IMG/VR virus record: IMGVR_UViG_3300048926_000477
From: a virus
Length of the DNA: 64,000 nt
Reading direction: 5' to 3' (one strand)
Shown here piece by piece: positions 1 to 64,000 of this stretch. Below the pieces are notes generated by a model, which was not told where the DNA came from, did not search any database, and worked only from the letters and a program-made list of their open reading frames with translations. Each line of letters begins with the position of its first letter. Positions within the stretch are counted from its first letter, which is position 1. Both the position numbers and the translations under genes were made by a program.

Positions 1-1
1 C

Positions 2-121
2 CTCTACTACGTCCACACCGACCTCCCCGTGGCGGGCTACAGCGACGACGACCCCATCCAGTCGCAGAGCGCCTTCATCCCCAAGGGTGTCGTCAACGTC
101 GGCTTCAAGCTGACCGCCTGA
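2..121 (+). CDS. 3' end of a virion structural gene cut by the window edge (position suggests tail terminator / head-tail joining protein)
   Basis: Open frame ending at TGA 119-121, 17 nt upstream of the major tail protein gene; the call rests on position only. Confidence 0.35.
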   Translation, partial: LYYVHTDLPVAGYSDDDPIQSQSAFIPKGVVNVGFKLTA

Positions 122-137
122 TAGGAGATCCAGCAGC

Positions 138-920
138 ATGCCGAACACCGAGATCAGCACCACCGGCAACGTCGGATGGTTCGCCGGGCCCGACAGTGCC
201 ATCCCCTCCGCGTCCTGGAGCTCCGGCCCCACGCTGGCGCAACTCCTCACGCTCCTGAACGTCTCCGCGGGCGTGAAGATCGAGGGCACCGACTTCAGCG
301 TCGAGGCCTCCGAGCAGGTCGACGACCGCTCCTTCGCTGATCAGGCGGGCGCGCAGTCGCGCGGCCCCGTCCAGGCGTCGGGCAGCGTCGAGGTCTACAC
401 CCCCGGCAAGGGCGACAACACCAGCTCGCACGCCGTGGCGTACAACACCTTCTCGACGCCGCGCACGCGACTGGCTCTGTGCCAGCGCTTCGCCAAGCCT
501 CAGGCGAGCGCGCTCGTTGCTGGCGACGAGGTGAGCATCTTCCGCGTGCAGACGGACTCCCGTCAGCACAACCGCAACGAGGCGTCCCGCACCCTCGGCG
601 TGGGCCTCGTCTTCCAGGACGACGCGCTCATCAACTACATCGTCCCGGCCGCCACCCCCCAGTCGCCCACCGTGGCGATCCAGGGCGGCGCCAGCCTGAC
701 GACCGGTTTCACCACCGGCAAGGTCGCGATGCTCAAGGTCACGTACCACGGCCGCAACATCACGGCTGGTGCGACCTACACGTCGAGCAACGAGGCGGTG
801 TTCACCGTCTCCAAGGGCGGCGTCATCATCGCCGTCGGCCCCGGCACCGCGCAGCTGAACGTCAGCTACCCGGGCGCCGGCACGGTCGCCGCCCAGACCG
901 TCACCGTCACCGCCCCCTGA
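138..920 (+). CDS. major tail protein with a C-terminal bacterial Ig-like (Big_2-type) domain
   Basis: 260 aa; Thr/Ser/Gly/Val-rich beta-type sequence; C-terminal NEAVFTVSKGGVIIAVGPGTAQLNVSY is Ig-like; sits directly before the chaperone and tape measure genes; followed by a terminator hairpin. Confidence 0.7.
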   Translation: MPNTEISTTGNVGWFAGPDSAIPSASWSSGPTLAQLLTLLNVSAGVKIEGTDFSVEASEQVDDRSFADQAGAQSRGPVQASGSVEVYTPGKGDNTSSHAVAYNTFSTPRTRLALCQRFAKPQASALVAGDEVSIFRVQTDSRQHNRNEASRTLGVGLVFQDDALINYIVPAATPQSPTVAIQGGASLTTGFTTGKVAMLKVTYHGRNITAGATYTSSNEAVFTVSKGGVIIAVGPGTAQLNVSYPGAGTVAAQTVTVTAP

Positions 921-929
921 TCGACCCTG

Positions 930-954
930 CGCGAGGGGGCTTCGGCCCCCTCGC
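930..954 (+). terminator. stem-loop gcgagggggc-ttcg-gccccctcgc after the major tail protein gene (partial terminator / mRNA stabiliser)
   Basis: Perfect 10-bp GC stem with a TTCG tetraloop seen in the sequence; no U-tract, which is common in actinobacteria. Confidence 0.5.
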
Positions 955-988
955 CATCAGCTAGCTAAATCACGAGAGAGAAGAAGCA

Positions 989-1657
989 ATGAGCGATTCC
1001 ATCGACTCCGACATCCAGGCGATCGTCGACGACGCGCAGGACAACTTCGACCTGGGCGCGCGCCTGCGCGGCACCTCCGTCCGCACCAAGGAAGTGCGCG
1101 TCTACACCGATGAGGTGACAGGCGAGAAGCTCGGCGGCGCGGAGATCGTTGAGGAGTTCAACGCCGACGGCATACGCATGCGCAAGCCGCGCTCGTGGGG
1201 TCTCACCGCGGAGCTCATCGCACTCAAGGCCGTGAAGGAGCCCTCGAAGGAGGAGCTCGAGCGCATCGAGACTCTCAAGCTCGAGATCAAGGGCCTCGCC
1301 GAGAAGCTCGAGGCAAGCTCGATCGACTTCAAGCTCCGCGCCATCCCGAAGGTCATCAAGAAGGACGCCAAGCGTGCCGCGCGCGAGCACCTCGGGATCA
1401 AGGGCAAGCTCTCCGTCGAGGACCCCCGCTTCGAGGACTTCCTCGACGAGGAGGACGCGCAGCTCTTCCACCGCACGGTCGTCAGCTTCCATGACCACCA
1501 GGACGGCCGCACGCGCCGCGGCATCACGGTCGAGAACGCGCGCGCACTGAAGGCCTACCTCCCCGACAGCGAGTACAGCCGCCTCGCTGGTGGGCTGCGG
1601 GAACTGCTCTACCAGAACGCGATCGCCGACAAGGTCACCGAGGACGCGGATTTCTAG
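989..1657 (+). CDS. tail assembly chaperone (gpG-like)
   Basis: 222 aa, acidic; lies between the major tail protein and tape measure genes; SD gagagagaag; a -1 frame continues open downstream. Confidence 0.65.
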   Translation: MSDSIDSDIQAIVDDAQDNFDLGARLRGTSVRTKEVRVYTDEVTGEKLGGAEIVEEFNADGIRMRKPRSWGLTAELIALKAVKEPSKEELERIETLKLEIKGLAEKLEASSIDFKLRAIPKVIKKDAKRAAREHLGIKGKLSVEDPRFEDFLDEEDAQLFHRTVVSFHDHQDGRTRRGITVENARALKAYLPDSEYSRLAGGLRELLYQNAIADKVTEDADF

Positions 1658-1782
1658 CGAGGTACCTGGCCAGCTCGGCCGGCGCTAGGTACCTCATCGA
1701 CATCCAGGCGGCGCTCCAGGCCGGGCAGCCGCCCACGGCCTTCATCCTCGAGCGACGCCCGCGCGCCTGGTCGCGCTGGGAC

Positions 1783-2130
1783 GTGCTGCTCGCCAAGGCC
1801 GCTGCCATCCTCGACGCCGAGCGCTGCGGCTCCTGCGGGCGCCCCAAGTATGTCTGTCAGAACGTCGACAACGACATCGCCTTCCGTGTCTACGAGGAGA
1901 CGTGTCACGCCACACGCGAACGCGTCAAGCACGAGGAGAAGAAGAAGGACGCGAAGGACCGCGCCGGCATCTCGGTCGCCGTGGAGCCGTACACGTACAG
2001 CAAGACGCCGCTCGAGGAGTTCCGCCTGCCCTTCTACGAGCGTGAAGCCGACCGCGCGCGCAAGCGCGACGCCGCCCGCCCCGTGATTCCCCGCGAAGCC
2101 CCGCCTTCTTATACCCCCGAGGACGAGTGA
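1783..2130 (+). CDS. tail assembly chaperone frameshift extension (gpT-like part of G-T; -1 frame is open from 1495)
   Basis: Frame -1 relative to the gpG-like ORF is open from 1495 to 2130 and overlaps its 3' end, the canonical G/GT arrangement; no textbook XXXYYYZ heptamer is seen. Confidence 0.45.
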   Translation: MLLAKAAAILDAERCGSCGRPKYVCQNVDNDIAFRVYEETCHATRERVKHEEKKKDAKDRAGISVAVEPYTYSKTPLEEFRLPFYEREADRARKRDAARPVIPREAPPSYTPEDE

Positions 2131-2179
2131 AACCCGCACCTAGACTCCGGCGCGCTATGCGACGACTGGGAGGTGAGCG

Positions 2180-5100
2180 ATGAGCGAAGGCGTTGAGTCC
2201 GAAGCCGTAATGCGGCTCCGCTTCATCGAAGAACTCGCCAAGTGGACGCGCGAGATCAACGAGATCCAGGAAGCGACCGGCGACTGGGGTGGAGAGCTCC
2301 GCAAGACCGAGAAGATCCTCGACTCCACCAAGTCCTCGCTCGAGGGGCTCGGCAAGGCCGCCGGCGAGACGAAGCGCGCACTGAAGGACGGGCCGTCCGC
2401 TTCCTCCAAGCAGTGGGACGACCTGGCAGAGCGAGTTGCCGCGGCCACCCAGGCCTACCGTGCCTTCCGCCAGGAGGTCGCCGTCGGCAATCAGGCCGAC
2501 ATGGGCCTCGATGACTGGATCACCACCAACGGCGGCGTCAGCCGTGCGGACCTCGAGAAGTTCCGCCGCGGCAACGCCGGCGGGCTTGTCACCGACGACA
2601 CCGCAGAACTGCGTGAGCAAGAACGCCTCATGCAGAAGCGCATCAACGACGAGATCGCGCTCACACGCGAGATTCAGCGTCGCGCCGAGGCGTCGAAGCA
2701 GGCTCGAATCGCCGAGACCAGCGGGCGCGGCTACGCCAATGCCTCCGTCCTCAGCGACGCCGGCATCAGCGCCGACCGCCAGGCTGGACTCGACTTCTCC
2801 CGCCAGCTGCAGGCGCGGCTGCGCGAGGAAGAGGAAGCCACTCGCCGCGCGCAGCAGGCGCAGCAGGACTACATCAACACGCTCCCCCGCCTGCGGTACG
2901 CGCTCTATGACGTTGCCTCCTCGGCCACGTTCACCGGCGTCGCGCTCACCGGGCTCTCTGTCGCAAGCGCGGCCGCCGCGATCTCCATGGATCGTCAGTT
3001 CGCCGATGTGGTGCGCACCTCGGGCACCTACATCGACCAGACCGGCCGGTCGACGGAGAACCTGCGCGGCCAGTTCAACGAGCTCTTCTCGACACTTCCC
3101 GCCTCCTGGTCGGAGCTCACCGAGATTGGCACTCTGGCCGGACAGCTGGATATCGCGTCGGCCGACATGGCTGAGTTCACGCGGCTGGTCACGATGTTCA
3201 CGGCCACCTCGAACGTCGGCGTCGAGGACTCTGCCACCGCGTTCGGGCGGCTGTCGCAGCTGCTCGGTGTCTCCTCGGACCAGTACGAGAACCTCGGCTC
3301 GTCGATCCTCGCTGTCGGCACGAGCAGCGTCGCGACGGAGTCGCAGATCGTCTCCACGTCCAAGGAGATCGCGTCGATGGGCGCGACCGCCGGCTTCTCC
3401 GCGGCAGACGTGTTCGGCCTCTCCGCAGCCCTCGCCTCCCTCGGCACGCAGCCCGAGCTTTCGCGCGGTGTCGTCACCCGCACCTTCACCAACATCTCCA
3501 CGGCGATCTCTGAGGGCGGTCAGCGCCTCGAGGACTTCGGCGCTCTCGCCGGCATGAGTGGACGCGAGTTCGCGCAGGCGTGGGGCAAGGATGCCGCCGG
3601 AGCCTTCACCTCTCTCATGGAGGGCCTCGGACGCCTGCAGCAGTCGGACGCCACCGCCGTCCTCCGCGAGCTGGGCATCGAGGCCAGCCGCGACGTTCCC
3701 ACCCTCCTCCGCCTCGCCCAGAACAGCGAGGTCCTCGCTCGTTCGATCGAGGTGGCCAACAAGGGCTTCGAGGACGGCACGGAGCTCCAGGACCAGTACA
3801 ACGTCATCGCGAGCACGGTCGCCGAGAAGCTCAGCGTGCTCGTCAACAATTTCCAGCTGCTCGTGGGCACCGCTGCGCAGGCCACCGGTGGACTCGGGTT
3901 CCTCGTCGACGCGCTCATCGCTGTCACCCGCGGCCTCACATCCATCATCGACAACCCGGTCGCCAGCACCCTCGCCGGCATCGGCATCGCCGTCACCGCG
4001 ATCCTCGGCGTCATGGCGCTGCTCGTCGGCGCGCTCGGTCGCGGCGCTGCCAGCTGGCTCGCCATCCGCACCGCCATGGCAGAGTACGCCGCGGCCACCG
4101 GCACCACCACGCTCTCGATCTCCGGGCTCACCGGCGCGCTCGTCGGACAGGAAGTCGCCGCCGGCCGGGCCGCGGTGGCCAGCCGGATCCTCTCGATCGC
4201 CCTGCGCAGTCTCTCCGTCATCGGCATCGCCACGGCCGCGATCCCGCTCGCCGAGTGGATGCGCAGCCTCGCGATCGCCAGCCGCGACGCCTCCGTCGAC
4301 ACGCAGAATCTCACCACCTCGCTCTCTGGCCTCAGCGGCACCGAAGCGAAGGACTCCATCGACGAGATCAACCGCGCCATCGAGCAGCTTGGCCGCTCCG
4401 CGAACATGGGCAGCGGCGCTTCGCTCATCCCGGTTGCCGGCACCTGGCTCTCCCTCGCCGAAGGCGTCGAGCAGGGCGTCACCAAGGCTGAGACGGAGCT
4501 CGACGCCGGTCTTGCCCGCCTGTCGATGAAGACGACCAACTGGTTCGCCAACGCCGGGAACTTCGGCCTGGGCGTCGTCAACGACGCGAACGGCCTGGCG
4601 CCTTGGGCGTCGAGCGTCGACCAGTCCATCGGCGAAGTGCAGAAGGTCGTCGACGCGTACGTCCAGGCCTGGAACAGCGCCGACTCCGCCACCGCGCAGC
4701 AGAAGATCCTCGACGACTACGAGCGCCTCAAGCAGGCATCGATGGACGCCGCCGTTGCTCTCGGCACCTCCGCCGAAGAGGCCGCGTCGGCATGGGACTA
4801 CAACTGGGGCGCGTTCGCAGCCGCGACCGAAGGCGGCGTCAGCGCCCTGGAGCTCGTCGGCGAGCAGGCCGAAGCCACGGCAGAGCAGGTCTCCTCCACG
4901 ATCTCTTCGTTCACGGACGTTGCCAACGCCACCATCGGCGCCGAGAATGCGATCTGGGCCCTCGGCCAGTCGCTCGGCGAGAACGGCGCCCAGTGGAGCG
5001 AGTTCTCTGAGGGTGGCCGGGCGAACATGACCGCCCTCATGGACGTGGTCAACGCCATCGCTGCCCAGACCCCCGGCGACGCGTCGGCCATCGCGAGCAA

Positions 5101-6571
5101 CCTGCAGGCGCTCTTTGAGACCATCGTGAACGGCGGCTACGCCTCAGCGCAGCAGCTCAGCATGCTCTCCGGCATCATCTCCAGCCTCGCCGGCGGCAAG
5201 GCCGTCAAGGCATCCGCCCGCGACTTCTCCTCCTTTTTCGGCGGATGGCAGACGGGGGCGGCGAACGCGGAGAAGGCGACGCAGAAGGCTGGCCGCGCAG
5301 CCTCGCGCGCCGCCGCTGAAGTGCGCACGCTTGTCGACTACGCCGGCGACCTTGGCAACGTCTTCTCCCGCTCCTTCGACATCCGCTTCGGTGGCGCAGA
5401 GGCTCTGGACACCATCACTGGCGGCTGGATGAAGGTGGCGAACGCTTCGCAGGAAGCTCGCGACAACATCGCGGAGTACCAGCGCAAGCTCGGAGAACTC
5501 GGCGCGGACAAGGCGATCAAGGAGTATTGGCTCAGCGTCGCCGAGATGTATGGCGACGAACTGCGCGCGATGAAGCTGCGCGCCGAACTCGCAGAGATCA
5601 GCGCCGACCAGGCCGCCGAGCAGAAGAAGCTCGCCAAGGAGCAGGACAAGGCGTCCATGTCCCTCGAGGGCAACAGCGAGGCCGCCCTCGCCAACCGCGC
5701 CACGATCCTCGGCATGGTCGGCAACTACCAGGACTACCTCAAGGCCCTAGCCGCCAGCGGCGTGAGCCAGGCGGAACTGCAGGCCCAGAGCGCCCAGCTC
5801 AAGCAGGAGTTCATCGCCCAGGCGACCCAGGCGGGCTTCGGCCGAGCCGAGATCGAGAAGTACGCGGCGTCCTTCGACGACATGACGTTGGCGATCAGCC
5901 GCGTGCCGCGCAACATCACGGTCAACGCGGACCCGAACCCTGCTCTTCAAGCGCTTAACGAGCTCGAGTCTCGTGCGCGGCAGGTCGCATCCTCCATGGG
6001 GAGCGCGATCGGCGGGGCGCTGTCCAAGGGCATCGACACCTCCCCGATCGACGCTGTCGCCGACAAGAGCGCCCGCCTCGCCGGGGTTATTAGCGAGCTG
6101 GCCGTGCTCCAGGCGCGCGCACTCCAGTACGGCGTCAGTGGCAATGTCATCGGGGCCACTCTGATGGCGCCACTCATCGCCGCGAAGCGCTGGCAGATCG
6201 CCACTGGAAGCTACGCCACCGGTGGTTACACCGGATCCGGCGGTAAGTACACACCCGCGGGCATCGTGCACAAGGGCGAGTTCGTCTTCTCGAAGGAGGC
6301 CACGGCCTTCTTCGGCCCGAACCTGCTCAACCGCATGCACCAGGTCGGCGTCTCCGGCGGCGGCAGCTACACGGGAGGCGGCCGCGGAGCGCAGGCAGGC
6401 TTCCCCTCCAACGGCTCCGCCGGCGGCAGCGTGGTCGACCTGTCGGCCAACTCGGCGCGACTTCTTGCAGGCCTTATCAGCCAGTCGCTCACCGTCGTCC
6501 TCCCTGGCGCACAGCTCGCCGGGTCTATCGGGGCCCACAACATCGTCAGCGCAGGAAGGGGCGCCGCCTGA
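2180..6571 (+). CDS. tape measure protein
   Basis: 1463 aa, Ala/Gly-rich, long helical segments, internal TM-like block (GIGIAVTAILGVMALLVGALG); SD gggagg; position after the G/GT pair. Confidence 0.85.
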   Translation: MSEGVESEAVMRLRFIEELAKWTREINEIQEATGDWGGELRKTEKILDSTKSSLEGLGKAAGETKRALKDGPSASSKQWDDLAERVAAATQAYRAFRQEVAVGNQADMGLDDWITTNGGVSRADLEKFRRGNAGGLVTDDTAELREQERLMQKRINDEIALTREIQRRAEASKQARIAETSGRGYANASVLSDAGISADRQAGLDFSRQLQARLREEEEATRRAQQAQQDYINTLPRLRYALYDVASSATFTGVALTGLSVASAAAAISMDRQFADVVRTSGTYIDQTGRSTENLRGQFNELFSTLPASWSELTEIGTLAGQLDIASADMAEFTRLVTMFTATSNVGVEDSATAFGRLSQLLGVSSDQYENLGSSILAVGTSSVATESQIVSTSKEIASMGATAGFSAADVFGLSAALASLGTQPELSRGVVTRTFTNISTAISEGGQRLEDFGALAGMSGREFAQAWGKDAAGAFTSLMEGLGRLQQSDATAVLRELGIEASRDVPTLLRLAQNSEVLARSIEVANKGFEDGTELQDQYNVIASTVAEKLSVLVNNFQLLVGTAAQATGGLGFLVDALIAVTRGLTSIIDNPVASTLAGIGIAVTAILGVMALLVGALGRGAASWLAIRTAMAEYAAATGTTTLSISGLTGALVGQEVAAGRAAVASRILSIALRSLSVIGIATAAIPLAEWMRSLAIASRDASVDTQNLTTSLSGLSGTEAKDSIDEINRAIEQLGRSANMGSGASLIPVAGTWLSLAEGVEQGVTKAETELDAGLARLSMKTTNWFANAGNFGLGVVNDANGLAPWASSVDQSIGEVQKVVDAYVQAWNSADSATAQQKILDDYERLKQASMDAAVALGTSAEEAASAWDYNWGAFAAATEGGVSALELVGEQAEATAEQVSSTISSFTDVANATIGAENAIWALGQSLGENGAQWSEFSEGGRANMTALMDVVNAIAAQTPGDASAIASNLQALFETIVNGGYASAQQLSMLSGIISSLAGGKAVKASARDFSSFFGGWQTGAANAEKATQKAGRAASRAAAEVRTLVDYAGDLGNVFSRSFDIRFGGAEALDTITGGWMKVANASQEARDNIAEYQRKLGELGADKAIKEYWLSVAEMYGDELRAMKLRAELAEISADQAAEQKKLAKEQDKASMSLEGNSEAALANRATILGMVGNYQDYLKALAASGVSQAELQAQSAQLKQEFIAQATQAGFGRAEIEKYAASFDDMTLAISRVPRNITVNADPNPALQALNELESRARQVASSMGSAIGGALSKGIDTSPIDAVADKSARLAGVISELAVLQARALQYGVSGNVIGATLMAPLIAAKRWQIATGSYATGGYTGSGGKYTPAGIVHKGEFVFSKEATAFFGPNLLNRMHQVGVSGGGSYTGGGRGAQAGFPSNGSAGGSVVDLSANSARLLAGLISQSLTVVLPGAQLAGSIGAHNIVSAGRGAA

Positions 6572-7437
6572 TGGCCGCGAACGTCTGGATGGGAACACGA
6601 GGATCCGAGCGCTGGCTGAAGGCCCCCGCTCCTTCTGGCGCGTTCCAGGCCACCGGATGGTCTGCCCTCAACCAGCAGCGGAACGGTCGCGTCAACGGCC
6701 GCACCTCGCGCTCGACGCACATGGTCTACAACCTGTCGTGGCCTACCGCCGACCGAGACACTGCTCGTCAGCTCAGCGACATGTACTACGGCGTGCACGG
6801 CGACGGTCTCATCCACTGGATCGACCCCACGATCGACAACCAGCTCCCCGCGCACTGGTCCTACCCCGGCCTGGGGTGCGTGGACGGTCCCGTGATCTAC
6901 GGCACCAGTCGCCCCGCGTCCGCAGTCACCGCGGCGAACCCGCATGAGCTCCCTGCGCGATCCGCCGTTTTCACCCGTCCCTTCGCCGGCTACGTCCCGC
7001 CGAGCATGTACCTTCCGATCCCGCCCGGCTACGCGGCGCACATCGGCGTGCACGGCGTCGCCAGCGCGGGCGCTCTCATCGCGCGCCCGATGAACGACAC
7101 CACGCCCGTCGGCGCCGCCGCCATCATCCCGACGCTCGCAGCATCATCCGCCACCCGCTTCAGCACTGTCGTCACTCAGACCGGGAGCGTGACCGGCATC
7201 GAGCTGCGCCTGGCTCTCGGCGAAACGGTCGGATCGACCACCCTGCCCACGAGCGCAACCATCGCAGGAATGATGGTCGAGGTTCTCCCCGTCGGCCAGA
7301 CGCCCCGATCGGGCGGCTACCGTCGCGGCGAAGGCAACTCCGGCTGCCGCATGTTCGATCCGCCCGTCGAAGCGCCGATCTCGAGCATCTACGACATGGT
7401 GAGCGTCTCCGCCGTCCTGACGGAGGTGGGCCCGTGA
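6571..7437 (+). CDS. distal tail protein (Dit-like)
   Basis: 288 aa; start overlaps the tape measure stop (ATGA); called from the conserved siphovirus tail gene order. Confidence 0.5.
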   Translation: MAANVWMGTRGSERWLKAPAPSGAFQATGWSALNQQRNGRVNGRTSRSTHMVYNLSWPTADRDTARQLSDMYYGVHGDGLIHWIDPTIDNQLPAHWSYPGLGCVDGPVIYGTSRPASAVTAANPHELPARSAVFTRPFAGYVPPSMYLPIPPGYAAHIGVHGVASAGALIARPMNDTTPVGAAAIIPTLAASSATRFSTVVTQTGSVTGIELRLALGETVGSTTLPTSATIAGMMVEVLPVGQTPRSGGYRRGEGNSGCRMFDPPVEAPISSIYDMVSVSAVLTEVGP

Positions 7438-8936
7438 CCGCCGTCGACCTCCGCATCGGCAATACCTGGCACTTCGGCTTGGCGAACTACAGCGTCGTCG
7501 GTGACTCCACCGGCACTGTCGTCGGTGACATGACCGGCGGCGCCGGCACGATGTCCGTCGATTTGCCCGAGACCGTCGACTCGAAGCTCCTCTCGGGCCG
7601 CCCGGTGCTCCTGCGCGACGCTCACATGGGCGAAACCAGCGGGATCCTGCGCACGGGCTCTGGGAACGGCGTCAACGCGACGACGACCGCGGTCTCGCGC
7701 ATCGCGCTGCTCAACGTGAACCGCACCGCCGAAGCCTTCAGCGGCACCTTGCGCGCTGCGCTGCTCTACTACTTCGGCCTCGCCGGAATCACGACCAACG
7801 TCGTCATCGAGTCCAATCTCGCGTCCCGCGCGGTGAACTTCCCCGGCTGGCAGGGCAACGTCCTCGACTACCTCAAGGACCTCTGCGTCGCGCAGCGCAT
7901 GGAGCTCAGCCTGATCGGCGAGAAGTACGTCATCCGACCGATTCGCCGCCGCACGCTCGACCTCTCGAGCGCAGCCGAGCCGTCCTGGTCCACCGACGAG
8001 TCGTCCCTCGCCCAGGCTGTCGAGGTCCTCTGGTACCAGACCAGCCCGGTCCAGAACGGACTCGTCTATCCCGCCGGCGGATGGAGCGAGGAAGTCACCC
8101 CGCTGCAGGTCGACGAAGGAGAGCTCGTCGAGATTGAGCTCTCGCTCGCCCCTGAGGATGACGAAGGCCAAGGCGTCTCCGCCGTCACTGTCCAGCAGCC
8201 GGTGTGTGTCGACAGCGTCTCGCGCACGCACGCCACCTCCTCCGTCTACACGGTCTCCGGCAAGGACGGCCTGCCCATCAAGCCGGCACAGTGGAACGCC
8301 AGCGGCGGCAAGCTCACCGTCGGGCTCAAGGACGGCGGTTCCACCCTCGTCGTCACCATCCAGGGGCCCCGGGGCGTCGAGAACGGCCCCTACTCGATCG
8401 CCATGGCGTCCGGCACCAGCGACCAGTATTCATCCCTGCGTGTGTACGGGTCGCGCATGTACTACAAGCGGAATCTGCTCACGATGCAGACCGGTCTCAG
8501 CGAAGACGTGGCGACCCAAGAGAGTGCACCCCGCGCCGAGAGCCGCTTCATCAACTCGTACGAGAACGCTTGGCGCGCAGCGTCCAACCTCCTGGCGCAG
8601 CACGGCGGCGCACAGATGAGCGTGACCGTGCAGCTCGGCGTGATTGAAGGCACGACGATCGCCCACTCCTTCTTCGGCGGCGACACCGTCAAGGAGGGGC
8701 TGAGCGAGCAGCCCTTCGGCAACGTCGAGGGCGCTCGCCTCCGACACGACGGGACCATGTTCCGCACCCGCTCGGTCACCTCGACCGCCAGCGTCAGCAC
8801 AGCGACGGCGACGCAGGACACCATCTCGCAGGATCTCGCGACCGAGTTCGGCACCCTCACCGCCTCGCAGTGGAACGCGCGCCTGCCCGCAGGCATGACC
8901 GCCTCCCAGTTCAACGCTCGACAGATGAACGGATGA
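7434..8936 (+). CDS. minor tail protein (Tal / baseplate-hub-like)
   Basis: 500 aa; 4-nt overlap with the Dit-like gene; positional call. Confidence 0.45.
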   Translation: MTAVDLRIGNTWHFGLANYSVVGDSTGTVVGDMTGGAGTMSVDLPETVDSKLLSGRPVLLRDAHMGETSGILRTGSGNGVNATTTAVSRIALLNVNRTAEAFSGTLRAALLYYFGLAGITTNVVIESNLASRAVNFPGWQGNVLDYLKDLCVAQRMELSLIGEKYVIRPIRRRTLDLSSAAEPSWSTDESSLAQAVEVLWYQTSPVQNGLVYPAGGWSEEVTPLQVDEGELVEIELSLAPEDDEGQGVSAVTVQQPVCVDSVSRTHATSSVYTVSGKDGLPIKPAQWNASGGKLTVGLKDGGSTLVVTIQGPRGVENGPYSIAMASGTSDQYSSLRVYGSRMYYKRNLLTMQTGLSEDVATQESAPRAESRFINSYENAWRAASNLLAQHGGAQMSVTVQLGVIEGTTIAHSFFGGDTVKEGLSEQPFGNVEGARLRHDGTMFRTRSVTSTASVSTATATQDTISQDLATEFGTLTASQWNARLPAGMTASQFNARQMNG

Positions 8937-11359
8937 CGATGACCCGGCCCATCTCCAACCTCCCCGACGAAGCGCAGGCCTGGCGTCGCGCGATCGAAGA
9001 GGACATCGACGCTGCACTGCGCAACGCCCGCCTCGCGAGCTCCTCGGCGAAGGCCGGCCGAAGCGCCGCCGCCGGTGCCGCCCGTGGACTCGTGGCCGCA
9101 GGACTCAGCGCGGCCGAGGCGAACGCCGCGATCGCCAACGCAGCGCGCATGCCGGCGGCGCCGGCAGACTCCACTGCCAGCTCGAGCACCTACTTCGACG
9201 AGTTCGGCCGTCCGCGCGCCACGGTGTACAGCTCGTGCAGCCCGGTCACTCTCGACACTCGAGGCCGAGACATCGACGTGGAGTATTACGAGCTGTTCGG
9301 CCGCCCCGACATCGAAGGAGAGGCCTGGCGCAAGCTCTCTGAGACCTTCCTCACCCCGCCGGAGATGAGCTTCAACCCGCTCCCGGCGGGTGACAACTGG
9401 GCCTTCAAGATGCGCGGCGTCTCCACGAGCGGGACCCCCGGCGAGTTCGGAGCAGTCATCCCGCTCCTGCTCGCCAAGGACGAGACCCCGCCACCCAAGC
9501 CCGCCGCGCCGACGCCAACCTCCCGCCTCGGTCAGATCACGCTCGGCTGGTCGGGCACGACCGCCGACGGCAACCCGCAGCCGCCGGACTTCTCGCACGC
9601 GGATGTCTACATGGCAACCACGAGCACCGGCGCCGGTGCGGTCGTCGGCCGCATGACCGGATACGACGGCGACACCTTCGTCGCGCCCGAGCAGCCCTAC
9701 GGTCAGGAGCGCTGGTTCTGGCTCGTCGCCGTCGACTACGCCGGCAACCGTTCGGTGCCGTCCGACAAGCAGACCGCCACCGCGCAGTCCGTCGTCGAGG
9801 ACGACATCGACAGCGCGATCATCGACGCCATCACGGAGTCGGTCTCGTCGAACATCGGTGGCACGGCGACATGGAGCACCGCCGCTCCTACCGCTGCGGA
9901 CGGAGTGGGCAAGGCGTCGGGCGCCATGTGGTGGCGTCGTGACGGCAACAACGACGTGATCGGCGTCTGGGAGTGGACCGGGGTTGAGTGGAGCCCACGC
10001 GCGCTCTCGAACGAGGTGATCGCGAGCCTCGACGCCGGCAAGATCAATGCAGGATTCATCGACGTGGCCCGCCTGCAGGCCAACACCATCACGGCGAGCA
10101 AGCTCCTGGTCAGCAACTTCCAGAACCTCGTCGAGGACCCCGGCATGGTGCGAGCGATCGGCGCCGCATGGACCGACGGGAACGGCCTGGCTTCGATCTA
10201 CAGCGACCCAGACGTGGACCGCCTTCTGCGCATCCTGGGTGTTGCAGGCACTGGCGTCACCGTGCGCAACTCGAACCTCTTCACGGTCAAGCCTGGCGAG
10301 ACCTACCTGGTCACCGCCCGCACCTACAACGGCGCATCCGCGGGCTCCGCCGGGTTCGGCATCATGTGGTACGACGCCAGCAACACCTACATCTCAGCCA
10401 GTCTCGTCTCGGCTCCTGCTGGCGGGGGATGGCGAGACCTTTCGGGCCGCGTCGACGCCCCCGCGAGAGCCGTCACCGGCGTCTACTGCCTGTCGACATC
10501 AGCGGCTTTCGCCGGCGGAAACGTCCACCTCTCCAAGCCCGGAGTCTTCCGAGCTGTCGACTCGGAGCTCATCGTCGACGGCGCCATCACAGCGCGCTCC
10601 ATCGCGACCGACGCTGTCACGGCGGCCAAGATCGAGGCCGGCGCCGTCACAGCCGTCAAGGTCGCTGCCAACGCGATCTCGGCCGACAAGATCCAGTCGA
10701 ACGCGGTGACCACCGACAAGATCAACGCCAACGCGGTGACGGCGACGGAGATCGCGGCCGCTGCGATCACGTCGAAGCACACGATCACCGGCGCTCTCGT
10801 GCGCACGGCGGCATCCGGCGCTCGCACCGAGATGAACAGCAGCGGCCTCCAGGTCATCAACTCCTCCGGCAACCCACTCGTTCGCCTCGGGTACGGCATC
10901 CCGACTGGCCTGCAGGTTGCTCAGCCCGATACGGGCTCCTTGGTGGCGCTGGCGCCGTTCGTCTTCGGCATGCAGAACGCCACGAGCAACACCGCCTTCA
11001 ACCTCACCTGGCCCGGATCCGACAACGTGTGGGGAGCCACGACACTCGTGACTCCCGGCCTGACGGTCACCTCGCCGACCGGCAAGTTCATGGTGATCCT
11101 GACGGTGAAGGCGGCCGAGAACTCTCGTCAGAACTACGCCGTCGCGATGGGTATGGAGTTCATGGTCGGTACCGGCATCGCCGGCACCGTCGGAAACGCC
11201 TTTGCCCAAGGCGAGTACCCCTCGCCCCACTTCGGCATCGTCCAGCTCACCCCGAACGCCAACTACACGGTGCGTCTCGGATTCACGCCGAAGCGCTTCT
11301 TTGGTGGCACGGCCCCAGCGACCGTTGCTGGATATTCCGTTGCCATCTGGCCCGTTTAG
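8933..11359 (+). CDS. tail fibre / minor tail protein with 8-residue beta-helix-type repeats
   Basis: Start ATG 8933 overlaps the upstream stop (ATGA; MTMTRP...); 808 aa; repeats of the form AVT-AAK-IEAG, AVT-AVK-VAAN and AIS-ADK-IQSN around nt 10594-10790. Confidence 0.6.
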   Translation: MTMTRPISNLPDEAQAWRRAIEEDIDAALRNARLASSSAKAGRSAAAGAARGLVAAGLSAAEANAAIANAARMPAAPADSTASSSTYFDEFGRPRATVYSSCSPVTLDTRGRDIDVEYYELFGRPDIEGEAWRKLSETFLTPPEMSFNPLPAGDNWAFKMRGVSTSGTPGEFGAVIPLLLAKDETPPPKPAAPTPTSRLGQITLGWSGTTADGNPQPPDFSHADVYMATTSTGAGAVVGRMTGYDGDTFVAPEQPYGQERWFWLVAVDYAGNRSVPSDKQTATAQSVVEDDIDSAIIDAITESVSSNIGGTATWSTAAPTAADGVGKASGAMWWRRDGNNDVIGVWEWTGVEWSPRALSNEVIASLDAGKINAGFIDVARLQANTITASKLLVSNFQNLVEDPGMVRAIGAAWTDGNGLASIYSDPDVDRLLRILGVAGTGVTVRNSNLFTVKPGETYLVTARTYNGASAGSAGFGIMWYDASNTYISASLVSAPAGGGWRDLSGRVDAPARAVTGVYCLSTSAAFAGGNVHLSKPGVFRAVDSELIVDGAITARSIATDAVTAAKIEAGAVTAVKVAANAISADKIQSNAVTTDKINANAVTATEIAAAAITSKHTITGALVRTAASGARTEMNSSGLQVINSSGNPLVRLGYGIPTGLQVAQPDTGSLVALAPFVFGMQNATSNTAFNLTWPGSDNVWGATTLVTPGLTVTSPTGKFMVILTVKAAENSRQNYAVAMGMEFMVGTGIAGTVGNAFAQGEYPSPHFGIVQLTPNANYTVRLGFTPKRFFGGTAPATVAGYSVAIWPV

Positions 11360-11393
11360 TCGCCCGAAATTGGGCTTAGACTCCGGCGGCACA

Positions 11394-11987
11394 ATGGCAA
11401 CCACTTCCCGCGGGATTCCGCTCGCTGACGGCGACACGATCGTTAACCCGATCCAGACGCCGCTCAATGCGATGGCGAATGCCCTGGACACTGCCCTCGG
11501 CAACCTCGTCACCGAGCTGGGCCCCGCGATCGGGTGGCGCCGCGCTGGCACGAACGCCGATCGACTCGCTCTCGCCGCACCGGCGCTGGCCCGTGGAGTG
11601 CAGTTCTACTGCACCGACACCGACCGCGAGTGGGAATACAGCGGCTCCGCCTGGTACTGCACGCGGATGCCGTTCACAGACCTGAGCTACGCAACTGGCT
11701 GGAGCACCGTCGCCAATGCCCCGGGGGCCTACGTCCGCATCCGAGGCGGCATCGTCACCATCGGAGGCCGAGTCAGCGGCACCGGCACCGCTGGGACCAC
11801 CATCGCGACCCTCCCCGCCGAAGCACGCCCCGCAAAGGAGCTGACCTTCCAGGTCTACGTCGACTCAGTCAGCGCATGGGGCGCCATGCGCATCGGCACC
11901 GATGGCGCCATCGCCTTCTACAGCAAGACCACCCCGCTCTCCGATGTGCGACTCGACGGAGCCCCCTCCTGGTCGGTGTCCTCGTGA
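11394..11987 (+). CDS. minor tail protein (possible receptor-binding component)
   Basis: 198 aa from ATG 11394 (MATTSRGIPLADGD); the TAGACTCCGGCGGC motif lies 11 nt upstream; the ORF-track extension from 11202 overlaps the fibre gene and is rejected. Confidence 0.45.
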   Translation: MATTSRGIPLADGDTIVNPIQTPLNAMANALDTALGNLVTELGPAIGWRRAGTNADRLALAAPALARGVQFYCTDTDREWEYSGSAWYCTRMPFTDLSYATGWSTVANAPGAYVRIRGGIVTIGGRVSGTGTAGTTIATLPAEARPAKELTFQVYVDSVSAWGAMRIGTDGAIAFYSKTTPLSDVRLDGAPSWSVSS

Positions 11988-12015
11988 GCGCTTCCCCTGA
12001 TCTGAACGGACGAGC

Positions 12016-12726
12016 ATGAAGTACGGCAACGGAGAGATCCCCCTTGAGGAGCTCGTGCTCCTCGCCTCAGGCACGAACGAGGACGGCTATTGGGAGCACC
12101 GGCTCTCCCCCGCCTCCGCAGCGCGCTGGGCGGCCCTCGTGCGCGACGTATGGCTCAACGAGGGCGTCGCGCTCTACATCTCTCCCGGCTGGAACGCCTA
12201 CCGCCCACTCGCCGCGCAGATCCTCGCGAAGCAGAAGTATGGCCGCAATGCCGCCGCCCCTCGCTACTCGTCCCACGGCGGGTACTTCGAGGGACGCGAC
12301 ACTCTCGCGATCGACGTGGCCAACTGGGGCGATCTCGGCGCCGAGAAGTTCTTCGCGTACGCCCGCAAGCACGGCTTCATCGCCAACTACTTCGACGGCA
12401 GGAACGGCCGCCCGCTCGAACAGTGGCACATCATCGACCCCAATCCCTTCACCGGAGGCGCGGCGATCGCCGGCGGATCCTCCACATCCATCACCCCTGT
12501 CCCCGAGGAGGACGACATGTCGACACTGTTTCTCATGACCACCGAGGCGCAGGCCGGCCAGGGTTACGCCAAGGGCATCCTGCGATGGCTGGTCAACTCC
12601 TGGCCGAAGGGCCGCCGCGAGATCACGACCGAGGAAGAGGCGCTCTACAAGTCCCTCAACTACAAGGCCATCGCCGGCCTGCAGCCGCTCGCTCGAGCTG
12701 AGATCTACCCGCTCACGAACGCCTGA
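12016..12726 (+). CDS. endolysin, peptidase M15 / VanY-like D-Ala-D-Ala carboxypeptidase family
   Basis: 236 aa; the stretch SSHGGYFEGRDTLAIDV and a later H match the LAS metallopeptidase H-x6-D...H arrangement; lies in the lysis position after the tail genes. Confidence 0.6.
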   Translation: MKYGNGEIPLEELVLLASGTNEDGYWEHRLSPASAARWAALVRDVWLNEGVALYISPGWNAYRPLAAQILAKQKYGRNAAAPRYSSHGGYFEGRDTLAIDVANWGDLGAEKFFAYARKHGFIANYFDGRNGRPLEQWHIIDPNPFTGGAAIAGGSSTSITPVPEEDDMSTLFLMTTEAQAGQGYAKGILRWLVNSWPKGRREITTEEEALYKSLNYKAIAGLQPLARAEIYPLTNA

Positions 12727-12760
12727 CGCCCGCCCCACTCCTTCACGCAGAGAGACCTTC

Positions 12761-13132
12761 ATGGCCGCCGACGAGATCCCACCCTGGGTTGAGTTCGTGC
12801 TCGCCCAGGTGAGCAAGCAGTTCGACGGCGTCAACGCGCGCCTCGACAGTCTCGTCACCCGCGACGCGTTCACCGAGGAGCAGAAGCGCGTCAACGAGAA
12901 GTTCGACTCGCACGGCAGGGAAATCTCGTCGCTCAGGGCTGACCTAGCCGCTGAGGCCACGGCGCGAGCTGCAGAGCGTCTCGAGTCGGCGAACAAGGCG
13001 GCGGCGGACGCTCAGGCAAACCAGCGCACGGCCCGTCAGACCAATTGGCAATGGCTCGCTCTCATCGCGTCGCCCTTCATCGGCGGATTTGCCCTCTGGA
13101 TTCTCAACGGCGGATTGGCGGCGACTCCGTGA
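12761..13132 (+). CDS. holin-like membrane protein (coiled-coil N-terminus, single C-terminal TM)
   Basis: 123 aa; C-terminal [24 protein letters not shown] is a TM segment; adjacent to the endolysin gene. Confidence 0.4.
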
Positions 13133-13893
13133 CCGAAGAGCCCTTCGTTCCCACTCCCGGGGCGATCATCCCCGTCGAACAACCGCCGGCGCCTCGTCGT
13201 CAGTGGGTGCTCATGGCCACCATCACGGTGTTCGGAGTTCTGGCACTCGTCCTCGGAGGCGGCTGGATCTCGAACCTCGTGCAGCGCAACGAGCACCTCA
13301 ACCAGCAGGTCTCCCAGATCTACGACGACCTGCACGCCTCCGAGCAGAACGCGCAACGGCTCTACGACCAGCTCCTTGAACTCGGCGAAGCGCCAGAAGG
13401 CGTCGACCCTGCAACGATCACCGGCCCGGCCGGCGCGCGCGGGGAAGCCGGTCGCCCACCGACCGCCGCGGAGATCGCGGATGCTGTGAGCGCATTCTGT
13501 GCCGCACGCGGAGACTGCCGCGGCCCGGTCGGTGCAGTCGGCCCGGCAGGCGTGGCCGGTGCTGCAGGTGAGGACGGCGCTCCCGGCCCTTCTGGTCCGA
13601 GCGGACGCGACGGCCTCAACGGAACCACGGGCCCCGCAGGTCCAGCAGGACCACCTGGCGCCGACGGAGCTGCTGGCCCGGCCGGCCCTGTGGGGCCAGC
13701 TGGCGAGCCAGGCGCCACGGGCCCGCAGGGTGCCCCTGGACCCCAGGGCGAGCCGGGACCCACAGGCCCGCAAGGACCCGCCGGCCCGGCCTGCAGCGAC
13801 GGCTACACGCTCCGTCAGGTGACCGTCCTGCTTCAGGACCCCGAAACCGGCGAGTCTCAGCCGACTCTCGCCGAGGTGTGCCTGCCCGCCTGA
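13129..13893 (+). CDS. collagen-like repeat membrane protein (type II membrane anchor, coiled coil, Gly-X-Y repeats)
   Basis: GTG 13129 overlaps the holin-like stop (GTGA); [23 protein letters not shown]; about 35 [34 protein letters not shown]-type triplets. Confidence 0.55.
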
Positions 13894-13933
13894 CGGACGC
13901 ACACCACCCGATTTAGCTAGCAAAGGAGAGAGC

Positions 13934-15184
13934 GTGGCTAGGTCACCCCTCAGAGATAACCCGGACTTCCTCGCCGACTGCGCGTCGACCATGCGCAAGA
14001 AGGACATCGTCGAGAAGTGGGAGTGCTCCTCCGGCCTCGTCGTCGACGTGCGCCGAGAGCTCAACGGCCCCATCGACACGGCGCGTACCTCCCTGAAGGC
14101 GGGCGAGTCCGACGATGTGCAGGACGGCCCGGACGGCAAGGTCTTCAACTTCGTACGCCATCGCCCGATCACGCTCGAGGACGCGCGACAGTGGATCCGC
14201 TCGAGCGGTGACGATCCCGACCTCTTCCACATCTCTCTGCGCACGATCGCCTACGGTGGTGACCGGTCCTCCAACCGCATGTCAGCCTGGCCGAAGACGG
14301 GGAAGGCACTCGTGGAGTCCCTCAAGCTCGAGCAGCTGTACGCGGCCGCCGAGCGCCACACTCCCGCGCGTCCCACGCCGTCCGGCGACCGGGGCACGGT
14401 CACCGCACTGTGCGACTGGCAGGTCGGAAAGACCGGTCGCCGCGGGGGAACCCCCGAGCTCCTCCAGCGACTCGCTGAGAGCCGCGAGCGTGCAGCGCTC
14501 GAGTACGAGCGACGGGCACCTGCCCGCATCCTGCTCGCGGATGGCGGCGACGGCATCGAGAATTTCGAGTCCGGCGGCAACCCGATGTTCACCAACGATC
14601 TGAGCCTCCCGGACCAGCTCGACTGCTACGCGACAGAACTGTTCAAGTGGGTCGAGCTGGCCGCCCGGTTCGCCCCCGTCGACGTGATGGTCGTCTCCTC
14701 GAATCACAGCAGTTGGCGCCGCGGGAAGCAGGTGCTCGGCAAGCCGAGCGACGACTTCGGGATCTTCGTGCACAAGCAGGTCGAGAAGCTCGCGCAGCGC
14801 GCCGGCATCGACGCAACCTGGCACTACCCCGACGAGTGGGACGAGTCGGTGTGCGTGGATCTCCTCGGCACGCCCATCGGCCTCGTGCATGGATCTCAGT
14901 TCGGCCCCGGCGGCGCGATCGGCTGGTGGGAGAAGCAGGCGTTTGGCAGCCAGGCCATCACGCGCGCGGACATCCTCGTCACCGCGCACTACCACACGTA
15001 CGGCGCGGGCGTCGCAGGCATCAACCCGTTTAGCGGCCGCGAGCGCATGTGGCTCGGCGCCCCCACCATGGACAACGGCTCCGATCACTACCGCCACACC
15101 GCAGGGCGCGACTCGCTGCCCGGCACGCTCATCTTCGACGTGGCGCCGAGCGGCTTCGACATCTCGAGCCTCAACATCATCTGA
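13934..15184 (+). CDS. N-terminal HTH fused to a calcineurin-like metallophosphoesterase (MPP) domain protein
   Basis: 416 aa; MPP-like blocks LADGGDG, VVSSNHS, GLVHGSQ and VTAHYHTY (GD / GNH / GH / GHxH pattern); N-terminal MRKKDIVEKWECSSGLVVDVRREL is HTH-like; SD aaggagag then GTG. Confidence 0.5.
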   Translation: MARSPLRDNPDFLADCASTMRKKDIVEKWECSSGLVVDVRRELNGPIDTARTSLKAGESDDVQDGPDGKVFNFVRHRPITLEDARQWIRSSGDDPDLFHISLRTIAYGGDRSSNRMSAWPKTGKALVESLKLEQLYAAAERHTPARPTPSGDRGTVTALCDWQVGKTGRRGGTPELLQRLAESRERAALEYERRAPARILLADGGDGIENFESGGNPMFTNDLSLPDQLDCYATELFKWVELAARFAPVDVMVVSSNHSSWRRGKQVLGKPSDDFGIFVHKQVEKLAQRAGIDATWHYPDEWDESVCVDLLGTPIGLVHGSQFGPGGAIGWWEKQAFGSQAITRADILVTAHYHTYGAGVAGINPFSGRERMWLGAPTMDNGSDHYRHTAGRDSLPGTLIFDVAPSGFDISSLNII

Positions 15185-15235
15185 GCGACAGGCTTAGACT
15201 TCGCCGCCACAACGACCTTGAAGGAGGCTCCCCCG

Positions 15236-15526
15236 ATGGCAGAGCAGTCCACCCAGAGCGCGCACCCCTGGCGCGCCTCCGTCCGAACGGCAGCCGCCGT
15301 CGGCATCGCGGCTCTTGCCGCTCTCGCCGCGATCGGCCCCGAGCTGGTGAACTTCGTCGCCGAGCAGTTCCCGGGCTCGCCCGCCGCGGGGATCGTCGCC
15401 GCCGGCTCCGGCTTCATCGTCGGCCTGTCGCTGCTCGTGAACCGCATCGCGCTCCTGGCGCCGGTGGCGAGCTTCCTGCAGAGCATCGGGCTCGGCCCGA
15501 CGCCCAAGACCGGAGGTGACGACTGA
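15236..15526 (+). CDS. small membrane protein (2 predicted TM segments)
   Basis: ATG 15236 preceded by SD aaggagg; hydrophobic segments AAAVGIAALAALAAIG and IVAAGSGFIVGLSLLV; an alternative TTG start at 15218 is also possible. Confidence 0.45.
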   Translation: MAEQSTQSAHPWRASVRTAAAVGIAALAALAAIGPELVNFVAEQFPGSPAAGIVAAGSGFIVGLSLLVNRIALLAPVASFLQSIGLGPTPKTGGDD

Positions 15527-15585
15527 CGCCCCTCTCAGGATCAGCTAGCTAAACGCCGGCCCTGAGAGGAGCGTGGTCCGCATCT

Positions 15586-15638
15586 GCAAATAAGCCCCTG
15601 GCTTATAGATCGAAAAGATCAGCCAGGGGCTTATTTGC
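15586..15638. terminator. bidirectional terminator between the convergent late (+) and early (-) operons
   Basis: Perfect 18-bp inverted repeat gcaaataagcccctggct / agccaggggcttatttgc with a 17-nt loop, AT-rich flanks, between convergent stops at 15526 and 15648. Confidence 0.6.
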
Positions 15639-15647
15639 GCGCACGGG

Positions 15648-15881
15648 TCAGTTGCGCACAGCCTCGACAACGTAGTGCTGCGACTCCGGAAGCGGGAACG
15701 CTTGCTCGGCGATCGTCAATGCTTCTTCGACCGAGTTTGCGCGGACGACGGGGTGAGGTTCTCGCCCCGAGAAGATATTCATGACGCCCGGATTCGACGC
15801 CGGCCGCAGTGTGTAGACGAAGAGCTTCGCTCCGCAGGAGCACGACGCGGTCACGGCTACCCCTCCCGCCGCGGCGGCCAC
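15648..15881 (-). CDS. hypothetical protein (doubtful; overlaps the RuvC 3' end)
   Basis: 77-aa ORF; its start overlaps the RuvC gene end by 25 nt; no clear SD. Confidence 0.2.
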   Translation of the reverse strand: MAAAAGGVAVTASCSCGAKLFVYTLRPASNPGVMNIFSGREPHPVVRANSVEEALTIAEQAFPLPESQHYVVEAVRN

Positions 15882-16366
15882 AAACGCCTCATCGTCGGCG
15901 CATGCCGGCGCGCGCGCAGCGAGACTGCAATGTGCGTAATCGCATCGTTTGAGTCGTCATTGCCCGTCCCCGCCTTGAACAAGCCGTGCTCCTCGAGGAA
16001 GTCGAAGCGCACCCGCTGGCGCTGCACCTTCGTCCTCGCGCTCGGCGGGTAACCGGTCAGGCGGCCCTTGTCGAAGCGGTTCTGCTCGATGAGGGGGATG
16101 TGCAGCTGCCGAGCCCACCAGGCGAGCACTCCTTCGATCGGGATGCCGGAGAAGTCAGCACCATCCGCACTCTCGTCGTAGAGGAACTTCTCGTAGACGA
16201 TCTCCGACGGCGCCTCGCAGACGCCGCTCTCCAGCCAGTCGAGGAAGCCGTCGACGCCGCGGTGGATCTGCCAGCGATCGAGGACCTGCATGGGGGTGGT
16301 GGCGTCGTAGTACGCCAGCGCGGCGCCCGTCTCCAGGCCCGGGTCGACGCCGAGGATGAGGGTCAC
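15857..16366 (-). CDS. RuvC-like Holliday junction resolvase
   Basis: 169 aa; N-terminal ILGVDPGLETGAAL (catalytic Asp motif of RuvC) and C-terminal NDAITHIAVSL. Confidence 0.6.
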   Translation of the reverse strand: MTLILGVDPGLETGAALAYYDATTPMQVLDRWQIHRGVDGFLDWLESGVCEAPSEIVYEKFLYDESADGADFSGIPIEGVLAWWARQLHIPLIEQNRFDKGRLTGYPPSARTKVQRQRVRFDFLEEHGLFKAGTGNDDSNDAITHIAVSLRARRHAPTMRRLWPPRREG

Positions 16367-16740
16367 GATTCCTCCTCGAGCAGCTCGATGCCATAGTTGG
16401 CGCCGCGCTTCACTGCGATCCAGGTTCCCGTGACGACGCCGTGGTCGAGGGTGACCTTCGAGAGCATGTCAGTGAGGCCCTGGCCGAAGAAGGGGTACTC
16501 GGTGCCATCGGTGCCGACGAACCAGAAGCGGGCGGCGCTACGGCCACGCTCCAGGCGGTCCAGACGGAGGGTGTCGGCGAAGGGCTCGTTGGGGCGCCAC
16601 TCGACCTTCTTGTCGTAGTCGCTCGCCCATTCGAGCAGGCGTGCTCGCTCCTCCCATCGGAAGTCCGCATCTCCAAAGTGGCCTACGCCGACCCGGCGAG
16701 TGCCGAACGGGACGAGCTTGAGGCTGTTCTTCTTCGCCAT
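16363..16740 (-). CDS. hypothetical protein
   Basis: 125 aa from ATG 16740 (MAKKNSLKLVPF); ATGA overlap with the upstream gene. Confidence 0.4.
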   Translation of the reverse strand: MAKKNSLKLVPFGTRRVGVGHFGDADFRWEERARLLEWASDYDKKVEWRPNEPFADTLRLDRLERGRSAARFWFVGTDGTEYPFFGQGLTDMLSKVTLDHGVVTGTWIAVKRGANYGIELLEEES

Positions 16741-17246
16741 CACGCCACCGCCTTCACGGGCACCGCGCGCGAGGGGTCCTTCTGCACACGGATCTCGCGC
16801 CACGCGCGGAGGCTGAGTTCGCCCGTTGGGAACGGGATGATGATCTCGTCCAGCAGCTTGTCCTCTGGGCCGCCGGCGAGCTCATCGAGAAGCGTGTGCA
16901 GGTGCTCCTTCCACATCGACACACGGAGCGCGTTGTAGCCCTCCATCCAGGTGACACGCTTCTCGGTCACGTCGATCACTCCGAGGAGGTGGCGTCGGAA
17001 GGCGACCGTCTTGCGGTAGACCTCTGCGGGGCAGTTGGGGTCCTCGGCGCGCTGGGCGATCACGCTGTCGATGTACCAGAGCTGCTCGATCAGGGCAGTC
17101 AGGGTCCTGCGGATCACCGCGGGATCTTGGAAGGGGCTGCGGTGGCGGCCGGTGAAGCGGAGGTCGTCGGTCACGACCTCCTGGAAGTCGTCGTCGCTCA
17201 TTGCGACCAGTTCCTCGGCGGTGTAGTCGGCGGTGCTTTCAGTCAT
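16740..17246 (-). CDS. hypothetical protein
   Basis: 168 aa, acidic. Confidence 0.4.
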   Translation of the reverse strand: MTESTADYTAEELVAMSDDDFQEVVTDDLRFTGRHRSPFQDPAVIRRTLTALIEQLWYIDSVIAQRAEDPNCPAEVYRKTVAFRRHLLGVIDVTEKRVTWMEGYNALRVSMWKEHLHTLLDELAGGPEDKLLDEIIIPFPTGELSLRAWREIRVQKDPSRAVPVKAVA

Positions 17247-17397
17247 TTTCGTTCCTTTCGATGGGGTCTTCGAGTGCTTTCATTCGGACGTAAGTCGCGG
17301 TGGGGAGGTTGTGGAGGGCGGCGTGCTGTTCGATGACACGCTTCTGCTCGCGAGTGACCTCGATGTTGATGAGCACCTTGCCTTTGGAGATCGTCAT
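17239..17397 (-). CDS. ribbon-helix-helix (CopG/Arc-like) small DNA-binding protein
   Basis: 52 aa MTISKGKVLINIEVTREQKRVIEQHAALHNLPTATYVRMKALEDPIERNEND; start overlaps the upstream stop (ATGA); not in the ORF track. Confidence 0.4.
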   Translation of the reverse strand: MTISKGKVLINIEVTREQKRVIEQHAALHNLPTATYVRMKALEDPIERNEND

Positions 17398-18194
17398 GCC
17401 GCCCACTCCTGGCCGGCGAGAAGGGCGGCGTCGGATGGCGGCTGCGGCGTAGCTTCCGGCTCAGTTGCCGGCCCCTTCCTCTTCGGCGTCATGCGCTTCG
17501 CATCGGGCGCGAGGAGAGCGAGCCACTCATCCACCCAGAGCGAGAAGTCGCCGCCGACCTGGAAGATGTGGTCGTGCACGATGCGAGTGGTGCCGTCGTT
17601 GACCCGACGGTTCATCGCCATGCCCTCTTGGATGCGGCGCTCCTCGGTCCAGTTGAGCTCCTTGGCGCGGTTCTTGTCGACGGTGTAGTCGACCTCGTTG
17701 GGCCGCACGATGCCGACAGGGTCGGCCACGCGCGCGACCTGGAAGGCCGCTGTGGAGCCTTCCGCACCCTTACCCATGTAGGAAGCTCGGAAGCCGAGAG
17801 CGTGCTCTGGGTGGCGCGCCTCGACCGTGTAGCGGCGTGCCACGTACCCCTCGTAGCGCACGTCGCCCGCGCTGTACGTCTTCTTGTTGCCCTCCTTGGA
17901 GTCAGCCAGGTAGAGCACGGGTGAAACGTCGCCGACTGTGAGCCACGCCTGCACCTCGAGGCCGAGGGCGACGGCGGCGTTGAATGCCTTCTTGGGGGAT
18001 ACGCCGAGCGCGCCAGCATCGATCTTGTGGTTGGGGATTGTGACCGTCGTCACACCGCCGACGACAGGCTCTTCCTCGTCGTCGATCGGAGCGCCTGCCT
18101 TCTCCGCGAGCCACGCTCGGCGCTGATCGGCGTACTCGCGCATGTATTCCTCGGCGGTGAGCCCCATGCGCGACGGCCGGAAGTCGAAGCTCAT
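17394..18194 (-). CDS. hypothetical protein
   Basis: 266 aa; no recognisable motif. Confidence 0.4.
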   Translation of the reverse strand: MSFDFRPSRMGLTAEEYMREYADQRRAWLAEKAGAPIDDEEEPVVGGVTTVTIPNHKIDAGALGVSPKKAFNAAVALGLEVQAWLTVGDVSPVLYLADSKEGNKKTYSAGDVRYEGYVARRYTVEARHPEHALGFRASYMGKGAEGSTAAFQVARVADPVGIVRPNEVDYTVDKNRAKELNWTEERRIQEGMAMNRRVNDGTTRIVHDHIFQVGGDFSLWVDEWLALLAPDAKRMTPKRKGPATEPEATPQPPSDAALLAGQEWAA

Positions 18195-18592
18195 CGCCCG
18201 GGCCCTCCGAAGCCGTCCCCGCCGACCAGCTGGTCGAGTCGGTCAGGGAGGATCTCGTACGCGAGCTTCGTCCCCTCGCCGAACATCGCTTGCATCCACA
18301 TCTCCTCCGTGAAGGAGCCTGCAGCGCCGGCGGGCGCGTTGAGCATGAAGTCGAGTGCGGCCTTGACGCTCTCGAGTCGCTCGACGTTCTCGGGACGGAT
18401 GACGACGCTCTCGGTGTAGAAGGGCGCGGGCTCGCCGAAGCACAGCATCCGGCCAGGAGAACCGGGCACCGCCGGGACCACCTGCACCAGGTAGGGCAGG
18501 CCGAGCTCCGCCTTCGCCTGGCGCAGCACGGTCTCCTGCGCCGCCGTCAGTGGGTACGGGTGGACGGGGAGGGGGCGAACGTCGGCGCTCAT
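18191..18592 (-). CDS. hypothetical protein
   Basis: 133 aa from ATG 18592 (MSADVRPLPVHPYPL); ATGA overlap with the upstream gene. Confidence 0.4.
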   Translation of the reverse strand: MSADVRPLPVHPYPLTAAQETVLRQAKAELGLPYLVQVVPAVPGSPGRMLCFGEPAPFYTESVVIRPENVERLESVKAALDFMLNAPAGAAGSFTEEMWMQAMFGEGTKLAYEILPDRLDQLVGGDGFGGPGR

Positions 18593-18984
18593 GCTGCAGC
18601 TCCTTCGCTGGCGCGGCGCACGCGCCACTTGACACTGGACCAGGGCTGACCGAGGAGGCGGGCGAGGAAGCCGCTGCTGGTGCCCTGCTTGACGATGTGC
18701 GCGGTCAGGCGCGGGTTGGTCTCCCGCGCATCCTTCAGCGCGAACTCCTCGAGGATGAGCTCGAGAGTGTCGGGGTTGAAGCGGCCGCCGGTGTGGTCGG
18801 TCTTGTCGAACCTCTGACGGGCGTAGTGCTTCGAGACGCCGGCGATCTGGGTGATGTGCATGATCGACCACACGCCGTGCTCGACCAAGAGCTTCACGGC
18901 CTCGTCGCGCTGGAACTCGTCGAAGCCCGCGTTGCGCCTGTAGATGTCCAGGGCCTCCCGGACAGCCTTTCGGTTGTCAGCCAT
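18589..18984 (-). CDS. HTH DNA-binding protein
   Basis: 131 aa; MHITQIAGVSKHYARQRF is a helix-turn-helix. Confidence 0.45.
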   Translation of the reverse strand: MADNRKAVREALDIYRRNAGFDEFQRDEAVKLLVEHGVWSIMHITQIAGVSKHYARQRFDKTDHTGGRFNPDTLELILEEFALKDARETNPRLTAHIVKQGTSSGFLARLLGQPWSSVKWRVRRASEGAAA

Positions 18985-21598
18985 TGGTGGTCACTCCTTT
19001 GAGTCGGACGACATCGACGCCGCCTTCGGTCTTCCTGTCCACGCGACCCTGCGCGACGAGTTCTTGGATGAGGTCTTCGACTTCCCTGCGCCTGTTTTTG
19101 AACCTCGGGAGCCTGTGAATGGCGGCGAGGGGCATGAATCCGCCGGAGCCGATGACGGCCTGCTCGATCGCGTTCACCTCTCGGGTGCGAAGGGACTCGT
19201 CTGTCCACTCCACGAGGAGCATGATGTTGGTCGCCCACTCCTCCGCCTGCTCGATCGCGACGAGCATGTCGTCCATCGTGATGTTGAGGCGCCCCTCGCT
19301 GAGTGCGACGAGGGCGGCGCAGCGCATGGTGGTTTCCCGGAGGCGGCGGAAGGTCGGCTTAAGGCGGTCGACGTAGTGGGGCCTGCTGTTGGCCAGGGAG
19401 GTCAGCGCGCGCTTGAACTCGCCGTGACGGGCAATGACCTCGCGCGGGATGACCATGCGGTTCGGCTCGAGGGAGTCGGGGCGCGAGACGCGCTGCAGCG
19501 CGCTGGCGAACTCGCTGGCCCACTGCTGATACATCATCGAGCCGGATGCGACCGCTTCGGTGTCCTGGTCGAGCTCGCTGGCGTCGAGGTAGTCATCGTC
19601 GTCATCGTCCTCTGTGGGAAGCTCGCCAATCGCCCAGACGAAGCGGTTGAGGAAGCCGGACTCCCAGTCTTCCGGCGCCATCACATCGGTCATGCCGCGG
19701 GGCGTCCCCATGAAGTGCGCCGTCATGAACGCGCGCGCGCTCTTGCCCGAGATGTCCTTCTTCGTGGCTCGGTAGACCGCGCCCACGTCGCCGTCATAGA
19801 CATCGGTGATGATGCCGGGCATCTCCGAGTAGGGGCCCTGGATCTTCTTCCAGACCTGGATCTTGGTGTGCGCCTCGTCCATGTGGAACCACGTTGGTTT
19901 GCGGTCCTTGGCGATCAGGGTCTCGACGAGCGACTCGGGCGTGTGGTTGCCGCCGATGTCGGGGGTCTCCTCGAGGAGGAAGTAGGCCTTGAAGATGTGC
20001 TTGGCGACCCGCAGGGCCTCGGTCTTGCCGGAGCCGGTGGTACCGACGATGCCTTGGTAGAGGTTCAGGGGGCGGTCATTCTGGCCGGGGCGCGGGAGGA
20101 CCGCGGCGGGGCTGAAGATGACGGACAGCACGGTCCACCGGTTCATGCGGTAGTAGGGCAGGTTCACGGTGTCGAACGTCAGCCGCGCCCAGTCGATCAT
20201 CCGGCTGCCGAACCAGTCGGCGGCCAGCGCGCGTGAGCGCTCAGCCTCCGTCATGAAGCTGACTCGCTCAGGGCCGGCGTAGTTCGGGCGCTCGTCGGCG
20301 GGTGCTGCGGCCACGGTGTCACCGGTGGAGGTTGCAGCCTCGCCGCGTGCCGCCTCGAGCTCACGCCAAAGCTGCTCGTAGGTGATGCACTTCGAATGCT
20401 CGTCGACGTACTGGATGCCGTCGAAGGTGATGCCAGCGAGGCGCGCTGCCGCGGAGTGCCAGACGATCGTCGCGGCCTCCTGGTCGGTGAAGCCCGATGC
20501 CAGGAGCGCCGCGAGCAGCTGACGCCTTCTCCCCCACAGGGCGGCGTCCGTGCCCGCATCGGGGCGCGTCGACCACACCTGATAGAACATCTCCGATCCG
20601 ATCGAAGGGAAGCCCTTGTCGAGCGGGAAGCCGTTCCAGGGAAGGAGCTCTGGGAGGTCGGGCTCCGGCGGCGCCTCGTACTGCCCAGCCGTCTGCTTCT
20701 GCGCGGACTCCCACTGCTCGACGATCTTGTCGGTGCCCCAGGATGGGTAGGTGGGCACGTACTCGAGGAGCAGCTGGAGCGCCTGGTCGTCGTTCAGTGC
20801 GTAAGCGTTCGAGCGCGCGATCCGGGCGAGCCAGCATGCGGCCGCGAAGACGGTGTCGTGCCAGCCGGCGCCGGGAGCCCAGACCTCAGGGAGTCCCTGC
20901 AGGTTCGACACGATCGCGCGCAGCTTGCGCGCCTCCGTCGACGAGGCTACGTCCGGGATGTCACCGTCCCACTGCTGGCTCTGGTGCTCGTGCGAGTTGG
21001 GGTCGACGCGGAGGTAGTCGATCCACGCCTGCGGCAGGTACTCGAGGTCCGTGATGTGCGGCGGCTCTGTCATCGGCTCGCCGTCGGCGTCATACCAGAC
21101 GTACATCGCGCCGTCAGCGTCTGGGTTCACCGAAGGTGCTACCAGCGAGTACCGGTGACGGTACTGGATCACGTCGATGTCGGGCGCGGCCTTGCCGTCC
21201 AGGTCGACCGGCTCCGGGAGCAGGAAGAAGTGCTGTCGGCTCGGGCTGTCGGCGCCACGGCAGGTCGACGAGGGCGTGGCCGGCAGAGGGCCGAGCTTCG
21301 CCTCCAGCTCGGCGAGCTGCTCGGCGCCGTGCTTCGTGCCATAGTCGTCCACGTCGATGCGGACCTCGAGCGGGCCTGCGCGGAGGGCGGTGTTGGCGGT
21401 GCTCGGATCTTGCGTGTGCCATTCGTCAGTCTCGCGGTCGTACCAGCGGAAGCCGCTCTTGACCCACTCTGCGACCTTCTCGGGAGTGACGCTGCCCTGT
21501 GCGCCCGTCGCTCCGGCGGGGACCGGGCGCTTGCCCTTCACCGGGATGGGCAGGAACCCTCGCTCGAGGTAGAAGGGGGCGACGCTGGAGTACGTCAT
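18977..21598 (-). CDS. bifunctional primase-polymerase (PrimPol N-terminal domain) fused to a P-loop SF3/D5-type helicase
   Basis: 873 aa; N-terminal FLPIPVKGKRP is primpol-like; Walker A GIVGTTGSGKTEALRVAK in the C-terminal half. Confidence 0.65.
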   Translation of the reverse strand: MTYSSVAPFYLERGFLPIPVKGKRPVPAGATGAQGSVTPEKVAEWVKSGFRWYDRETDEWHTQDPSTANTALRAGPLEVRIDVDDYGTKHGAEQLAELEAKLGPLPATPSSTCRGADSPSRQHFFLLPEPVDLDGKAAPDIDVIQYRHRYSLVAPSVNPDADGAMYVWYDADGEPMTEPPHITDLEYLPQAWIDYLRVDPNSHEHQSQQWDGDIPDVASSTEARKLRAIVSNLQGLPEVWAPGAGWHDTVFAAACWLARIARSNAYALNDDQALQLLLEYVPTYPSWGTDKIVEQWESAQKQTAGQYEAPPEPDLPELLPWNGFPLDKGFPSIGSEMFYQVWSTRPDAGTDAALWGRRRQLLAALLASGFTDQEAATIVWHSAAARLAGITFDGIQYVDEHSKCITYEQLWRELEAARGEAATSTGDTVAAAPADERPNYAGPERVSFMTEAERSRALAADWFGSRMIDWARLTFDTVNLPYYRMNRWTVLSVIFSPAAVLPRPGQNDRPLNLYQGIVGTTGSGKTEALRVAKHIFKAYFLLEETPDIGGNHTPESLVETLIAKDRKPTWFHMDEAHTKIQVWKKIQGPYSEMPGIITDVYDGDVGAVYRATKKDISGKSARAFMTAHFMGTPRGMTDVMAPEDWESGFLNRFVWAIGELPTEDDDDDDYLDASELDQDTEAVASGSMMYQQWASEFASALQRVSRPDSLEPNRMVIPREVIARHGEFKRALTSLANSRPHYVDRLKPTFRRLRETTMRCAALVALSEGRLNITMDDMLVAIEQAEEWATNIMLLVEWTDESLRTREVNAIEQAVIGSGGFMPLAAIHRLPRFKNRRREVEDLIQELVAQGRVDRKTEGGVDVVRLKGVTTNG

Positions 21599-21661
21599 GC
21601 GAGCGTCGTCTTCTGGTACTGCAAGAGGGTCGCGCTCCTTGTCGATTAGCTGGATATCTGC

Positions 21662-21737
21662 TGGCTCCCCGGGCAGGACTCGAACCTGCGACCAACGGCT
21701 TAACAGGCCGCCGCTCTGCCAACTGAGCTACCGGGGA
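21662..21737 (-). tRNA. tRNA-Asn (anticodon GTT), CCA encoded
   Basis: Manual fold: acceptor tccccgg/ccgggga, D arm gctc-agttggca-gagc, anticodon stem gcggc/gccgt with loop ctGTTaa, T arm gcagg-ttcgagt-cctgc, discriminator g, CCA; 76 nt. Confidence 0.7.
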
Positions 21738-21771
21738 ATGTGGGCGGGGAGGGGGGCTCCCCGCCCGGGTC

Positions 21772-21924
21772 TTACTCGGCCGTGAACTCCACCTCGTCGA
21801 GCGCCGTGAGGTACTCGAGGGCTTCATCCTGGCCTTCGGCGGTCAGGCCGCTCTCGTGGTCGGGATCGAAGTGGTCGTCGATGTCCGGGGTGTAGTAGCC
21901 CGTGACCTTGATCCGGCCAGCCAT
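21772..21924 (-). CDS. small acidic hypothetical protein
   Basis: 50 aa from ATG 21924 (MAGRIKVTGYYTPDIDDHF...); the longer ORF-track version lacks support. Confidence 0.3.
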   Translation of the reverse strand: MAGRIKVTGYYTPDIDDHFDPDHESGLTAEGQDEALEYLTALDEVEFTAE

Positions 21925-22721
21925 CAGAAGCCCGTCCCCGGCGCCGCAGCGGCCTGCTGCAGGTTCGAGTTGGCGGCGGGCTGCGCCCAGCTGGGCGCCG
22001 GCGTGCCGGCCGGGGCGGCACCACCCGGGGCCTGCGCCCACGTCGGCTGCGGCGCGCTGGCCTGAGCTCCGGCCGCCGGCGCGGCCTCGCCGGTCAGCTC
22101 GGCGATGTACGCCTTCGCCTCGTCGGAGGTGAACGGGTACTCGAGGATCAGATCGTTCGACGGCGTGAGCCAGGGCGCGACCGACTCACCCTCCTTGCGG
22201 CGGGGCGTCGTCTGCGGATCGCCGGCCTTGTTGAAGAAGTTCACCTCGTTGGAGCCGAGCGGGTTCCACTTGTCGGGTTCGATCGGGTCCGAGATGGTGC
22301 CGCCGAGGCGCTTGCCCATCATCTCGTTCACCTCGAGGAGCTTGCCTGCGACGAGGTCCTCCTCGCTCACGCCGATCGCGCCCCAGAAGTCGAAGTAGTT
22401 CTTGGCGGGCTTCCCCTTCGGTGCGCCATCCTTCGGCGCGAAGCGGGTGAAGAGGGGGATGCGCACCTGGAAGTACCGCTTGGCACCGGTCGGCGAGTCG
22501 TCGATGACCTGCAGCGCGACGCGCAGCACCTTCTTCTTGCCGTTGGGGCCGGCGCCGCCGAAGTCGGCCACCTCGACGCGCTTGTTGGGGTCGTCCTTCT
22601 TGAGGGGGACGATGACGAACTGGTACTCGCCCCTGGGCAGCGGCGGGAACTTGCCGTTGCCGGTCTGGGACTCGGCCAGCGCCTCGGCGGCGTACTGGTC
22701 CGTTTCGACTGCGAATGACAT
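21924..22721 (-). CDS. DUF669-like protein (putative ssDNA-binding partner of the AAA_24 ATPase)
   Basis: 265 aa; sits immediately downstream of the AAA_24 gene as in phage Sak4-type modules; C-terminal Ala/Pro/Gln-rich tail; SD agagagga. Confidence 0.4.
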   Translation of the reverse strand: MSFAVETDQYAAEALAESQTGNGKFPPLPRGEYQFVIVPLKKDDPNKRVEVADFGGAGPNGKKKVLRVALQVIDDSPTGAKRYFQVRIPLFTRFAPKDGAPKGKPAKNYFDFWGAIGVSEEDLVAGKLLEVNEMMGKRLGGTISDPIEPDKWNPLGSNEVNFFNKAGDPQTTPRRKEGESVAPWLTPSNDLILEYPFTSDEAKAYIAELTGEAAPAAGAQASAPQPTWAQAPGGAAPAGTPAPSWAQPAANSNLQQAAAAPGTGF

Positions 22722-22735
22722 GGAGTTGTCCTCTC

Positions 22736-23596
22736 TTAGGCCGCGGCCGCGGCGGGGGTGGTGAAGATGGATGCCGGGGGTGCGGCGGGAGTGGCGCTCG
22801 GGGTCGCGAGGTGCTCGTCGAGCTTCGCGTACAGGTCGAGCAGGGAGAAGTCGGTCATCCGGTTCTCGAGGAACTTGGAGTACCGGTTCTTGGTCACGTG
22901 GATGTCGGACTCGCCGAGGTTGGCGACCAGCTCCGTCTCATCGGACTCCCCCTTCTTCTGGAAGGAGAGGTGCGCGACGATCGAGGGAACGCTGGCGATC
23001 GAGTCCTTTGCGCCACCCTGGAGCTTGGGCACGAGCGAGACCGAGCCGGTCTCCTCGGTGGCGACGCGCTCGTGCAGGACGAAGATCGGTGTGATGTGCG
23101 GGGCACTGTGCAGCGCGCGGACGATGCGCATGGTCTCCTGGCCGACGATGCCCCACGCGGCCTGCGTGTCGATCTTGCCCTGCGAGTTGGTCGTGGTCGC
23201 CAACAGGTACTTGACCATCACTTCCTGGAACACGTTGAGCGTGTCGACGAGAACGAACTCGAAGCCGTAGTCGTTCACGGCCAGGTCATCGAGGATGGCC
23301 AGCGTGTTCCCATAGGCGTTGGCCGCGGTGGGGTTCACGTTGTTCGACTCGATGACGAGGCGACCCTCCCGGCGAGCCTGCAGGATCTCGTCGTCGTTGA
23401 TGACGGACTCGGCGCCCTGGTCGATGTCCAGGAGCAGCACGCGGGGCTTGTTCGGCCGCTTGACCAGCTCGGCAGCCAGGCTGGTCTTGCGGGTGCCGGG
23501 GCGGCCGTAGAGCAGGATGCTCTTGGGGTAGCCGAAGCTGTCGGTCTCGCCGGCGACGGCGGAGAGCCACGGAGGAGTGGCGAAGGTGGTGTCCAT
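22736..23596 (-). CDS. AAA_24 family RecA-like ATPase (Sak4-like recombination protein)
   Basis: 286 aa; Walker A ILLYGRPGTRKTSL; Walker B-like VLLLDIDQG. Confidence 0.6.
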   Translation of the reverse strand: MDTTFATPPWLSAVAGETDSFGYPKSILLYGRPGTRKTSLAAELVKRPNKPRVLLLDIDQGAESVINDDEILQARREGRLVIESNNVNPTAANAYGNTLAILDDLAVNDYGFEFVLVDTLNVFQEVMVKYLLATTTNSQGKIDTQAAWGIVGQETMRIVRALHSAPHITPIFVLHERVATEETGSVSLVPKLQGGAKDSIASVPSIVAHLSFQKKGESDETELVANLGESDIHVTKNRYSKFLENRMTDFSLLDLYAKLDEHLATPSATPAAPPASIFTTPAAAAA

Positions 23597-23652
23597 TTCT
23601 GTTCCTCTCTCGAACTGAAGTGTAGGTGGCGATTAGCTAGATAAGGCGGGGT

Positions 23653-24639
23653 TCAGGCGCCGACGGGCGGCGCAACCTCGATGTCGGGGATCTCGAGCCG
23701 CTCCTGCTCGAACGAGCAGGCGTAGCAGTCGGGGTGGCTGGCGAAGTCCACGAATGCGGCGCCGGCCTCGAGGCGGGCGTACGTGTCCGCGCCGCGGGCG
23801 ATGAGCGCCAGCGCGTAGTCGTGGTTGTAGTCGAACGACAGCATCCAGACATCGCGGTTCTTCGTAGGGTCGTCGTAGCCGGCGGCGCCCGGGTCGTCGA
23901 AGTACCCGTTGCCGTCGCGGTTCAACCACGCGATGGTCCCACGGTGAGCGGGGCGGCCCTCGAGGAAGCGAGCGTGCATGTAGAGGGTCTGCTGGCCGAA
24001 GTAGCCGTCCATCTTGTAGACCATCTTGGCCATCTCAGCCTCGAACTGAGTGTGAGAGAGGCTCGCGACGGCATCGCCGCCGAGGTTCAGCTTGTAGCCG
24101 CCTCGGTAGGCCTTCGTGTCCTTCTGCTTCGCCCAGCGGCGCTCGGGGAGCCCTCGCTTCTCAGCGAGGAAGTCCTGGAGCAGAGCGCTCTTCTTGCGTG
24201 TCGACCCCTTCAGGTCGACGATCTGCCACGGCAGGTCGATGTCGATCGTTCCGTACACCGGGCCATAGCCGGGGATCTCGCAGATCAGCACCCGGCGCTC
24301 GGAGCGCGTGCCGTGCGGCAGGCCGAAGGTGGCCTGGACGATGCGGGCGAACGCCTCACGCTCCTCCGGGCTCAGTTCGGTTTCGCCCTGCCAGGCGTTC
24401 ACCTCGTTAATGCGGGACTCGATGAGTCCGTGCACCGCAGTCCCCCACTCTGCGCCGAACCACGGCCGGTCGGCCTGGGGGCTGGTTCGTTCGATGCCGC
24501 GCATCTTCATGGCGAGGCACCGGTCACAGCGATCGCAGAGATCGCTCGCACCGATTCTGGTCTGCAGCGTGCGCTCCGAAGGCTTGCGGAGCAGCTGCAC
24601 CAGCGAGTACCGGAGCTCGTCGTCGCTCAGGATGTTCAT
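23653..24639 (-). CDS. PD-(D/E)xK exonuclease with a C-terminal Cys cluster (Cas4 / RecB-nuclease-like)
   Basis: Motif IDIDLPWQIVDLKGSTRKK (D...D/ExK); C-terminal HPDCYACSF cysteines; ATG 24639 preferred over GTG 24651 on SD spacing. Confidence 0.55.
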   Translation of the reverse strand: MNILSDDELRYSLVQLLRKPSERTLQTRIGASDLCDRCDRCLAMKMRGIERTSPQADRPWFGAEWGTAVHGLIESRINEVNAWQGETELSPEEREAFARIVQATFGLPHGTRSERRVLICEIPGYGPVYGTIDIDLPWQIVDLKGSTRKKSALLQDFLAEKRGLPERRWAKQKDTKAYRGGYKLNLGGDAVASLSHTQFEAEMAKMVYKMDGYFGQQTLYMHARFLEGRPAHRGTIAWLNRDGNGYFDDPGAAGYDDPTKNRDVWMLSFDYNHDYALALIARGADTYARLEAGAAFVDFASHPDCYACSFEQERLEIPDIEVAPPVGA

Positions 24640-24761
24640 CGTGCTGCCCACCTCCTCACCTTGTACGGGTCGCGGCCCTTACGGGCGCTGGTCGGTTCAG
24701 TGCGGATCGGGCGCTTGGCGCCCTGCTCCTGCCTCCTTGGGAGACCACCTGCTCGTCGCAT
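24636..24761 (-). CDS. very basic 41-aa protein (MRRAGGLPRRQEQGAKRPIRTEPTSARKGRDPYKVRRWAAR)
   Basis: SD aaggag 5 nt before ATG 24761; stop overlaps the exonuclease ATG (ATGA); not in the ORF track. Confidence 0.35.
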   Translation of the reverse strand: MRRAGGLPRRQEQGAKRPIRTEPTSARKGRDPYKVRRWAAR

Positions 24762-24867
24762 CTTTTCTCCTTCGTTTCGTGATCTTCGCCCTGCGGCGAT
24801 GACTCAACGATAGCCGTATTTAGCTAGCTAATTCAAGATGCGAGCACCGCTTAATTTGCGGCAGTTT

Positions 24868-25158
24868 CTATGCAGTGTGCCCCAGCTTCTCGAGCCAGTG
24901 GCGCTGCTTCCCCTTGTCCCAGGCGATGCCACCCTTGACTCCCCAGGCGGGCTTGTCGACGAGCGCCGAGCGCCGGCAGATATCCAGCAAAGGGCAGCCG
25001 GAGCACAGGGCCTTCGCCTCCTCTTCACCCGGCGGCTTGTCGTAGTCAACGTACAGGTCGAAGCGCTCGACACACTTCGGCTGCGGCTGCTTAGGATCCT
25101 TCTCGGCGAGGGCAAGCGCGACGCGAAGCTCGAAGGTGTCGCCGCGGTTGGTCCTCAC
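24868..25158 (-). CDS. whiB: WhiB-family transcriptional regulator
   Basis: 96 aa; Cys pattern C-x(n)-CSGCPLLDIC followed by a GVKGG turn and a basic tail, typical of WhiB. Confidence 0.65.
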   Translation of the reverse strand: MRTNRGDTFELRVALALAEKDPKQPQPKCVERFDLYVDYDKPPGEEEAKALCSGCPLLDICRRSALVDKPAWGVKGGIAWDKGKQRHWLEKLGHTA

Positions 25159-25391
25159 AGCGCAGCCTCGAGCGTGCGGCGAGCGGACTCCACCGCATCC
25201 CGCAACTGCGAGGGCTCGGCAAACTCGCCGTTGTCGAGCATGCCGATCGCATCACGCACCGCCTGGGTGCGCGCCTGCTCAGCCTCGTGGGCCTTGAAGG
25301 ATGCGATGGCTTGCTCGTCGGTCTGCCCATAGCAGTCGCTCTCGCGGAATCGCAGGAAGCGTCGGATGATGTCGGTCGGGTCGTTCCCCAT
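25155..25391 (-). CDS. hypothetical protein
   Basis: 78 aa; ATGA-type overlap with the upstream gene. Confidence 0.4.
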   Translation of the reverse strand: MGNDPTDIIRRFLRFRESDCYGQTDEQAIASFKAHEAEQARTQAVRDAIGMLDNGEFAEPSQLRDAVESARRTLEAAL

Positions 25392-25445
25392 GGTGCCCTC
25401 TCTCGGCTGGAGCCGCGCAGTCTAGCTGCGAGGGCGCCAAGGGCG

Positions 25446-25871
25446 CTAGAGGACTCGACGGCCGTTCTTCGGTGCGAACTCTCGATGCAACTCCAGAAGC
25501 CTCTCCGACGCCGCGATCTGCTTCCACACCGGGTTCCACTCGGCACTGAAGTTGGACCTGACCTCAAGCCTTCGCAGTCTCCTGCGCACCGCGTTGGCGC
25601 TGAAGGGGTGCAGATCTTCGGCGATCCACGTGGCCGGCAGCCCTTCCTTCCCTAGCTCCGCGAGGCGTTTGAGCGTCTGCTCACCCATCGGCTTCGACAC
25701 CGCACCACTGCGCCTGCCGCGACGATGCAGTCGCTTCTGGAGCGTGTCGGATGTCCATGGCGTCCCCCGGCGGGTCTTGTGGCCGGCGAGGTTGAGTGCA
25801 TACGCGGCCTCGCGGTAGCTACTGGTCGACCTGACGGCTTCGTCAATCGCCTGATCGAGATCTGTCACCAC
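25446..25871 (-). CDS. DNA-binding protein with two HTH-like segments
   Basis: GTG start overlapping the upstream stop (GTGA); SYREAAYALNLAGHKTRRGTPWTSDTLQKRL and TLKRLAELGKEGLPATWIAEDL are HTH-like; too short to be a recombinase. Confidence 0.4.
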   Translation of the reverse strand: MVTDLDQAIDEAVRSTSSYREAAYALNLAGHKTRRGTPWTSDTLQKRLHRRGRRSGAVSKPMGEQTLKRLAELGKEGLPATWIAEDLHPFSANAVRRRLRRLEVRSNFSAEWNPVWKQIAASERLLELHREFAPKNGRRVL

Positions 25872-26212
25872 TCCCCTCCCTCCCGCCTGTTGCATCCCGG
25901 GGATGCGGCCATCGCGCGCATCCGCTCTGCCGACCGGGTGACGCCGTTGAGCATCACCCGCGACAGCTCCGGCAGATCGCTCACACGGGCCACGTCGTGC
26001 AGGGCGCATTCGTCCGCACGCGCCTCGCGTTCGATCCGGTCAGCCGCTTCGCGCAGCGCTTCTGCCCGCACCTGCGCAAACCACCGGTCGTACTCGCGGC
26101 CGCGCTCGTAGTAGACGCTCTTAAAGTCGATACCGTCGTCGGCCTGCTGGTAGGACTCCCGTACTTCGTCGTTGCTGGGGGTGTACGTTCGCAGCGATCG
26201 CTGGCCGCTCAT
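25865..26212 (-). CDS. hypothetical protein
   Basis: 115 aa, charged. Confidence 0.4.
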   Translation of the reverse strand: MSGQRSLRTYTPSNDEVRESYQQADDGIDFKSVYYERGREYDRWFAQVRAEALREAADRIEREARADECALHDVARVSDLPELSRVMLNGVTRSAERMRAMAASPGCNRREGGEW

Positions 26213-26460
26213 CGCTCCTCCGATCCGTTCAGGCCATGCTTGTCGGTGACGTGCTGAGACATCCGCTTCACGGTCTTACCTCGGCTGCCGTAGTCGCTCT
26301 CGTACCCGCACAGGTGGCAGTAGCCCTTGTACTCCCCGCCGAACTGCGAGTAGCGGATGCCGAAGTATCGGAACGACGGGCGGCGTGCGGGGCGACGGGG
26401 AAGGCGCACGGCCTCGTCCTCCATCTGCTCGCTCAGCGCTGCACCCTCGGTGTCGCTCAT
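26209..26460 (-). CDS. hypothetical protein (Cys/His-containing)
   Basis: 83 aa; contains CHLCGYESDYGSRGKTV. Confidence 0.4.
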   Translation of the reverse strand: MSDTEGAALSEQMEDEAVRLPRRPARRPSFRYFGIRYSQFGGEYKGYCHLCGYESDYGSRGKTVKRMSQHVTDKHGLNGSEER

Positions 26461-26666
26461 CCCTGCTCACCCCCGGAGTGATATGGGCAAAGGTCGCGCC
26501 CATTCCGATAGACCCAGCCCGCTGCCCTGCCACCGTCCCGAGCGGCCTTCACGGTGGGGGTGTCTCCGATCGCACCGCCGCCCATGCCGTCGTGCCACTC
26601 GACGCACCCGGAACCGTCATCTTCGATACCGTCACACCAGATGGTGACCGCCTTCGTGTAGCTCAT
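26457..26666 (-). CDS. hypothetical small Cys-rich protein
   Basis: 69 aa; contains WCDG...GCVEWHDG...CPYH. Confidence 0.4.
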   Translation of the reverse strand: MSYTKAVTIWCDGIEDDGSGCVEWHDGMGGGAIGDTPTVKAARDGGRAAGWVYRNGRDLCPYHSGGEQG

Positions 26667-27370
26667 CCCTGCTCACCCCCGGCCGTATCGCGCCACCGAC
26701 GATCCGCGCTGGCGTGCAGCGGCTCTGGGTGGCCTTCAGCACCCCAGCATCGGCTGAAGCCGCGGCTCGAGGTGCACCATGCCTCCCCGTCCTTGCGCGG
26801 CCGCGGAGTGTCACGCGGGTTCTCGCTCACGCTCCACTCCCCAACCCGAGCAGCAGCCTCCACGGGCTCCGGCGCTCCCGCCTTCTTGCGACGCAGCAGC
26901 ACGACGATCGGGTCGTGTGAATACTGCCCGAGGTCGTGCTCCGCCACTTCACGGAAGCGATACCAATCACCGAGCGGGAACCACTGGCCGCTGGAGCCCT
27001 GGTAGCCGACTGCGTACTCCCACTGCTCCTCGGTGGGCGGGGACGGGCGACGGGTGCTCATCCAGGCGAGGATGCGGTCAGCCGCGTCGAAGTAACCCGA
27101 CAGGTGCTCGACACCCTCGGATGTTGCGATACCCCACTCGCGATCGTCCAGGCCGGTCAGAATCTTCGCGACTGCTTCGCGGTCGTCGGTGGTGGGCGTC
27201 TCCCCCTCGAGCGCATACGCGCCGCCGGCGATGAAGGCGAGCCGAGCCGTCTCCTCGTAGCCGTAGGGGTCGGACTCCGCCTCTCCGGTCTCGCCGAAGG
27301 GGTCGTCGACGATGTGGTTGTGCGGGTGGCGGCGCTGTGCCTCAGCGATGATCTCGTCGTGTGTGCGCAT
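26663..27370 (-). CDS. hypothetical protein
   Basis: 235 aa, acidic. Confidence 0.4.
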   Translation of the reverse strand: MRTHDEIIAEAQRRHPHNHIVDDPFGETGEAESDPYGYEETARLAFIAGGAYALEGETPTTDDREAVAKILTGLDDREWGIATSEGVEHLSGYFDAADRILAWMSTRRPSPPTEEQWEYAVGYQGSSGQWFPLGDWYRFREVAEHDLGQYSHDPIVVLLRRKKAGAPEPVEAAARVGEWSVSENPRDTPRPRKDGEAWCTSSRGFSRCWGAEGHPEPLHASADRRWRDTAGGEQG

Positions 27371-27374
27371 CTTG

Positions 27375-28595
27375 TCAGCCCTTCACGCAGAGGATTGTGT
27401 CGAGCTTCTGCACGACTTCCACCAGATCGCTCTCGGCGGCGATGACGCTGTCGAGGTCCTTGTAAGCGAGCGAGATCTCGTCGATCACGCCCGCATCGGT
27501 GCGCGCCTCGATGCCCTTCATGGTGCGCTCGACATCCTCGACGGTGAACCGGCGCTTGGCTTCGCCGCGGCTCATCTTGCGGCCGGCGCCGTGGCTGGCC
27601 GACTGGAAGGAGGCTTCGTTGCCGAGTCCACGCACGATGTACGAGCCGGTCGCCATGCTGCCGGGGATGAGCGCCAGCTCCCCCTTCTTCGCGCTGATCG
27701 CGCCCTTGCGGGTGACGATCATCTGTCGACCGTCGATGATCTCCTCGGCGACGTAGTTGTGGTGGCAGTTGATCTCCTCGTCGTAGTCGACGAAGTAGCG
27801 CCCCTCGAGGTGGTCCGACAGCTCACGCTTGACGAGCTCCATCATGATCGTGCGCGAGCGCATCGCGTACTCCTGGGCCCAGTGCAGGTCGTGGAGGTAC
27901 TCGTTCATCTCGGGCGTGCCCTTGTAGAAGAGGGAGAGCTCCTGCAGGTGCTTCGGAAGGTCCTGGTTCACCTCGAGCGACTTGGCCTTCTCGATGTGGC
28001 GGGTGCCGAGCACGTTTCCGATGCCGCGGGAGCCGGAGTGCAGGGTGATCCAGATGCGCTTCTGCGCGTCGGTCGTCAGCTCGATGAAGTGGTTGCCGCC
28101 GCCAAGGCTGCCCATCTGCCGCCAGGCGCGCTCCTCCATCGCCCCCACGGGCGCGAACAGGTCGAGGAAGCGTTCCATGAAGCGGTGGTGATTGTTGGCC
28201 CATGCGTGCCCGAGGAGCTTGCTCACGCGCACGTCGCTCGCGTGCATGTTGTTGCCGACGGGAATGGCGTCCTGGAACCGCTGGCGAAGCATCTTCAGAT
28301 CGCGCTCGTCCAGGTCGTCGAGCACGAGGTTCGTGCGCACGGCGTTCACACCGCAACCGATGTCGACGCCGACGGCGGCCGGCGCGAGCGCCTGCTCCAT
28401 CGCGATCACCGAGCCGACGGTGGCGCCGTTGCCCCAGTGCACGTCGGGCATGACCCTCAGGCCGTACAGGCCCGGCAGCTGGGAGACGCTGCGCAGCTGG
28501 TCGAGCGCGCTGTGCTCGATCTCGTGCTCGTGCGCCCAGGCGAGGACCGGGGCTGCAGTGCCGGAGAGGGTGGTGGGGAACTCGTGGTTGGTCAT
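27375..28595 (-). CDS. rtcB: RtcB-family RNA ligase (3'-phosphate/5'-OH RNA-splicing ligase)
   Basis: 406 aa; signature blocks VGVDIGCG, GGGNHFIEL, HSGSRGIGN, NCHHNY and SASHGAGR (nucleotidyl-His region). Confidence 0.85.
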   Translation of the reverse strand: MTNHEFPTTLSGTAAPVLAWAHEHEIEHSALDQLRSVSQLPGLYGLRVMPDVHWGNGATVGSVIAMEQALAPAAVGVDIGCGVNAVRTNLVLDDLDERDLKMLRQRFQDAIPVGNNMHASDVRVSKLLGHAWANNHHRFMERFLDLFAPVGAMEERAWRQMGSLGGGNHFIELTTDAQKRIWITLHSGSRGIGNVLGTRHIEKAKSLEVNQDLPKHLQELSLFYKGTPEMNEYLHDLHWAQEYAMRSRTIMMELVKRELSDHLEGRYFVDYDEEINCHHNYVAEEIIDGRQMIVTRKGAISAKKGELALIPGSMATGSYIVRGLGNEASFQSASHGAGRKMSRGEAKRRFTVEDVERTMKGIEARTDAGVIDEISLAYKDLDSVIAAESDLVEVVQKLDTILCVKG

Positions 28596-28608
28596 ATTGC
28601 TCCTTCGA

Positions 28609-30495
28609 TCAGGCGGCGATGCCGCCGGCCATTGCGTTTCGGACAGCCCACTCCTTGGCGATGAGCTGCTGCAGAGAGATCTCGTCGACGCTGCCGCGCA
28701 TGACGAGCTCGACGTGCTGGAAGCCGCCCCACTGCTGGGTCATGCCGGGGCGGAAGTAGCGGCGGATGGACTGCTCGTTGACGGCGGGGTTTCCGTCGGC
28801 CTTGCTGATCCAGATCACCTTGTTGGCGCGGTGCTGGAACCCGTCGAGGCCAGTCCCGAAGGACTGGACGGTGGAGATGAGGTAGGGGAACTCGCCCGCG
28901 AGGAACGCAGCCTTGAGCTTCGCGCGCTCCGGCCGGGACAGGTCGCCGGTCCACGCCCGGGCGTCGTAGCCGGCGCGCTGCATGCGCTTGGCGATGAAGT
29001 GGGCGCCGATCTTCGAGTCGGTGTAGATCGCGACCGGCTGTCCGGCGTAGGCGATGTCCAGGAGGTTCCTCAGGGGAAGGAGCTTGGCGCTGGCGGCGTC
29101 GTCGGCCATGTAGACCGTCTCCTCACCCGTGACCGGATCGACCGTCATCGACAGCTCGGCGATCGCCACCTGGCGCAGGCGTAGGCGCAGGATCGGCGGC
29201 ATGTCCACGACGAGCGGCATCTCCTCGCCCTGCCAGTCGCGCACCCACGTCATGAGGTCGCGCTGCAGGTCATCCATCTGCCGCTGCTGCGCCGGCGTCG
29301 GGTCGCACCGCACGACCTCCGCCTTGGGCACGGGCTCAGTCTCGCGACGGATGTAGCACGGCAGCGTCGCGACGAACTCGCCGGGGATCTTCTCGCCGGC
29401 GACCTTCGTGATCGCATCACCACGCTCACTTGTCAGCGCCTTGCCGCCGCGGCCCAGCACGGGATCGACGGCGAGGTACCGCTCCTTCCAGCGCGAGAAG
29501 CTGGTCTCGATGTACGAGTAGCCCGTCTCCGGGTTCACGCCCGGCCACACCCACCGCGTGATCGACCACATGTTCTCGATCGCGTTCAGGAACCACGTCC
29601 CCGACAGAGCCGCGCGGTAGTCGGCCTTGATCGAGAGGATCGTGCGGCGCGTGTTCGAGCTCTTGTTCGCGATGGCCTGGCACTCGTCGAAGATGATCGC
29701 CTGGAGCGGCTTCCGCGCGAAGCGCCGATACGTCCCCTGGTGCACGCTCTTCGTCTTCACGATCGGCTCGAGCGCCGGCCCGATGGTGTTCTTGCGCGTC
29801 TTGCGGCGCTCGAGGTGCGGCTCCTGTGCGGGGCCGATCGCACCCTCGGGCCGATCACGCAGCAGCAGCTCGCCCTGGAGCGGCCCGTCGGGGCGCGGCT
29901 TGAGCTCCAGGTCTCCCGTCTTCTTCGAGACGCGGTAGACAGGCGAGCCATCCTCCTTGCGCACGACGACGCTCTTCCAGTCCTTCTCGCGCAGGAAGTC
30001 GGCGGTCGCGATGAACACGCCATCCTCGTGCTTCATGAAGGCTTCGTACTGCGCGCGGCCGGGGGTGGAGCCGTTCATGATCCGCACACCCCTGGTGCCA
30101 TCGCTCTGCGCGAGCAAGCGGTCGTTCCACTGCTCGTGCGTGTCGCCCAGCCCGATCAGCAGCATGCGCGTCCATCCGGCCCGGAGGATTACCTCTGCAC
30201 CAATGGCGGTCTTCCCAAAACCGGGCTCGTCGCCGATCAGGATGCCGTCGGACTTCCCCACCTCACCGAGTGCCGCCTGGATCGCGATCTCCTGGCTCGG
30301 CGTGATGCGGCCGCGCAGTTTCGACTGCTCGTCATCGAGCGACCAGTCGACGGGCAGGAACTTCACGATCTTGCGCACGGCGTCGCCCTCGTGGATGTGC
30401 ACGAAGCGGAGAAGGTGCTCGGGCGCCTTCTTGTTCGGCTCCCAGAGGGACTCGCCACACGCAGCGCAGAGCTCGACGGGGGTGGGGATGGTCAT
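28609..30495 (-). CDS. SNF2/DEAD-like superfamily 2 helicase with an N-terminal CxxC element
   Basis: ATG 30495 (MTIPTPVELCAACGES); Walker A GDEPGFGKT; DExx box IIFDECQ; helicase-C block LISTVQSFGTGLDGFQ; the upstream ORF-track extension is rejected. Confidence 0.65.
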   Translation of the reverse strand: MTIPTPVELCAACGESLWEPNKKAPEHLLRFVHIHEGDAVRKIVKFLPVDWSLDDEQSKLRGRITPSQEIAIQAALGEVGKSDGILIGDEPGFGKTAIGAEVILRAGWTRMLLIGLGDTHEQWNDRLLAQSDGTRGVRIMNGSTPGRAQYEAFMKHEDGVFIATADFLREKDWKSVVVRKEDGSPVYRVSKKTGDLELKPRPDGPLQGELLLRDRPEGAIGPAQEPHLERRKTRKNTIGPALEPIVKTKSVHQGTYRRFARKPLQAIIFDECQAIANKSSNTRRTILSIKADYRAALSGTWFLNAIENMWSITRWVWPGVNPETGYSYIETSFSRWKERYLAVDPVLGRGGKALTSERGDAITKVAGEKIPGEFVATLPCYIRRETEPVPKAEVVRCDPTPAQQRQMDDLQRDLMTWVRDWQGEEMPLVVDMPPILRLRLRQVAIAELSMTVDPVTGEETVYMADDAASAKLLPLRNLLDIAYAGQPVAIYTDSKIGAHFIAKRMQRAGYDARAWTGDLSRPERAKLKAAFLAGEFPYLISTVQSFGTGLDGFQHRANKVIWISKADGNPAVNEQSIRRYFRPGMTQQWGGFQHVELVMRGSVDEISLQQLIAKEWAVRNAMAGGIAA

Positions 30496-30502
30496 GGCGG
30501 AG

Positions 30503-31102
30503 TCAGGCAGCCTTCCGTGCGGCGAAGCTGGCGCCCTGCACCCAGGTCTGGATGCGCGTGGCGTAGGGCGCGTGCTGAGACAGCGCGACGACCGGGTGGC
30601 GACCGATGGAGGGCACGAAGGCGGCCGTCTCGGCGCGCCAGAGGCCGGACTTGGCGTCGTAGGAGAACTCGGCGCTCTGCAGCTCCGGGTTCGCATCGAA
30701 CGTCTCGCGGCTCATGGAGAGGGCATCGAGGATGGGGTCGATGTCTGCGGCCTTCGGCGTGACGATGAACCGGCCGGCGCCGGCCGTCTCGAACTCGGGG
30801 CGAGCGTCCTGGGCGATGGCGTCGGCGCTCTCCTTAGCCAGATAAGCCTGGCCCTCGCGGATCGCGTTGTAGGCCGTGATCGTGGCCGTGGTGTGCAGGC
30901 CCTCCTTCGAGATCCTGGTCACGGGGCGGCCAGCGGCCTGCGCCTCGGCGGCCTTGATGCAGCGGAAGACGCGGGCGGCCTCGATCTCCTCCTCCATCTC
31001 CTCGCGGATGCGACGCTCGAGCGTCTTGCGGAGTTCACGCCAGCGGTTGTCGGCGTCGGCGACGGCCTGGATGTACGGGTCGACGTTGGTGGCGGCGGTC
31101 AT
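30503..31102 (-). CDS. hypothetical protein
   Basis: 199 aa from ATG 31102 (MTAATNVDPYIQ); SD aggagc. Confidence 0.4.
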   Translation of the reverse strand: MTAATNVDPYIQAVADADNRWRELRKTLERRIREEMEEEIEAARVFRCIKAAEAQAAGRPVTRISKEGLHTTATITAYNAIREGQAYLAKESADAIAQDARPEFETAGAGRFIVTPKAADIDPILDALSMSRETFDANPELQSAEFSYDAKSGLWRAETAAFVPSIGRHPVVALSQHAPYATRIQTWVQGASFAARKAA

Positions 31103-31272
31103 TTGGTGATGCTCCTGTTCTGCGAGAGCTCTTTGAGGAGCTCTTCTCTGGTGCGGACGAGGCGGAAGTGGGGGTTGTTGTCGGGGATGAGGCGGTACTC
31201 GCCCGGGCCGATCTGCTCGACGCGACAGCGACCGTGCTCGGGGTGCTGGGCGTAGTAGGCGGACGCGCTCAT
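31099..31272 (-). CDS. small hypothetical protein (57 aa)
   Basis: ATGA overlaps at both ends; not in the ORF track. Confidence 0.3.
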   Translation of the reverse strand: MSASAYYAQHPEHGRCRVEQIGPGEYRLIPDNNPHFRLVRTREELLKELSQNRSITK

Positions 31273-31535
31273 GTGTGGCCGTACCTCTCTCGGATGGCTT
31301 CGCCCGCCTTCGCGATGAGGATGAACACGTCATCGCCGTAGCGGTGCTGGAAGGTGGCCGTGAGAACGGGCTGGCGTGCCGGGATTCTTTGCTGCACCTC
31401 GACTTCGTACTCGCGCACCTGTTCGTGGTCGGGATGCCCTTCAGAGTCCTTCGCGATCACGTTGCTGATGCAGTAGATCGCCATCCGGCGAAATGCTGCG
31501 CCCGACGCGATCTGAACATCGACGATCACGCTCAT
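31269..31535 (-). CDS. hypothetical protein
   Basis: 88 aa from ATG 31535 (MSVIVDVQ). Confidence 0.4.
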   Translation of the reverse strand: MSVIVDVQIASGAAFRRMAIYCISNVIAKDSEGHPDHEQVREYEVEVQQRIPARQPVLTATFQHRYGDDVFILIAKAGEAIRERYGHT

Positions 31536-31894
31536 GCGGCACGCGCCCGCTGGTGTGCGCGGATCGCGGCGGCGCCCGCGGCGACGATCTCCCGGCCACG
31601 CTTGCGCCAGTCGAACGGCTCCAGCGTCACCTCGTAGATCTCGTCGTAGTCGAAGCCTAGACGCTCCACGGCGACGGTGCGAATGACGTGCCAGACCTGC
31701 TCGTCGGCCAGTTGGGGCCAGGTGCCGATCTCGTCGGCCGCCCGCTCGCAGGACGCGAGGATCGCGCCTTCGATCGCGTCGTCGGCCATGGTGGCGAAGC
31801 GCGCCGGCTGCAGCGCGGTCCAAAGGTCGTCGCGCAGCTGCGCGGTGCGATCGCGGAACGCGCGCGTCTCGGCGAAGCTCTCGCTCGTGGTCAT
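31532..31894 (-). CDS. hypothetical protein
   Basis: 120 aa; ATGA overlaps with its neighbours. Confidence 0.4.
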   Translation of the reverse strand: MTTSESFAETRAFRDRTAQLRDDLWTALQPARFATMADDAIEGAILASCERAADEIGTWPQLADEQVWHVIRTVAVERLGFDYDEIYEVTLEPFDWRKRGREIVAAGAAAIRAHQRARAA

Positions 31895-32115
31895 CGGGCG
31901 TCCTCCTTCGCGGGGTTGAGCCAGCCCGCGGCCTCGCCGGCGAGCTTCAGCTGGTGGTAGATGGCTGCGAGGGGGCCGGGCGCATTCTCGGTGACGTAGG
32001 TGAACTCCTCGCCGCTCGGGTCGACGCCAAATGCGATCCAGGGGCGGATGCGCGCGCTCGCTTCGCGGAAGTCGGACTCCCAGATGTCTCGCTCGGTCAT
32101 GGCGGTGACGCTCAT
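31891..32115 (-). CDS. hypothetical protein
   Basis: 74 aa from ATG 32115 (MSVTAMTERD). Confidence 0.4.
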   Translation of the reverse strand: MSVTAMTERDIWESDFREASARIRPWIAFGVDPSGEEFTYVTENAPGPLAAIYHQLKLAGEAAGWLNPAKEDAR

Positions 32116-32495
32116 GCTGCGAGCCTCCTCTCCTCGAGCTCCCGCTCGTACCGGGCGAGCGCCTCGCCCCAGCTCTTGCCGTTGTCCTGCGCCGCCTGCG
32201 CCACCTGGGCGGCGATGAGCACGCTGCCCGGCAGGCCGAAGCCCCTGAGAATCAGGCTGGCACCCGCCCAGGTGCCGTATGCCGGGACGATGGAGGGGTC
32301 GATCTTGTGGAGCGCCAGGCCGATGATGCAGCCGGGCTCGCCGTCGAGGGTCGTGTACTGGCACAGGCCGCTGCTGTCGCGCCAGCCGGTGTCGTAGGCG
32401 ACCTGATCGTTGGCGGGGTACACCCAGTCCTCGCCGCGCTCGGCGACGGCGGCGCGCATGGCTTCGGTGAACTGCCTGGCGGTGATGGTGGTCAT
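32112..32495 (-). CDS. hypothetical protein
   Basis: 127 aa from ATG 32495 (MTTITARQFTEAMRAAVAERGEDWVYP). Confidence 0.4.
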   Translation of the reverse strand: MTTITARQFTEAMRAAVAERGEDWVYPANDQVAYDTGWRDSSGLCQYTTLDGEPGCIIGLALHKIDPSIVPAYGTWAGASLILRGFGLPGSVLIAAQVAQAAQDNGKSWGEALARYERELEERRLAA

Positions 32496-32641
32496 GCTGA
32501 GGTCCTTCCCTGGCGGGCGTAGCGGGTGCGGCGGCGGCCGCGGCGCGAGGTGATGGCGAAGAGGGTGGCGGAGAAGAGGAGGAGGGCGGCCGCCGTGAGC
32601 GTGACGAGGATCACGACTGCCTCGGCCCACTGCCCGCTCAT
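32492..32641 (-). CDS. small single-TM membrane peptide (49 aa)
   Basis: MSGQWAEAVVILVTLTAAALLLFSATLFAITSRRGRRRTRYARQGRTSA: one TM segment then a basic tail. Confidence 0.35.
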   Translation of the reverse strand: MSGQWAEAVVILVTLTAAALLLFSATLFAITSRRGRRRTRYARQGRTSA

Positions 32642-32958
32642 GCGCCCATCCGTTTCGCGTTGGCGAGGGCGGTGAGGTAGTCCTCGGGCGTGGGATCGGT
32701 GCAGCCTCCCGAGGCGCGCTGCAGCGTGATCGGCAGGCCGTTGTCCGAGACCCCGAGCCGAAGCTCCCGAACGAGGCGCCACCGCTGCGCGTACTCCTGG
32801 CGGTGGTCGTACTCGGCGTCGGCGTCGGGCGCCATGTCGATGGCCTCGAAGAGGAGAATGCGCTGGAGTTCGGTCAGGCGGGGGAAGTCATCGAGCGCGA
32901 CCATGATGCGGTCGAGATGCTGTGCTTCCTCGGTGAGGATCGGGTCTGCGAGGCTCAT
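32638..32958 (-). CDS. hypothetical protein
   Basis: 106 aa, acidic. Confidence 0.4.
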   Translation of the reverse strand: MSLADPILTEEAQHLDRIMVALDDFPRLTELQRILLFEAIDMAPDADAEYDHRQEYAQRWRLVRELRLGVSDNGLPITLQRASGGCTDPTPEDYLTALANAKRMGA

Positions 32959-33236
32959 GCCAGCACCTCTCCAACGATGATGCGGAGCGCGTCGGGGATC
33001 GACGAGTACGGCACGCAGCGGCAGACAGCCTCAAACTGTGCTTCGGTGAGCGGGGTTTCGGTGACTGTCTCCACGAAGACGCGACCGACGGGGGGCTGGT
33101 GGCGCTGCGCGCGGTCGACCTTGATGGCGGCGATGATGGCGGCCTTGATGACCCGGCCATGCGCCGATACGTCCGGGTTCGCGATGCGCCCGTGCAGCAC
33201 CTCGGCCGCGATCTCTTCGGGGGTCTTGTGGGTCAC
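32955..33236 (-). CDS. hypothetical protein
   Basis: GTG start overlapping the upstream stop (GTGA); VTHKTPEEIAAEVLHGRIANPDV... Confidence 0.35.
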   Translation of the reverse strand: MTHKTPEEIAAEVLHGRIANPDVSAHGRVIKAAIIAAIKVDRAQRHQPPVGRVFVETVTETPLTEAQFEAVCRCVPYSSIPDALRIIVGEVLA

Positions 33237-33745
33237 CTGTAGTCCTCCTTGTTCTGGCTGTAGTCGCGGCGTGGGGCGAGGCTCGCGAGGTTGTAGACGA
33301 TGCCGCCCCACTCGCCATCGTTCGCGCTCTCGCGGACGGCTTCGACGGTGTAGCGACCGGCGTCGGGCCCCTGCCCCTCGTCCACCTCTGCGACGTAGTA
33401 GGGCTTCGGGTCCAGCGGGATAGCATCGCGCTCGTGCACGGCGAGCATGTACTCGCGGATGCTGTTGGCGAGACCGCGCACCTCGGAGGCGATCTCGTCG
33501 GCGGGTAGGCCGTCGGCCCACGCCTCGTAGCGGGCCAGCGCGAGGCTCGGGGCAACCGGGGCGGTTGAATCGGACTGCGGGAACGCGCCGGTCGCGACGA
33601 CGCGATTCGCCGCGATCCAGGCCTCGAATCGCTCCTGCGCCTCGTCGGCCCAGGAGGCTGTGAAATGCCCCCATCTCGGGGTCTCGTTCGGGGCGCTGGT
33701 CTCGGCGCTGTAGCCGATGATCTCGGTGATGCGAGGGGTGGTCAT
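33233..33745 (-). CDS. hypothetical protein
   Basis: 170 aa. Confidence 0.4.
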   Translation of the reverse strand: MTTPRITEIIGYSAETSAPNETPRWGHFTASWADEAQERFEAWIAANRVVATGAFPQSDSTAPVAPSLALARYEAWADGLPADEIASEVRGLANSIREYMLAVHERDAIPLDPKPYYVAEVDEGQGPDAGRYTVEAVRESANDGEWGGIVYNLASLAPRRDYSQNKEDYR

Positions 33746-34125
33746 GTGGATGCTCCTTCGGTGAGTCGGGCAAGACGGGTGAGAACGCGGCGGGCATGGT
33801 CGATACGGGCAGGCGTGTGCTCATGCATCCGAGGGTCGATCATGCGGGGATCGTTCAGCATGTAATCCACGATCTCGGCGTGCGTCCCACACTTCGGGTC
33901 GTCCCAGATCGCTCGAAGCCACACGAGAATCGGGTTCGGCGGGTTGTGCTGGACGTGATCGAACTCGGGGCGCGGGTCGTAGCGGGTTCCGCATGCCTGG
34001 CAGTGGTCAGGCGTCGAGTACGGCTCGGAGAAACGGCGACCGAAGCCTGCCGTGTCCAAGTGTCCATCGACGTATGGCTCCCTGTCGTGGTTCAGGTCGC
34101 GGGGCGTCTTGCTGGCGAAGATCAC
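33742..34125 (-). CDS. hypothetical protein (Cys/His-containing)
   Basis: GTG start with GTGA overlap; contains DHCQACGTRYDPRPEFDHVQHNPPN. Confidence 0.35.
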   Translation of the reverse strand: MIFASKTPRDLNHDREPYVDGHLDTAGFGRRFSEPYSTPDHCQACGTRYDPRPEFDHVQHNPPNPILVWLRAIWDDPKCGTHAEIVDYMLNDPRMIDPRMHEHTPARIDHARRVLTRLARLTEGAST

Positions 34126-34301
34126 ACGACCACCTCGTTCTGGCAGAACCACTGCTCGTACTCGACGCCGCGGGCAACGCCACGGTCGAAGGCGTCTTGG
34201 ATGGCGGATGCGTCGGCGGCGCTCTGGAGGGAGCTTCCGAGTACGACGCCGCCTGCAGCTGCGAAGAGCGCGAGGGTCAGGGCTGCGGTGATGCGCTTCA
34301 C
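34122..34301 (-). CDS. small secreted protein with a predicted signal peptide (59 aa)
   Basis: VKRITAALTLALFAAAGGVVLGSSLQSAADASAIQ... starts with an n-h-c signal-peptide pattern; GTGA overlaps at both ends; not in the ORF track. Confidence 0.35.
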   Translation of the reverse strand: MKRITAALTLALFAAAGGVVLGSSLQSAADASAIQDAFDRGVARGVEYEQWFCQNEVVV

Positions 34302-34825
34302 TTCTGAGCTCCCTTCGGATCGAGCGCGTCAAGCAAGGCCAAGATCGCCTCGCCTCCTGCGTGAAAGTTGTTCGGAGTGGTCACGTCACCGTGACGATCT
34401 CGCCAAACGTTTCTGCGCACATCGGCGATCAGGGCGGCGAGGTTGGCCGGAACCATCGCGCTCTCCAGGCTCTCGGCCTCGACGTACTCTCCGTTCACAT
34501 AGACGGTCGTCTCGGCACCAGGGGCATCGTCGTCCCACTCCTGGTGATGAGTGATGCGGCCCGTTGCCTTGGAGAGCTCCACGATGGCCGCGATGGCCTC
34601 CTCTGCGCGCCACTTGCTGCCGCCCGCGATGATGAGGGAGCCGTCGGGGTTACCGGGGCGCCCCGGGAAGATGAAGGCCTCAGTTCGACGCTCGGGTACG
34701 TCGATGCGCTCATCGGTGGCGTCATAGTCCTCCCAGATCTCGCCATCGCTTGTGAGGGCTTCGGGCAGGGTCTCGATGGTCAACGCGCCGGGATTCTCGA
34801 TGGTGATGCTGTTGTAGGTGCTCAT
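34298..34825 (-). CDS. hypothetical protein
   Basis: 175 aa from ATG 34825 (MSTYNSITIENPGAL). Confidence 0.4.
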   Translation of the reverse strand: MSTYNSITIENPGALTIETLPEALTSDGEIWEDYDATDERIDVPERRTEAFIFPGRPGNPDGSLIIAGGSKWRAEEAIAAIVELSKATGRITHHQEWDDDAPGAETTVYVNGEYVEAESLESAMVPANLAALIADVRRNVWRDRHGDVTTPNNFHAGGEAILALLDALDPKGAQK

Positions 34826-35139
34826 GCGTCCTCGTCCTCCTCGATCGGCGCGTCGATGCTGACGAGCGTGTATCCGCACCACTCCAGGAACTCAGGGATA
34901 CCGCGTACGGCTCCGGCGTGAGTGACGTAGTTCAGCACGTCGCTGGTCACACGACCGGTGCGCTCGTCATAGCCGTCGACCTGCCACGGGTAGTCATCCG
35001 TCAGGGCGGCGACCTCGGCGGGGGTGCCGAAGGGGGCATCCTCCAGGCGGTAGATGCGCACCTTCGTGATCTCGGACCCGGTGTAGCGGCTCATGTCCCC
35101 CGGCGCGTGCAGGGTGCTGGTGCTCACTGGATCGCCCAC
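34822..35139 (-). CDS. hypothetical protein (start uncertain: GTG 35139 or ATG 35094)
   Basis: ORF-track frame; SD ggggg before ATG 35094. Confidence 0.3.
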   Translation of the reverse strand: MGDPVSTSTLHAPGDMSRYTGSEITKVRIYRLEDAPFGTPAEVAALTDDYPWQVDGYDERTGRVTSDVLNYVTHAGAVRGIPEFLEWCGYTLVSIDAPIEEDEDA

Positions 35140-35324
35140 TCTCCGACGCGCGCGCCCGTGAGGAGGATCGAGCCTCCGTCGTCGGGCAGCGTCATACCGT
35201 CCCAGCGGTTAGCCAGATAATCGGCCACACTGCGCAGGGCCTCGGCGGCGTCGTCGCCGGAGCGCACGCCTCCGTCGCGACCATCGGTCACGCGCAGCGT
35301 CAGGGTCAGGGTGCGGGCGCTCAC
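35124..35324 (-). CDS. hypothetical protein
   Basis: 66 aa. Confidence 0.3.
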   Translation of the reverse strand: MSARTLTLTLRVTDGRDGGVRSGDDAAEALRSVADYLANRWDGMTLPDDGGSILLTGARVGEWAIQ

Positions 35325-35704
35325 GCTGCGCCCTCCAGCTTGTACGTGATGCGCGCGTGCTCACGCTGCTTGTAGCCCACGGCCTCCATCTGCGAGTAGT
35401 AGGTCACGAGCACCGGGTTCCCGTCCGCATCCTCGTACCACTCGTCTTGCAGTGTCTCCGCGAATCGCGTGGCGGCGGTCGGCTCCCATCCGCCCAGTCG
35501 GTCCTTGTAGTAGACGCCCGTGCCGGTGACGCGCGCGATCTCGCGCCGCACGCCGACAATGGGGCGCTCTCGGTGCGTGCCGGGACTGTTCGTCGGGGCA
35601 TCTTCCCCACGGATCGTTCGAGCGACGATGGTGGCGTGTGATGCAGCCCGAAACCGGCGCACGGCTTCAGCTCGGGGGATTCTCGTGAGGGTGCTGGTAC
35701 TCAT
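35321..35704 (-). CDS. hypothetical protein
   Basis: 127 aa. Confidence 0.4.
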   Translation of the reverse strand: MSTSTLTRIPRAEAVRRFRAASHATIVARTIRGEDAPTNSPGTHRERPIVGVRREIARVTGTGVYYKDRLGGWEPTAATRFAETLQDEWYEDADGNPVLVTYYSQMEAVGYKQREHARITYKLEGAA

Positions 35705-35961
35705 CGGTTGGCCTCTCTCTCGGCGTTGTGGGCAGACTCGACAGCGTCCAGGAAGGAGCGGCCGATCTGTCGGGCTTCGTCTTCGGTGTGCGCTCGCACG
35801 CTGTATTCGGCGTGCAGGTCGGCCAGCGATTCGCCGGCCATCCAGCGCTCTTCAACCTCTCGGGCGGCCTCCGTGCCCAGGTAGAGCGGTGGCAGGCTCG
35901 TGCCGTAGAAGTGCACGAGTTCGATCGGAATGCGGGTGTCCTCGCGGGTGATGGTGACCAT
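35701..35961 (-). CDS. hypothetical protein
   Basis: 86 aa from ATG 35961 (MVTITREDTRIPIELVHFYG). Confidence 0.35.
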   Translation of the reverse strand: MVTITREDTRIPIELVHFYGTSLPPLYLGTEAAREVEERWMAGESLADLHAEYSVRAHTEDEARQIGRSFLDAVESAHNAEREANR

Positions 35962-36224
35962 CACCACTCCCCCTCGCCAAGATCGACGGTCACGAGCTCC
36001 CCGGGACACTCCTGTACGACGTAGCTCCCGCGCTGAGGCACGCCAGGCTGACTCAGCAGCGCGGCGACCTGCTCAGCGGCATCCTGCGCGCTTTCCGCAT
36101 CCACGTCGATGGTGTACGAGACGCGATAGGCGCGCTCTTCGGTCACGGGGGCAGTGAATGCCGCCTCGCGCGGCAGGCAGGGGCCGGGGTGCTCAAACCG
36201 GTAGCAGCGGTGACATAGCTTCAT
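35961..36224 (-). CDS. small Cys-rich (zinc-ribbon-like) protein
   Basis: Contains CHRCYRFEHPGPC...C. Confidence 0.4.
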   Translation of the reverse strand: MKLCHRCYRFEHPGPCLPREAAFTAPVTEERAYRVSYTIDVDAESAQDAAEQVAALLSQPGVPQRGSYVVQECPGELVTVDLGEGEW

Positions 36225-36571
36225 CGCACGGCCTCCATGATGATCTGAGGGATAGTGTCGAACGGTCCCGCGGCGTGCCCGCTCGTGTGCCGCCTGGCCT
36301 CGTTACGGAAGGCGTCGAAGTCATCGGGGAGCGTGCCGCCTTCGCCACACTCTGCGCACGTCCACTCCCATTCCTTGACCGGGCGCAAGTCCGGCACCGG
36401 CTCCCCGGGGTATTCCGCGATCCAGTCGTCGCGGTGTTCGGCGCAGATGTGGCGCTCATCGTCAGTCTCGACGCCACACAGCCCCGACCATGCCGTCTCT
36501 CCGTCGGGCTCGTTGGCCCACACGGGGCCCACGGTTCCATAGTGGGTCTGCCACTGGCATCGAACGCTCAT
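36221..36571 (-). CDS. Cys-rich (zinc-finger-like) protein
   Basis: ATG 36571 (MSVRCQWQTHYG); contains CGVETDDERHICAEH ... CAECGEGG. Confidence 0.4.
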   Translation of the reverse strand: MSVRCQWQTHYGTVGPVWANEPDGETAWSGLCGVETDDERHICAEHRDDWIAEYPGEPVPDLRPVKEWEWTCAECGEGGTLPDDFDAFRNEARRHTSGHAAGPFDTIPQIIMEAVR

Positions 36572-36900
36572 CGCACGGCCTCCAGCTCTGCCATTGCGAG
36601 GGTGGCGGCGACGATCGTTTCGTGGATGCTCGGGCGCTTGCCGTCGCGGAGGTCGGCCTCGTACCGCTCCATCCCCTCGCGCGCCAGGCGGTCGGCGTCC
36701 GCGCGGCGCATCTCGGCTACGGAGGCCTCTCGGAGAGCGATGTACGCCTCTGAGACTTCCTGACCGAAAGCGCGGGGGCACACCCATGTATTCGCCTGCG
36801 CGCGATCGCGCATGAGGGCATGCGGGTCGGTCGGGTGGGCATCGGGGCAGCGGTGCGGACCGATGCCGTGGCGCACGTAGCGCGTCGCCTTGTAGGTCAC
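36568..36900 (-). CDS. hypothetical protein
   Basis: GTG 36900 with GTGA overlap. Confidence 0.35.
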   Translation of the reverse strand: MTYKATRYVRHGIGPHRCPDAHPTDPHALMRDRAQANTWVCPRAFGQEVSEAYIALREASVAEMRRADADRLAREGMERYEADLRDGKRPSIHETIVAATLAMAELEAVR

Positions 36901-37166
36901 TGGTCGACCGCCTCGATGGAGCGCACGAGGATGGGCACCGTCAGACACTCCTGACAGCCCAGCACCGCGACCCGCGCGAGCGCCGCGAAGTGCGCTTCCT
37001 GGGTCGCCTCGGCGTGCGCGGTGCACGCCAGGTCAACGCACCCGCACGTGTACGTGATGCGGTAGCGCACGGGCGGCGGGGCGTCGTCGGCGTGCTGCTC
37101 GCACGGGATCACCGGCGCCGGGAAGTCGAGCGCGGCGAGCTCTGAGGGGGTGGTGGTCATGCTCAC
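36897..37166 (-). CDS. Cys-rich hypothetical protein
   Basis: Contains CEQH...CGCVDLACTAH...CQEC. Confidence 0.4.
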   Translation of the reverse strand: MSMTTTPSELAALDFPAPVIPCEQHADDAPPPVRYRITYTCGCVDLACTAHAEATQEAHFAALARVAVLGCQECLTVPILVRSIEAVDQ

Positions 37167-37576
37167 AGTGCACGCTCCAGGAGGTACAGGGCGCGGTCAC
37201 GCGCCTCGGCGGTCGGGTAGAACTCCGTAATCAGGTCGCCCTCTGCGTAGGTCGTGATGACGTAGGGGTGCGTCTTGGTGATCCGCGGGTGGGCGGCGTT
37301 GCCGTAGGTGTTGCGCGCGTCGTAGGCGGCGAACAGGACATGCGGCGCGCTCTGCATGAGGTTGCTCGCGGTCGGCTCGCTGATCGTCACGCCGTAGACG
37401 GACGCCGCGCTGCGCATCCGCAGCGCCCACCCTGCGGACATGAGCGGCGTGTGCGCCCGCATGTAGTAGGGCGTCGGCTCCGTTCCGGGCATGCTCGCTT
37501 CGGTGGCCTTCGCGTCGGCGTAGGCGTAGGCGGCGGCGTGCTCGCGGTACTTGGTCCAGGGGGCCGGGGCGTTCAT
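37163..37576 (-). CDS. hypothetical protein
   Basis: 137 aa. Confidence 0.4.
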   Translation of the reverse strand: MNAPAPWTKYREHAAAYAYADAKATEASMPGTEPTPYYMRAHTPLMSAGWALRMRSAASVYGVTISEPTASNLMQSAPHVLFAAYDARNTYGNAAHPRITKTHPYVITTYAEGDLITEFYPTAEARDRALYLLERAL

Positions 37577-38160
37577 GCGGTCACCTGCAGGCTCTCGGCG
37601 GCGTGGGCGCTGAACGCGTCGACCATGGCGGCGTGCATCGCGCGTCGAGTGTTGGCGTCTATGGCCGCGCTGTAGAACTCGCGCGCGCCCTCATCCTGGC
37701 GGTACTTGTCCCACGGGGCGCGGTTGTTGTTCGAGAGGTAGCCGAGGCTGTGCCCGTAGTCCTTCGCGGCGGCGATGAGCGCGGCGCGGTATTCCTGCAC
37801 GGTCCACGCGGGCAGGTCGAGCGTGAGGGCGTCGAACTCGGTGCTGAGCGTCGCGCTCATGCGGTCGGTGAGCGCGTTGGACCAGATGCCGCCGCGCAGG
37901 CCGTAGCCCGCGTGCTCGATCTGGTGATACGTGCCCACGTCCGACAGGTGCCGCGTGGTGCGCCCGATCTTGACCAGGGTTTCCCCGCTCAGACGGTCGC
38001 CGTTCGGCTGCACCGGCGAGATCACGGCTCGCTTGTGGTACATGTCGCCGGCGTCGTCCACGCTGCGCGCGTCCCAGATCATCCAGAGCACGGGTTCACC
38101 GGTTTCGGCGATGGTGAGGCTCGGCAGGGAGAACGTGTCGCCGTAGGTGAGGGTGCTCAC
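37573..38160 (-). CDS. hypothetical protein
   Basis: GTG 38160 with GTGA overlap; VSTLTYGDTFSLPS... Confidence 0.4.
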   Translation of the reverse strand: MSTLTYGDTFSLPSLTIAETGEPVLWMIWDARSVDDAGDMYHKRAVISPVQPNGDRLSGETLVKIGRTTRHLSDVGTYHQIEHAGYGLRGGIWSNALTDRMSATLSTEFDALTLDLPAWTVQEYRAALIAAAKDYGHSLGYLSNNNRAPWDKYRQDEGAREFYSAAIDANTRRAMHAAMVDAFSAHAAESLQVTA

Positions 38161-39023
38161 AGGGACACCTCCCCGGCGATGACGCGGCGCGCGAAGTCGG
38201 CGGCCCACTTAGACACGTCCTGCTCGCTCAGCGAGCCCTCACGGCTGTAGTCCTCCGCGGCCTCAAGCGCCAGGTTCTCGACGTAGGCGACGGTGGGCCC
38301 GCTCTCCTCCCCGCGGGCGATGCGGACGGCGGCGATCGCAATGTCGCGCGCCTCGTCGGCATCCTGTGACAGAATCCAGTTCGAGCTACTGACGATCCGC
38401 TCGGCGATCTGCTCGGGGGTAGCCGCGAGCGTCTCGCGTACCGCGGCGGCGAGCACGTCAGCGGTGTTCTCGTCGCCCCCCTCGCGGTCATACCGCGCAT
38501 AGGCCTCGGCGAGCGGCGTCCGGAGAGCGAGTCCCTTCTCTGCCAGCGTGTCGCGCTCGCTCCACCCGCTCACGTAGGCGTCGGTGAGCATGGACAGAAC
38601 GCCGTCCAGCTCGATCAGGCTCGGGATGCCGTCGAAGGCGTCACCTGCGGCGCTGCGCGCGTAGGCGCGTCCGCGCTCGTGCAGGACTTCCATGTCGACG
38701 GCGATGCGCAGTGCAGTGGTCGCTCCCTTGACGCCCTGAGCGTCGGGAGCGCCGGTCGCCAGGGCGTAGGCCTCGATGCTGGGCGGCTCGATCTCGTCGG
38801 CGCGGGCGGTCAGGTCGGCGGCGAGGGTGCGAGCCTGTTCAGGCGTGAGCCTCGCGGCGGGGCCGTTGTACTCGCTCGCGTAGCGCATCCACAGGCCGAT
38901 AGCTTCCGCGCCGCTGTTGGCGCCGATCTCGGTTTCAGTGGCGTCATACGCATTGTGCGGCACGGCGGGCACGGTCATCGTCAGGGCGTGGTGTGCCTTG
39001 CGGGGCGTGGGGTTCGTGTTCAT
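38157..39023 (-). CDS. first gene of the leftward early operon, hypothetical Ala/Glu-rich protein
   Basis: ATG 39023 (MNTNPTPRKAHHALTMTV) preceded by ggag; lies downstream of the predicted promoter at 39100-39129. Confidence 0.45.
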   Translation of the reverse strand: MNTNPTPRKAHHALTMTVPAVPHNAYDATETEIGANSGAEAIGLWMRYASEYNGPAARLTPEQARTLAADLTARADEIEPPSIEAYALATGAPDAQGVKGATTALRIAVDMEVLHERGRAYARSAAGDAFDGIPSLIELDGVLSMLTDAYVSGWSERDTLAEKGLALRTPLAEAYARYDREGGDENTADVLAAAVRETLAATPEQIAERIVSSSNWILSQDADEARDIAIAAVRIARGEESGPTVAYVENLALEAAEDYSREGSLSEQDVSKWAADFARRVIAGEVSL

Positions 39024-39074
39024 GGGAGGTATCTCCGGTCTGTGGAGCGGGTGTCTAGGTGGGGGCGCGGGGCC

Positions 39075-39087
39075 TTTATCTAGATGA
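39075..39087. repeat. palindromic operator-like site tttaTCTAGAtga, downstream of the promoter -10
   Basis: Member of the TTAGCTAGCTAA / TTATCTAGATAA family (at least 16 copies in the window). Confidence 0.5.
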
Positions 39088-39099
39088 TCCGACGATCCC

Positions 39100-39129
39100 A
39101 CCCTAGGGGCGGTGTGTGCTGTGAGTCAA
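39100..39129 (-). promoter_or_regulatory. candidate early leftward sigma-A-type promoter (-35 TTGACT, 18-nt spacer, -10 TAGGGT)
   Basis: On the - strand: TTGACT (+39129..39124), an 18-nt spacer, then TAGGGT (+39105..39100); flanked by two palindromic TTATCTAGATAA-type sites. Confidence 0.45.
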
Positions 39130-39132
39130 CAC

Positions 39133-39146
39133 TTTATCTAGATAAT
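39133..39146. repeat. palindromic operator-like site TTTATCTAGATAAT abutting the promoter -35
   Basis: Perfect palindrome TTATCTAGATAA; same family as above. Confidence 0.5.
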
Positions 39147-39149
39147 CTG

Positions 39150-39610
39150 AGCGGTCGTGATGTGCACAGGCCGCTGTGGAGGGCGTGGACGGGGCTCGAC
39201 GTTGTGCGAATCGTCAATCGGCCGTATTTGGCTGAGTCTGGAGAGGCCGTCCGTATTTGTTCGTGCTTAAGGCCGTATTCAGTTGCTTATCCCCGTATGT
39301 ATGCTTACGACTTCGTATAAAGTATCGCGAACAAATAAGCGAATCCGTAAGCATGCTTATGCCGATATGCAAGTGCTTATGGCGATATGCACGGCTAAAT
39401 ACGGGGAGTCATTTCCCATGGATAAAGGGAAGTAGGGGTGTAGAGGTGTGGGGGTGTGTGTGTGGTGTGTGTAGTTGTATATTCACAAACATTCGTACAT
39501 GGGGGTACGGCGTGCGGCGTTTGGGGGCTCAAAAATCGGGCCTGAAAACGTCGCTGTGGGAACCTACAAACACACGGGGCCTGTTGAGTTGTTCTGAGGG
39601 CGGGGTGGCC
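39150..39610. other. AT-rich non-coding region with iterons and tandem repeats (candidate replication origin / regulatory hub)
   Basis: No credible ORF and GC far below the genome mean; CCGTATTY in 4 direct copies plus 1 inverted copy (39230-39406); 19-bp tandem tgcttatgCcgatatgca / tgcttatgGcgatatgca (39352-39392); 9-bp inverted repeat atgcttacg / cgtaagcat; GT-rich tract 39425-39480. Confidence 0.5.
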
Positions 39611-39753
39611 TAGCTCGAGAGGGGCGGCGGGGTGTACCGGATGCGGCCGGATCGGGTGAGGTTGGCATCCGGGGCGATGCGCTTGACGTGGCGGGCGCAG
39701 CGGCGGGCGAGGGTGGCAGCTTTGGCACCGGGGGTGCGGGTGCGGTCCGACAT
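39610..39753 (-). CDS. small very basic protein (47 aa)
   Basis: MSDRTRTPGAKAATLARRCARHVKRIAPDANLTRSGRIRYTPPPLSS; SD aaagga; not in the ORF track. Confidence 0.35.
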   Translation of the reverse strand: MSDRTRTPGAKAATLARRCARHVKRIAPDANLTRSGRIRYTPPPLSS

Positions 39754-39991
39754 GATGGGCGATCCTTTCGGGGTGGGGGTGGGTTAAGCGGGGAGCGAGA
39801 GAGCGAAGATGAGGATGAGGAGGGCTCCCAGGGCGATCTGGGAGAGGACGGCGGCGAGGGTGCGGATCATCCGTGGCGCCAATCCGTGTTGGCGAAGGCG
39901 TGATAGCCGCACGCGAGGATGGGGAAGGGGCGCCCGGTGTAGATCGTCACAGTGTCGTCACTGTGGTGCGGGCCGGGGGCCTGACAGAGCG

Positions 39992-40183
39992 TCATGCGGA
40001 CACCTCATCCCCGTTAGCGGCGATGATTCGCCGCGTTTGCGCAACGCTCAGTCGTGCGGCACGCGCGATCTCAGCGGCAGGCACACCCTCGCGGTGCGCG
40101 GCGAGAATCTGGCGGTTGCGACCCTCCGCGCTAACCCGCGAGGCGGCGCGTACTGTGTCGAGAATCAGCGGCCACGCGATCAT
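39992..40183 (-). CDS. small HTH regulator (sigma-70 region-4-like / excisionase-like)
   Basis: 63 aa; GVPAAEIARAARLSVAQTRRIIA is a classic helix-turn-helix. Confidence 0.45.
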   Translation of the reverse strand: MIAWPLILDTVRAASRVSAEGRNRQILAAHREGVPAAEIARAARLSVAQTRRIIAANGDEVSA

Positions 40184-40395
40184 GCGGTCACCGTCCGGGC
40201 GCGGGTGAGGCTGACGCGGGCGGCACGGGCGAGGGTGCGGGGCGAAAACCCGGCACCACGCGCCACTCTCATGAGGGCGTCGCGTCCGGCAGTGCGGGCG
40301 GCGTCGCTTGCTGTCCGAATACGGGCGAGCATGAGGCGGTCGAAGAGGGGTGTCGCGTCGGCTTGTGCGGCGAGGCGGTCGTAGATGGGTGACAT
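40180..40395 (-). CDS. small HTH protein
   Basis: ATG 40395 (MSPIYDRL...); the palindromic motif lies 10 nt upstream; GFSPRTLARAARVSLTRARTV is HTH-like; the longer ORF-track version is rejected. Confidence 0.4.
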   Translation of the reverse strand: MSPIYDRLAAQADATPLFDRLMLARIRTASDAARTAGRDALMRVARGAGFSPRTLARAARVSLTRARTVTA

Positions 40396-40459
40396 GCTGT
40401 GCTCCGGTTTAGCTAGATACGGGCGGGTTAGGCGGTGCGGGCCGCGGTGGCCGTGGCGC

Positions 40460-40984
40460 TCATGCGGACGCCCGGTCATAGGTAATCCAGCGCTTGCGCG
40501 CGTTCTCGGTTTCGACGTAGGCGGCGACGGCATCTCGCAGCGCTCCGGCGTCGTGCTCGCGCTGGAATGCGGTGGCGATGGTCTTGAACTTGCGGCGCGC
40601 GGTGGGGATATCGTCGGGCGTCCGGTAGGCGTCGCGATTGATCCGGTAGCCGACGCGCTCGCCCGTGCTCACCGCGGTGAGCATGTGGTCAGTGGTCGAC
40701 GCGTAGAGCGTGACGGTAGCGGAACCGTCGGCGAGGATGCCGTGGCCGATCTGCTCGCCGATCCGGGTGGATAGTTGCGCGTCGAGCGCGAGGGACCGAT
40801 CGAGCAGAGCATTCGTGACGACGCCCAGCGCCGCGGCGATGACGCTATTGGTCGTCGTGTTCGCGGTGAACTCGGCTTCGTGTTCGGCGACGTACTGCGC
40901 CAGTGCGGCGCGTTCCATCTCGCTCATGTCGGCGCGGGTGGCGGCATCCTCCCAGAATGGGGAGAGCGTGGTGGTCATGGTCAT
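40460..40984 (-). CDS. hypothetical protein
   Basis: 174 aa; SD gggag; palindromic motif about 20 nt upstream. Confidence 0.45.
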   Translation of the reverse strand: MTMTTTLSPFWEDAATRADMSEMERAALAQYVAEHEAEFTANTTTNSVIAAALGVVTNALLDRSLALDAQLSTRIGEQIGHGILADGSATVTLYASTTDHMLTAVSTGERVGYRINRDAYRTPDDIPTARRKFKTIATAFQREHDAGALRDAVAAYVETENARKRWITYDRASA

Positions 40985-41015
40985 GGTGGCTCCCAGGTGT
41001 GTTAGCTAGATACGG

Positions 41016-41447
41016 TCAGGCGGTGTAGTCGGCATAGCCGTTGGATGCGTACCACGCGTAACACTCGGCGAGGGTGAGGAAGTGGACAGCCCTGACAAGG
41101 CCGACGCCCGTGTGGTACCACTCGATCCGATAGTCACACCCGTCGGTGTACGTGTTCGCTTCGTACTCGGCGGACTCTGCGTCCTCTGGGATGTAGAGCC
41201 ACACATCGCCGATGGCGCGATACTCCCCGGGCTCACCCTCCCCCATGTACGGGCCGTACTCACCGCCCGTCGTGCGGGCGTCGGCTTCGGCCTGCGTGAT
41301 GGGCTCAGGGGTGGCGCGTCCGGCCTGCGTGGCGTGCATGAATGCCACGGCGTCGGCGTAGCCGCCCCGCGTGGTGAATCCCACGATCGCACCCGCGACG
41401 CGGGCATACACAGTGAACAGGGGGCGGGTGTCCAGCGCTTCGTTCAT
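41016..41447 (-). CDS. hypothetical protein; first gene of the leftward unit at the divergent promoter region
   Basis: 143 aa; ATG 41447 has no SD but has TAGACT 6 nt upstream on the - strand, suggesting a leaderless transcript. Confidence 0.45.
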   Translation of the reverse strand: MNEALDTRPLFTVYARVAGAIVGFTTRGGYADAVAFMHATQAGRATPEPITQAEADARTTGGEYGPYMGEGEPGEYRAIGDVWLYIPEDAESAEYEANTYTDGCDYRIEWYHTGVGLVRAVHFLTLAECYAWYASNGYADYTA

Positions 41448-41692
41448 GGAACAAGTCTACCGTGAGTGCTTAGGTTTAGCTAGATAAATATGTAGTGTGG
41501 GGGAAGTGAGAACCATACTCAACACACGACGGGGAGGGTGGGAGCGGGGCAAGCGACACGAGCGCGCGGATTGGCGACCGCGGGAAACCACTCAGATTTT
41601 CAGAGCGCGGGCGAAGGGCGCGGAGGGTGGGGCGCCCCCACGCGCAGATTTTTCTTCTCCCCCAAATCGGCCATTCCGCTACCATCGGCCCC

Positions 41693-42019
41693 ATGACGCT
41701 CCACTCCCCCGCCCGGCCCCGCATGCGCTTCAGCCCGATCTTCTGGATCGCCCTGGCCGGCCTCATTGCGATCGTCGCCGTGGGCGTCTACTACAACCTC
41801 CCCGCCGTCGCAGACGCCAAGGCCACCGCCGCATGCGAGGACGCCGTCAAGCCGGCCCTCACCGCCCCCGCGTCAGCCTCCTTCCACAGCTGGAAGGTCG
41901 ACGGCGACACCGTCCGAGGCTCCGTCGACAGCCAGAACGGCTTCGGCGCCCTGCTCACGAGCTCCTTCGAGTGCCGCGTCGTCCCCAACGGCACCGCCGC
42001 GCTCATCAGCATCAGCTGA
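41693..42019 (+). CDS. membrane-anchored protein (one TM segment, extracytoplasmic domain)
   Basis: ATG 41693 (MTLHSPARPRMRFSPIFWIALAGLIAIVAVGVYY) preferred over 41627. Confidence 0.45.
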   Translation: MTLHSPARPRMRFSPIFWIALAGLIAIVAVGVYYNLPAVADAKATAACEDAVKPALTAPASASFHSWKVDGDTVRGSVDSQNGFGALLTSSFECRVVPNGTAALISIS

Positions 42020-42238
42020 GCCCCCAGGGCGCCCCGGAACCGCCCATAGACTCCGCGTCAGCCCCCGGTCGAGACGAGTCCTCTCTCCTTGTCCACCGGG
42101 GGCCTTCGCGTTGCCCTAGTTCCACGCCGCCACCACGCGCAAACCCCTCGAGAAGAGCCCACCTCCCACCGAAACGGCCGGTCGCCGCATATTTTTAGCC
42201 AGCAAATACACGCTCAAGCCCCCTTGTTATCTAGATAA

Positions 42239-42619
42239 ATGGGCGATAATCTGGCTACGCGCCACACGGCGAGACACGCCCCAGAAGCGCAATCACCCAG
42301 ATCCCCGTCGAGAGAGGACGAGATCATCCCTTACCCCTTCATCCTGGAAGCCACCGCCAGTGTCGAGACCCGCCTGTTCGTGTGGGCAGACGACTACGAG
42401 CAGGCCCAAGAGCTGCTCCGCGAGCGCGCCGAAGAGCTGGTCGCCTCGATCACCGACCACTTCCCCGGCCTGAAGGGCGCCGACGGTGTCGGCTACACGC
42501 TGAACGCGCGCGGTGCGCACGGATACGAGGTGATCGGCGCTGAGGCCCTCCAGGTCGGCATCCCCACCGTCAGCACCGACGGGGACATCTGCGACGACCC
42601 GGACCACGAGCACGCATGA
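42239..42619 (+). CDS. hypothetical acidic protein
   Basis: 126 aa; the palindrome TTATCTAGATAA directly abuts the ATG. Confidence 0.45.
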   Translation: MGDNLATRHTARHAPEAQSPRSPSREDEIIPYPFILEATASVETRLFVWADDYEQAQELLRERAEELVASITDHFPGLKGADGVGYTLNARGAHGYEVIGAEALQVGIPTVSTDGDICDDPDHEHA

Positions 42620-42774
42620 TCCTCCTCGGCATCGCCCTCGTCTGTCTCGCGCTCGGCGCGACCACCACGATCCTCGTGCTCGCTGCCCGCGGTGCCCAGC
42701 TGCAAGCGCGCCGGGACCGCGCCCGCACCGCCCAGCCCACCCACGCCACCCAGACCATCAACGGAAGGAAGTAA
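42616..42774 (+). CDS. small TM peptide (52 aa)
   Basis: MILLGIALVCLALGATTTILVLAA...; ATGA overlap with the upstream gene; not in the ORF track. Confidence 0.35.
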   Translation: MILLGIALVCLALGATTTILVLAARGAQLQARRDRARTAQPTHATQTINGRK

Positions 42775-42782
42775 CCCTCCCC

Positions 42783-43721
42783 ATGTTCCTGCTCATCCTC
42801 GCGATCGCGCTCGCGCTCGTCGGCCTGGTGGCCGCCGCGGCCGCGTTCTTCTCGCGCAACGTCAGATTCGCCGCGGTGATCGTCGCGATCATCGCCTTCA
42901 TCGGTGGCGGCGTGTCGCTGTTCTCCGCCACGTTCTACGCCAACGGCGTCGGCGAGGCCAAGGTGCTCGTCAACAGCGTCGACAAGACCGTCGTCGGCAC
43001 CATCGAGGAGCCCGGTTCGGGCTTCAAGGCGCCCTGGATCGACTTCGTCGACTTCGACTTGTTCTCCCAGGAGCTCCTCTACGCCGGCTCCGGTGACTCC
43101 ACCCCTTCGTACTCCGGCGGCTCGGTCTCGGGCGCTGAGGTGACCGTCTCGGTCGGCGGCGCGAACGGCGGCTCCACTCAGGCCAACGTCGACATCTCGG
43201 TGACCTACAGCGTCGACGCGGATGCCGTCGAGGCGATCTACGAGGGCTACCGCTCGCAGGAGCGCTTCACCAAGCAGGTCATCGAGAAGACGATCCTCTC
43301 GACGATCCGCAGCGTCCCCTCGGCCTACTCCGCAACCGACTTCCGTGGCGCATCGCGCACCGAGGCCGCCGACATCATCACGAAGCAGCTGAACGAGAAG
43401 CTGCAGCCCCTCGGCGTCAACGTCGACTTCGTGAACATCCAGAACGTCACCTACCCCGACGAGGTGGAGGCCGCGCTGAAGGACGTGGAGGTGGCGAACC
43501 AGAAGCAGCAGAAGGCCCAGGCTGACCTGCGCGCCGCGGAGACCGCCGCCCAGCAGAAGGTCGTCGAGGCCCAGGCCGAGTCGGACGCCAACGGCATCCT
43601 GAGCGCCAGCCTCACCCCGCAGGTGCTCGAGCAGCGCCGCATCGACGCCCTGCTGAAGGCCGCCGAGTCCGGCAGCCTCATCGTCGACGGCGGTGGCGGC
43701 GGGATCCTCATCCAGAAGTAA
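42783..43721 (+). CDS. SPFH / band-7 (stomatin-prohibitin-flotillin-HflK/C) domain membrane protein
   Basis: 312 aa; N-terminal 2 TM segments, then a typical SPFH core (ADIITKQLNEKLQPLGVNVDFVNIQNVTYPDEVEAALKDVEVANQ) and a C-terminal coiled coil. Confidence 0.65.
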   Translation: MFLLILAIALALVGLVAAAAAFFSRNVRFAAVIVAIIAFIGGGVSLFSATFYANGVGEAKVLVNSVDKTVVGTIEEPGSGFKAPWIDFVDFDLFSQELLYAGSGDSTPSYSGGSVSGAEVTVSVGGANGGSTQANVDISVTYSVDADAVEAIYEGYRSQERFTKQVIEKTILSTIRSVPSAYSATDFRGASRTEAADIITKQLNEKLQPLGVNVDFVNIQNVTYPDEVEAALKDVEVANQKQQKAQADLRAAETAAQQKVVEAQAESDANGILSASLTPQVLEQRRIDALLKAAESGSLIVDGGGGGILIQK

Positions 43722-43847
43722 CCCCACCCCAGCGCCGATGCGGCAACTCCTCCCCACCGCCCCACGCGGGCACCAGGCTGAGGAGTCCGGGTTCGACCCC
43801 CGGCGGCGCACCAGAACACCCCACGACCCCAGACCGAAGGAGAGAGC

Positions 43848-44606
43848 ATGACGAACCCCAACAGCAAGGCGGGCCTCCGCGAGAGGCTCATCGAAGAGCT
43901 TGAGCTGACTTCCCGCCTTGACAGCAAGCTGGCCAAAGCCGAGAGCGTGCTCCGCAACCTCGGCTACGAGCGTGTGACGGATGAACGCCCCATCCCTGGC
44001 TCCTCGGGTATCGTCCTCTTCGATCTTGGTAGGACAGACTGGCGCCTCTCGCGCGAGGCTCTCGAGGAGAAGCGCAAGGTGAGCGAGGACGCCAAGGCTG
44101 CCCACCAGAAGGACATCGCCGCCGCCGTGGAGCAGTCCCGCCTCGACACCCTCGCCGCGGTCATCGACGCGCTCGAGCTGAGCGAGTACGGCTACCAGCG
44201 CCCCAACAGCACGGGCTTCGCGTACCCCGCTGCGGACATCCGAGGAGCCCTCGGTCTCGGACCCAAGGGCCCCGAGCGCCTCTGGTCGGACATCCAGACC
44301 GCCCTCGCGCTGCGCGCTGAGGCGAAGACCGACGCTGACCGCCGGGCCGCCGCGGAACGGCTCAAGCGCGCCACGCGGCCCGCCTTCGCCACTGGCGGCT
44401 ACACCGGCACGACCGGTGACCCGGCCGGGCTTGTTCAGCATGCCCTGCTGAAGGTTGGTTACGCCGGTCCTCTCTCCGCCGCCGACACCGAGAGCATCAG
44501 GGCTCTCGCCAAGCGGTTCTCCACCTCGACCACCGCCAAACCGAGTCCCGCCCCCGCCGCCGCCCCGAAGAAGCCGAAGGCCAAGAAGAAGGCGGCCAAG
44601 AAGTGA
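43848..44606 (+). CDS. hypothetical protein with a C-terminal lysine-rich tail (KKPKAKKKAAKK)
   Basis: 252 aa; the histone-H1-like basic tail suggests nucleic-acid binding. Confidence 0.45.
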   Translation: MTNPNSKAGLRERLIEELELTSRLDSKLAKAESVLRNLGYERVTDERPIPGSSGIVLFDLGRTDWRLSREALEEKRKVSEDAKAAHQKDIAAAVEQSRLDTLAAVIDALELSEYGYQRPNSTGFAYPAADIRGALGLGPKGPERLWSDIQTALALRAEAKTDADRRAAAERLKRATRPAFATGGYTGTTGDPAGLVQHALLKVGYAGPLSAADTESIRALAKRFSTSTTAKPSPAPAAAPKKPKAKKKAAKK

Positions 44607-44842
44607 GCGGCCTGCTGTCGGTCGACTCCCGCCGCGTCGACGCCGTCGTCAGCGTCGTCGGCGGCTCGCTGGAGATCGCCCTCTTCGACGAGGAGCAGGA
44701 CGCCGAACGCTACAGCGCGTACGTCGGTCGCATGAAGCCGTGCGTGGTGATGCCCGACCTGAAGGTGATGCGAACCAGCTTCGCTGAGCACTTCCGTGAC
44801 GACCCGCGTCTGGTCGAGGTCCTCGATCGGGGTGAGGCATGA
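44603..44842 (+). CDS. hypothetical protein
   Basis: 79 aa; ATGA overlap with the upstream gene. Confidence 0.4.
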   Translation: MSGLLSVDSRRVDAVVSVVGGSLEIALFDEEQDAERYSAYVGRMKPCVVMPDLKVMRTSFAEHFRDDPRLVEVLDRGEA

Positions 44843-45222
44843 AGGTCATCGACCTCCCCCAGGGCGCCGGCAAGACCACGCAGCTCGTCGAGTCCATGCT
44901 GCAGCCCGGCAACGAGGACGTGATCTACATCGCGCCCACCATCGCCCAGGCTGACCACGCCCGTCGCATGGCCGCCAGCATGATCCTCGATCGCGCGAGC
45001 GCTTTGCTCGGCTTCGACATGAGCGTCATCGTGCCCACGGTCTCCCGGGCGGGCAAGCTCGGCCGACGCTTCATGGGCGCCAGCCAGCTGGCGAACCACC
45101 CGCGCCAGCTCATCGACGCCCGCGTCGTGATCGACGAGCTCCCCGGGGTGCTCTACGTGCTCGCCGGCTGCGCCCGCGTGGAGACGGTCGCCCTCACCAG
45201 CAATGAGGAGCGGACGCCGTAA
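44839..45222 (+). CDS. small P-loop NTPase
   Basis: Walker A DLPQGAGKTTQL; DE-type Walker B VVIDELPG. Confidence 0.45.
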   Translation: MKVIDLPQGAGKTTQLVESMLQPGNEDVIYIAPTIAQADHARRMAASMILDRASALLGFDMSVIVPTVSRAGKLGRRFMGASQLANHPRQLIDARVVIDELPGVLYVLAGCARVETVALTSNEERTP

Positions 45223-45461
45223 TGAACCCCGACGCACCCCTCGGACTCGTCCCGGCACCAGGCTGGCCTGTTCGGATCAACGAGCGCCTGGACCCGACGA
45301 TGGACATGGTCGAGGTCCGCATACGCCCCGACCAGGAGGCGATGATCCTCATCCCGCTCGAGGCCGCCGGCGACAAGGGCTACGTCGCCGAGGCCGTCCG
45401 TTACGCAGCGGAGAACCTCGCCAACCGTGTCATCTCCCAGTTCCAGGAGGCAGTGAAGTGA
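45222..45461 (+). CDS. hypothetical protein
   Basis: 79 aa. Confidence 0.4.
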   Translation: MNPDAPLGLVPAPGWPVRINERLDPTMDMVEVRIRPDQEAMILIPLEAAGDKGYVAEAVRYAAENLANRVISQFQEAVK

Positions 45462-45778
45462 CCAGCCGCCGCCTCCAGACTCGCCGTCTGCGGCTGCGCG
45501 GCGCGCCTCCGCTCGAGCACAACGCACACATCTCAGCGGCCAAGGCGAGCGCCCGCCGCATCCGCCGACAGATCGCCGCTCAACGACGCCTCGCAATCGC
45601 GTATCGGAAGCTCTATCACACGCTTGGGGCACTGAGCCTCGGTGCCAACCAGGCCGCAAAGGCCATCGGTGGCTTCACTGACGCGCTGTCGGACCAGCAA
45701 TCCGTGCGGACCCGCCACGTAGCCGTCGGCGTGGTCCACCGTGGCAAGTTCTACTTCCCAGCCCAGCCCAACTTCTGA
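45458..45778 (+). CDS. hypothetical basic protein
   Basis: GTG start with GTGA overlap; Arg-rich. Confidence 0.35.
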   Translation: MTSRRLQTRRLRLRGAPPLEHNAHISAAKASARRIRRQIAAQRRLAIAYRKLYHTLGALSLGANQAAKAIGGFTDALSDQQSVRTRHVAVGVVHRGKFYFPAQPNF

Positions 45779-45812
45779 CCCATAGCCCCCCCGAGAGAGG
45801 AATTAGCTAGAT

Positions 45813-46088
45813 ATGTCCAACTTCAACAGTGACATCGTTCTCGGCGACGAGTACGAGGACACCCAGACCGAGTTTCGTGGCATCGCCACGGCGATCTACT
45901 TCTACCAGTACGGCTGTGAGCGGGTGAACCTCGAGGCCTTCGACAAGAAGACCAAGGACATCCGCTCGCTCACCTTCGACGCGCCCCGCCTGCGACACGT
46001 CAAGACCGGCAGGGTCGCGACCGTGACGCGTACAGGTGGTCCCGGAAACGGACGCGAGGCGCGCCGTGACGAGGGGGCTCGTCGATGA
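45813..46088 (+). CDS. hypothetical protein
   Basis: The palindrome ttagctagat directly abuts the ATG; SD gagagagg. Confidence 0.4.
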   Translation: MSNFNSDIVLGDEYEDTQTEFRGIATAIYFYQYGCERVNLEAFDKKTKDIRSLTFDAPRLRHVKTGRVATVTRTGGPGNGREARRDEGARR

Positions 46089-46342
46089 GCCATTTCAACC
46101 CCGCCTTCAAGTCCAGCGCTGACCAGGATGCCGCGATCGCCCTGATCGTAGATCACGGTCTCGACCCGAGGCTCATCCTCGCCGACGCACTCAGCGCGGA
46201 GGGCTACTACGTCTTCCGTGAGGGTGAGCCGAGGTTTCTCGACCCGGACTCGGACGAGCCGAACGTCGAGCTCCGCCCCTGGCCCGAGGGTTTCCCCTGG
46301 AGCGAGCTCGAGTCCCACCTCACGTCGGAGGTGCTCCGATGA
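46085..46342 (+). CDS. hypothetical protein
   Basis: 85 aa. Confidence 0.4.
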   Translation: MSHFNPAFKSSADQDAAIALIVDHGLDPRLILADALSAEGYYVFREGEPRFLDPDSDEPNVELRPWPEGFPWSELESHLTSEVLR

Positions 46343-46497
46343 GCAGCGCCACATCCATCACCGGCGGTCTCGCCCGGCTCGGCGCCCGCGAGGTGTTCGC
46401 CCTGGCCACCGCCAAGCGACTCGCTCGCGAGGCGACTGACCAGGACTTCCACAACGTCGTCACGGTCGACGAGAACGGCAAGGAGGACTGGTCGTGA
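46339..46497 (+). CDS. small hypothetical protein (52 aa)
   Basis: ATGA and GTGA overlaps with its neighbours. Confidence 0.3.
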   Translation: MSSATSITGGLARLGAREVFALATAKRLAREATDQDFHNVVTVDENGKEDWS

Positions 46498-46880
46498 ACG
46501 CCGAAGAACTTGAGCCCTTGACCGAGGCCCGCGAACAGCTCGCCACCGCGGTGATCGGACGCAAGATCACGCGAGTCGAGCGCTCTGGTCGGGGCCGCGA
46601 CTGGGATCCGATCGAGATCACTCTCGATGATGGAGCGGTCGTGAAGCTGGATGGATACGGCGACTGCTGCGCATTCGCTGGCGTCGACGCGTTCACCTTC
46701 CTGCCCGGAGTAGAACACGTCATCACCAACGTCACCCCATCTGGCAATGGTGAGCAGTGGTTCATCCTGGCGAACCTCGCCGAAGTTCTCACCCTCGACG
46801 TTTCGGCTAGCGAAGGCAGCGGCTACTACAGCTTCGGCATCGCAGTAAGCGTCACCCGATCGAAGGAGGCAGCAGCGTGA
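46494..46880 (+). CDS. hypothetical protein
   Basis: 128 aa. Confidence 0.4.
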   Translation: MNAEELEPLTEAREQLATAVIGRKITRVERSGRGRDWDPIEITLDDGAVVKLDGYGDCCAFAGVDAFTFLPGVEHVITNVTPSGNGEQWFILANLAEVLTLDVSASEGSGYYSFGIAVSVTRSKEAAA

Positions 46881-47143
46881 GCGACCGCATCTACCAGTCC
46901 ATCGACATGCCTCAGGACTATCACGCCCAGCCGGCGACCATTGCGGCCGCCGTGGCTGCAGCCCTGACCAACCTCGAGGACAAGGTCAAGGCGCGCGGCC
47001 TGCGCCCGATCTGGGACACCGTCGAGATTGCCACGGAGGCTAACGAGATCGACGAGTCGACCTTCGCCGAGAGCGACACCTACCGCATCACCACCGGCGA
47101 GGTGTCTGTCCTCGCCGTCGACCCCAAGGAGGTCTCCGAGTGA
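46877..47143 (+). CDS. hypothetical protein
   Basis: 88 aa. Confidence 0.4.
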   Translation: MSDRIYQSIDMPQDYHAQPATIAAAVAAALTNLEDKVKARGLRPIWDTVEIATEANEIDESTFAESDTYRITTGEVSVLAVDPKEVSE

Positions 47144-47421
47144 GCACCGCATCCACCCTCACCGTCGACGAGTTCATCGAGGTTCGCACCGAGGTCGCGA
47201 AGCGCCTCGGCGAGAACAGCCAGACGCAGGTCCCCACCCGTGAGCGCCAGGCCGAGAAGCTCATGCGTCTCGGGTACATCAACTTCGAGGCCGTGCTGCT
47301 GGTGTTGCACCCGCCGGCTCCGCCCGAGCCGGCCGAAGGCGAGAAGACCGTCACCCGACTCCTGGAAGACCTCGAGGAGCCCGACGCCAACCCCTACGAC
47401 TACCAGGAGGACCCCCAGTGA
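47140..47421 (+). CDS. hypothetical protein
   Basis: 93 aa. Confidence 0.4.
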   Translation: MSTASTLTVDEFIEVRTEVAKRLGENSQTQVPTRERQAEKLMRLGYINFEAVLLVLHPPAPPEPAEGEKTVTRLLEDLEEPDANPYDYQEDPQ

Positions 47422-47747
47422 CCGCTCTCGACCTCGATGAGGCCTTCAAGCGCCTCGACAGCTACAACAACGAGACGAAGAGCCTCGCCAGGCAGGAGAT
47501 CCGCCGCGAGTTCGCCCGTCTGCAGCTCCTTGAGCCGCAGGCTGCGGCATACCGCGAGATCGCAGAGAGTCAGGCGCGCGACATTGCGATCCTGTCCACC
47601 CAGCTCGCCGTCAAGGCCAACGAACCACTCGCCGTCTCCCTCGGCCAGAACGAGTACGCGAACATCGCCGCGACCGTGCACCAGCTCCTCGTGGATCTCG
47701 AGCTCGTGCCGGCACCGACCGTCCCGTCGGGAGGGCAGCTCTCGTGA
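47418..47747 (+). CDS. hypothetical coiled-coil protein
   Basis: 109 aa. Confidence 0.4.
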   Translation: MTALDLDEAFKRLDSYNNETKSLARQEIRREFARLQLLEPQAAAYREIAESQARDIAILSTQLAVKANEPLAVSLGQNEYANIAATVHQLLVDLELVPAPTVPSGGQLS

Positions 47748-48247
47748 CCACGACCACCGAGTACGAGTTCCAGGTCCTCTCCCCCGGCCAGGTCGACGCG
47801 ATCCGTTCGTTGCAGAGTTTCATCGGCGCGATGAACGCTGAGAAGGGCTTCCACGACGAGGGCGACAACCTCCGGTCGATGGACAACGTCTTCGACGACG
47901 AGGGCTTCACCGCTCCCTACCTGCGGAACTACTACACCGCGCGCCTGGCGCTCGTCACCACCGAGGTCGCCGAGGCGGTCGAGGAGTTGCGCAACGGCCG
48001 CGCCGTCGATGAGACGTACTACCTCTACGAGGATGGCGGCGAGGCTGTCGCGCACGGGAATCGTCCAGCCTCCGTCGACCCGATGGACCGCCCTCGCAAG
48101 CCCGAAGGCGTCCCCTCCGAGGTCGCCGACGTAGTGGTGCGCTCGTTCGACTTCGCGGACGAGGCCCAGTTCGACCTCGCCGAGATCCTGGACCGCAAGC
48201 TCGCCTACAACGCGAGCCGGCCCAAGATGCACGGCCGGAAGTTCTGA
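47744..48247 (+). CDS. mazG: MazG-like nucleoside triphosphate pyrophosphohydrolase
   Basis: TTEVAEAVEELR and EVADVVVRSFDFADEAQFDLAEILDRKLAYNASR match the MazG EExxE/D metal-binding helices. Confidence 0.6.
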   Translation: MTTTTEYEFQVLSPGQVDAIRSLQSFIGAMNAEKGFHDEGDNLRSMDNVFDDEGFTAPYLRNYYTARLALVTTEVAEAVEELRNGRAVDETYYLYEDGGEAVAHGNRPASVDPMDRPRKPEGVPSEVADVVVRSFDFADEAQFDLAEILDRKLAYNASRPKMHGRKF

Positions 48248-48249
48248 CC

Positions 48250-48483
48250 ATGAGCGCGCCATCCCCCGCCGTCGGCCAGCGCTGGCTCCGCGACCGTGAC
48301 GGTCACGAGGTCGCGATCACCGGCATCCTCGACAACCACCGCGGCGATGTCCTTGAGATTGCCTACCGTCGAGTCCAGGAGGATGGCGCGCTCCTCGGCA
48401 GCACGAGCCGCCTGCTCCCCCACACCTTCGCCCGCCGCTTCACCCTCATCGAGAAGGAGACCCGAGATGGTTCTGCTGGATAA
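48250..48483 (+). CDS. hypothetical protein
   Basis: 77 aa. Confidence 0.4.
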   Translation: MSAPSPAVGQRWLRDRDGHEVAITGILDNHRGDVLEIAYRRVQEDGALLGSTSRLLPHTFARRFTLIEKETRDGSAG

Positions 48484-48599
48484 CCGCCCCCGTGGCCCGA
48501 GGTTCAACCCTGGCGTGTACCTCTTCCTCATGCTCGCCCTCTGCGGCCTCGCCGCACTCGGCGCACTCGCCGTCGGCGCCTGAGAGAACGGAGAAGCAC

Positions 48600-48818
48600 A
48601 TGGGAGCACGCGTAGCGTTCCGAAACCGAGCCAACGGCGCACGACTGGATGGGGAGTTCATTGCGGACACCGGCGTCGCCTGGCTCGTCAAGCCCGACGG
48701 GGGCTACCCCGTCTACACGGTCCAGCGCAGCGAGTGGGACTCCGTCGAGCCCGCACCGACGCGCGGCGGCCGCAACAGCCCGTTCGACGACCTGTTTCGG
48801 GGTCAGTGGCATGGCTGA
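48600..48818 (+). CDS. hypothetical protein
   Basis: ATG 48600 after SD ggagaag. Confidence 0.35.
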   Translation: MGARVAFRNRANGARLDGEFIADTGVAWLVKPDGGYPVYTVQRSEWDSVEPAPTRGGRNSPFDDLFRGQWHG

Positions 48819-49074
48819 GCAGATCGCCGAACTCGAGGCGCTTATCGCCGCCCCCGTCGGCCCCTTCGTGCGGCTGAGCATCGCCGTCGATGAATCCCCC
48901 GCCTCAGACGCCCCCGTGGGCACCAAGGTCGAGAGTCGCGTGCTCAGCTTCGGCCACACACTCCCCGCCGGCTTCCCTGAGCGCTTCAACGAACCCGCTC
49001 AGCGAGCCTTCGCCAACCTGTTCGGCGCCGCCGCTGCACAGATGTTCCTCGAACACTTCAAGGAGTCCGAATGA
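48811..49074 (+). CDS. hypothetical protein
   Basis: ATG 48811 overlaps the upstream stop. Confidence 0.35.
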   Translation: MAEQIAELEALIAAPVGPFVRLSIAVDESPASDAPVGTKVESRVLSFGHTLPAGFPERFNEPAQRAFANLFGAAAAQMFLEHFKESE

Positions 49075-49286
49075 GCCCTCACCGCTGGCAGGTCGTCGTC
49101 AAGCCCGGCCCCTTGGGCATCGGGTGGATCGTCAGGCTCGAGAAGAGTCTGCTGCTGTACGGCCCGCGCCTCCGCTCGGCCCTCGGGCCCCGGTTCGCCT
49201 GGTGGTGGCGCCCCACGCACGCCGCCGCAGTCACGAAGGGTTTCGCGCTCGTCACCGAACTCGAGCGACCGAAGGGAATTAGCTAG
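49071..49286 (+). CDS. hypothetical protein
   Basis: 71 aa. Confidence 0.35.
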   Translation: MSPHRWQVVVKPGPLGIGWIVRLEKSLLLYGPRLRSALGPRFAWWWRPTHAAAVTKGFALVTELERPKGIS

Positions 49287-49520
49287 ATGACCGCCTACCT
49301 CGACCGCACCCGCAGCTGGGGCGAGCGCAACGGCGGCGTATCCGACCCCCGCCTCATCCGCCGCCTCGACAACATCCCCGCCAACACCGAAGAGGAGATC
49401 GCCGCCGTGAAGCGCATGATCGCCACCCACTTCCCCGGCGCCGACCCCGCGTCGACGACGACCCGCCACCAGCTGGAGGCCATGCTCCTTCCCGCAGACG
49501 ACCTGGCGCTGGCAGCATGA
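49287..49520 (+). CDS. hypothetical protein
   Basis: The palindrome ttagctag overlaps the ATG. Confidence 0.4.
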   Translation: MTAYLDRTRSWGERNGGVSDPRLIRRLDNIPANTEEEIAAVKRMIATHFPGADPASTTTRHQLEAMLLPADDLALAA

Positions 49521-50245
49521 CCGGCCAGCTGCTCGTCTTTGACACCGAGACAACTTCGGCGAACCCGGAAGAGGCCCGGATCGTCAGCGCCTACCTCGGC
49601 ATGCTCGCCGGCGACGGCTCGATCGTCATCGAGAAGGAGTGGATCGTCCAGCCCGACGGCTGGGTCATCCCTGACGAGGCTGCCGCTATCCACGGCATCA
49701 GCACGGAGGAGGCGACCGAACGTGGCGCCCCACTCGAGGACGTGCTGCGCGAGATCTGCCAGATCATCGCCAACCAGGTGGGGGCGCACTATGCCCCGCT
49801 GGCGGGCCAGAACCTCCAGTACGACCTGACGCTCCTCGACCGCGAGATGAAGCGCCTGTGGCCCGGCTCCGGCGTCCAGGAGGTGCTCGGAGACGGCGTG
49901 GTGCTCGACTCGCTCGTCATCGACAAGGAGATCGACAAGTACCGCAAGGGCAAGCGCATCCTCACGGCGATGACGGCGCACTACGGCGTGTCGCTCTCCG
50001 AGGAGGAAGCCCACGGCGCTCGCGCCGACGCCGTCGCCGCCGGCCGCGTCATCCAGGCGATGGCGCGACACCCCAAGGGCGGCGTGCTGCGCGCCCTGCC
50101 GCTGCGACTGCTGCACCAGAAGCAGGTCCAGTGGAAGGCCGAGCAGGCCGCCAGCCTGCAGCACTACTTCCGCACCAAGGGAGGCGAGCCGGACGCCGTC
50201 GTGCGCGGCGAGTGGCCCTTCATCCCCGCGGCGACCGCCGCCTAA
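49517..50245 (+). CDS. DnaQ-like (DEDDh) 3'-5' exonuclease
   Basis: Exo I LLVFDTETTS; Exo II QNLQYDLTLL; Exo III YGVSLSEEEAHGARADAVA. Confidence 0.65.
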   Translation: MTGQLLVFDTETTSANPEEARIVSAYLGMLAGDGSIVIEKEWIVQPDGWVIPDEAAAIHGISTEEATERGAPLEDVLREICQIIANQVGAHYAPLAGQNLQYDLTLLDREMKRLWPGSGVQEVLGDGVVLDSLVIDKEIDKYRKGKRILTAMTAHYGVSLSEEEAHGARADAVAAGRVIQAMARHPKGGVLRALPLRLLHQKQVQWKAEQAASLQHYFRTKGGEPDAVVRGEWPFIPAATAA

Positions 50246-50261
50246 TCGACCAGGAGAGAAC

Positions 50262-50576
50262 ATGACCCCCACCCCGAAGCCCACGCCCCGCCCGCAGGCG
50301 ACCGCCACCCCTTCCGCGGCCCAGTCGGCCCCCGCCGCAGATCTGTCCTTGCTCGACAAGGAGCTCGAGGATCTGCTCATCGAGGAGGTCTCACTCAAGG
50401 ATGCGGTCGCGTCCCTGATCGCCGCGCTCGAGCTGGATGAGCGCGATGTCCAGTCGATCGACATCCGCCCGCACGGCACAATCCGCCTCCGCCTCGAGGG
50501 CAACGTCGCGCGCTCGATCACCTTCCCCGCCCTGCAGCGTCACAAGCGCGACGACGAGAACCGCATCATCCGATGA
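50262..50576 (+). CDS. hypothetical protein
   Basis: 104 aa. Confidence 0.4.
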   Translation: MTPTPKPTPRPQATATPSAAQSAPAADLSLLDKELEDLLIEEVSLKDAVASLIAALELDERDVQSIDIRPHGTIRLRLEGNVARSITFPALQRHKRDDENRIIR

Positions 50577-51151
50577 ACGGGCTCAGGATCCTCGTCGACC
50601 TGGACGGCGTCGTCGCCGACTGGGGAGGCGCCTACGGGCGCCGCCTCGACGCCTACGGCGCCGCAGCCGCCGGCATCCCTCGACACCGCGACCAGCTCAC
50701 CTTCGACCTGAACGAGGGGCGCACGGACGCCGAGAAGCGCATCATCGCCGCCATCATGGTGGAGCCCGGCTTCTACGCCGAGCTCGAGCCGATCGCCGGC
50801 GCGCGCTCCGTGCTGAAGGCGCTGCGTGCACAGGGCCACGAGATCTACTTCGTGACCAGCCCGTGGGTGTCCAATCCCACCTGCGCGAGCGACAAGCTCA
50901 ACTGGGTCGCCCGCGTCTACGGCGACCACTGGGCCCAGCGCACGATCATCACCTCCGAGAAGCACCTCGTCCGCGGTGACGTGCTCATCGACGACAAGCC
51001 CGAGATCAAGAACGCCGCCGACGCCGAGTGGCGCCACATCCTCTTCACGCAGCCCTACAACGCACACATCGACGATCATCGAGCGCGGCTCGACAGCTGG
51101 ACGCTCGATGGCGCGGCGTGGGCGATCACGCAGGCGGTGATGGGGCGATGA
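50573..51151 (+). CDS. HAD-family 5'(3')-deoxyribonucleotidase
   Basis: LVDLDGVVAD (HAD motif I), a YFVTSP-type motif II, GDVLIDDKPE (motif III/IV). Confidence 0.55.
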   Translation: MNGLRILVDLDGVVADWGGAYGRRLDAYGAAAAGIPRHRDQLTFDLNEGRTDAEKRIIAAIMVEPGFYAELEPIAGARSVLKALRAQGHEIYFVTSPWVSNPTCASDKLNWVARVYGDHWAQRTIITSEKHLVRGDVLIDDKPEIKNAADAEWRHILFTQPYNAHIDDHRARLDSWTLDGAAWAITQAVMGR

Positions 51152-51375
51152 CCGCCGCGAATCTCGTCCCTCACGGCCACATGAAGCAGTGGAACGTCAC
51201 CGGCGTCGCGCTCTTCCCCGCCAGCAAGCCTGACCAGAAGCCGCAAGACCGTACGGTCATGGCCGAGCTCTTCATCGGTGGCATCTGGGCGCCGACGATC
51301 GCCGAGGCCGAGCAGAAGTTCGCCGAGGCGTTCACCTTCGACGTGCGCGTCACGAAGGTCGAGGGGCACCGATGA
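51148..51375 (+). CDS. hypothetical protein
   Basis: 75 aa. Confidence 0.4.
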   Translation: MTAANLVPHGHMKQWNVTGVALFPASKPDQKPQDRTVMAELFIGGIWAPTIAEAEQKFAEAFTFDVRVTKVEGHR

Positions 51376-51974
51376 CCGCCCTCGTCGTCGGCCTCGGTGG
51401 CGCGCTGCGCTCCGGCAAGGACGCCATCGCAGATCACCTCGTCGCTCGCCACGGCTTCGTGAAGAAGGGCATGAGTGACCCGCTGCTCGAGCATGCCCTG
51501 ATCCTCGATCCGTACATCCCCGTGAACGCACACCCGGCTCGGGACATGCAAGGCGCCCTCAACGGCACCTTCATCCGGCTGTCGCACCTCGTCGAGGCTG
51601 TCGGCTACGTCGAAGCCAAGACCAACCCGGAGGTGCGCCGATTCATGCAGCAGGACGGCACCGAGGGTGGGCGTGACTTCCACGACGAGAACGTCTGGGT
51701 CAACCGCGCTGCGCGCGCGATCGACGACCACCTCTACGCCGACCAGCGCGTCGTGCTGACCGGCGTCCGCTTCCCGAATGAGCTCGCCATGGTGCGCCAG
51801 TTCGCCGGGAGCACCTGGTGGGTCTCACGGCCGGGCCTAGACTCCGCCTCTTCGGCCGCGGCGCACGCCAGCGAGAACGGCGTCGATGCGGCCATGTTCG
51901 ACCACATCATCACGAACGCCGGCTCGCTGGAGGATCTCTACGCGGCCGTCGACAGACTCATGGAGACCCTGTGA
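51372..51974 (+). CDS. deoxynucleoside monophosphate kinase-like P-loop kinase
   Basis: Walker A GLGGALRSGKD; sits among nucleotide-metabolism genes. Confidence 0.55.
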   Translation: MTALVVGLGGALRSGKDAIADHLVARHGFVKKGMSDPLLEHALILDPYIPVNAHPARDMQGALNGTFIRLSHLVEAVGYVEAKTNPEVRRFMQQDGTEGGRDFHDENVWVNRAARAIDDHLYADQRVVLTGVRFPNELAMVRQFAGSTWWVSRPGLDSASSAAAHASENGVDAAMFDHIITNAGSLEDLYAAVDRLMETL

Positions 51975-52195
51975 ACACCCACTCCGCAACCGGCACCCAC
52001 GAGATCGGACACACGCCGACCCTGACCATCTCGGGCGGCGCCGGCAACACCGACTCCCCCGAGGTGCACCTGCAGTTCCGCGAGAGCGACGAGAACTCGA
52101 TCCGCTCCCTCTTCGGCTGGTTCGACGCCGAGGCGCTCATTCGAGACATCGCGGCCGCCGCCGGCCTCGAGGTCTCCGTGGCGGCCGCCGCGTGA
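51971..52195 (+). CDS. hypothetical protein
   Basis: GTG start with GTGA overlap. Confidence 0.35.
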   Translation: MNTHSATGTHEIGHTPTLTISGGAGNTDSPEVHLQFRESDENSIRSLFGWFDAEALIRDIAAAAGLEVSVAAAA

Positions 52196-52479
52196 CCCGC
52201 CTGCACCTCTACGTCACCACCACCTGCCCCCGCTGTCGCGCCGTCGAGCGCTGGCTCAACGATCGAGACATTCCCTTCACCGAGACCAACATGGAGGCGT
52301 TGCCGCCGGCCGAGGCCGACGCGATCCGCTCCAGTCTCGCTGCTGATGGATACACGCAGGCACCCGCCGTCTACTTCACCGACGACGAGTCGGGCGTCGC
52401 GCTCTCCTTCACCGGTTTCGATGTGACCCAGCTCGAGACTATCCATGCCCATTTAGCTAGCAGATTGAACAACTCGTGA
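52192..52479 (+). CDS. nrdH: NrdH-like glutaredoxin
   Basis: LHLYVTTTCPRCRAVERWL is the CxxC thioredoxin-fold active site; 95 aa. Confidence 0.55.
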   Translation: MTRLHLYVTTTCPRCRAVERWLNDRDIPFTETNMEALPPAEADAIRSSLAADGYTQAPAVYFTDDESGVALSFTGFDVTQLETIHAHLASRLNNS

Positions 52480-52748
52480 CCCAGCAAAAGAAGCCCGGCC
52501 CCACCTACAAGCTCGTGGCGTCCCGGCGCGGCTACATCCGACGCGCGGGTGGACTCGAGGTGAGCGAGGCGCGCCTCGCGGACCTTCCCGAGCAGCCGCG
52601 GTCATTCGCCGAAGTGACTGGTACGTATGAGCATGTCGCGGCCGCCGCAGTGAAGGCGAACAACGTCCAGGAGCGCGCGAGCTACCTCGACTATCTCTAC
52701 TTCCCGGAGCTCGTCGACGAGAAGGAGCTCGCTCATGGGTCCGTTTAG
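52476..52748 (+). CDS. hypothetical protein
   Basis: 90 aa. Confidence 0.4.
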   Translation: MTQQKKPGPTYKLVASRRGYIRRAGGLEVSEARLADLPEQPRSFAEVTGTYEHVAAAAVKANNVQERASYLDYLYFPELVDEKELAHGSV

Positions 52749-52828
52749 CGCGGGCGAGCAGCTCCTCCTGGACCGGAGCCTTAAGGTCGAGTTCGTGCGA
52801 GAACTCGCCCCTGACCAGGCGATCGTGT

Positions 52829-53170
52829 CTATGGCTGGATCAACTCACGTTGTCCCCCTGCTGGCTCTTTCGCGCTCCGAAGGATAGGGCAGGCCTCCGA
52901 CACGAGGTGGGCGTCCCCGTTGGCGCCCGCCTTGCATCGGTGTGTTTCGAGGAGGAAGTCGATCGCCTGTGATGCGACATCCGCCCCGATCTCCCGCCGA
53001 AACGCGTTGGCCAGGATGTTCAGGTCGAACTCATAGCTGAAGCCTCGACCCCAGATGAATGCGCTGCCGTTGCGCACTTCCACCTGAACACTCCTGCCAC
53101 CGTCGATGTCTTTCAGCACCGTCGCCATCGTCAAAGTCCCCACAATCTCGGCGCGTCCTTGTAGCGCCAC
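52829..53170 (-). CDS. hypothetical protein on the opposite strand inside the lower-GC island
   Basis: 113 aa; the only - strand gene within the + strand arm; local drop in GC. Confidence 0.35.
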   Translation of the reverse strand: MALQGRAEIVGTLTMATVLKDIDGGRSVQVEVRNGSAFIWGRGFSYEFDLNILANAFRREIGADVASQAIDFLLETHRCKAGANGDAHLVSEACPILRSAKEPAGGQRELIQP

Positions 53171-53250
53171 CTAGTTCCGAGCGTAAGCTATGTCCGAGCA
53201 CGGTATAACCGGCTTCAGACATTCGAACACAAATACGATCCGGAGCTGTC

Positions 53251-54675
53251 ATGGAAACCGTTACGGATAAGGCCAGCCGTGCGCTGCCCACCTCATCCAT
53301 CAGTACCGACAAGGAATACTTCGCCACCCGCTACAAGCAGGGTGGTCGCACCGTTTACTCCCTGGCCCAGAGCCCAACGCAGGTCACCGGCCTGGTCAAG
53401 CGTCCTGACCCTAGCGCGTCGAACCCGGGAAACCGCCGAATCCGCCCGGACCACGCGAGCGCCTTCGCGCGCTACCTCATCGAGAACGACAATTGGGTCA
53501 TCCCGGGCATCATCCTGCGCGCGCCGAGCATCTTCAGCTTCGAGGAGGACGCCGACGCGGTTGGCTTCCAGACGGGCGTGATGCGCTACGCCGAGCGCAA
53601 CCAGGGCGATATCCAGATACTCGACGGCCAGCACCGAATCCTCGGCTTCCACATGGCTCACGACATGCTGGACGCTCGCATGGACAAGGCGCGGTCGGCC
53701 CGAGCCACCGCGCGCCGCGTGCAGGACGACAACGCAATCAAGGCCGCCGAGGCCGAGATCCGCCAGCTTGACGCCGTGCGCGAGCGCCTCGCGACCGAGC
53801 GCTTCACGGTCGAGATCCACGTAACCGACGACCTGCAGGCGTACCGCCAGATGTTCTTCGATATCGCGGAGAACGCGCTCGGCATCACCGCCTCCGTCAA
53901 GGCGCGCTTCGATGCGCGGAAGGTCGTCAACCGCGCGCTGCCGACGGTGCTCGAGCAATCCCTCCTTGAGGGGCGAGTGGACCTCGAAGCCGACCGCATC
54001 CCGCCGACGAGCACCTACTACCTCGCCGCGCGACACGTCATGGAGACGCTGCGGGTGCTGACCGTCGGCTACGACGGCCGTGTGAGCAAGCGGATGGACA
54101 AGGAGATGAGCGAGGTGGAGATCGCACGCCGCGGCGTGGAGTTCTTCGACGGCCTCGTCGCTGCCTTCCCCGTTCTCACCACGCTCAAGGCCGGTCAGAT
54201 CACGCCCGAGCAGATCCGCAAGAGCTCGCTCATGGGCTCGCCGGCCTTCATCCGCGTGCTCGCCGGTGTCTTCTACGAGCTGACCACGAACCACTCCTAC
54301 ACGCCGAGCATGGTGTTCGAGTTCTTCGGCCGCCTGGCGAAGCACACCAACGCTTCTGCGCACGCCAACTCGATCTGGCGCAAGTACGCTGCTCCCGAGG
54401 CGTTCCACGAGGGCGCCTGGGGCCCGAACCAGCGCCGCCAGGACGCCAAGGGCCTCGTCATGACGATCGCCGACTGGGCGATCGACAAGGAGCCCTTCGT
54501 CGACGCCGAGGCCGAGCCGGCGCCGGTGATCGAAGAGGAAGAGATCGACGAGGACGCACTGATCGACTTCGCCATGGGCCACAACACGAAGCCCCTGGAC
54601 GTGGAGCTGCGCAACGAGGCCGAGGATATCGCCGCTGCGTCGAAAGCCCGCGTGAAGGCCAAGACCACGTCGTAG
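53251..54675 (+). CDS. DGQHR-domain (DndB-like, ParB/Srx-fold) protein
   Basis: 474 aa; exact motif QILDGQHRILG with an upstream FQTGVMRYAERNQGD block, as in DndB/DGQHR proteins; SD ggag; followed by a strong terminator. Confidence 0.65.
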   Translation: METVTDKASRALPTSSISTDKEYFATRYKQGGRTVYSLAQSPTQVTGLVKRPDPSASNPGNRRIRPDHASAFARYLIENDNWVIPGIILRAPSIFSFEEDADAVGFQTGVMRYAERNQGDIQILDGQHRILGFHMAHDMLDARMDKARSARATARRVQDDNAIKAAEAEIRQLDAVRERLATERFTVEIHVTDDLQAYRQMFFDIAENALGITASVKARFDARKVVNRALPTVLEQSLLEGRVDLEADRIPPTSTYYLAARHVMETLRVLTVGYDGRVSKRMDKEMSEVEIARRGVEFFDGLVAAFPVLTTLKAGQITPEQIRKSSLMGSPAFIRVLAGVFYELTTNHSYTPSMVFEFFGRLAKHTNASAHANSIWRKYAAPEAFHEGAWGPNQRRQDAKGLVMTIADWAIDKEPFVDAEAEPAPVIEEEEIDEDALIDFAMGHNTKPLDVELRNEAEDIAAASKARVKAKTTS

Positions 54676-54721
54676 ACTGCGCTCCACCCTGCCAGGCCTC
54701 CTTCCCGAGGCCCGATTGACA

Positions 54722-54750
54722 CCCCTCCGGGATTCACACCCCCGGAGGGG
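54722..54750 (+). terminator. intrinsic terminator hairpin cccctccggg-N9-cccggagggg
   Basis: Perfect 10-bp stem then a T-rich tgtcgttgtt; lies between the DGQHR gene and TerS. Confidence 0.6.
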
Positions 54751-54779
54751 TGTCGTTGTTCGACCTAGACTCCGCCGCC

Positions 54780-55292
54780 ATGTACGGGGAGATCAAGCTC
54801 GGCAAGAACAGGTCGATCGACGACGCGCTGCTCGAGGCCGCCGTCATGGACCTGTCCGCCGAGGAGACCTCCGCTCGGCTCAACGGCGTGCTCTCCCCCG
54901 CGCGCGTGATGGTCCGATGGAAGGAGCTCCTGCGCTCGAACACCTGGCTCGAGGCAGCAGAGCGTGAGCAGGCCCTCCTTCGCGTCCTCCAGAAGAACCT
55001 CGTCGATCTCCAGAACGCCGAGCTCATGGGGGCGGAGGGCTTCAAGATCCAGCTGAGCTACATCCGCCAGCTCTTCGAGCGCCTCGACAAGCGCCAGGCC
55101 GCCACCGAGGAGCAGCTGAACACCTACAACGAGAACGTCGGCCGCCAGCTCGGACGCGTCGTCGACATGACGCTCAAGTACATGCAGGGCGCCCTCCGCG
55201 AAGTCATCGAACCTGCCAAGTGGGACGAGCTCGTGCAAGAAGCGCTCGTCATGGCCCAGGTCGAGATCGCGAAGAAGCAGGTCGAGGCCTGA
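54780..55292 (+). CDS. terminase small subunit (positional call)
   Basis: ATG 54780 immediately follows CTAGACTCCGCCGCC; 170 aa, helical and charged; lies directly upstream of TerL. Confidence 0.45.
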   Translation: MYGEIKLGKNRSIDDALLEAAVMDLSAEETSARLNGVLSPARVMVRWKELLRSNTWLEAAEREQALLRVLQKNLVDLQNAELMGAEGFKIQLSYIRQLFERLDKRQAATEEQLNTYNENVGRQLGRVVDMTLKYMQGALREVIEPAKWDELVQEALVMAQVEIAKKQVEA

Positions 55293-55293
55293 C

Positions 55294-56991
55294 GTGATGC
55301 TCGACTCCCGCATTTTCGATGCCGCGATGGACGAGCTCGCGCAGAAGTCCAAGAAGGCGCTGTACCAGCGCGACTTCGAGGCCTGGCTCGCCGACGTGCT
55401 GCACGAGCGCATGTACCGGAAGATGGCCGAGGTCAGCCATGACGTGCTTTTCGGTAAGCACCCGCGCACCCTCGTCAAGTCGGCCAACGGTACCGGCAAG
55501 ACTCACTCGGCCGCTCGCTGGGTCATGTGGTGGGTGACCGCCTTCCCGAAGGAGGAGTCGCTCGCGATCCTCACAGCCCCGACTCTAAAGCAGGTGCGTC
55601 TCGGCGTGCTCGCATACCTCAAGGAGTCGTACGGCTACGTCAAGACTCACGCCCAGTCGCAGGGCAAGCAGATGCCCTGGCCAGGCTGGATCAGTGAGCA
55701 GGACGAGTGGCGCTACTCGACCCTCGGAGGTAACCAGACACTCGCCGTCGCGCGCGTGCCCGGCGCATCCGACGCGATCTCGACCTTCCAGGGTCTCCGC
55801 AAGACCGGTGGTCGCAACTTCATCTCGCTCGATGAGGCCGGCGGTGTCTCGCGTGACATCTTCACCGCGATCGACGCGCTCATGACCTCGGGCGACGCAC
55901 GCATGGGCGGGATCGGGAACCCCGACCGCCGCGGCACCGCGTTTTACGACGCCTTCACCGATCCGCGTCTGGCGCGCGAGTATCAGCTGCACACGATCTC
56001 CGCCTACGACACCCCGAACCTCACCGGCGAGGTCGTCTACAAGGACGACCCCGAGAAGGAGCGGATGCTCCGAAACGGTCTCATCTCCGCGCGCTGGGTG
56101 TTCGAGCGCGAGCGCATGTGGAAGACCGGCGGCGAGGTCGTCTACGACGAGGCGGTCGAAGCAGAGCGCAACCTCACCGGGCGCCCCGACGGCCGCTTCA
56201 AGGCCAAGGTCGGCGGGCAGTTCCCCGACGAGGACGACCACACATTCTTCCCCGAGGAGCCGATCACGGCCGCCCGTCACCGCGAGCTCACCGACGAGCA
56301 GATTGCGACCTCGCCGATCGTCCTCGGGGTCGACCTCGCAACCATGGGTACTGACGAGACCGTCGTGATGATGAACAAGGGCGGCCGATGCCGCGTGTTC
56401 GACGGCCGCGTGAAGTACGACGACGGCGGCGAGATCCGCGAGACCAGCGGAACCTGGGCCAAGGAGGACGAGCTCTCCAACGCCCGCCGCGTGCACGCCG
56501 TGGCCACCTACCTCGGCGCGACAGAGGTGCGCCTGGACGCCGGCGGCATCGGCGCCGGCATCGCGACGAACCTCATGCGACTCGACGAGTTCGCCGGCAA
56601 GCAGTACATGGTCATCCGCGTCGACGGCTCCAAGGCGTCAGCCGACAGCGCGCGCTGGGCGAACGCGCGCTCCCAGAACCACGACCAGCTCCGCGAGCTC
56701 CTCGCCGAGGGCGTCCTCGACATCGACTACGACGACGACGTGCTGAAGGAGCAGCTGCTCGCCGTCACCTACGACCTGAACAAGCGCGGCGCCGTGCAGA
56801 TCACCCCGAAGAAGGACATGCGCACCGAGATGCACGGCTCGCCTGACCGTCTCGACGCCCTCATCTACGCCGTCATCAACACCGACGCGCTCTCCGACCC
56901 ATTGAACCAGCTCGAGCGCGGCGATCGCGTGTTCGTCGATCCGTGGGAGCTACTGGCGATGTCTCGCGCGGGCGCCGGCATGCCTTTGTGA
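55294..56991 (+). CDS. terminase large subunit
   Basis: 565 aa; ATPase motif VKSANGTGKTHSAARW; Walker B-type FISLDEAGG; C-terminal nuclease-like acidic residues. Confidence 0.8.
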   Translation: MMLDSRIFDAAMDELAQKSKKALYQRDFEAWLADVLHERMYRKMAEVSHDVLFGKHPRTLVKSANGTGKTHSAARWVMWWVTAFPKEESLAILTAPTLKQVRLGVLAYLKESYGYVKTHAQSQGKQMPWPGWISEQDEWRYSTLGGNQTLAVARVPGASDAISTFQGLRKTGGRNFISLDEAGGVSRDIFTAIDALMTSGDARMGGIGNPDRRGTAFYDAFTDPRLAREYQLHTISAYDTPNLTGEVVYKDDPEKERMLRNGLISARWVFERERMWKTGGEVVYDEAVEAERNLTGRPDGRFKAKVGGQFPDEDDHTFFPEEPITAARHRELTDEQIATSPIVLGVDLATMGTDETVVMMNKGGRCRVFDGRVKYDDGGEIRETSGTWAKEDELSNARRVHAVATYLGATEVRLDAGGIGAGIATNLMRLDEFAGKQYMVIRVDGSKASADSARWANARSQNHDQLRELLAEGVLDIDYDDDVLKEQLLAVTYDLNKRGAVQITPKKDMRTEMHGSPDRLDALIYAVINTDALSDPLNQLERGDRVFVDPWELLAMSRAGAGMPL

Positions 56992-57039
56992 GTGGTTAGC
57001 CCCCGGTTTACCCCCGTTTCAACCCTAGACTCCGCCGCC

Positions 57040-58617
57040 ATGACCAGTTCCGGCTCCATCCTGCTCGAGAGCATGTACAACTCCGCGGCTCTCGCGTTCG
57101 AGCAGGCTGACGCCAGTCAGAAGCCCGCGATCCTCGAGATGATGGACGGGCTGCGCATGATGCTGCAGCGCGAAGACCAGGGTTGGACGCCGTTCTACGG
57201 CGGCACCGACGAAGGATTCCAGCTCGCCATCACCCTGGACCAGCTGAAGGGCTGGGAGAAGGACCTCTCGGAGCTCGCACTCGGCGCCGCGTGGATGCGC
57301 CGCGGCCTCATGCTGCACTGCGGCTACATCTGGAACGGCGGCATCCGCTACTCCCCTCTCAGCGAGGGCGGCTCCCAGGGCATCAAGAACGTCAAGAAGT
57401 TCTTCGACGACGCAGAGAACCAGCAGAACTTCTTCGGCCCCGACGCGCGCCGCCGGCGCCAGTCGCGCCTGTACTACTCCGGCATCGTCCTCTACCTCGG
57501 CAACGAGAAGACGAAGAAGCTCACGCCGATCCCCCTCCACCAGATCACCGACCAGATCCTCGCGCCCGACGGCACTGGCGAGATCTGGGCCTACAAGCGC
57601 GAGTGGTCCGAGCGCAATCTCAAGACCGCGAAGGTGATCGAGAAGAAGGAGTGGATCTTCACGCACCGGGCGATCGGGCACCGCGTGGACAAGATCAAGG
57701 AGGCCGGCGCTGAAGAGACATGGACGCCGGTGTCGCAGACCGAGCGCATCTTCGACATGCACGCCAACCGCCTCGAGGGCATGGCCTACGGCGTCCCCGA
57801 CGCCCTCGCTGCGGCGTCCTGGCACAAGATCGCCAAGAACGCGTTCCTCGACGGCATCACCATGACCCAGGCCCTCGCCTCCTTCGCCTTCCAGGTGACC
57901 AACCGCAGCGCAAAGGGCGGCGAGAACGCGGCGCTCCAGTTCGCGACACCCCAGGGCGCCGGGCAGACGATCGTCGGCGCCAGCGAGCTCCGCTCCGTGA
58001 ACTCCGCCGGCAGCAGCTACGACTTCCAGGGCCTCACGCCCGTCCTGGCGATCATGGCGACATCCCTCGACGTGTCGGTGATCCACCTCTCCGCCTCCCC
58101 CGGCGACGCCGGCTCCAGCTACTCCGCCGCCGAGACCATGGACCTGCCCACGCGGCTCGCCATGGGCACGCGCCGGGACATGCACATCGAGTTCGACCGC
58201 CAGGTGCTCGAGTGGATGGGCCAGAAGGATCCTGAGGTGTTCTTCGCGCCGTTCGAGAGCGGCACCGAGACCTACCGCAACATCCAGGCCCTCATCCTCG
58301 CCGCGCAGGCCGGCGCCTACTCGATCGAGCAGCTGCGCGTCATGATCGACGACCTCCTCGCGCTGCCCAACGGCAAGCCGCCCACGGGCGCACTCGAGTT
58401 CAACAACCAGAAGACCCTGGAGATCCAAGCGCGCATCGCGGCGAAGAACGCGCCGAAGCCTGCCGCCAGCGACGACTCCGACGGCGACAAGTCCTCCGTC
58501 GCCTCCCCGGCACAGGGTCGCGGCAACGGCAGTGGCGGGCAGGACGGCGGCAACGCGTCGAACGACCTGCGTGACAAGGCGGAGCAATTTCTGGTCTCCG
58601 GCGACCTTCGGCCCTAA
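57040..58617 (+). CDS. portal protein
   Basis: ATG 57040 immediately follows CTAGACTCCGCCGCC; 525 aa; position after TerL; acidic C-terminus. Confidence 0.65.
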   Translation: MTSSGSILLESMYNSAALAFEQADASQKPAILEMMDGLRMMLQREDQGWTPFYGGTDEGFQLAITLDQLKGWEKDLSELALGAAWMRRGLMLHCGYIWNGGIRYSPLSEGGSQGIKNVKKFFDDAENQQNFFGPDARRRRQSRLYYSGIVLYLGNEKTKKLTPIPLHQITDQILAPDGTGEIWAYKREWSERNLKTAKVIEKKEWIFTHRAIGHRVDKIKEAGAEETWTPVSQTERIFDMHANRLEGMAYGVPDALAAASWHKIAKNAFLDGITMTQALASFAFQVTNRSAKGGENAALQFATPQGAGQTIVGASELRSVNSAGSSYDFQGLTPVLAIMATSLDVSVIHLSASPGDAGSSYSAAETMDLPTRLAMGTRRDMHIEFDRQVLEWMGQKDPEVFFAPFESGTETYRNIQALILAAQAGAYSIEQLRVMIDDLLALPNGKPPTGALEFNNQKTLEIQARIAAKNAPKPAASDDSDGDKSSVASPAQGRGNGSGGQDGGNASNDLRDKAEQFLVSGDLRP

Positions 58618-58659
58618 ACCCCCCAAGGTCCGAAAATCTCGCCCCTAGACTCCGGCGCC

Positions 58660-59784
58660 ATGCCAACGGACAACTCCACCGCCGGGACCCAGCTGCGCGT
58701 TCGCGAAGCCGGGTACCGCCAGGGCACCCGCGCGGTCGTCCCCGAGGGCAACGGCCAGAAGATCAAGGTGCGCCTCATGGGCTGGGAGCCCGGCACCACG
58801 GTCGTCGAGGGCTCGAGTGCCGACTATCCGGTGGACCGCATCGTCCGCGACTTCCCCGAGTCGTTCCCCGTCGGCACGCGCATGCGCGCCAACCACGACG
58901 GCTTCTGCGAGGCCGGCGGCGACATCCGCCGCGTCATGGCCAAGACCACCTCCGATCCGTGGGAGGAGGAGGACGGGATGTACGCCTGGGCGGTCGCCCG
59001 CGAAGGCGACGCCAGCGAGTTCCTCCGCCAGTTCGCCGATGTCATCGGCACCTCCGTCTCCGTGGCCGCAGAGGTCGAGATGGAAGCAGCCGTCGACAGC
59101 AACGGCAAGCCGATCATCGACGAGAACAACCAGCCCGTCATGAAGCCGCGTCTCAGCGAGCGCGGCGCCCAGATCGTCGAGCGATTCCTCCCCATGAGCG
59201 AGTCGCCGTACAACGCCGTCGACTTCGTCGAGGCACCCGGCGCCGACGGCGCCATCGTCGCTCTCGCCACCGAGAGCGCCAAGGAGCTGGTCGAGAAGAC
59301 CATGCTCCGCGAGGCATCGAGCTTCGCAATCGATCTCGCCGGCAAGCGCGAGAAGACTTCCGCGGCAAACCGGCCCGGAACCACCCAACAGGAGGACCAC
59401 ATGGATCCGAAGGTGATCGAGGCAGCCGTTCGCAGCGTGCTCGCCGAGGCACTCGCGCCCATCAACACCTTCCTCGCGGACGAGGGCGCCCGTCGCCAGG
59501 CCGAGGCGGAAGCCCAGGCCGGTGCGGACGGAGTGAAGGAGGCCCGCGAGGCCGCCGTCACCGCAGTCGAGGCCGTCAAGGCCGCGAAGCTCCCCGAGTC
59601 CGTCGAGGTCGACCTGCTCGCGCAGCTCAAGGAGGGCGCGGACATCAGTAAGGACCTCGCCTTCGCGCAGAAGGTCCTGGAGGCCAAGACCTCCACGAGC
59701 GAGTCGACCGACTCGTTCATCACCCACGAGTCGGCCGCCGGCGACGGCGAGTCCTTCTCCCTCGGTCTCGGAGGTAGCCGCTAA
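58660..59784 (+). CDS. capsid maturation protease / scaffolding-like protein (helical Ala/Glu-rich C-terminal half)
   Basis: ATG 58660 immediately follows CTAGACTCCGGCGCC; C-terminal EAEAQAGADGVKEAREAAVTAVEAVKAAK is coiled-coil; lies between portal and capsid genes. Confidence 0.45.
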   Translation: MPTDNSTAGTQLRVREAGYRQGTRAVVPEGNGQKIKVRLMGWEPGTTVVEGSSADYPVDRIVRDFPESFPVGTRMRANHDGFCEAGGDIRRVMAKTTSDPWEEEDGMYAWAVAREGDASEFLRQFADVIGTSVSVAAEVEMEAAVDSNGKPIIDENNQPVMKPRLSERGAQIVERFLPMSESPYNAVDFVEAPGADGAIVALATESAKELVEKTMLREASSFAIDLAGKREKTSAANRPGTTQQEDHMDPKVIEAAVRSVLAEALAPINTFLADEGARRQAEAEAQAGADGVKEAREAAVTAVEAVKAAKLPESVEVDLLAQLKEGADISKDLAFAQKVLEAKTSTSESTDSFITHESAAGDGESFSLGLGGSR

Positions 59785-60245
59785 TGGCTCACGTCGCCAC
59801 CCAGGAGGTCTTCGCGCACCGCAAGGCCACCATCGTCAAGGCCCCCGCCGCCACGCCGGCGCGGACCCTGCTGCTCGATGCCGGCAAGCCGGTCGTCACG
59901 CTGACCGACACCAAGGGTGTCGCGCGGCCCGACAAGAACATCAAGGTCGGCAACCTCACCGTGAGCGGCTTCGTCGCCCCGGGTGTTGGCAACGAGGAGG
60001 CGGAGGCCGTCATCGGCGAGTTCGCCGTCGGCGCCGCACTCGACGGGACCTGGGAGTTCGAGGACATCGTCTCCTCCGGCACGACCGCCGTCCCGACGAC
60101 CACGCCGCAGCGCACGCCGGTCTTCCTGACCAGCGCCGGCGCCCTGACGCTCGCCGCGTCGGGCAACACCCGAGTCGGCGTCGTCGACTACCCCGCCAGC
60201 TACGTCAAGGTCGCGGGCACCCTGCCTGTCGCGATCGGAGAGTAA
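59784..60245 (+). CDS. head protein (decoration / scaffold-associated), unknown
   Basis: 153 aa, beta-rich; ATGA overlap with the upstream gene. Confidence 0.35.
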   Translation: MAHVATQEVFAHRKATIVKAPAATPARTLLLDAGKPVVTLTDTKGVARPDKNIKVGNLTVSGFVAPGVGNEEAEAVIGEFAVGAALDGTWEFEDIVSSGTTAVPTTTPQRTPVFLTSAGALTLAASGNTRVGVVDYPASYVKVAGTLPVAIGE

Positions 60246-60248
60246 GAG

Positions 60249-61403
60249 ATGCAGATCAAGGAAGAGTTCACGCTCGACAACCGCCTGTCGCCGGCGAAGT
60301 TCGGCGTCACCAAGGAGAAGGCGCGTTACGTCAAGAGCCTCTACGAGAAGGCTCGCAACGGCTCCCGCGCCGCCGAGGGCCAGCTGGTGGAGCTCTTCAC
60401 GTCCTCGGACGCGGCGCACACCATCGCGCACCTCATCAACATCGACACCATCCCGCAGCTTCCCGAGGAGCTGAAGGACCTGGAGACCTTCGCGCCCGTG
60501 CGCAAGACGAAGGACTTCAATCCGGTCTACCTGCTGTCGCTCATCGGCGCGGCGGGTGTCGAGGGTGCCGGTGTCGACAAGAACGGCGCCGCCTCGATCG
60601 TGCCCGAGGGTACTCGCTACCCGTACGTCACGGTCAAGAGCGACCAGGAAGCCTTCTACTCGAAGCTCGCCAAGCGCGGTGTCGCCTTCGGGTGGACCTT
60701 CGAGGCGTGGATCAACGACCTGGTCGGCCAGATCGAGGCCATGCCGCAGGAGCTCCTGGCCCTGACCAAGGCCACCGCGTACGCGGAGGTCTGGGAGGCA
60801 CTGCTCAACGCGAACGTCGAGCTGAAGTCGGTCACCCTGCCCGACGGCACCACGACCACGCCGAACGCGCCGGTCTCGGCCAATGCGCTCATCGCGGCAT
60901 CCGTGGAGCTGAGCCTCCGCGAGATCAACGGTCGCAAGATCGGCGACAAGAACGACTTCATCGTGCACGTCCCGACGGGCCGGAAGAAGTTCCTCGAGTA
61001 CGACATCGCCCAGTTCGGCCGGATCAAGGAGATCCACGAGCAGGACGGATCGGTCACGAAGGTCCTGGCGCCGGACACGGCGATCCAGTCGCTCTTCCCG
61101 AAGATCGAGATCAAGGAGACCGACTTCCTGACCGGCACGCAGTGGAAGCTGCAGCCGCGTCCGGGAACGACCAACGGTCGCCCCGTCCTCGAGCGCCTGT
61201 CGCTCCGTGGCTACGAGAACCCCGAGCTGCGCTACCGCAACGACCAGGGCGTGGCTCTGGGCGGCGGCCAGATCGGCCCGTTCCAGGGCGGCTTCGACAC
61301 CGACACCGCCGAGATGCGCTACCGGTACATCACCGGCGGCGTGCTCTGGGACCCGACCTGGATCGTCTCGTCCAAGGGCGACGGCTCGGCCGCAGCTGGC
61401 TGA
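60249..61403 (+). CDS. major capsid protein
   Basis: 384 aa; position; followed by a hairpin terminator. Confidence 0.6.
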   Translation: MQIKEEFTLDNRLSPAKFGVTKEKARYVKSLYEKARNGSRAAEGQLVELFTSSDAAHTIAHLINIDTIPQLPEELKDLETFAPVRKTKDFNPVYLLSLIGAAGVEGAGVDKNGAASIVPEGTRYPYVTVKSDQEAFYSKLAKRGVAFGWTFEAWINDLVGQIEAMPQELLALTKATAYAEVWEALLNANVELKSVTLPDGTTTTPNAPVSANALIAASVELSLREINGRKIGDKNDFIVHVPTGRKKFLEYDIAQFGRIKEIHEQDGSVTKVLAPDTAIQSLFPKIEIKETDFLTGTQWKLQPRPGTTNGRPVLERLSLRGYENPELRYRNDQGVALGGGQIGPFQGGFDTDTAEMRYRYITGGVLWDPTWIVSSKGDGSAAAG

Positions 61404-61416
61404 TAGCTAGCTAATC

Positions 61417-61443
61417 GGGGTGGGGCTCACAAGGCCCCACCCC
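61417..61443 (+). terminator. hairpin ggggtggggc-tcacaag-gccccacccc after the major capsid gene
   Basis: Perfect 10-bp stem seen in the sequence. Confidence 0.5.
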
Positions 61444-61462
61444 CTCAGCACAAGGAGACCCC

Positions 61463-61630
61463 ATGGCTGCACCTCGCCCCCGCCCCATCAAGCTCACCTC
61501 GACTGCCACGAACCCCGCCGCCCCCAAGCTGCCGGAGCCGTTCGTGGTCGTGATCCCGGGCTACGACGCGACGAAGACCCAGACGCTCAAGCACGTCAAC
61601 GGCGTGCTGACCTGGGTCACCGACGCCTGA
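61463..61630 (+). CDS. small head-completion-region protein (55 aa)
   Basis: SD caaggag; MAAPRPRPIKLTSTATNPAAPKLPEPFVVVIPGYDATKTQTLKHVNGVLTWVTDA; not in the ORF track. Confidence 0.35.
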   Translation: MAAPRPRPIKLTSTATNPAAPKLPEPFVVVIPGYDATKTQTLKHVNGVLTWVTDA

Positions 61631-61650
61631 CCTTCAGCACGACTGAAACA

Positions 61651-61692
61651 CCGGCCCCCTCGCGCACCTGACCCCTCGCCCGAGGGGGCCGG
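61651..61692 (+). terminator. 12-bp inverted repeat ccggccccctcg / cgagggggccgg (hairpin, 18-nt loop)
   Basis: Seen in the sequence between the small ORF and the adaptor gene. Confidence 0.35.
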
Positions 61693-61710
61693 CCAGTACA
61701 AGGAGACGAC

Positions 61711-62151
61711 ATGCCCCGCGGCGCAGCCCCCATCGACCCGATGTCCCCCATCGGGCAGTTGCGCGTCCTCGTCGGCGACACCGCCAGCGCCGCGCTCCAG
61801 CCCCCAATGCCGGGCGAGGTGGACTACGCCGTCTTCGGCGACGACACGCTCGCCACAGCCCTCGAGACGGCCGCAGGGAACGTCTACCGCGCCGCCGGCA
61901 ATCTCTACTCCGCCCTCGCTGTCGAGTACATCCAGCAGGGCAAGAGCATCCGCACCGACGACCTCTCCATCGACACACGCACGCGAGGCGCCGACCTCGC
62001 AAAGGTCGCAGCCTCCTTCTGGGAGCAGGCCGATGCGCACGATGCGGCCGCCGGCGCCGACGGCTTCATGATCATCCCCTTCGCTGGCCGCGCGCCGCGT
62101 CATGGGTACATCCGCCCCGAGGCCACGCCTCACTACTCCCTGGGAGCCTGA
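61711..62151 (+). CDS. head-tail adaptor / connector-like protein
   Basis: 146 aa; SD caaggag; positional call. Confidence 0.4.
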   Translation: MPRGAAPIDPMSPIGQLRVLVGDTASAALQPPMPGEVDYAVFGDDTLATALETAAGNVYRAAGNLYSALAVEYIQQGKSIRTDDLSIDTRTRGADLAKVAASFWEQADAHDAAAGADGFMIIPFAGRAPRHGYIRPEATPHYSLGA

Positions 62152-62152
62152 G

Positions 62153-64000
62153 TTGCCCTTCCCCTCCTACATCACCACCCGGACGGTCACCGTCGGTGGC
62201 GCCAGCGGCCTCGAGACGGGCCGTGCGCTCCCGATCCTCATCTCCGTCCAGGCCTCGCGGGCCCTCGTCTGGGCTGAGACGGGCTACCGCTTCGAGCTCG
62301 ACACGGCGGCCGCGCAGGCCATTCCGGGTGCAGAGGCGAGCATCACGCTGCCGACCACCGACATCCAGGGGTGGATGGACGCAGAGTCGAAGCAGCTCAT
62401 CGACGTGTCGGCCGAGGGCTCGTACAGCCACCAGTACGTTGCCACCTTCCAGGCTGGCTCCAAGACCTACACCGTCGGCCCATTCGTTCTTCCTCTGGGC
62501 GATGGCTCCCCCATCGACCTCGACACGATGCTGCAGGCCGAGACCGTCGCCGGCGGGCAGGTCACGATCCCCGACTCTTGGAGTGGTGTGGTGGCCGAGG
62601 CCGCCGCCGCCGCCCTTGGCGCCGAGCAGACGCTCACACAGCTCGAGGCTCAGCGCGGCGTTCCGGGCGGCTTCGCGGACCTCGACGAGGACGCGAAGCT
62701 GCTCGAGTCGCAGCTGCCCGAGCGCCTCTCACCCGATGGGCTAAACACTGCCATTGGGGACATCGTGAATCCGGCGGTTGCGACCAAGGCGCCGGTTACT
62801 CGGGGCACACTGTTCGCTGCCCGACGCTGGGTTCTCGCTGCCGATTCTCACGGCGCGGGTCTCGGTACCAGTGCCGCAGGTTACGAGTACGCGCAGCAGG
62901 CGATGCACTATGCGGGGACGTTCTTTGCCCGTCGTGACTACATCCAGGGCAGCATCGCGGGGCAGAACAGCATCGAGGTGCTCGCGCGCGTCGATGGGCT
63001 GCTCGCCACGGCCGGTGCTGGCGGATTGATCATCGAGGTTGGTGCGAACGATGCATCCGAGGCTCGGTCGGTCACTGACTTCATGGCGAACATGCTTGCC
63101 ATGACCGATAAGGCCAAGGCTAAAGGTCTTCCGGTGATCTGGGTCGGGGTTCCCCCGAAGGCGGCGCTTGCTCCGAGTGCAAGCAGCGGGCGAACCTACG
63201 TGGAGCGGTACAACGCTGCGATGCGCCTGTCAGCAGGTGCAGCTGGCGTGTTGTTCGCGGACATCCACCCCGCTCTTGTCGACGGAGCAACCGGCAACCT
63301 CCTTGAGGTGTACCGCAGCGACCTCTCCGACACGTTCCACATGAACGACCTCGCGCACGCTCGCATCGGCGACATTCTGGGTGAGCAGATTCGCGCGGCA
63401 CAGACCTCGTTCCCCTACCCCGCAAAGGTGCAGAACGACCCCCTATCCCTCATCACGAACGGCTTCATGGTCGGTTCCGGCACGGTGCCGGATGACTGGA
63501 CCAATGAGAGCACCGCGGGTGACGCCGTCGTCTACTCGATCGTGGACGACACATCGGGTGAGCTCCCCGGAGGGCGGTGGTTTGAGTGCCACATCGGGCC
63601 GACAACGCAGCTCACGTCGCGTCTGCTGCGCCACAACCTGAAGTCGACGGGATGGGCTGCAGGAGATGTTCTCGCGCTGACGTGCATGATGCAGATCGAA
63701 GACACCAGCGGGACTCTGCTCAACGACCTCAACCGCGACCATACGGCCTCCTACTCGATCGGCGTGCGGATGGGATCGACGACTCTTACTCCGACGCAGA
63801 ACAGCGCACACGGACGCAAGAAGGGCAACGTCTACACCATCGGTCCGGTGTGGCTTACGGGAGCAGTCCCCGCGTCGAACTCGGACCCGCGTATCCGCTG
63901 GCTCGTGCAACTCCCTGCGGGAGCTCGCGAGGCTAAGTTCCGCATCGGCGCGGTGCAGGTCCTGAACCTCACGCAACTCGGAATCGCAGAGCACCGCTGA
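62153..64000 (+). CDS. large structural-region protein with an SGNH/GDSL hydrolase domain (3' end truncated by the window)
   Basis: SGNH blocks: I VLAADSHGAG (Ser nucleophile), II QGSIAGQNS, III IIEVGANDAS, V SDTFHMNDLAH (DxxH); start at TTG 62153 or ATG 62102. Confidence 0.55.
   Translation: MPFPSYITTRTVTVGGASGLETGRALPILISVQASRALVWAETGYRFELDTAAAQAIPGAEASITLPTTDIQGWMDAESKQLIDVSAEGSYSHQYVATFQAGSKTYTVGPFVLPLGDGSPIDLDTMLQAETVAGGQVTIPDSWSGVVAEAAAAALGAEQTLTQLEAQRGVPGGFADLDEDAKLLESQLPERLSPDGLNTAIGDIVNPAVATKAPVTRGTLFAARRWVLAADSHGAGLGTSAAGYEYAQQAMHYAGTFFARRDYIQGSIAGQNSIEVLARVDGLLATAGAGGLIIEVGANDASEARSVTDFMANMLAMTDKAKAKGLPVIWVGVPPKAALAPSASSGRTYVERYNAAMRLSAGAAGVLFADIHPALVDGATGNLLEVYRSDLSDTFHMNDLAHARIGDILGEQIRAAQTSFPYPAKVQNDPLSLITNGFMVGSGTVPDDWTNESTAGDAVVYSIVDDTSGELPGGRWFECHIGPTTQLTSRLLRHNLKSTGWAAGDVLALTCMMQIEDTSGTLLNDLNRDHTASYSIGVRMGSTTLTPTQNSAHGRKKGNVYTIGPVWLTGAVPASNSDPRIRWLVQLPAGAREAKFRIGAVQVLNLTQLGIAEHR

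Follow-up and report, generated by a model that had tools for sequence, protein, structure and literature searches.

The origin of phage lambda consists of four iterons of about 18 to 19 bp with internal dyad symmetry and an adjacent AT-rich region, and it needs nearby transcription. P1 oriR, F, and pSC101 are iteron plasmid origins with DnaA boxes, and phage P4 ori/alpha resembles the SaPI origins. The SaPI, lambda, and plasmid origins all lie in or beside the initiator gene. In the SaPI origins, self-loading Rep helicases bind iterons that flank an AT-rich center, two or more per side (PMC9371898), and semi-palindromic direct repeats are typical of the RepA_N iterons found in Gram-positive plasmids and in the Vibrio PLE (PMC7145576). 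An RNA-based, non-RepA origin, which is non-coding and contains no protein gene, has been proposed for the prophages of cluster A mycobacteriophages (PMC7157519). As for priming, the pRN1 primase requires GTG in its template (PMC2034472).

We analyzed a 64-kb stretch of DNA, here called the window (IMG/VR record IMGVR_UViG_3300048926_000477), from an uncultivated Microbacterium-type phage. A sequence-only reading had proposed a replication origin at 39150-39610, in non-coding DNA directly upstream of the replication operon. The DNA is indeed non-coding, but the true gap extends from 39024 to 39609 (586 bp), where small early genes give way to a long operon (Table 1). SNF2 lies 8.3 kb downstream and the PrimPol-DUF3987 primase-helicase about 17.4 kb away; both belong to the same minus-strand block, but "directly" was generous. 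In 200-bp windows, the GC content of the gap fell to 0.445, compared with a window mean of 0.671 (sd 0.035), and no other stretch fell below 0.545. Positions 39275-39375 formed the least stable 100-bp duplex of the window (z = 5.0), but at the 30- to 50-bp scale a divergent region near 41,470 equaled the gap in instability. Repeats were nearly absent from this alternative site (41.45-41.63 kb). GC skew across the window tracked gene orientation and was therefore uninformative, as replication and transcription were inseparable.

Table 1. Coordinates of the gap, its elements, and nearby genes in the window
Feature	Position	Strand	Remarks
Gap borders	39023; 39610	-	ATG of the 288-aa gene; stop of the 47-aa gene
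288-aa orphan protein gene	38157-39023	-	first after gap; GGAG upstream of ATG
Palindrome TTATCTAGATGA	39076-39087	none	12 bp; downstream of -10, predicted 5' leader
Candidate sigma-70-type promoter	39100-39129	-	TTGACT 39124-39129, 18-nt spacer, TAGGGT 39100-39105
Palindrome TTATCTAGATAA	39134-39145	none	12 bp; directly upstream of -35
Extra CCGTATTT half-site	39222-39229	+	outside core; kept in L011, deleted in L010
Core	39251-39406	none	156 bp
CGAACAAATACGG block	39251-39263		last core element, minus-strand reading
Iteron 4	39264-39281		core, minus-strand reading
Iteron 3	39284-39301		core, minus-strand reading
Inverted 8-mer	39302-39309		core, between spacer and iteron 3
AT-rich spacer	39310-39345		36 bp; core center, between iteron pairs
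Inverted 8-mer	39346-39353		core, between iteron 2 and spacer
Iteron 2	39354-39371		core, minus-strand reading
Iteron 1	39374-39391		core, minus-strand reading
CCCCGTATTTAGCCG block	39392-39406		first core element, minus-strand reading
Inverted repeat TTCCC-N9-GGGAA	39413-39431	none	arms invariant in three lineages
G-free tract	39418-39483	-	66 nt, ~50% C on sense strand; GT-rich and C-free on +
Proximal leader after stop codon	39484-39609	-	short invariant blocks
47-aa arginine-rich protein gene	39610-39753	-	last early gene before gap
PrimPol-DUF3987 primase-helicase	18977-21598		same long minus-strand block as SNF2
SNF2	28609-30696		first recognizable replication gene
Candidate terminase and portal genes	~16 kb from gap		no Pfam match; by position upstream of capsid
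Capsid gene	60249-61403

The repeats of the gap form a 156-bp core. Its four 18-bp iterons (consensus TGCAYAYSGSSATAAGCA) are semi-palindromic, share one orientation, and follow a 2+2 layout with a 20/70/20-bp register around a spacer of 61-64% AT in a 67% GC genome, whereas the CCGTATTT-type half-sites outside the iterons are mutually opposed. Iterons 1 and 2 differ at one base, with zero such matches expected by chance. They are the tandem repeat that had been described as a 19-mer; the single difference stands, but the units are 18-mers with a 20-bp period, and the pair was incomplete, with two further degenerate copies at 39264 and 39284 in the same 20-bp register. A weight matrix made from iterons 1 and 2 alone ranked iterons 3 and 4 directly after them across the whole window, and no second (crr-like) iteron cluster was found elsewhere in the 64 kb. 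CCGTATTY had six exact matches in the 64 kb (0.69 expected), four of them in the gap. Among the four direct copies and one inverted copy claimed earlier, three direct copies (39222, 39251, and 39273) and the inverted one at 39397 were recovered, but the fourth direct copy is the near-copy CCGTATGT at 39293. The 9-bp inverted repeat ATGCTTACG / CGTAAGCAT was found as described (39301-39309 and 39346-39354). These repeats are far above chance expectation and exclusive to the locus. The core thus has at least three clustered, non-coding, putative sites for one protein, as iteron origins do, and, in the spacer, an adjacent AT-rich element that should melt easily according to predicted duplex stability.

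The exact iteron type was found in only three independent lineages (the window, L010, and L011), and a wider comparison covered 13 related loci, with fourfold sites (0.615 invariant) as the neutral reference. The core was exactly 156 bp in the three lineages, while its flanks carried indels. Sequence constraint was seen in iterons 1 and 2 (32/38 invariant) and the flanking CCGTATTT block (CCCCGTATTTAGCCG, 15/15), but iterons 3 and 4 were no more conserved than neutral sites, nor was the G-free tract, nor the entire core taken together (105/156, P = 0.08). The spacer kept its length and AT content across lineages but not its sequence or orientation, since the spacer of L010 matches the reverse complement of that in the window (27/36 matches, compared with 15/36 in direct orientation). 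Such a spacer fits a site of unwinding and not a promoter, an ORF, or a directional RNA. Active flipping of the spacer was considered and rejected, as the orientation of the window recurred in three other samples. Within lineages, the repeat copies were altered in concert, e.g., from CCGTATT to CCGTCTT in L024.

A low-GC gap with a sense-strand excess of C over G occupied the syntenic position in all 13 loci, so that this type of locus is conserved beyond the exact iterons. It was immediately preceded by a gene of the arginine-rich (~45 aa) family in 11 of them, and by unrelated short genes in the sister lineage of L014 and L016; a sliding-clamp-like assignment for the upstream gene of L023 had no Pfam support. 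The sister lineage carried perfect TTATCCACA DnaA-box sequences in the gap (three in L014 and two in L016) and, at the same position, an AT tract (25-26/30). No DnaA box (TTATCCACA or TTGTCCACA, a consensus that may not be that of the host) was present within one mismatch in the gap of the window; TTATCCATG, with 7/9 matches, was rejected because it exceeds one mismatch and is lost in L010. Annotated phages and plasmids gave neither near-identical nor distant DNA matches, and when IMG/VR and JGI metagenomes were scanned for exact patterns of the invariant blocks, only chance matches in unrelated low-GC contigs appeared. No relatives of the anchor protein were found in IMG/VR, and neither the 196-aa protein nor the arginine-rich ones were found in isolated phages.

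The most strongly conserved element of the gap is located just outside the interval proposed earlier. This block of the candidate promoter and two palindromes (39076-39145) was invariant at 66 of 70 positions, compared with 0.615 at neutral sites (P = 2.5e-10), and the TTATCTAGATAA palindrome was invariant in the three lineages. The promoter assignment is tentative, as a strict E. coli consensus scan left 39100-39129 unflagged, and is based on the -10 element, which is of the actinobacterial TANNNT type; judging from the sequence, the promoter probably drives the long minus-strand gene block starting at 39023. The palindrome family has 12 sites in the window, compared with 0.07 expected, located at gene starts throughout the early region. 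It had been suggested that one protein may bind both the palindromes and the CCGTATTT sites, as CCGTATTT flanks the palindromes. We found such a flank at one of the 12 sites (24814-24831) and not at the other 11; the two motifs are distinct with one other site in common, and a shared protein is unsupported.

On the early side of the core, the (GT)n tract noticed earlier was confirmed at 39436-39475, within the G-free tract. The longest G-free run on the same sense strand in 11.4 kb of flanking sequence was 32 nt, compared with 66 nt here, and the plus strand of the tract had the highest GTG density in the 64 kb (11 GTG/60 nt). Its composition, but not its sequence, was kept in the three lineages. 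The rut sites of E. coli Rho are C-rich, and the tract has the properties of such sites, being untranslated, C-rich, G-poor, weakly structured, located after a stop codon (by 126 nt), and within or above the length of about 60 to 80 nt. It is a candidate for a rut-like Rho-loading site on the early transcript or for a GTG-rich priming template. In the leader that precedes it, the block TGTAGGTTCCC (39557-39567, minus strand) was invariant in the alignment, but the leader overall (48/87 invariant) showed no excess over neutral sites. No conserved terminator hairpin was found in the leader, and a possible intrinsic terminator at 39494-39509 was rejected because its stem is lost in L010 and L011. 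The short inverted repeat beside the core had a different 9-nt loop in L010, and L020 and L023 have TTCC/GGAA-type inverted repeats at the equivalent position.

The 47-aa arginine-rich protein belongs to a family of 41 to 63 aa with a C-terminal T(R/V)SGRxR motif and was 98-100% identical across the three lineages, with all differences from L011 being synonymous. It had no Pfam or PDB homolog, and a ribosomal protein L34-like identity was rejected, as Pfam gave no match at E <= 10. Another early protein, of 71 aa, has a putative helix-turn-helix. A 63-aa HTH protein (39992-40183) is unlikely to be the iteron binder because it is absent from L010 and L011, which keep the iterons. The genes adjoining the gap are orphans in which no initiator domains were recognized; Microbacterium phage Namago lacks an equivalent gap and has only one domain in common with the 288-aa protein. 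The PrimPol-helicase is a pRN1-type Prim-Pol fused to a helicase, with no sequence match among solved structures.

Compared with these systems, the locus resembles the lambda ori and its O-some in having four iterons with dyad symmetry, an AT-rich region, and a promoter nearby. However, the lambda ori lies inside the O gene with the AT-rich region beside the iterons, whereas here the AT-rich spacer is between them, and the window yielded no O-like protein. The L014 and L016 gaps, which combine perfect TTATCCACA, an AT tract, and other repeats in one non-coding region, are similar to P1 oriR, F, and pSC101, unlike the gap of the window with its lack of DnaA boxes. The SaPI origins (Rep/Pri-Rep) likewise have an AT-rich center, at least two repeats per side, and some opposed sites, and both the SaPIs and this phage encode a primase that is either fused to a helicase or paired with one, but not a separate loader (PMC9371898). 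On the other hand, SaPI iterons are 5 to 6 nt long and lie immediately 3' of rep (PMC9371898), whereas those described here are 18-bp semi-palindromes at a distance from the PrimPol-helicase. The RepA_N iterons are likewise semi-palindromic direct repeats but are unrelated in sequence to those of the window, in which we detected no protein of the RepA_N type. The non-RepA origins of cluster A serve extrachromosomal maintenance with parABS, and no repeated motifs have been reported for them (PMC7157519), whereas repeats dominate the present locus and no lysogeny or partition genes were detected.

We regard the gap as a composite control region, the core of which is most likely the replication origin of the phage, a reading that we hold tentatively and at slightly under even probability. 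We infer the binding protein, melting, helicase loading, priming, and replication initiation from the arrangement of the elements. A phage-encoded DNA-binding protein would occupy the four phased iterons and the opposed CCGTATTT half-sites flanking the spacer, and the resulting complex would distort and then melt the spacer, at which the PrimPol-DUF3987 primase-helicase would be loaded. The C-free, GTG-dense strand beside the core could be the first priming template, and the candidate promoter, which would fire away from the core, may help opening. At the level of sequence comparison, the exclusive repeats, the fixed core, the uncompensated RNA pairs (see below), and the DnaA boxes and AT tract of the sister lineage strengthen the origin reading. 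The origin proposed from the sequence alone is thus the best single explanation and has gained comparative support, although no initiator gene adjoins the site.

Several observations count against an origin, and a control region for transcription alone is almost as good a fit. The site is neither in nor beside a recognizable initiator gene, unlike iteron origins, and a DnaA-box cluster, expected of a DnaA-dependent origin, was found only in L014 and L016. The array exceeds neutral sites in conservation only in part, its exact type is limited to three lineages, and at the 30- to 50-bp scale the instability of the gap is matched near 41,470. The strand asymmetry of all 13 gaps is not needed for an iteron origin and points to a single-strand or RNA-level function. 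An early-to-middle transcriptional switch without origin function is a real rival because the strongest constraint falls on a promoter with two palindromic, operator-like sites, which suggests that the conservation of the gap is largely transcriptional; still, we consider it somewhat unlikely. In such a switch, the G-free tract, which is C-rich and incapable of providing a start codon or Shine-Dalgarno sequence, would be a Rho-loading site ending the early operon, and the palindromes, whose family marks early-region gene starts, would be operators timing the long operon. The iterons would be a phased platform for an early regulator, e.g., the 71-aa protein, in a looped complex resembling the phi29 p4/p6 switch, and the arginine-rich microprotein might be an antiterminator that binds RNA in the manner of N. 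The location of the gap at the operon border, its strand-specific skew, and the near invariance of the 71- and 47-aa proteins in every lineage with these motifs all agree with this. However, the array, located upstream of the -35 element at a distance of 122 to 277 bp, does not overlap any recognizable promoter, and four or more phased sites around an AT spacer of fixed length and free orientation are more origin-like than operator-like. The DnaA-box sequences and long AT tract of L014 and L016 are also better explained by an origin, and neither a conserved terminator hairpin nor a boxA/boxB-like element nor detectable antiterminator similarity of the microprotein was found. The two readings could be combined if the ~45-aa protein and the G-depleted gap formed one cis/trans module, an N/nut-like gate atop an origin served by the PrimPol-helicase. 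The microprotein would then bind the nascent C-rich leader or single-stranded GT-rich DNA and in this way permit read-through or the opening of the iteron core. The module would be analogous to lambda N/nutR-tR1, with a small early protein rich in arginine and, ahead of the next operon, an untranslated C-rich stretch poor in G and a short hairpin, but the protein has no sequence similarity to N, and no boxA/boxB is conserved in the three lineages. We know of no processive antitermination system or such a lytic origin in actinobacteriophages, and we consider the module improbable.

Neither RNA structure nor coding capacity of the gap was supported. One frame was open in the three lineages but was rejected as an ORF because almost all nucleotide differences alter the amino acid. 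A non-coding RNA, whether C-rich sense, G-rich antisense, or a replication primer, would be in line with the strong strand asymmetry, the kept arms and variable loop of TTCCC-N9-GGGAA, a few double changes that preserve predicted pairs, and the precedent of RNA-based actinophage origins without a protein gene (PMC7157519). Rfam, however, gave no match for the gap even at E <= 10 except spurious miRNA-hairpin matches, and the gap has no conserved promoter-like or terminator-like site for such an RNA. Most predicted pairs break where the sequences differ, with unfavorable covariation energies on both strands (+8.3 and +5.0 kcal/mol), in a test whose power is limited by the use of three close lineages. 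The spacer inversion would reverse any RNA motif carried there, and the G-free tract is kept by composition only. A long hairpin from 65-nt quasi-palindromic arms was rejected since its pairs are uncompensated; the quasi-palindrome is a by-product of the symmetrically arranged semi-palindromic sites. The broken pairs and the inverted spacer argue for a DNA-protein assembly site rather than an RNA, which we consider quite unlikely. By eye, the G-rich strand of L010 and L011, but not of the window, has a canonical G-quadruplex motif in the gap; thirteen such motifs occur across the window. Other DNA sites, namely a partition centromere, a packaging site, attP, or a sponge for a host protein, are very unlikely. 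Clustered repeats are likewise a property of parS, pac, and attP arm sites, and the perfect DnaA-box sequences of L014 and L016 could titrate DnaA. However, a Pfam scan of about 50 window proteins found no ParA/ParB, integrase, or repressor family, and the candidate terminase and portal genes are remote from the gap. The homologous gap in a chromosomal locus of Microbacterium sp. T32 is unsplit, on a 551-kb contig and between phage genes; if the T32 locus is an integrated prophage, attP is excluded. The sRNA, packaging, and partition functions offered earlier as alternatives thus have no positive support.

To our knowledge, the lytic replication origins of actinobacteriophages are essentially unmapped. 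We know the phage family itself only from metagenomes and a single Microbacterium genome. Our analysis provides a compact, testable candidate, with a 156-bp core, defined iterons, an orientation-free spacer, and a neighboring strong promoter. If confirmed as an origin, it would show how a phage with a PrimPol-helicase chooses its start site, would assign a function to a conserved microprotein, and may provide Microbacterium genetics with a regulated promoter and a replicon that depends on the phage. If it is purely regulatory, the region would still mark the transition from early to middle genes in this phage group, together with its operator family.

A 586-bp gap (39024-39609) separates two minus-strand genes, one for a 47-aa protein and one for a 288-aa orphan whose ATG lies at 39023. 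The sequence-only reading had proposed most of this gap, 39150-39610, as a candidate replication origin, and its observation was confirmed with small corrections. The gap is by far the window's lowest-GC stretch (0.445 over 200 bp versus a mean of 0.671, sd 0.035), and it does contain the reported 9-bp inverted repeat and GT tract, the latter being part of a 66-nt C-free run of the plus strand (longest comparable flank run, 32 nt). CCGTATTY occurs six times in the window, where 0.69 are expected, and four of these copies are in the gap; three are direct and one is inverted, the supposed fourth direct copy being a near-copy. The tandem repeat has two copies differing at one base (zero expected), but it consists of 18-mers with a 20-bp period, not of 19-mers. 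The least stable 100-bp duplex in the 64 kb lies at 39275-39375 (z = 5.0); at the 30- to 50-bp scale, the divergent promoter region near 41,470 matches it in instability. Another low-GC stretch between genes, smaller than the first, lies at 24652-24867 (minimum GC, 0.55 over 200 bp). It contains CCGTATTTAGCTAGCTAA and a 9-bp perfect inverted repeat (24756-24764/24835-24843), and nowhere else does the CCGTATTT motif directly adjoin one of the palindromes described below.

The table gives the 156-bp core as read on the minus strand, along which transcription runs. Its four 18-mers (iterons 1 to 4) share a single orientation and the consensus TGCAYAYSGSSATAAGCA, and each is semi-palindromic. This internal symmetry accounts for a 65-nt, 72%-complementary inverted repeat reported by a repeat-finding tool and for the recurrence of CCGTATT, one flavor of the half-site. 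The iterons start 20, 70, and 20 bp apart, and therefore all sites share a 10-bp register. When a weight matrix was built from iterons 1 and 2 alone, iterons 3 and 4 ranked next in the 64 kb, with 19.3 and 18.2 bits, and the best unrelated site scored 15.1 bits. The window has no second iteron cluster.

A candidate promoter lies between two copies of a 12-bp palindrome (39134-39145 and 39076-39087), and no part of the gap is under stronger constraint than the 70-bp block so formed. A strict Escherichia coli consensus scan did not flag the promoter; it was assigned from its actinobacterial TANNNT-type -10 element and the conservation of the block. With up to 2 mismatches allowed, the palindrome TTAKCTAGATAA is found 12 times in the window, versus 0.07 expected. 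Most of these sites fall in short stretches between genes in the 23.6- to 49.3-kb interval, where they coincide with or closely precede the start of a gene on either strand. Stop codons are present in each of the motif's six frames, and the related locus L009 has two copies of a variant, TTAGCGCGCTAA. Members of the family probably serve as operators for an early regulator, or else as elements associated with starts.

Coordinates of features in the window and its relatives, with invariant columns among three lineages and P values versus the neutral rate
Feature	Coordinates	Strand	Detail	Invariant columns	P
Core, first half	from 39406 down	-	CCCCGTATTTAGCCG, TGCATATCGCCATAAGCA, CT, TGCATATCGGCATAAGCA, TGCTTACG, then spacer		
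Core, after 36-bp AT-rich spacer	down to 39251	-	CGTAAGCA, TACATACGGGGATAAGCA, AC, TGAATACGGCCTTAAGCA, CGAACAAATACGG		
Whole 156-bp core	39251-39406			105/156	0.08
CCCCGTATTTAGCCG	39392-39406			15/15	0.0007
Iterons 1 + 2	39354-39391			32/38	0.002
Iterons 3 + 4	39264-39301			20/38	0.9
G-free tract + hairpin	39407-39483			47/77	0.58
Promoter + two palindromes	39076-39145			66/70	2.5e-10
Candidate promoter	39129-39100	-	TTGACT, 18-nt spacer, TAGGGT; just outside 39150-39610		
Palindrome sites	23633, 24820, 39076, 39134, 40409, 41002, 41476, 42227, 45803, 49279				
Weaker palindrome sites	30834, 35209				
Arginine-rich gene, window	39610-39753	-			
Arginine-rich gene, relatives	L009 4178-4303; L018 4092-4226; L019 3671-3805; L020 3875-4066; L023 2899-3032; L024 and L026 4001-4135; L025 1188-1322				
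Primase-helicase	18977-21598	-	Prim-Pol/DUF3987		
tRNA-Asn(GTT)	21662-21737	-			
RtcB RNA ligase	27375-28595	-	Pfam E = 2.8e-109		
SNF2 helicase	28609-30696	-			
SPFH/Band 7 protein	42783-43721	+			
5'-Deoxynucleotidase + dNMP kinase	50573-51974	+	adjacent pair		
DndB-like protein	53251-54675	+	linked to DNA sulfur modification		
GDSL lipase/acylhydrolase domain protein	62102-64000	+	large; runs off window end		

Searches with exact proteins and with profiles turned up two independent lineages that share the window's synteny, one from a JGI metagenome (L010) and one on a 71-kb Logan contig (L011), and three more contigs identical to the window. The neutral baseline for the three lineages was taken from fourfold-degenerate sites of a flanking gene (70-82% pairwise identity; three-way invariance, 0.615). 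The core has the same length in all three, the flanks carry several indels, and the 36-bp spacer keeps its length and an AT content of 61-64%. The L010 spacer (within L010 1312-1847) is the reverse complement of the window's 39310-39345, with 27/36 positions identical when inverted versus 15/36 when direct. It lies between inverted 8-mers and is inverted relative to both the window and L011; the window's orientation was also present in three other samples. Flips between inverted repeats are seen in hairpin loops of other genomes, and we infer a small evolutionary flip of this kind here. The role of the spacer would then not depend on which way round it lies, and would depend little on its sequence, since length and AT content are kept while the L010 sequence is inverted; this fits an unwinding or looping spacer and argues against a promoter, ORF, or directional RNA motif inside it. 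By eye, the L010 and L011 gaps (alignment A3, columns about 290-330) show four G-runs of at least 3 with short loops, a canonical G-quadruplex motif, on the strand complementary to the C-rich leader, the L010 version being telomere-like (GGGTTAAGGGTTAGGGGG). The window has only three such G-runs in its gap and thirteen G-quadruplex motifs overall.

Ten more loci were reached with two profiles, one of the 47-aa protein and one of a 196-aa protein whose gene lies two genes downstream of the gap. All 13 loci have a gap of 325-600 bp with a GC content of 0.50-0.60 (flanks, 0.67-0.70) and a sense-strand C>G skew of -0.28 to -0.40 (flanks, -0.02 to -0.11). In 11 of them the gene directly before the gap encodes an arginine-rich protein of 41-63 aa whose C terminus bears a T(R/V)SGRxR motif, and every locus with this gene has the low-GC gap immediately after it. 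These proteins make up a new family, with only seven clusters among 5.8 billion proteins and no Pfam or PDB homolog found. CCAAATACG-type motifs are enriched 46-300 fold in the gaps and present in five of six lineage groups, and CA tracts occur in the gaps of four. Repeat copies change in concert within lineages, e.g., L024 has three tandem CCGTCTT where L018 has CCGTATT, which suggests that they co-evolve with a phage-encoded binding protein. The short genes preceding the gaps of L014 (5441-6000) and L016 (3185-3721) are unrelated to the arginine-rich family. These two gaps, which belong to a sister lineage, hold three and two perfect copies, respectively, of the canonical DnaA-box sequence TTATCCACA, a tract in which 25-26 of 30 nt are A/T, and repeats (TAAGCAC, TGCATA) resembling the window's. 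The perfect TTATCCACA(G) copies are all in one orientation; there is also a G-free AT tract of 47 nt and an inverted repeat, CTTAGGTAAATG...CATT...CCTAAG, whose inner arms differ on both sides between the two loci.

The window (67% GC) is a segment of a siphovirus-like phage genome. Plus-strand genes from 1 to 15.5 kb encode a tail tube protein and, in a 1463-aa ORF, the probable tape measure; minus-strand genes from 15.8 to 41.4 kb encode the primase-helicase, an AAA_24 protein, an exonuclease, RtcB, the SNF2 helicase, and many orphans; and plus-strand genes resume from 41.6 to 64 kb, with the capsid module at the end. RtcB and tRNA-Asn(GTT) together suggest a counter-measure against host anticodon nucleases. 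Relatives among isolated phages are distant, at the protein level only, and infect Microbacterium, Clavibacter, and Arthrobacter. Microbacterium is suggested as the host genus because a relative of a neighboring gene sits within a chromosome contig of Microbacterium sp. T32. This locus (L023; NZ_LQQP01000012.1 229191-241634) has the same microprotein, gap, and 230-aa gene. Its central position in a 551-kb chromosomal contig raises the possibility that the phage group includes temperate members or prophage remnants, although the window yielded no integrase. The window's proteins are carried by a JGI contig of 287,596 bp, about 4 x 71.9 kb, and a JGI contig of 211,160 bp, about 3 x 70.4 kb, carries a relative. 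Since both lengths approximate whole multiples near the 68-71 kb of apparently complete relatives, these contigs may be concatemers, in which case about 8 kb of structural genes would be missing between the window's end and start.

The most likely function of the core is an origin of replication, to which we give slightly less than an even chance. It resembles SaPI origins, in which at least two repeats lie on each side of a central AT-rich region, some sites being opposite in orientation, and which are recognized by self-loading Rep helicases, some fused to primase (PMC9371898). Semi-palindromic direct repeats like the 18-mers are a usual trait of RepA_N iterons (PMC7145576). Among the phage's own proteins is a Prim-Pol of the pRN1 type, fused to a helicase; for the pRN1 enzyme, GTG in the template is a strict requirement (PMC2034472). 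No other 60-nt stretch in the window is as dense in GTG as the C-free strand next to the core, and in all gaps GTG on the C-poor strand is at 2-3 times background. This density is a lead only, because GTG tracks the general C/A-richness of the sense strand. Repeats are nearly absent from the divergent region at 41.45-41.63 kb, the rival location for an origin. Against an origin, no initiator gene was found next to the core, no DnaA box turns up in the window's own gap even with one mismatch allowed, measurable sequence constraint falls on only part of the array, and the conserved strand asymmetry suggests a function at the RNA or single-strand level, for which an iteron origin has no need.

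The main rival, and a serious one, is an early-to-middle transcriptional switch, which we consider somewhat less probable than an origin. Here, the G-free, C-rich tract, which is incompatible with a start codon or Shine-Dalgarno sequence, resembles a Rho-loading site at which the early operon would end; an early regulator might use the array as its platform, the palindromes might be operators, and the arginine-rich protein might be an N-like antiterminator. A 71-aa early protein, whose C terminus reads helix-turn-helix-like, and the 47-aa one are nearly invariant wherever the motifs occur; a 63-aa HTH protein is unlikely to be the iteron binder, being absent from L010 and L011. Origin and switch are mutually compatible, and origins beside strong promoters are common. 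It is improbable that the gap makes a non-coding RNA, whether or not this primes an origin in the manner proposed for cluster A mycobacteriophages (PMC7157519). Rfam gave no match at gathering thresholds and only spurious miRNA-hairpin matches at E up to 10; RNAalifold predicted a long hairpin on both strands, but its pairs are mostly broken where lineages differ, and the covariation terms were unfavorable (+8.3 and +5.0 kcal/mol), with limited power from three lineages only. A coding ORF was rejected: one reading frame runs through the core without a stop in each of the three lineages, but nearly all nucleotide differences alter the amino acid. As these tests went against RNA and ORF, the core is best described as a putative DNA-level array of protein-binding sites. 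Partition, packaging, attP, and host-factor sponge functions are jointly the least probable, with no integrase, Par, or repressor family among about 50 proteins scanned and a homologous gap intact within the chromosomal Microbacterium locus.

Iterons, an AT-rich spacer, and a promoter make up an already known kind of element, and the gap sequences had no match among annotated phages or plasmids. What is unusual is the distance of the core from the replicase gene, the G-free tract, the inversion of the spacer between lineages, and the microprotein gene preceding most of the gaps. An origin-like region in a phage would be unsurprising to a specialist; the element is well defined and directly testable.

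Follow-up and report, generated by a model that had tools for sequence, protein, structure and literature searches.

A DndB/DGQHR-family protein and a small divergent partner gene at the early/late boundary of a Microbacteriaceae phage lineage

Results

Gene organisation of the locus

We analysed a 64,000-nucleotide stretch of viral DNA (IMG/VR record IMGVR_UViG_3300048926_000477), here called the window, with a mean GC content of 0.671 (sd 0.027). A two-gene module, encoding a 474-aa DGQHR-domain protein and a 99-aa protein, separates the nucleotide-metabolism genes of the early block from the late operon for packaging and head. The nucleotide-metabolism genes read upstream of the module in a first-pass annotation were recovered by Pfam as an RNase_T exonuclease, NT5C, a dNMP kinase, and a glutaredoxin. 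The last gene of this plus-strand early block is a 50-aa ORF (52735-52887), earlier listed as possible and probably real: its frame GC pattern is compatible with coding, and tblastn disclosed homologues in six loci (L004, L007, L008, L015, L016, and L021; four distinct sequences, E 5e-15 to 2e-4). It converges on the small minus-strand gene, overlapping its 3' end by 59 nt. A single tRNA was the only result of an Rfam scan.

The small divergent partner gene occupies 52829-53128 on the minus strand. In at least 22 of 30 phage-clade loci a homologue lies directly upstream of the DGQHR gene and reads from the other strand; for this and for its coding-like frame GC we consider it a real gene. The earlier call of 52829-53170 is thus retained as a gene, with its start moved from GTG 53170 to ATG 53128, since a 95% identical gene call, P0135, is 99 aa long. 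Conservation of the product centres on an N-terminal domain of about 45-55 residues (…KDIDGGRSV…GRGFSYEFD…), and searches of Pfam, PHROG, and PADLOC placed it in no family.

Between the two genes lies a divergent region of 122 nt (53129-53250; 55% GC). It contains two blocks, GAGCGTAAGCTAT (53179-53191), which includes the -10-like hexamer TAAGCT, and CAGACATTCGAACACAAATACGA (53216-53238), both conserved in L004 and L002, and a GGAG Shine-Dalgarno sequence is positioned 6 nt ahead of the DGQHR ATG. A k-mer test over 29 upstream regions returned the word TCCGACA with borderline enrichment only (Bonferroni 0.08) and did not support GAAC/GTTC palindromes as an operator. The TACG-N10-CGTA operator had 0 matches in the window, where neither the leader motif CAGACATTCGAACA nor GAGCGTAAGCTAT was repeated beyond chance.

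The DGQHR gene (53251-54675, plus strand) is followed by a terminator-like GC hairpin (54718-54754, plus strand) with a perfect 14-bp stem (arms 54718-54731 and 54741-54754) and a 9-nt loop; the intergenic fold reaches -46.7 kcal/mol (z=-4.7). What had been described as a strong terminator is indeed a perfect hairpin, but it has no U-tract and was not called by a consensus terminator scan. Strong hairpins of unrelated sequence occupy the equivalent place in 28 of 31 phage-clade loci, and this element may close the DGQHR transcription unit.

The TerS-like gene (54780-55292, plus strand; 170 aa) starts at ATG 54780 and not at GTG 54750, which falls within the hairpin, and its end abuts the start of the large terminase subunit gene, TerL (55294-56991, plus strand; 565 aa; PHROG 2, E=2.9e-28). 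Its identity as TerS rests on position and architecture, as it had no Pfam, PHROG, or PDB sequence match; a low-confidence AF2 model (pLDDT 64) displays an N-terminal HTH and long coiled-coil helices. This gene and the DGQHR gene are found together in 25 of 32 loci, and iteration added further cases. A 100%-identical TerS-like protein is recorded on a 287.6-kb contig. The start of the portal gene (57040-58617, plus strand; PHROG 10963, E=4.8e-74) was corrected to ATG 57040.

No Shine-Dalgarno sequence precedes the TerS-like ATG; the motif CCTAGACTCCGCCGCCATG (54764-54782, plus strand) places a -10-like TAGACT 8 nt before it. Near-identical 17-mers lie ahead of the ATGs at 54780, 57040 (the second copy, before the portal gene), and 58660, and the TAGACT motif before the TerS-like gene is conserved in L001, L002, L004, L005, L007, L011, and L014. 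We regard CCTAGACTCCGCCGCCATG as the possible promoter of a late mRNA that lacks a leader. The DGQHR gene, with its divergent region, leader, and GGAG, would form a transcription unit of its own, in contrast to these leaderless TAGACT-N8-ATG late starts.

The first-pass annotation had described 52735-54750 as a low-GC island at a moron or accessory insertion point. Low GC (0.58-0.61) was found only at about 52800-53250, comprising the small gene and the divergent region, whereas the DGQHR ORF (GC 0.66, GC3 0.89) is typical of the genome. A putative divergent promoter region, leader, Shine-Dalgarno sequence, and hairpin do provide the promoter, ORF, and terminator cassette of a moron; presence, however, is not sporadic and composition not atypical, the gene having genome-typical codon composition and lying at this site in all of the about 40 related phage and prophage loci examined. 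These data do not support an accessory insertion.

Family assignment and predicted structure of the 474-aa protein

The exact DGQHR signature reported earlier is present as QILDGQHRILG, with D125-R129 encoded at nt 53623-53637, and the proposed membership of the DndB/ParB-fold family was borne out by a Pfam PF14072 (DndB) match over residues 25-349 (E=2.9e-26; 92.8 bits against a cutoff of 29.1). The score for TIGR03187 (DGQHR domain), 57.6, was slightly below its cutoff of 58.85. These profile matches assign the protein to the DndB/DGQHR branch of the ParB/Srx-fold NTPases, whose N-terminal fold it would share. It does not count as an orthologue of DndB, because the threshold of the DndB equivalog TIGR03233 was missed (24.7 bits against 328). 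An alignment of 40 family sequences, including the DGQHR motif columns, revealed that G126, Q127, H128, and R129 are invariant and that D125 is at least 90% conserved; QxFxDIAxN, FD, and NR form further invariant columns. Cysteine is absent from the protein and from 37 of the 40 family members.

The AF2 model (pLDDT 87.7) matched DUF262/GmrSD-N and 'DNA-sulfur modification-associated' folds in a fold search, the core comprising residues about 20-414. SspE and GmrSD, which are type IV restriction enzymes, and BrxU couple a DUF262 ParB-like NTPase to a nuclease; the phage protein, in contrast, has no HNH or DUF1524 domain, carries DGQHR and not DGQQR, and is not of restriction enzyme architecture. 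Scans with Pfam, NCBIfam, and PADLOC picked up neither a nuclease motif nor a nuclease domain, and the sole PADLOC match was a weak DndB (35 bits). Residues 415-474 (nt 54493-54672) form a tail composed of a Pro-rich linker, an acidic stretch (16 D/E versus 6 K/R), and a C-terminal helix. Such acidic C-terminal tails, 34-62 residues long, are specific to the phage clade.

Two characterised relatives served for comparison. DndB, the regulator of the dnd phosphorothioation operon in S. enterica and S. lividans, acts as a dimer that represses its own promoter (PMC4507180). The phage protein resembles it in the PF14072 match, the DGQHR motif, the two-domain core of about 400 residues, and a promoter region of its own directly before an operon; it differs in lacking dndA/C/D/E, TACG-N10-CGTA boxes, and Cys29, which is important in Salmonella DndB, and in having an acidic C-terminal tail, a phage-borne location next to terminase genes, and a small divergent partner gene. 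DpdB, the ATPase partner of DpdA in 7-deazaguanine DNA modification, is a dimeric ParB-fold ATPase with a DGQQR motif at its nucleotide site (PMC10164549). Here the likeness would extend to a predicted ParB-fold N-terminal domain followed by a helical C-terminal domain, a presumed homodimer, and a DGQ(Q/H)R motif at the site for the nucleotide (PMC10164549), while the phage motif is DGQHR and not DGQQR, no DpdA, DpdC, or queuosine genes lie nearby, and the genomic role is different.

The earlier statement that no modification-pathway partners are present was confirmed, with no Dnd, Dpd, or Que gene among 39 window ORFs scanned with Pfam. Neither the 64-kb window nor about 40 phage-clade loci contained dndA/C/D/E, DpdA/C, Que, PAPS-reductase, or methyltransferase genes; TGT and DUF328 genes, a test of Dpd linkage, were missing from the window ORFs, and modification partners from the window and about 75 related loci. 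The DGQHR protein is very probably unrelated to DNA sulphur or deazaguanine modification here. The name-giving members of the family belong to modification systems, and a dNMP kinase and a 5'-nucleotidase are encoded directly upstream, so a helper might be imagined that assists a modifying enzyme from the host or from the about 6 kb of genome outside the window. That missing segment falls between head and tail genes, however, and together with the empty neighbourhoods and an equivalog score far under its cutoff this makes a helper role very improbable.

A ParB-fold-family protein in a window where no integrase was detected could also act in plasmid-prophage partition, as a ParB analogue binding centromere-like repeats. 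An 8-mer, CGTATTTG, is common to the DGQHR leader and an iteron cluster at 39.2 kb, with 3 occurrences versus 0.22 expected; both regions are AT-rich, and this weak coincidence is a lead only. The iterons are otherwise unlinked, no ParA-type partner gene was found among the scanned window ORFs, Pfam returned no ParBc, ParB HTH, or C-terminal dimerisation domain match for the protein, and several relatives are chromosomally integrated. We give a partition function hardly any credence.

Conservation and synteny in related phages and prophages

The order of small minus-strand gene, DGQHR gene, hairpin, TerS-like gene, TerL, and portal recurs in about 40 related phage and prophage loci from Microbacteriaceae (45-68% identity), and the DGQHR gene was present at this place in loci down to 43% identity. 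The two-gene module is a backbone element of an uncultured Microbacteriaceae siphophage/prophage lineage. Several family members are prophages integrated in complete chromosomes, and complete-genome prophages with the module were located in Agromyces larvae (CP094528.1, around 1.95-1.97 Mb) and Microbacterium sp. M (NZ_CP173721.1, around 2.54-2.56 Mb). No cultured phage was found to carry the gene, as megablast and tblastn against 50,697 phage records gave nothing at E<=1e-5; consistent with the earlier remark that it is not a standard phage core gene, it had not previously been annotated as one. Matches to Vibrio and Pseudomonas phages at E<=10 were insignificant, the Vibrio gene being located among ligase and RdgC genes and not near a terminase.

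The position of the DGQHR gene is kept through exchange of TerL, portal, and capsid for distant types, and the protein is still 45-49% identical where TerL is about 25% identical and the TerS-like type differs. Its conservation equals that of early genes (RNase_T 39-68%, DGQHR 45-68%). Tail type showed no association with TerS or TerL type, nor with anything else measured. In the tailless L028 and L029 phages the gene also adjoins packaging genes, and in L028, from a second phage group, it holds the head-of-late-operon position in a divergent, regulator-like orientation.

Constant adjacency to the TerS-like, TerL, and portal genes could indicate a packaging accessory that binds or nicks DNA at or near pac/cos beside terS, helping the terminase start or finish. 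HNH proteins are reportedly encoded immediately upstream of terS in HK97-like phages and offer a parallel of a non-structural gene fixed at that site across a phage group; their fold and motifs are unrelated, however, and the DGQHR gene is set off from terS by the hairpin and a separate putative promoter. Some ParB/Srx-fold proteins nick DNA, according to work cited in PMC12839542, whereas endonuclease activity is not reported for DndB or DpdB (PMC10164549) and the phage protein shows no nuclease motif or domain. Its preservation across changes of TerL and TerS-like type, tail types that vary independently of TerS and TerL, and cellular relatives outside any terminase context also speak against this role, which we judge unlikely. 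Invariable synteny with TerS had been proposed as the mark of an ordinary packaging protein. The synteny holds, but nothing else marks the protein as one: its gene comes with a promoter region, a leader, a Shine-Dalgarno sequence, and a hairpin of its own, and its relatives point to transcription regulation and defence.

Cellular relatives and sigma-70 fusions

The tailless cellular relatives adjoin restriction-modification and other defence genes, and no terminase was found in their gene neighbourhoods. Neighbours of the closest ones include a Type I R-M system (L043), a TIR effector (L057), an SNF2 helicase (L071), and a SIR2 / DUF499 / Dcm-Vsr island (L075). In seven relatives (family-profile E 1e-57 to 1e-82) the DGQHR core is followed by a Pro-rich linker and complete sigma-70 regions 1.2-4. 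They form a sister clade, and three of four stand at the head of PglW-PglX-PglY (Pgl/BREX-2) loci, a position that fits where a regulator would be. At L075 a fusion and a standalone DGQHR paralogue are adjacent. Such fusions are rare (7 clusters among 1.84e9 representatives), and the argument drawn from them is indirect, since the clade branches separately and shares just 27-33% identity with the phage protein.

ATP/GTP binding has been described for a DndB-like protein, and ATP binding for ParB-fold-Sigma70 fusions (10.1101/2025.10.10.680097). The ParB-fold/DndB-like sigma-70 fusions of Micrococcales share with the phage protein a homologous DGQHR core, the same core end, a Pro-rich linker, and the bacterial order; they carry a full sigma factor within Pgl/BREX-2 or SIR2-island loci, whereas the phage protein has only a 60-residue acidic/helical tail and precedes packaging genes. 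The phage tail joins the core at the same point where these relatives carry a whole sigma-70 factor, and we read it as a possible RNA polymerase- or sigma-contacting, or auto-inhibitory, module.

These neighbourhoods raise the question of an anti-defence or defence role. In one version the phage copy would have been taken up from a defence island of the host and would serve as a decoy or dominant-negative partner for host DGQHR regulators, such as those at the head of Pgl/BREX-2 or restriction-modification loci, or would coat incoming DNA. In the other it would work with the small gene as an exclusion system expressed from the prophage. Besides the defence genes beside the closest relatives and the fusions heading Pgl loci, the adjacent pair at L075 suggests that standalone and fused proteins cooperate, the promoter, gene, and terminator cassette has fitting anatomy, and several members reside in chromosomes as prophages. 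Cargo for defence or anti-defence, however, tends to occur patchily and to be exchanged among close relatives, whereas the DGQHR gene is universal, fixed in position, and conserved like the early genes. The scarcity of sigma fusions makes them an unlikely universal target, and PADLOC offered nothing beyond the weak DndB match. We hold an anti-defence or defence role to be a minority possibility, rather unlikely on balance.

Discussion

We tentatively propose that the DGQHR protein is an ATP/GTP-gated, DndB-type DNA-binding regulator acting at the early/late boundary, a reading that we favour and find quite possible though short of probable. It draws on membership of the DndB family, the precedent of DndB and DpdB, and the sigma-70 fusions, as well as on the apparent separate transcription unit, the head-of-late-operon position that is kept throughout, and the lack of modification partners. 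Its nucleotide binding, dimerisation, DNA binding, and, above all, its regulatory target are features that we infer. As a homodimer, the protein would take up ATP or GTP in its DGQHR pocket, and the binding or hydrolysis of the nucleotide would toggle its hold on DNA. It could then act in cis on promoters of the early/late boundary, either its own divergent promoter, the adjacent leaderless late promoter, or both, with the acidic tail contacting RNA polymerase or sigma or auto-inhibiting DNA binding. Such action would resemble that of DndB, which regulates as a DNA-binding dimer modulated by nucleotide (PMC4507180; Xia et al. 2019, as related in PMC10164549).

Several observations weigh against a regulator. 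No operator was found, TCCGACA being only borderline, and the Cys29 of Salmonella DndB is absent. The TAGACT leaderless promoters look like a host-type -10, so that a phage factor may perhaps be unneeded, and the tail types co-vary with nothing measured.

A bolder version, which we consider doubtful, holds that the DGQHR protein and its small partner constitute a previously unrecognised nucleotide-gated licensing switch. It would either couple late transcription or packaging to the state of nucleotides or DNA in the infected cell, or serve as a decoy that disarms the host's DGQHR-sigma regulators of Pgl/BREX-2 and of defence islands nearby. A decoy, if true, would bring to light a layer of Pgl/BREX-2 regulation.

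As a matter of routine, orphan DndB/DGQHR proteins receive the label "DNA sulfur modification protein DndB" even without any Dnd system, and the Microbacterium and Agromyces members described here bear this very annotation. Constant position, a partner gene, and a C-terminal tail of diagnostic value now define a phage-specific DGQHR clade, and the wider subfamily is linked with sigma-70 factors that head Pgl/BREX-2 loci. The clade and this link yield a testable hypothesis for the orphans, namely nucleotide-gated transcription control. The prophages in CP094528.1 and NZ_CP173721.1, presumably inducible, are possible experimental entry points. Late-gene control in actinobacterial phages is poorly understood, and the DGQHR protein is possibly a new regulator of their early-to-late switch. 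Should the licensing switch be true in either version, the orphan DndB-like class would represent transcription-coupled sensors in phages and defence loci, and not modification factors.

Family Assignment of the DGQHR Protein

The 474-aa ORF at 53251–54675 (+) contains the QILDGQHRILG signature, as the first-pass annotation had reported, and its protein matched the Pfam DndB family at 92.8 bits (threshold 29.1) over residues 25–349. Orthology to DndB was rejected, with the equivalog model scoring 24.7 against a cutoff of 328. Cys-29, functionally important in Salmonella DndB, has no counterpart in the phage protein, which lacks cysteine altogether, as do 37 of 40 relatives. A pattern search of the window did not find TACG-N10-CGTA, the operator sequence recognized by Salmonella DndB (PMC4507180). 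The scan of 39 window ORFs turned up no Dnd, Dpd, Que, PAPS-reductase, or methyltransferase domain, in agreement with the initial view that modification-pathway genes are missing, and none was found in the neighborhoods of relatives. The protein is distinct from DndB, and no evidence points to DNA modification; a role as a modification helper is very improbable, and one as a partition protein equally so.

The AF2 model (pLDDT 87.7) displayed an N-terminal beta/alpha domain containing the DGQHR motif, a long helical hairpin (127–182), and a helical C-terminal domain. The protein had no PHROG match and no homologue among 50,697 cultured phage records. Fold, motif, and sigma-70 fusion architecture are all known already, as is the regulator precedent; our literature search found no paper tying DndB-like proteins to terminase neighborhoods.

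Genome Setting

The window (67% GC) encodes a siphophage-type genome with tail and lysis genes at 1–15.5 kb, a minus-strand replication arm (15.9–41.4 kb) that includes Prim-Pol/DUF3987, AAA_24, SNF2 helicase, and RtcB, and a plus-strand arm (41.6–64 kb) that starts with early genes and continues through TerL, portal, and capsid. Because the final ORF stops exactly at base 64000 and no terminal duplication is present in the window, it covers only part of a genome that is somewhat larger; the closest relatives are ~70 kb. Portal identity to cultured phages was at most 37%, and most hits were to Clavibacter, Microbacterium, and Arthrobacter phages. A search of the 64-kb window gave no integrase-like ORF; complete chromosomes carry close relatives as integrated prophages, and a contig of 287.6 kb has a recorded copy of the TerS-like protein at 100% identity.

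In the replication arm, an 873-aa Prim-Pol and DUF3987 primase-helicase fusion (18977–21598, −) is probably the replicative primase/helicase of the phage. The same arm holds a full-length RtcB RNA ligase (27375–28595, −; Pfam E = 2.8e-109) and a tRNA-Asn(GTT) gene (21662–21737, −), which together suggest tRNA repair or replacement countering host anticodon nucleases. An SPFH/Band 7 family protein, unusual cargo for a phage, is encoded among the early genes (42783–43721, +; Pfam E = 5e-22).

Conservation and Anatomy of the Module

Upstream of the DGQHR gene, Pfam identified the nucleotide-metabolism genes anticipated earlier (RNase_T exonuclease, NT5C nucleotidase, dNMP kinase, glutaredoxin); downstream lie the 170-aa TerS-like gene (54780–55292, +), TerL (55294–56991; PHROG 2), and portal (57040–58617; PHROG 10963). 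A protein search returned >465 relatives. The best 120 of these are 43–97% identical to the query (most 45–64%), many are on 56–62 kb contigs, and nearly all the named ones come from Microbacterium or Agromyces. We compared three neighborhoods from a gene-position index, 29 viral contigs, and 41 genome contigs. The order small minus-strand gene, DGQHR, TerS-like, TerL, portal was preserved in every member of one clade, whose hosts are Microbacterium, Agromyces, Leifsonia, Frigoribacterium, and Pseudolysinimonas and which includes prophages within the complete chromosomes CP094528.1 and NZ_CP173721.1. The first-pass annotation had placed the gene at a moron or accessory insertion point; conserved in the lineage and fixed in position in this terminase-linked clade, it is a conserved module and not a moron.

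In six loci (L017, L018, L019, L023, L027, L032), the DGQHR protein is 45–49% identical while TerL identity drops to only ~25%, with portal and capsid just as distant. The DGQHR gene is therefore part of the stable backbone, and structural modules are swapped downstream of it. Adjacency to the packaging genes could indicate a packaging accessory, but the gene is insulated from the packaging operon and its protein does not co-vary with the terminase, making this role unlikely.

The small divergent gene has recognizable homologues in at least 22 of 30 loci. Originally drawn at 52829–53170, it shows a coding-type frame pattern, but its start is the ATG at 53128, giving 99 aa (52829–53128, −). The possible 50-aa plus-strand ORF gained support from homologues in six loci. 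Only part of the proposed low-GC island held: GC falls to 0.58–0.61 (against 0.671 ± 0.027) over ~52800–53250, which comprises the small gene and a 122-nt intergenic region, whereas the DGQHR ORF is genome-typical (GC 0.66, GC3 0.89). Likewise, the predicted strong terminator is a perfect 14-bp stem hairpin (54718–54754) but lacks a U-tract; folding of the intergenic region gave −46.7 kcal/mol (z = −4.7), and the ATG of the next gene (54780) falls beyond the hairpin. A strong hairpin follows the DGQHR stop codon in 28 of 31 loci, with unrelated sequences.

The TerS-like start is usually 50–160 nt 3' of the DGQHR gene, with inserts of 350 nt to 3.2 kb before it in five loci (L009, L012, L017, L032, L040). 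Extra DNA of 0.5–3.2 kb between the DGQHR terminator and the TerS-like gene occupies 10356–13532 in L040, 9377–10126 in L012, and 9443–9943 in L009. The actual site at which accessory genes insert appears to be 3' of the DGQHR gene rather than the gene itself.

L028 and L029 represent a second, lower-GC phage group with a tailless DGQHR homologue, divergent from an NrdH-like, TerS-like, TerL, portal operon across a 164-nt intergenic region. In the L028 phage (~55% GC), this gene (7872–9218) sits within a 1-kb window of 62% GC, which points to its recent transfer from a high-GC donor.

C-Terminal Tail and Cellular Relatives

Terminase-linked proteins clustered together in the core tree. Since the tailless Microbacteriaceae genes L037, L039, and L041 fell inside this group in a second tree that included sigma-fusion cores, its monophyly is not firmly resolved. 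All terminase-linked proteins carry a tail of 34–62 residues consisting of a Pro-rich linker, an acidic stretch, and a helix; that of the window protein (415–474) has 16 D/E versus 6 K/R. Cellular relatives stop ≤13 residues past the conserved xWLxx, except L039 (25 residues). The five tail types track the core tree, not TerS or TerL type. An exhaustive profile search gave 199 representatives at E ≤ 1e-30, and only about ten of the best 150 aligned past profile position ~440, the tail site.

Tailless relatives (29–46% identity) occur in Micromonospora, Acidimicrobiia, Solirubrobacterales, Chloroflexota, Dormiibacterota, and acI Nanopelagicales. No terminase was found near these cellular genes; their neighbors include Type I HsdM/HsdR, a TIR effector, SNF2 helicase, and some housekeeping genes. 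Seven further relatives (743–900 aa) are fusions in which a Pro-rich linker connects the DGQHR core with an entire sigma-70 factor (regions 1.2, 2, 3, 4); the named ones, from Cellulomonas and Promicromonospora, are annotated as sigma factor only. Their cores form a sister clade, 27–33% identical to the phage protein. According to a 2025 preprint, ParB-fold-Sigma70 fusions bind ATP and a DndB-like protein binds ATP/GTP (10.1101/2025.10.10.680097).

Fusion loci were examined in L076 (8001–18259), L077 (8001–18504), L078 (4282–12351), and L075 (8001–11818). A PglW-like NERD-kinase gene lies directly 3' of the fusion gene in three of four Micrococcales loci, followed in L076 by a PglX-type methyltransferase and PglY, as in Pgl/BREX-2. 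In the fourth locus (Promicromonospora), the gene after the fusion is a standalone DndB-like paralogue, and the surrounding island also holds DUF499/DUF1156, Dcm-Vsr, and SIR2. The consulted passages of a 2026 BREX survey do not mention the fusion gene. Relatives are associated with defense islands and sigma factors, and such contexts would fit an anti-defense or defense factor; set against the universal, position-fixed conservation of the phage gene, this role is possible but doubtful.

Expression Signals

Near-identical copies of the 17-mer TAGACTCCGSCGCCATG (54766–54782, 57026–57042, 58646–58662) precede the ATGs of the TerS-like gene (54780), the portal (57040), and the gene at 58660, always with a gap of 8 nt, and no Shine-Dalgarno was found before these three ATGs. 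The motif moved the portal start to ATG 57040 and is kept before the TerS-like gene in relatives. The first minus-arm gene is headed by TAGACT-N6-ATG. Besides those of the three late genes, related TAGACT copies precede genes at 41459 (−), 2141, 11377, 15195, 42047, and 51838. By analogy with known actinobacterial promoters, the TAGACT motifs are probably −10 elements of promoters for leaderless mRNAs. The DGQHR gene has a ~55-nt conserved leader with GGAG 6 nt 5' of its ATG, and therefore belongs to an expression class separate from the TAGACT-led late genes.

An iteron-rich, origin-like region at 39100–39500, ORF-free to ~39600 and with GC down to 0.50, contains four TGCTTATGCCGATATGCA-type 18-mers, about nine CCGTATTTG / CCGTATGTA / CGATATGCA units, a 65-nt imperfect inverted repeat (39251–39315 / 39340–39404), and repeated CTTTATCTAGATRATCYGA. 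The 8-mer CGTATTTG occurs in the window only twice here and once in the DGQHR leader (53230–53237, −).

Proposed Function

No operator for the DGQHR protein could be demonstrated from motif repeats, upstream k-mers, or the TACG-N10-CGTA search, which is the main gap of a regulator model. We nevertheless tentatively favor a regulator of the DndB type that works in cis at the boundary between early and late genes. As in characterized homologues (PMC4507180, PMC10164549, 10.1101/2025.10.10.680097), the protein would form a dimer, bind nucleotide at DGQHR, and bind DNA in a nucleotide-modulated manner. The acidic tail may stand in for the sigma module present at the same attachment point in cellular relatives.
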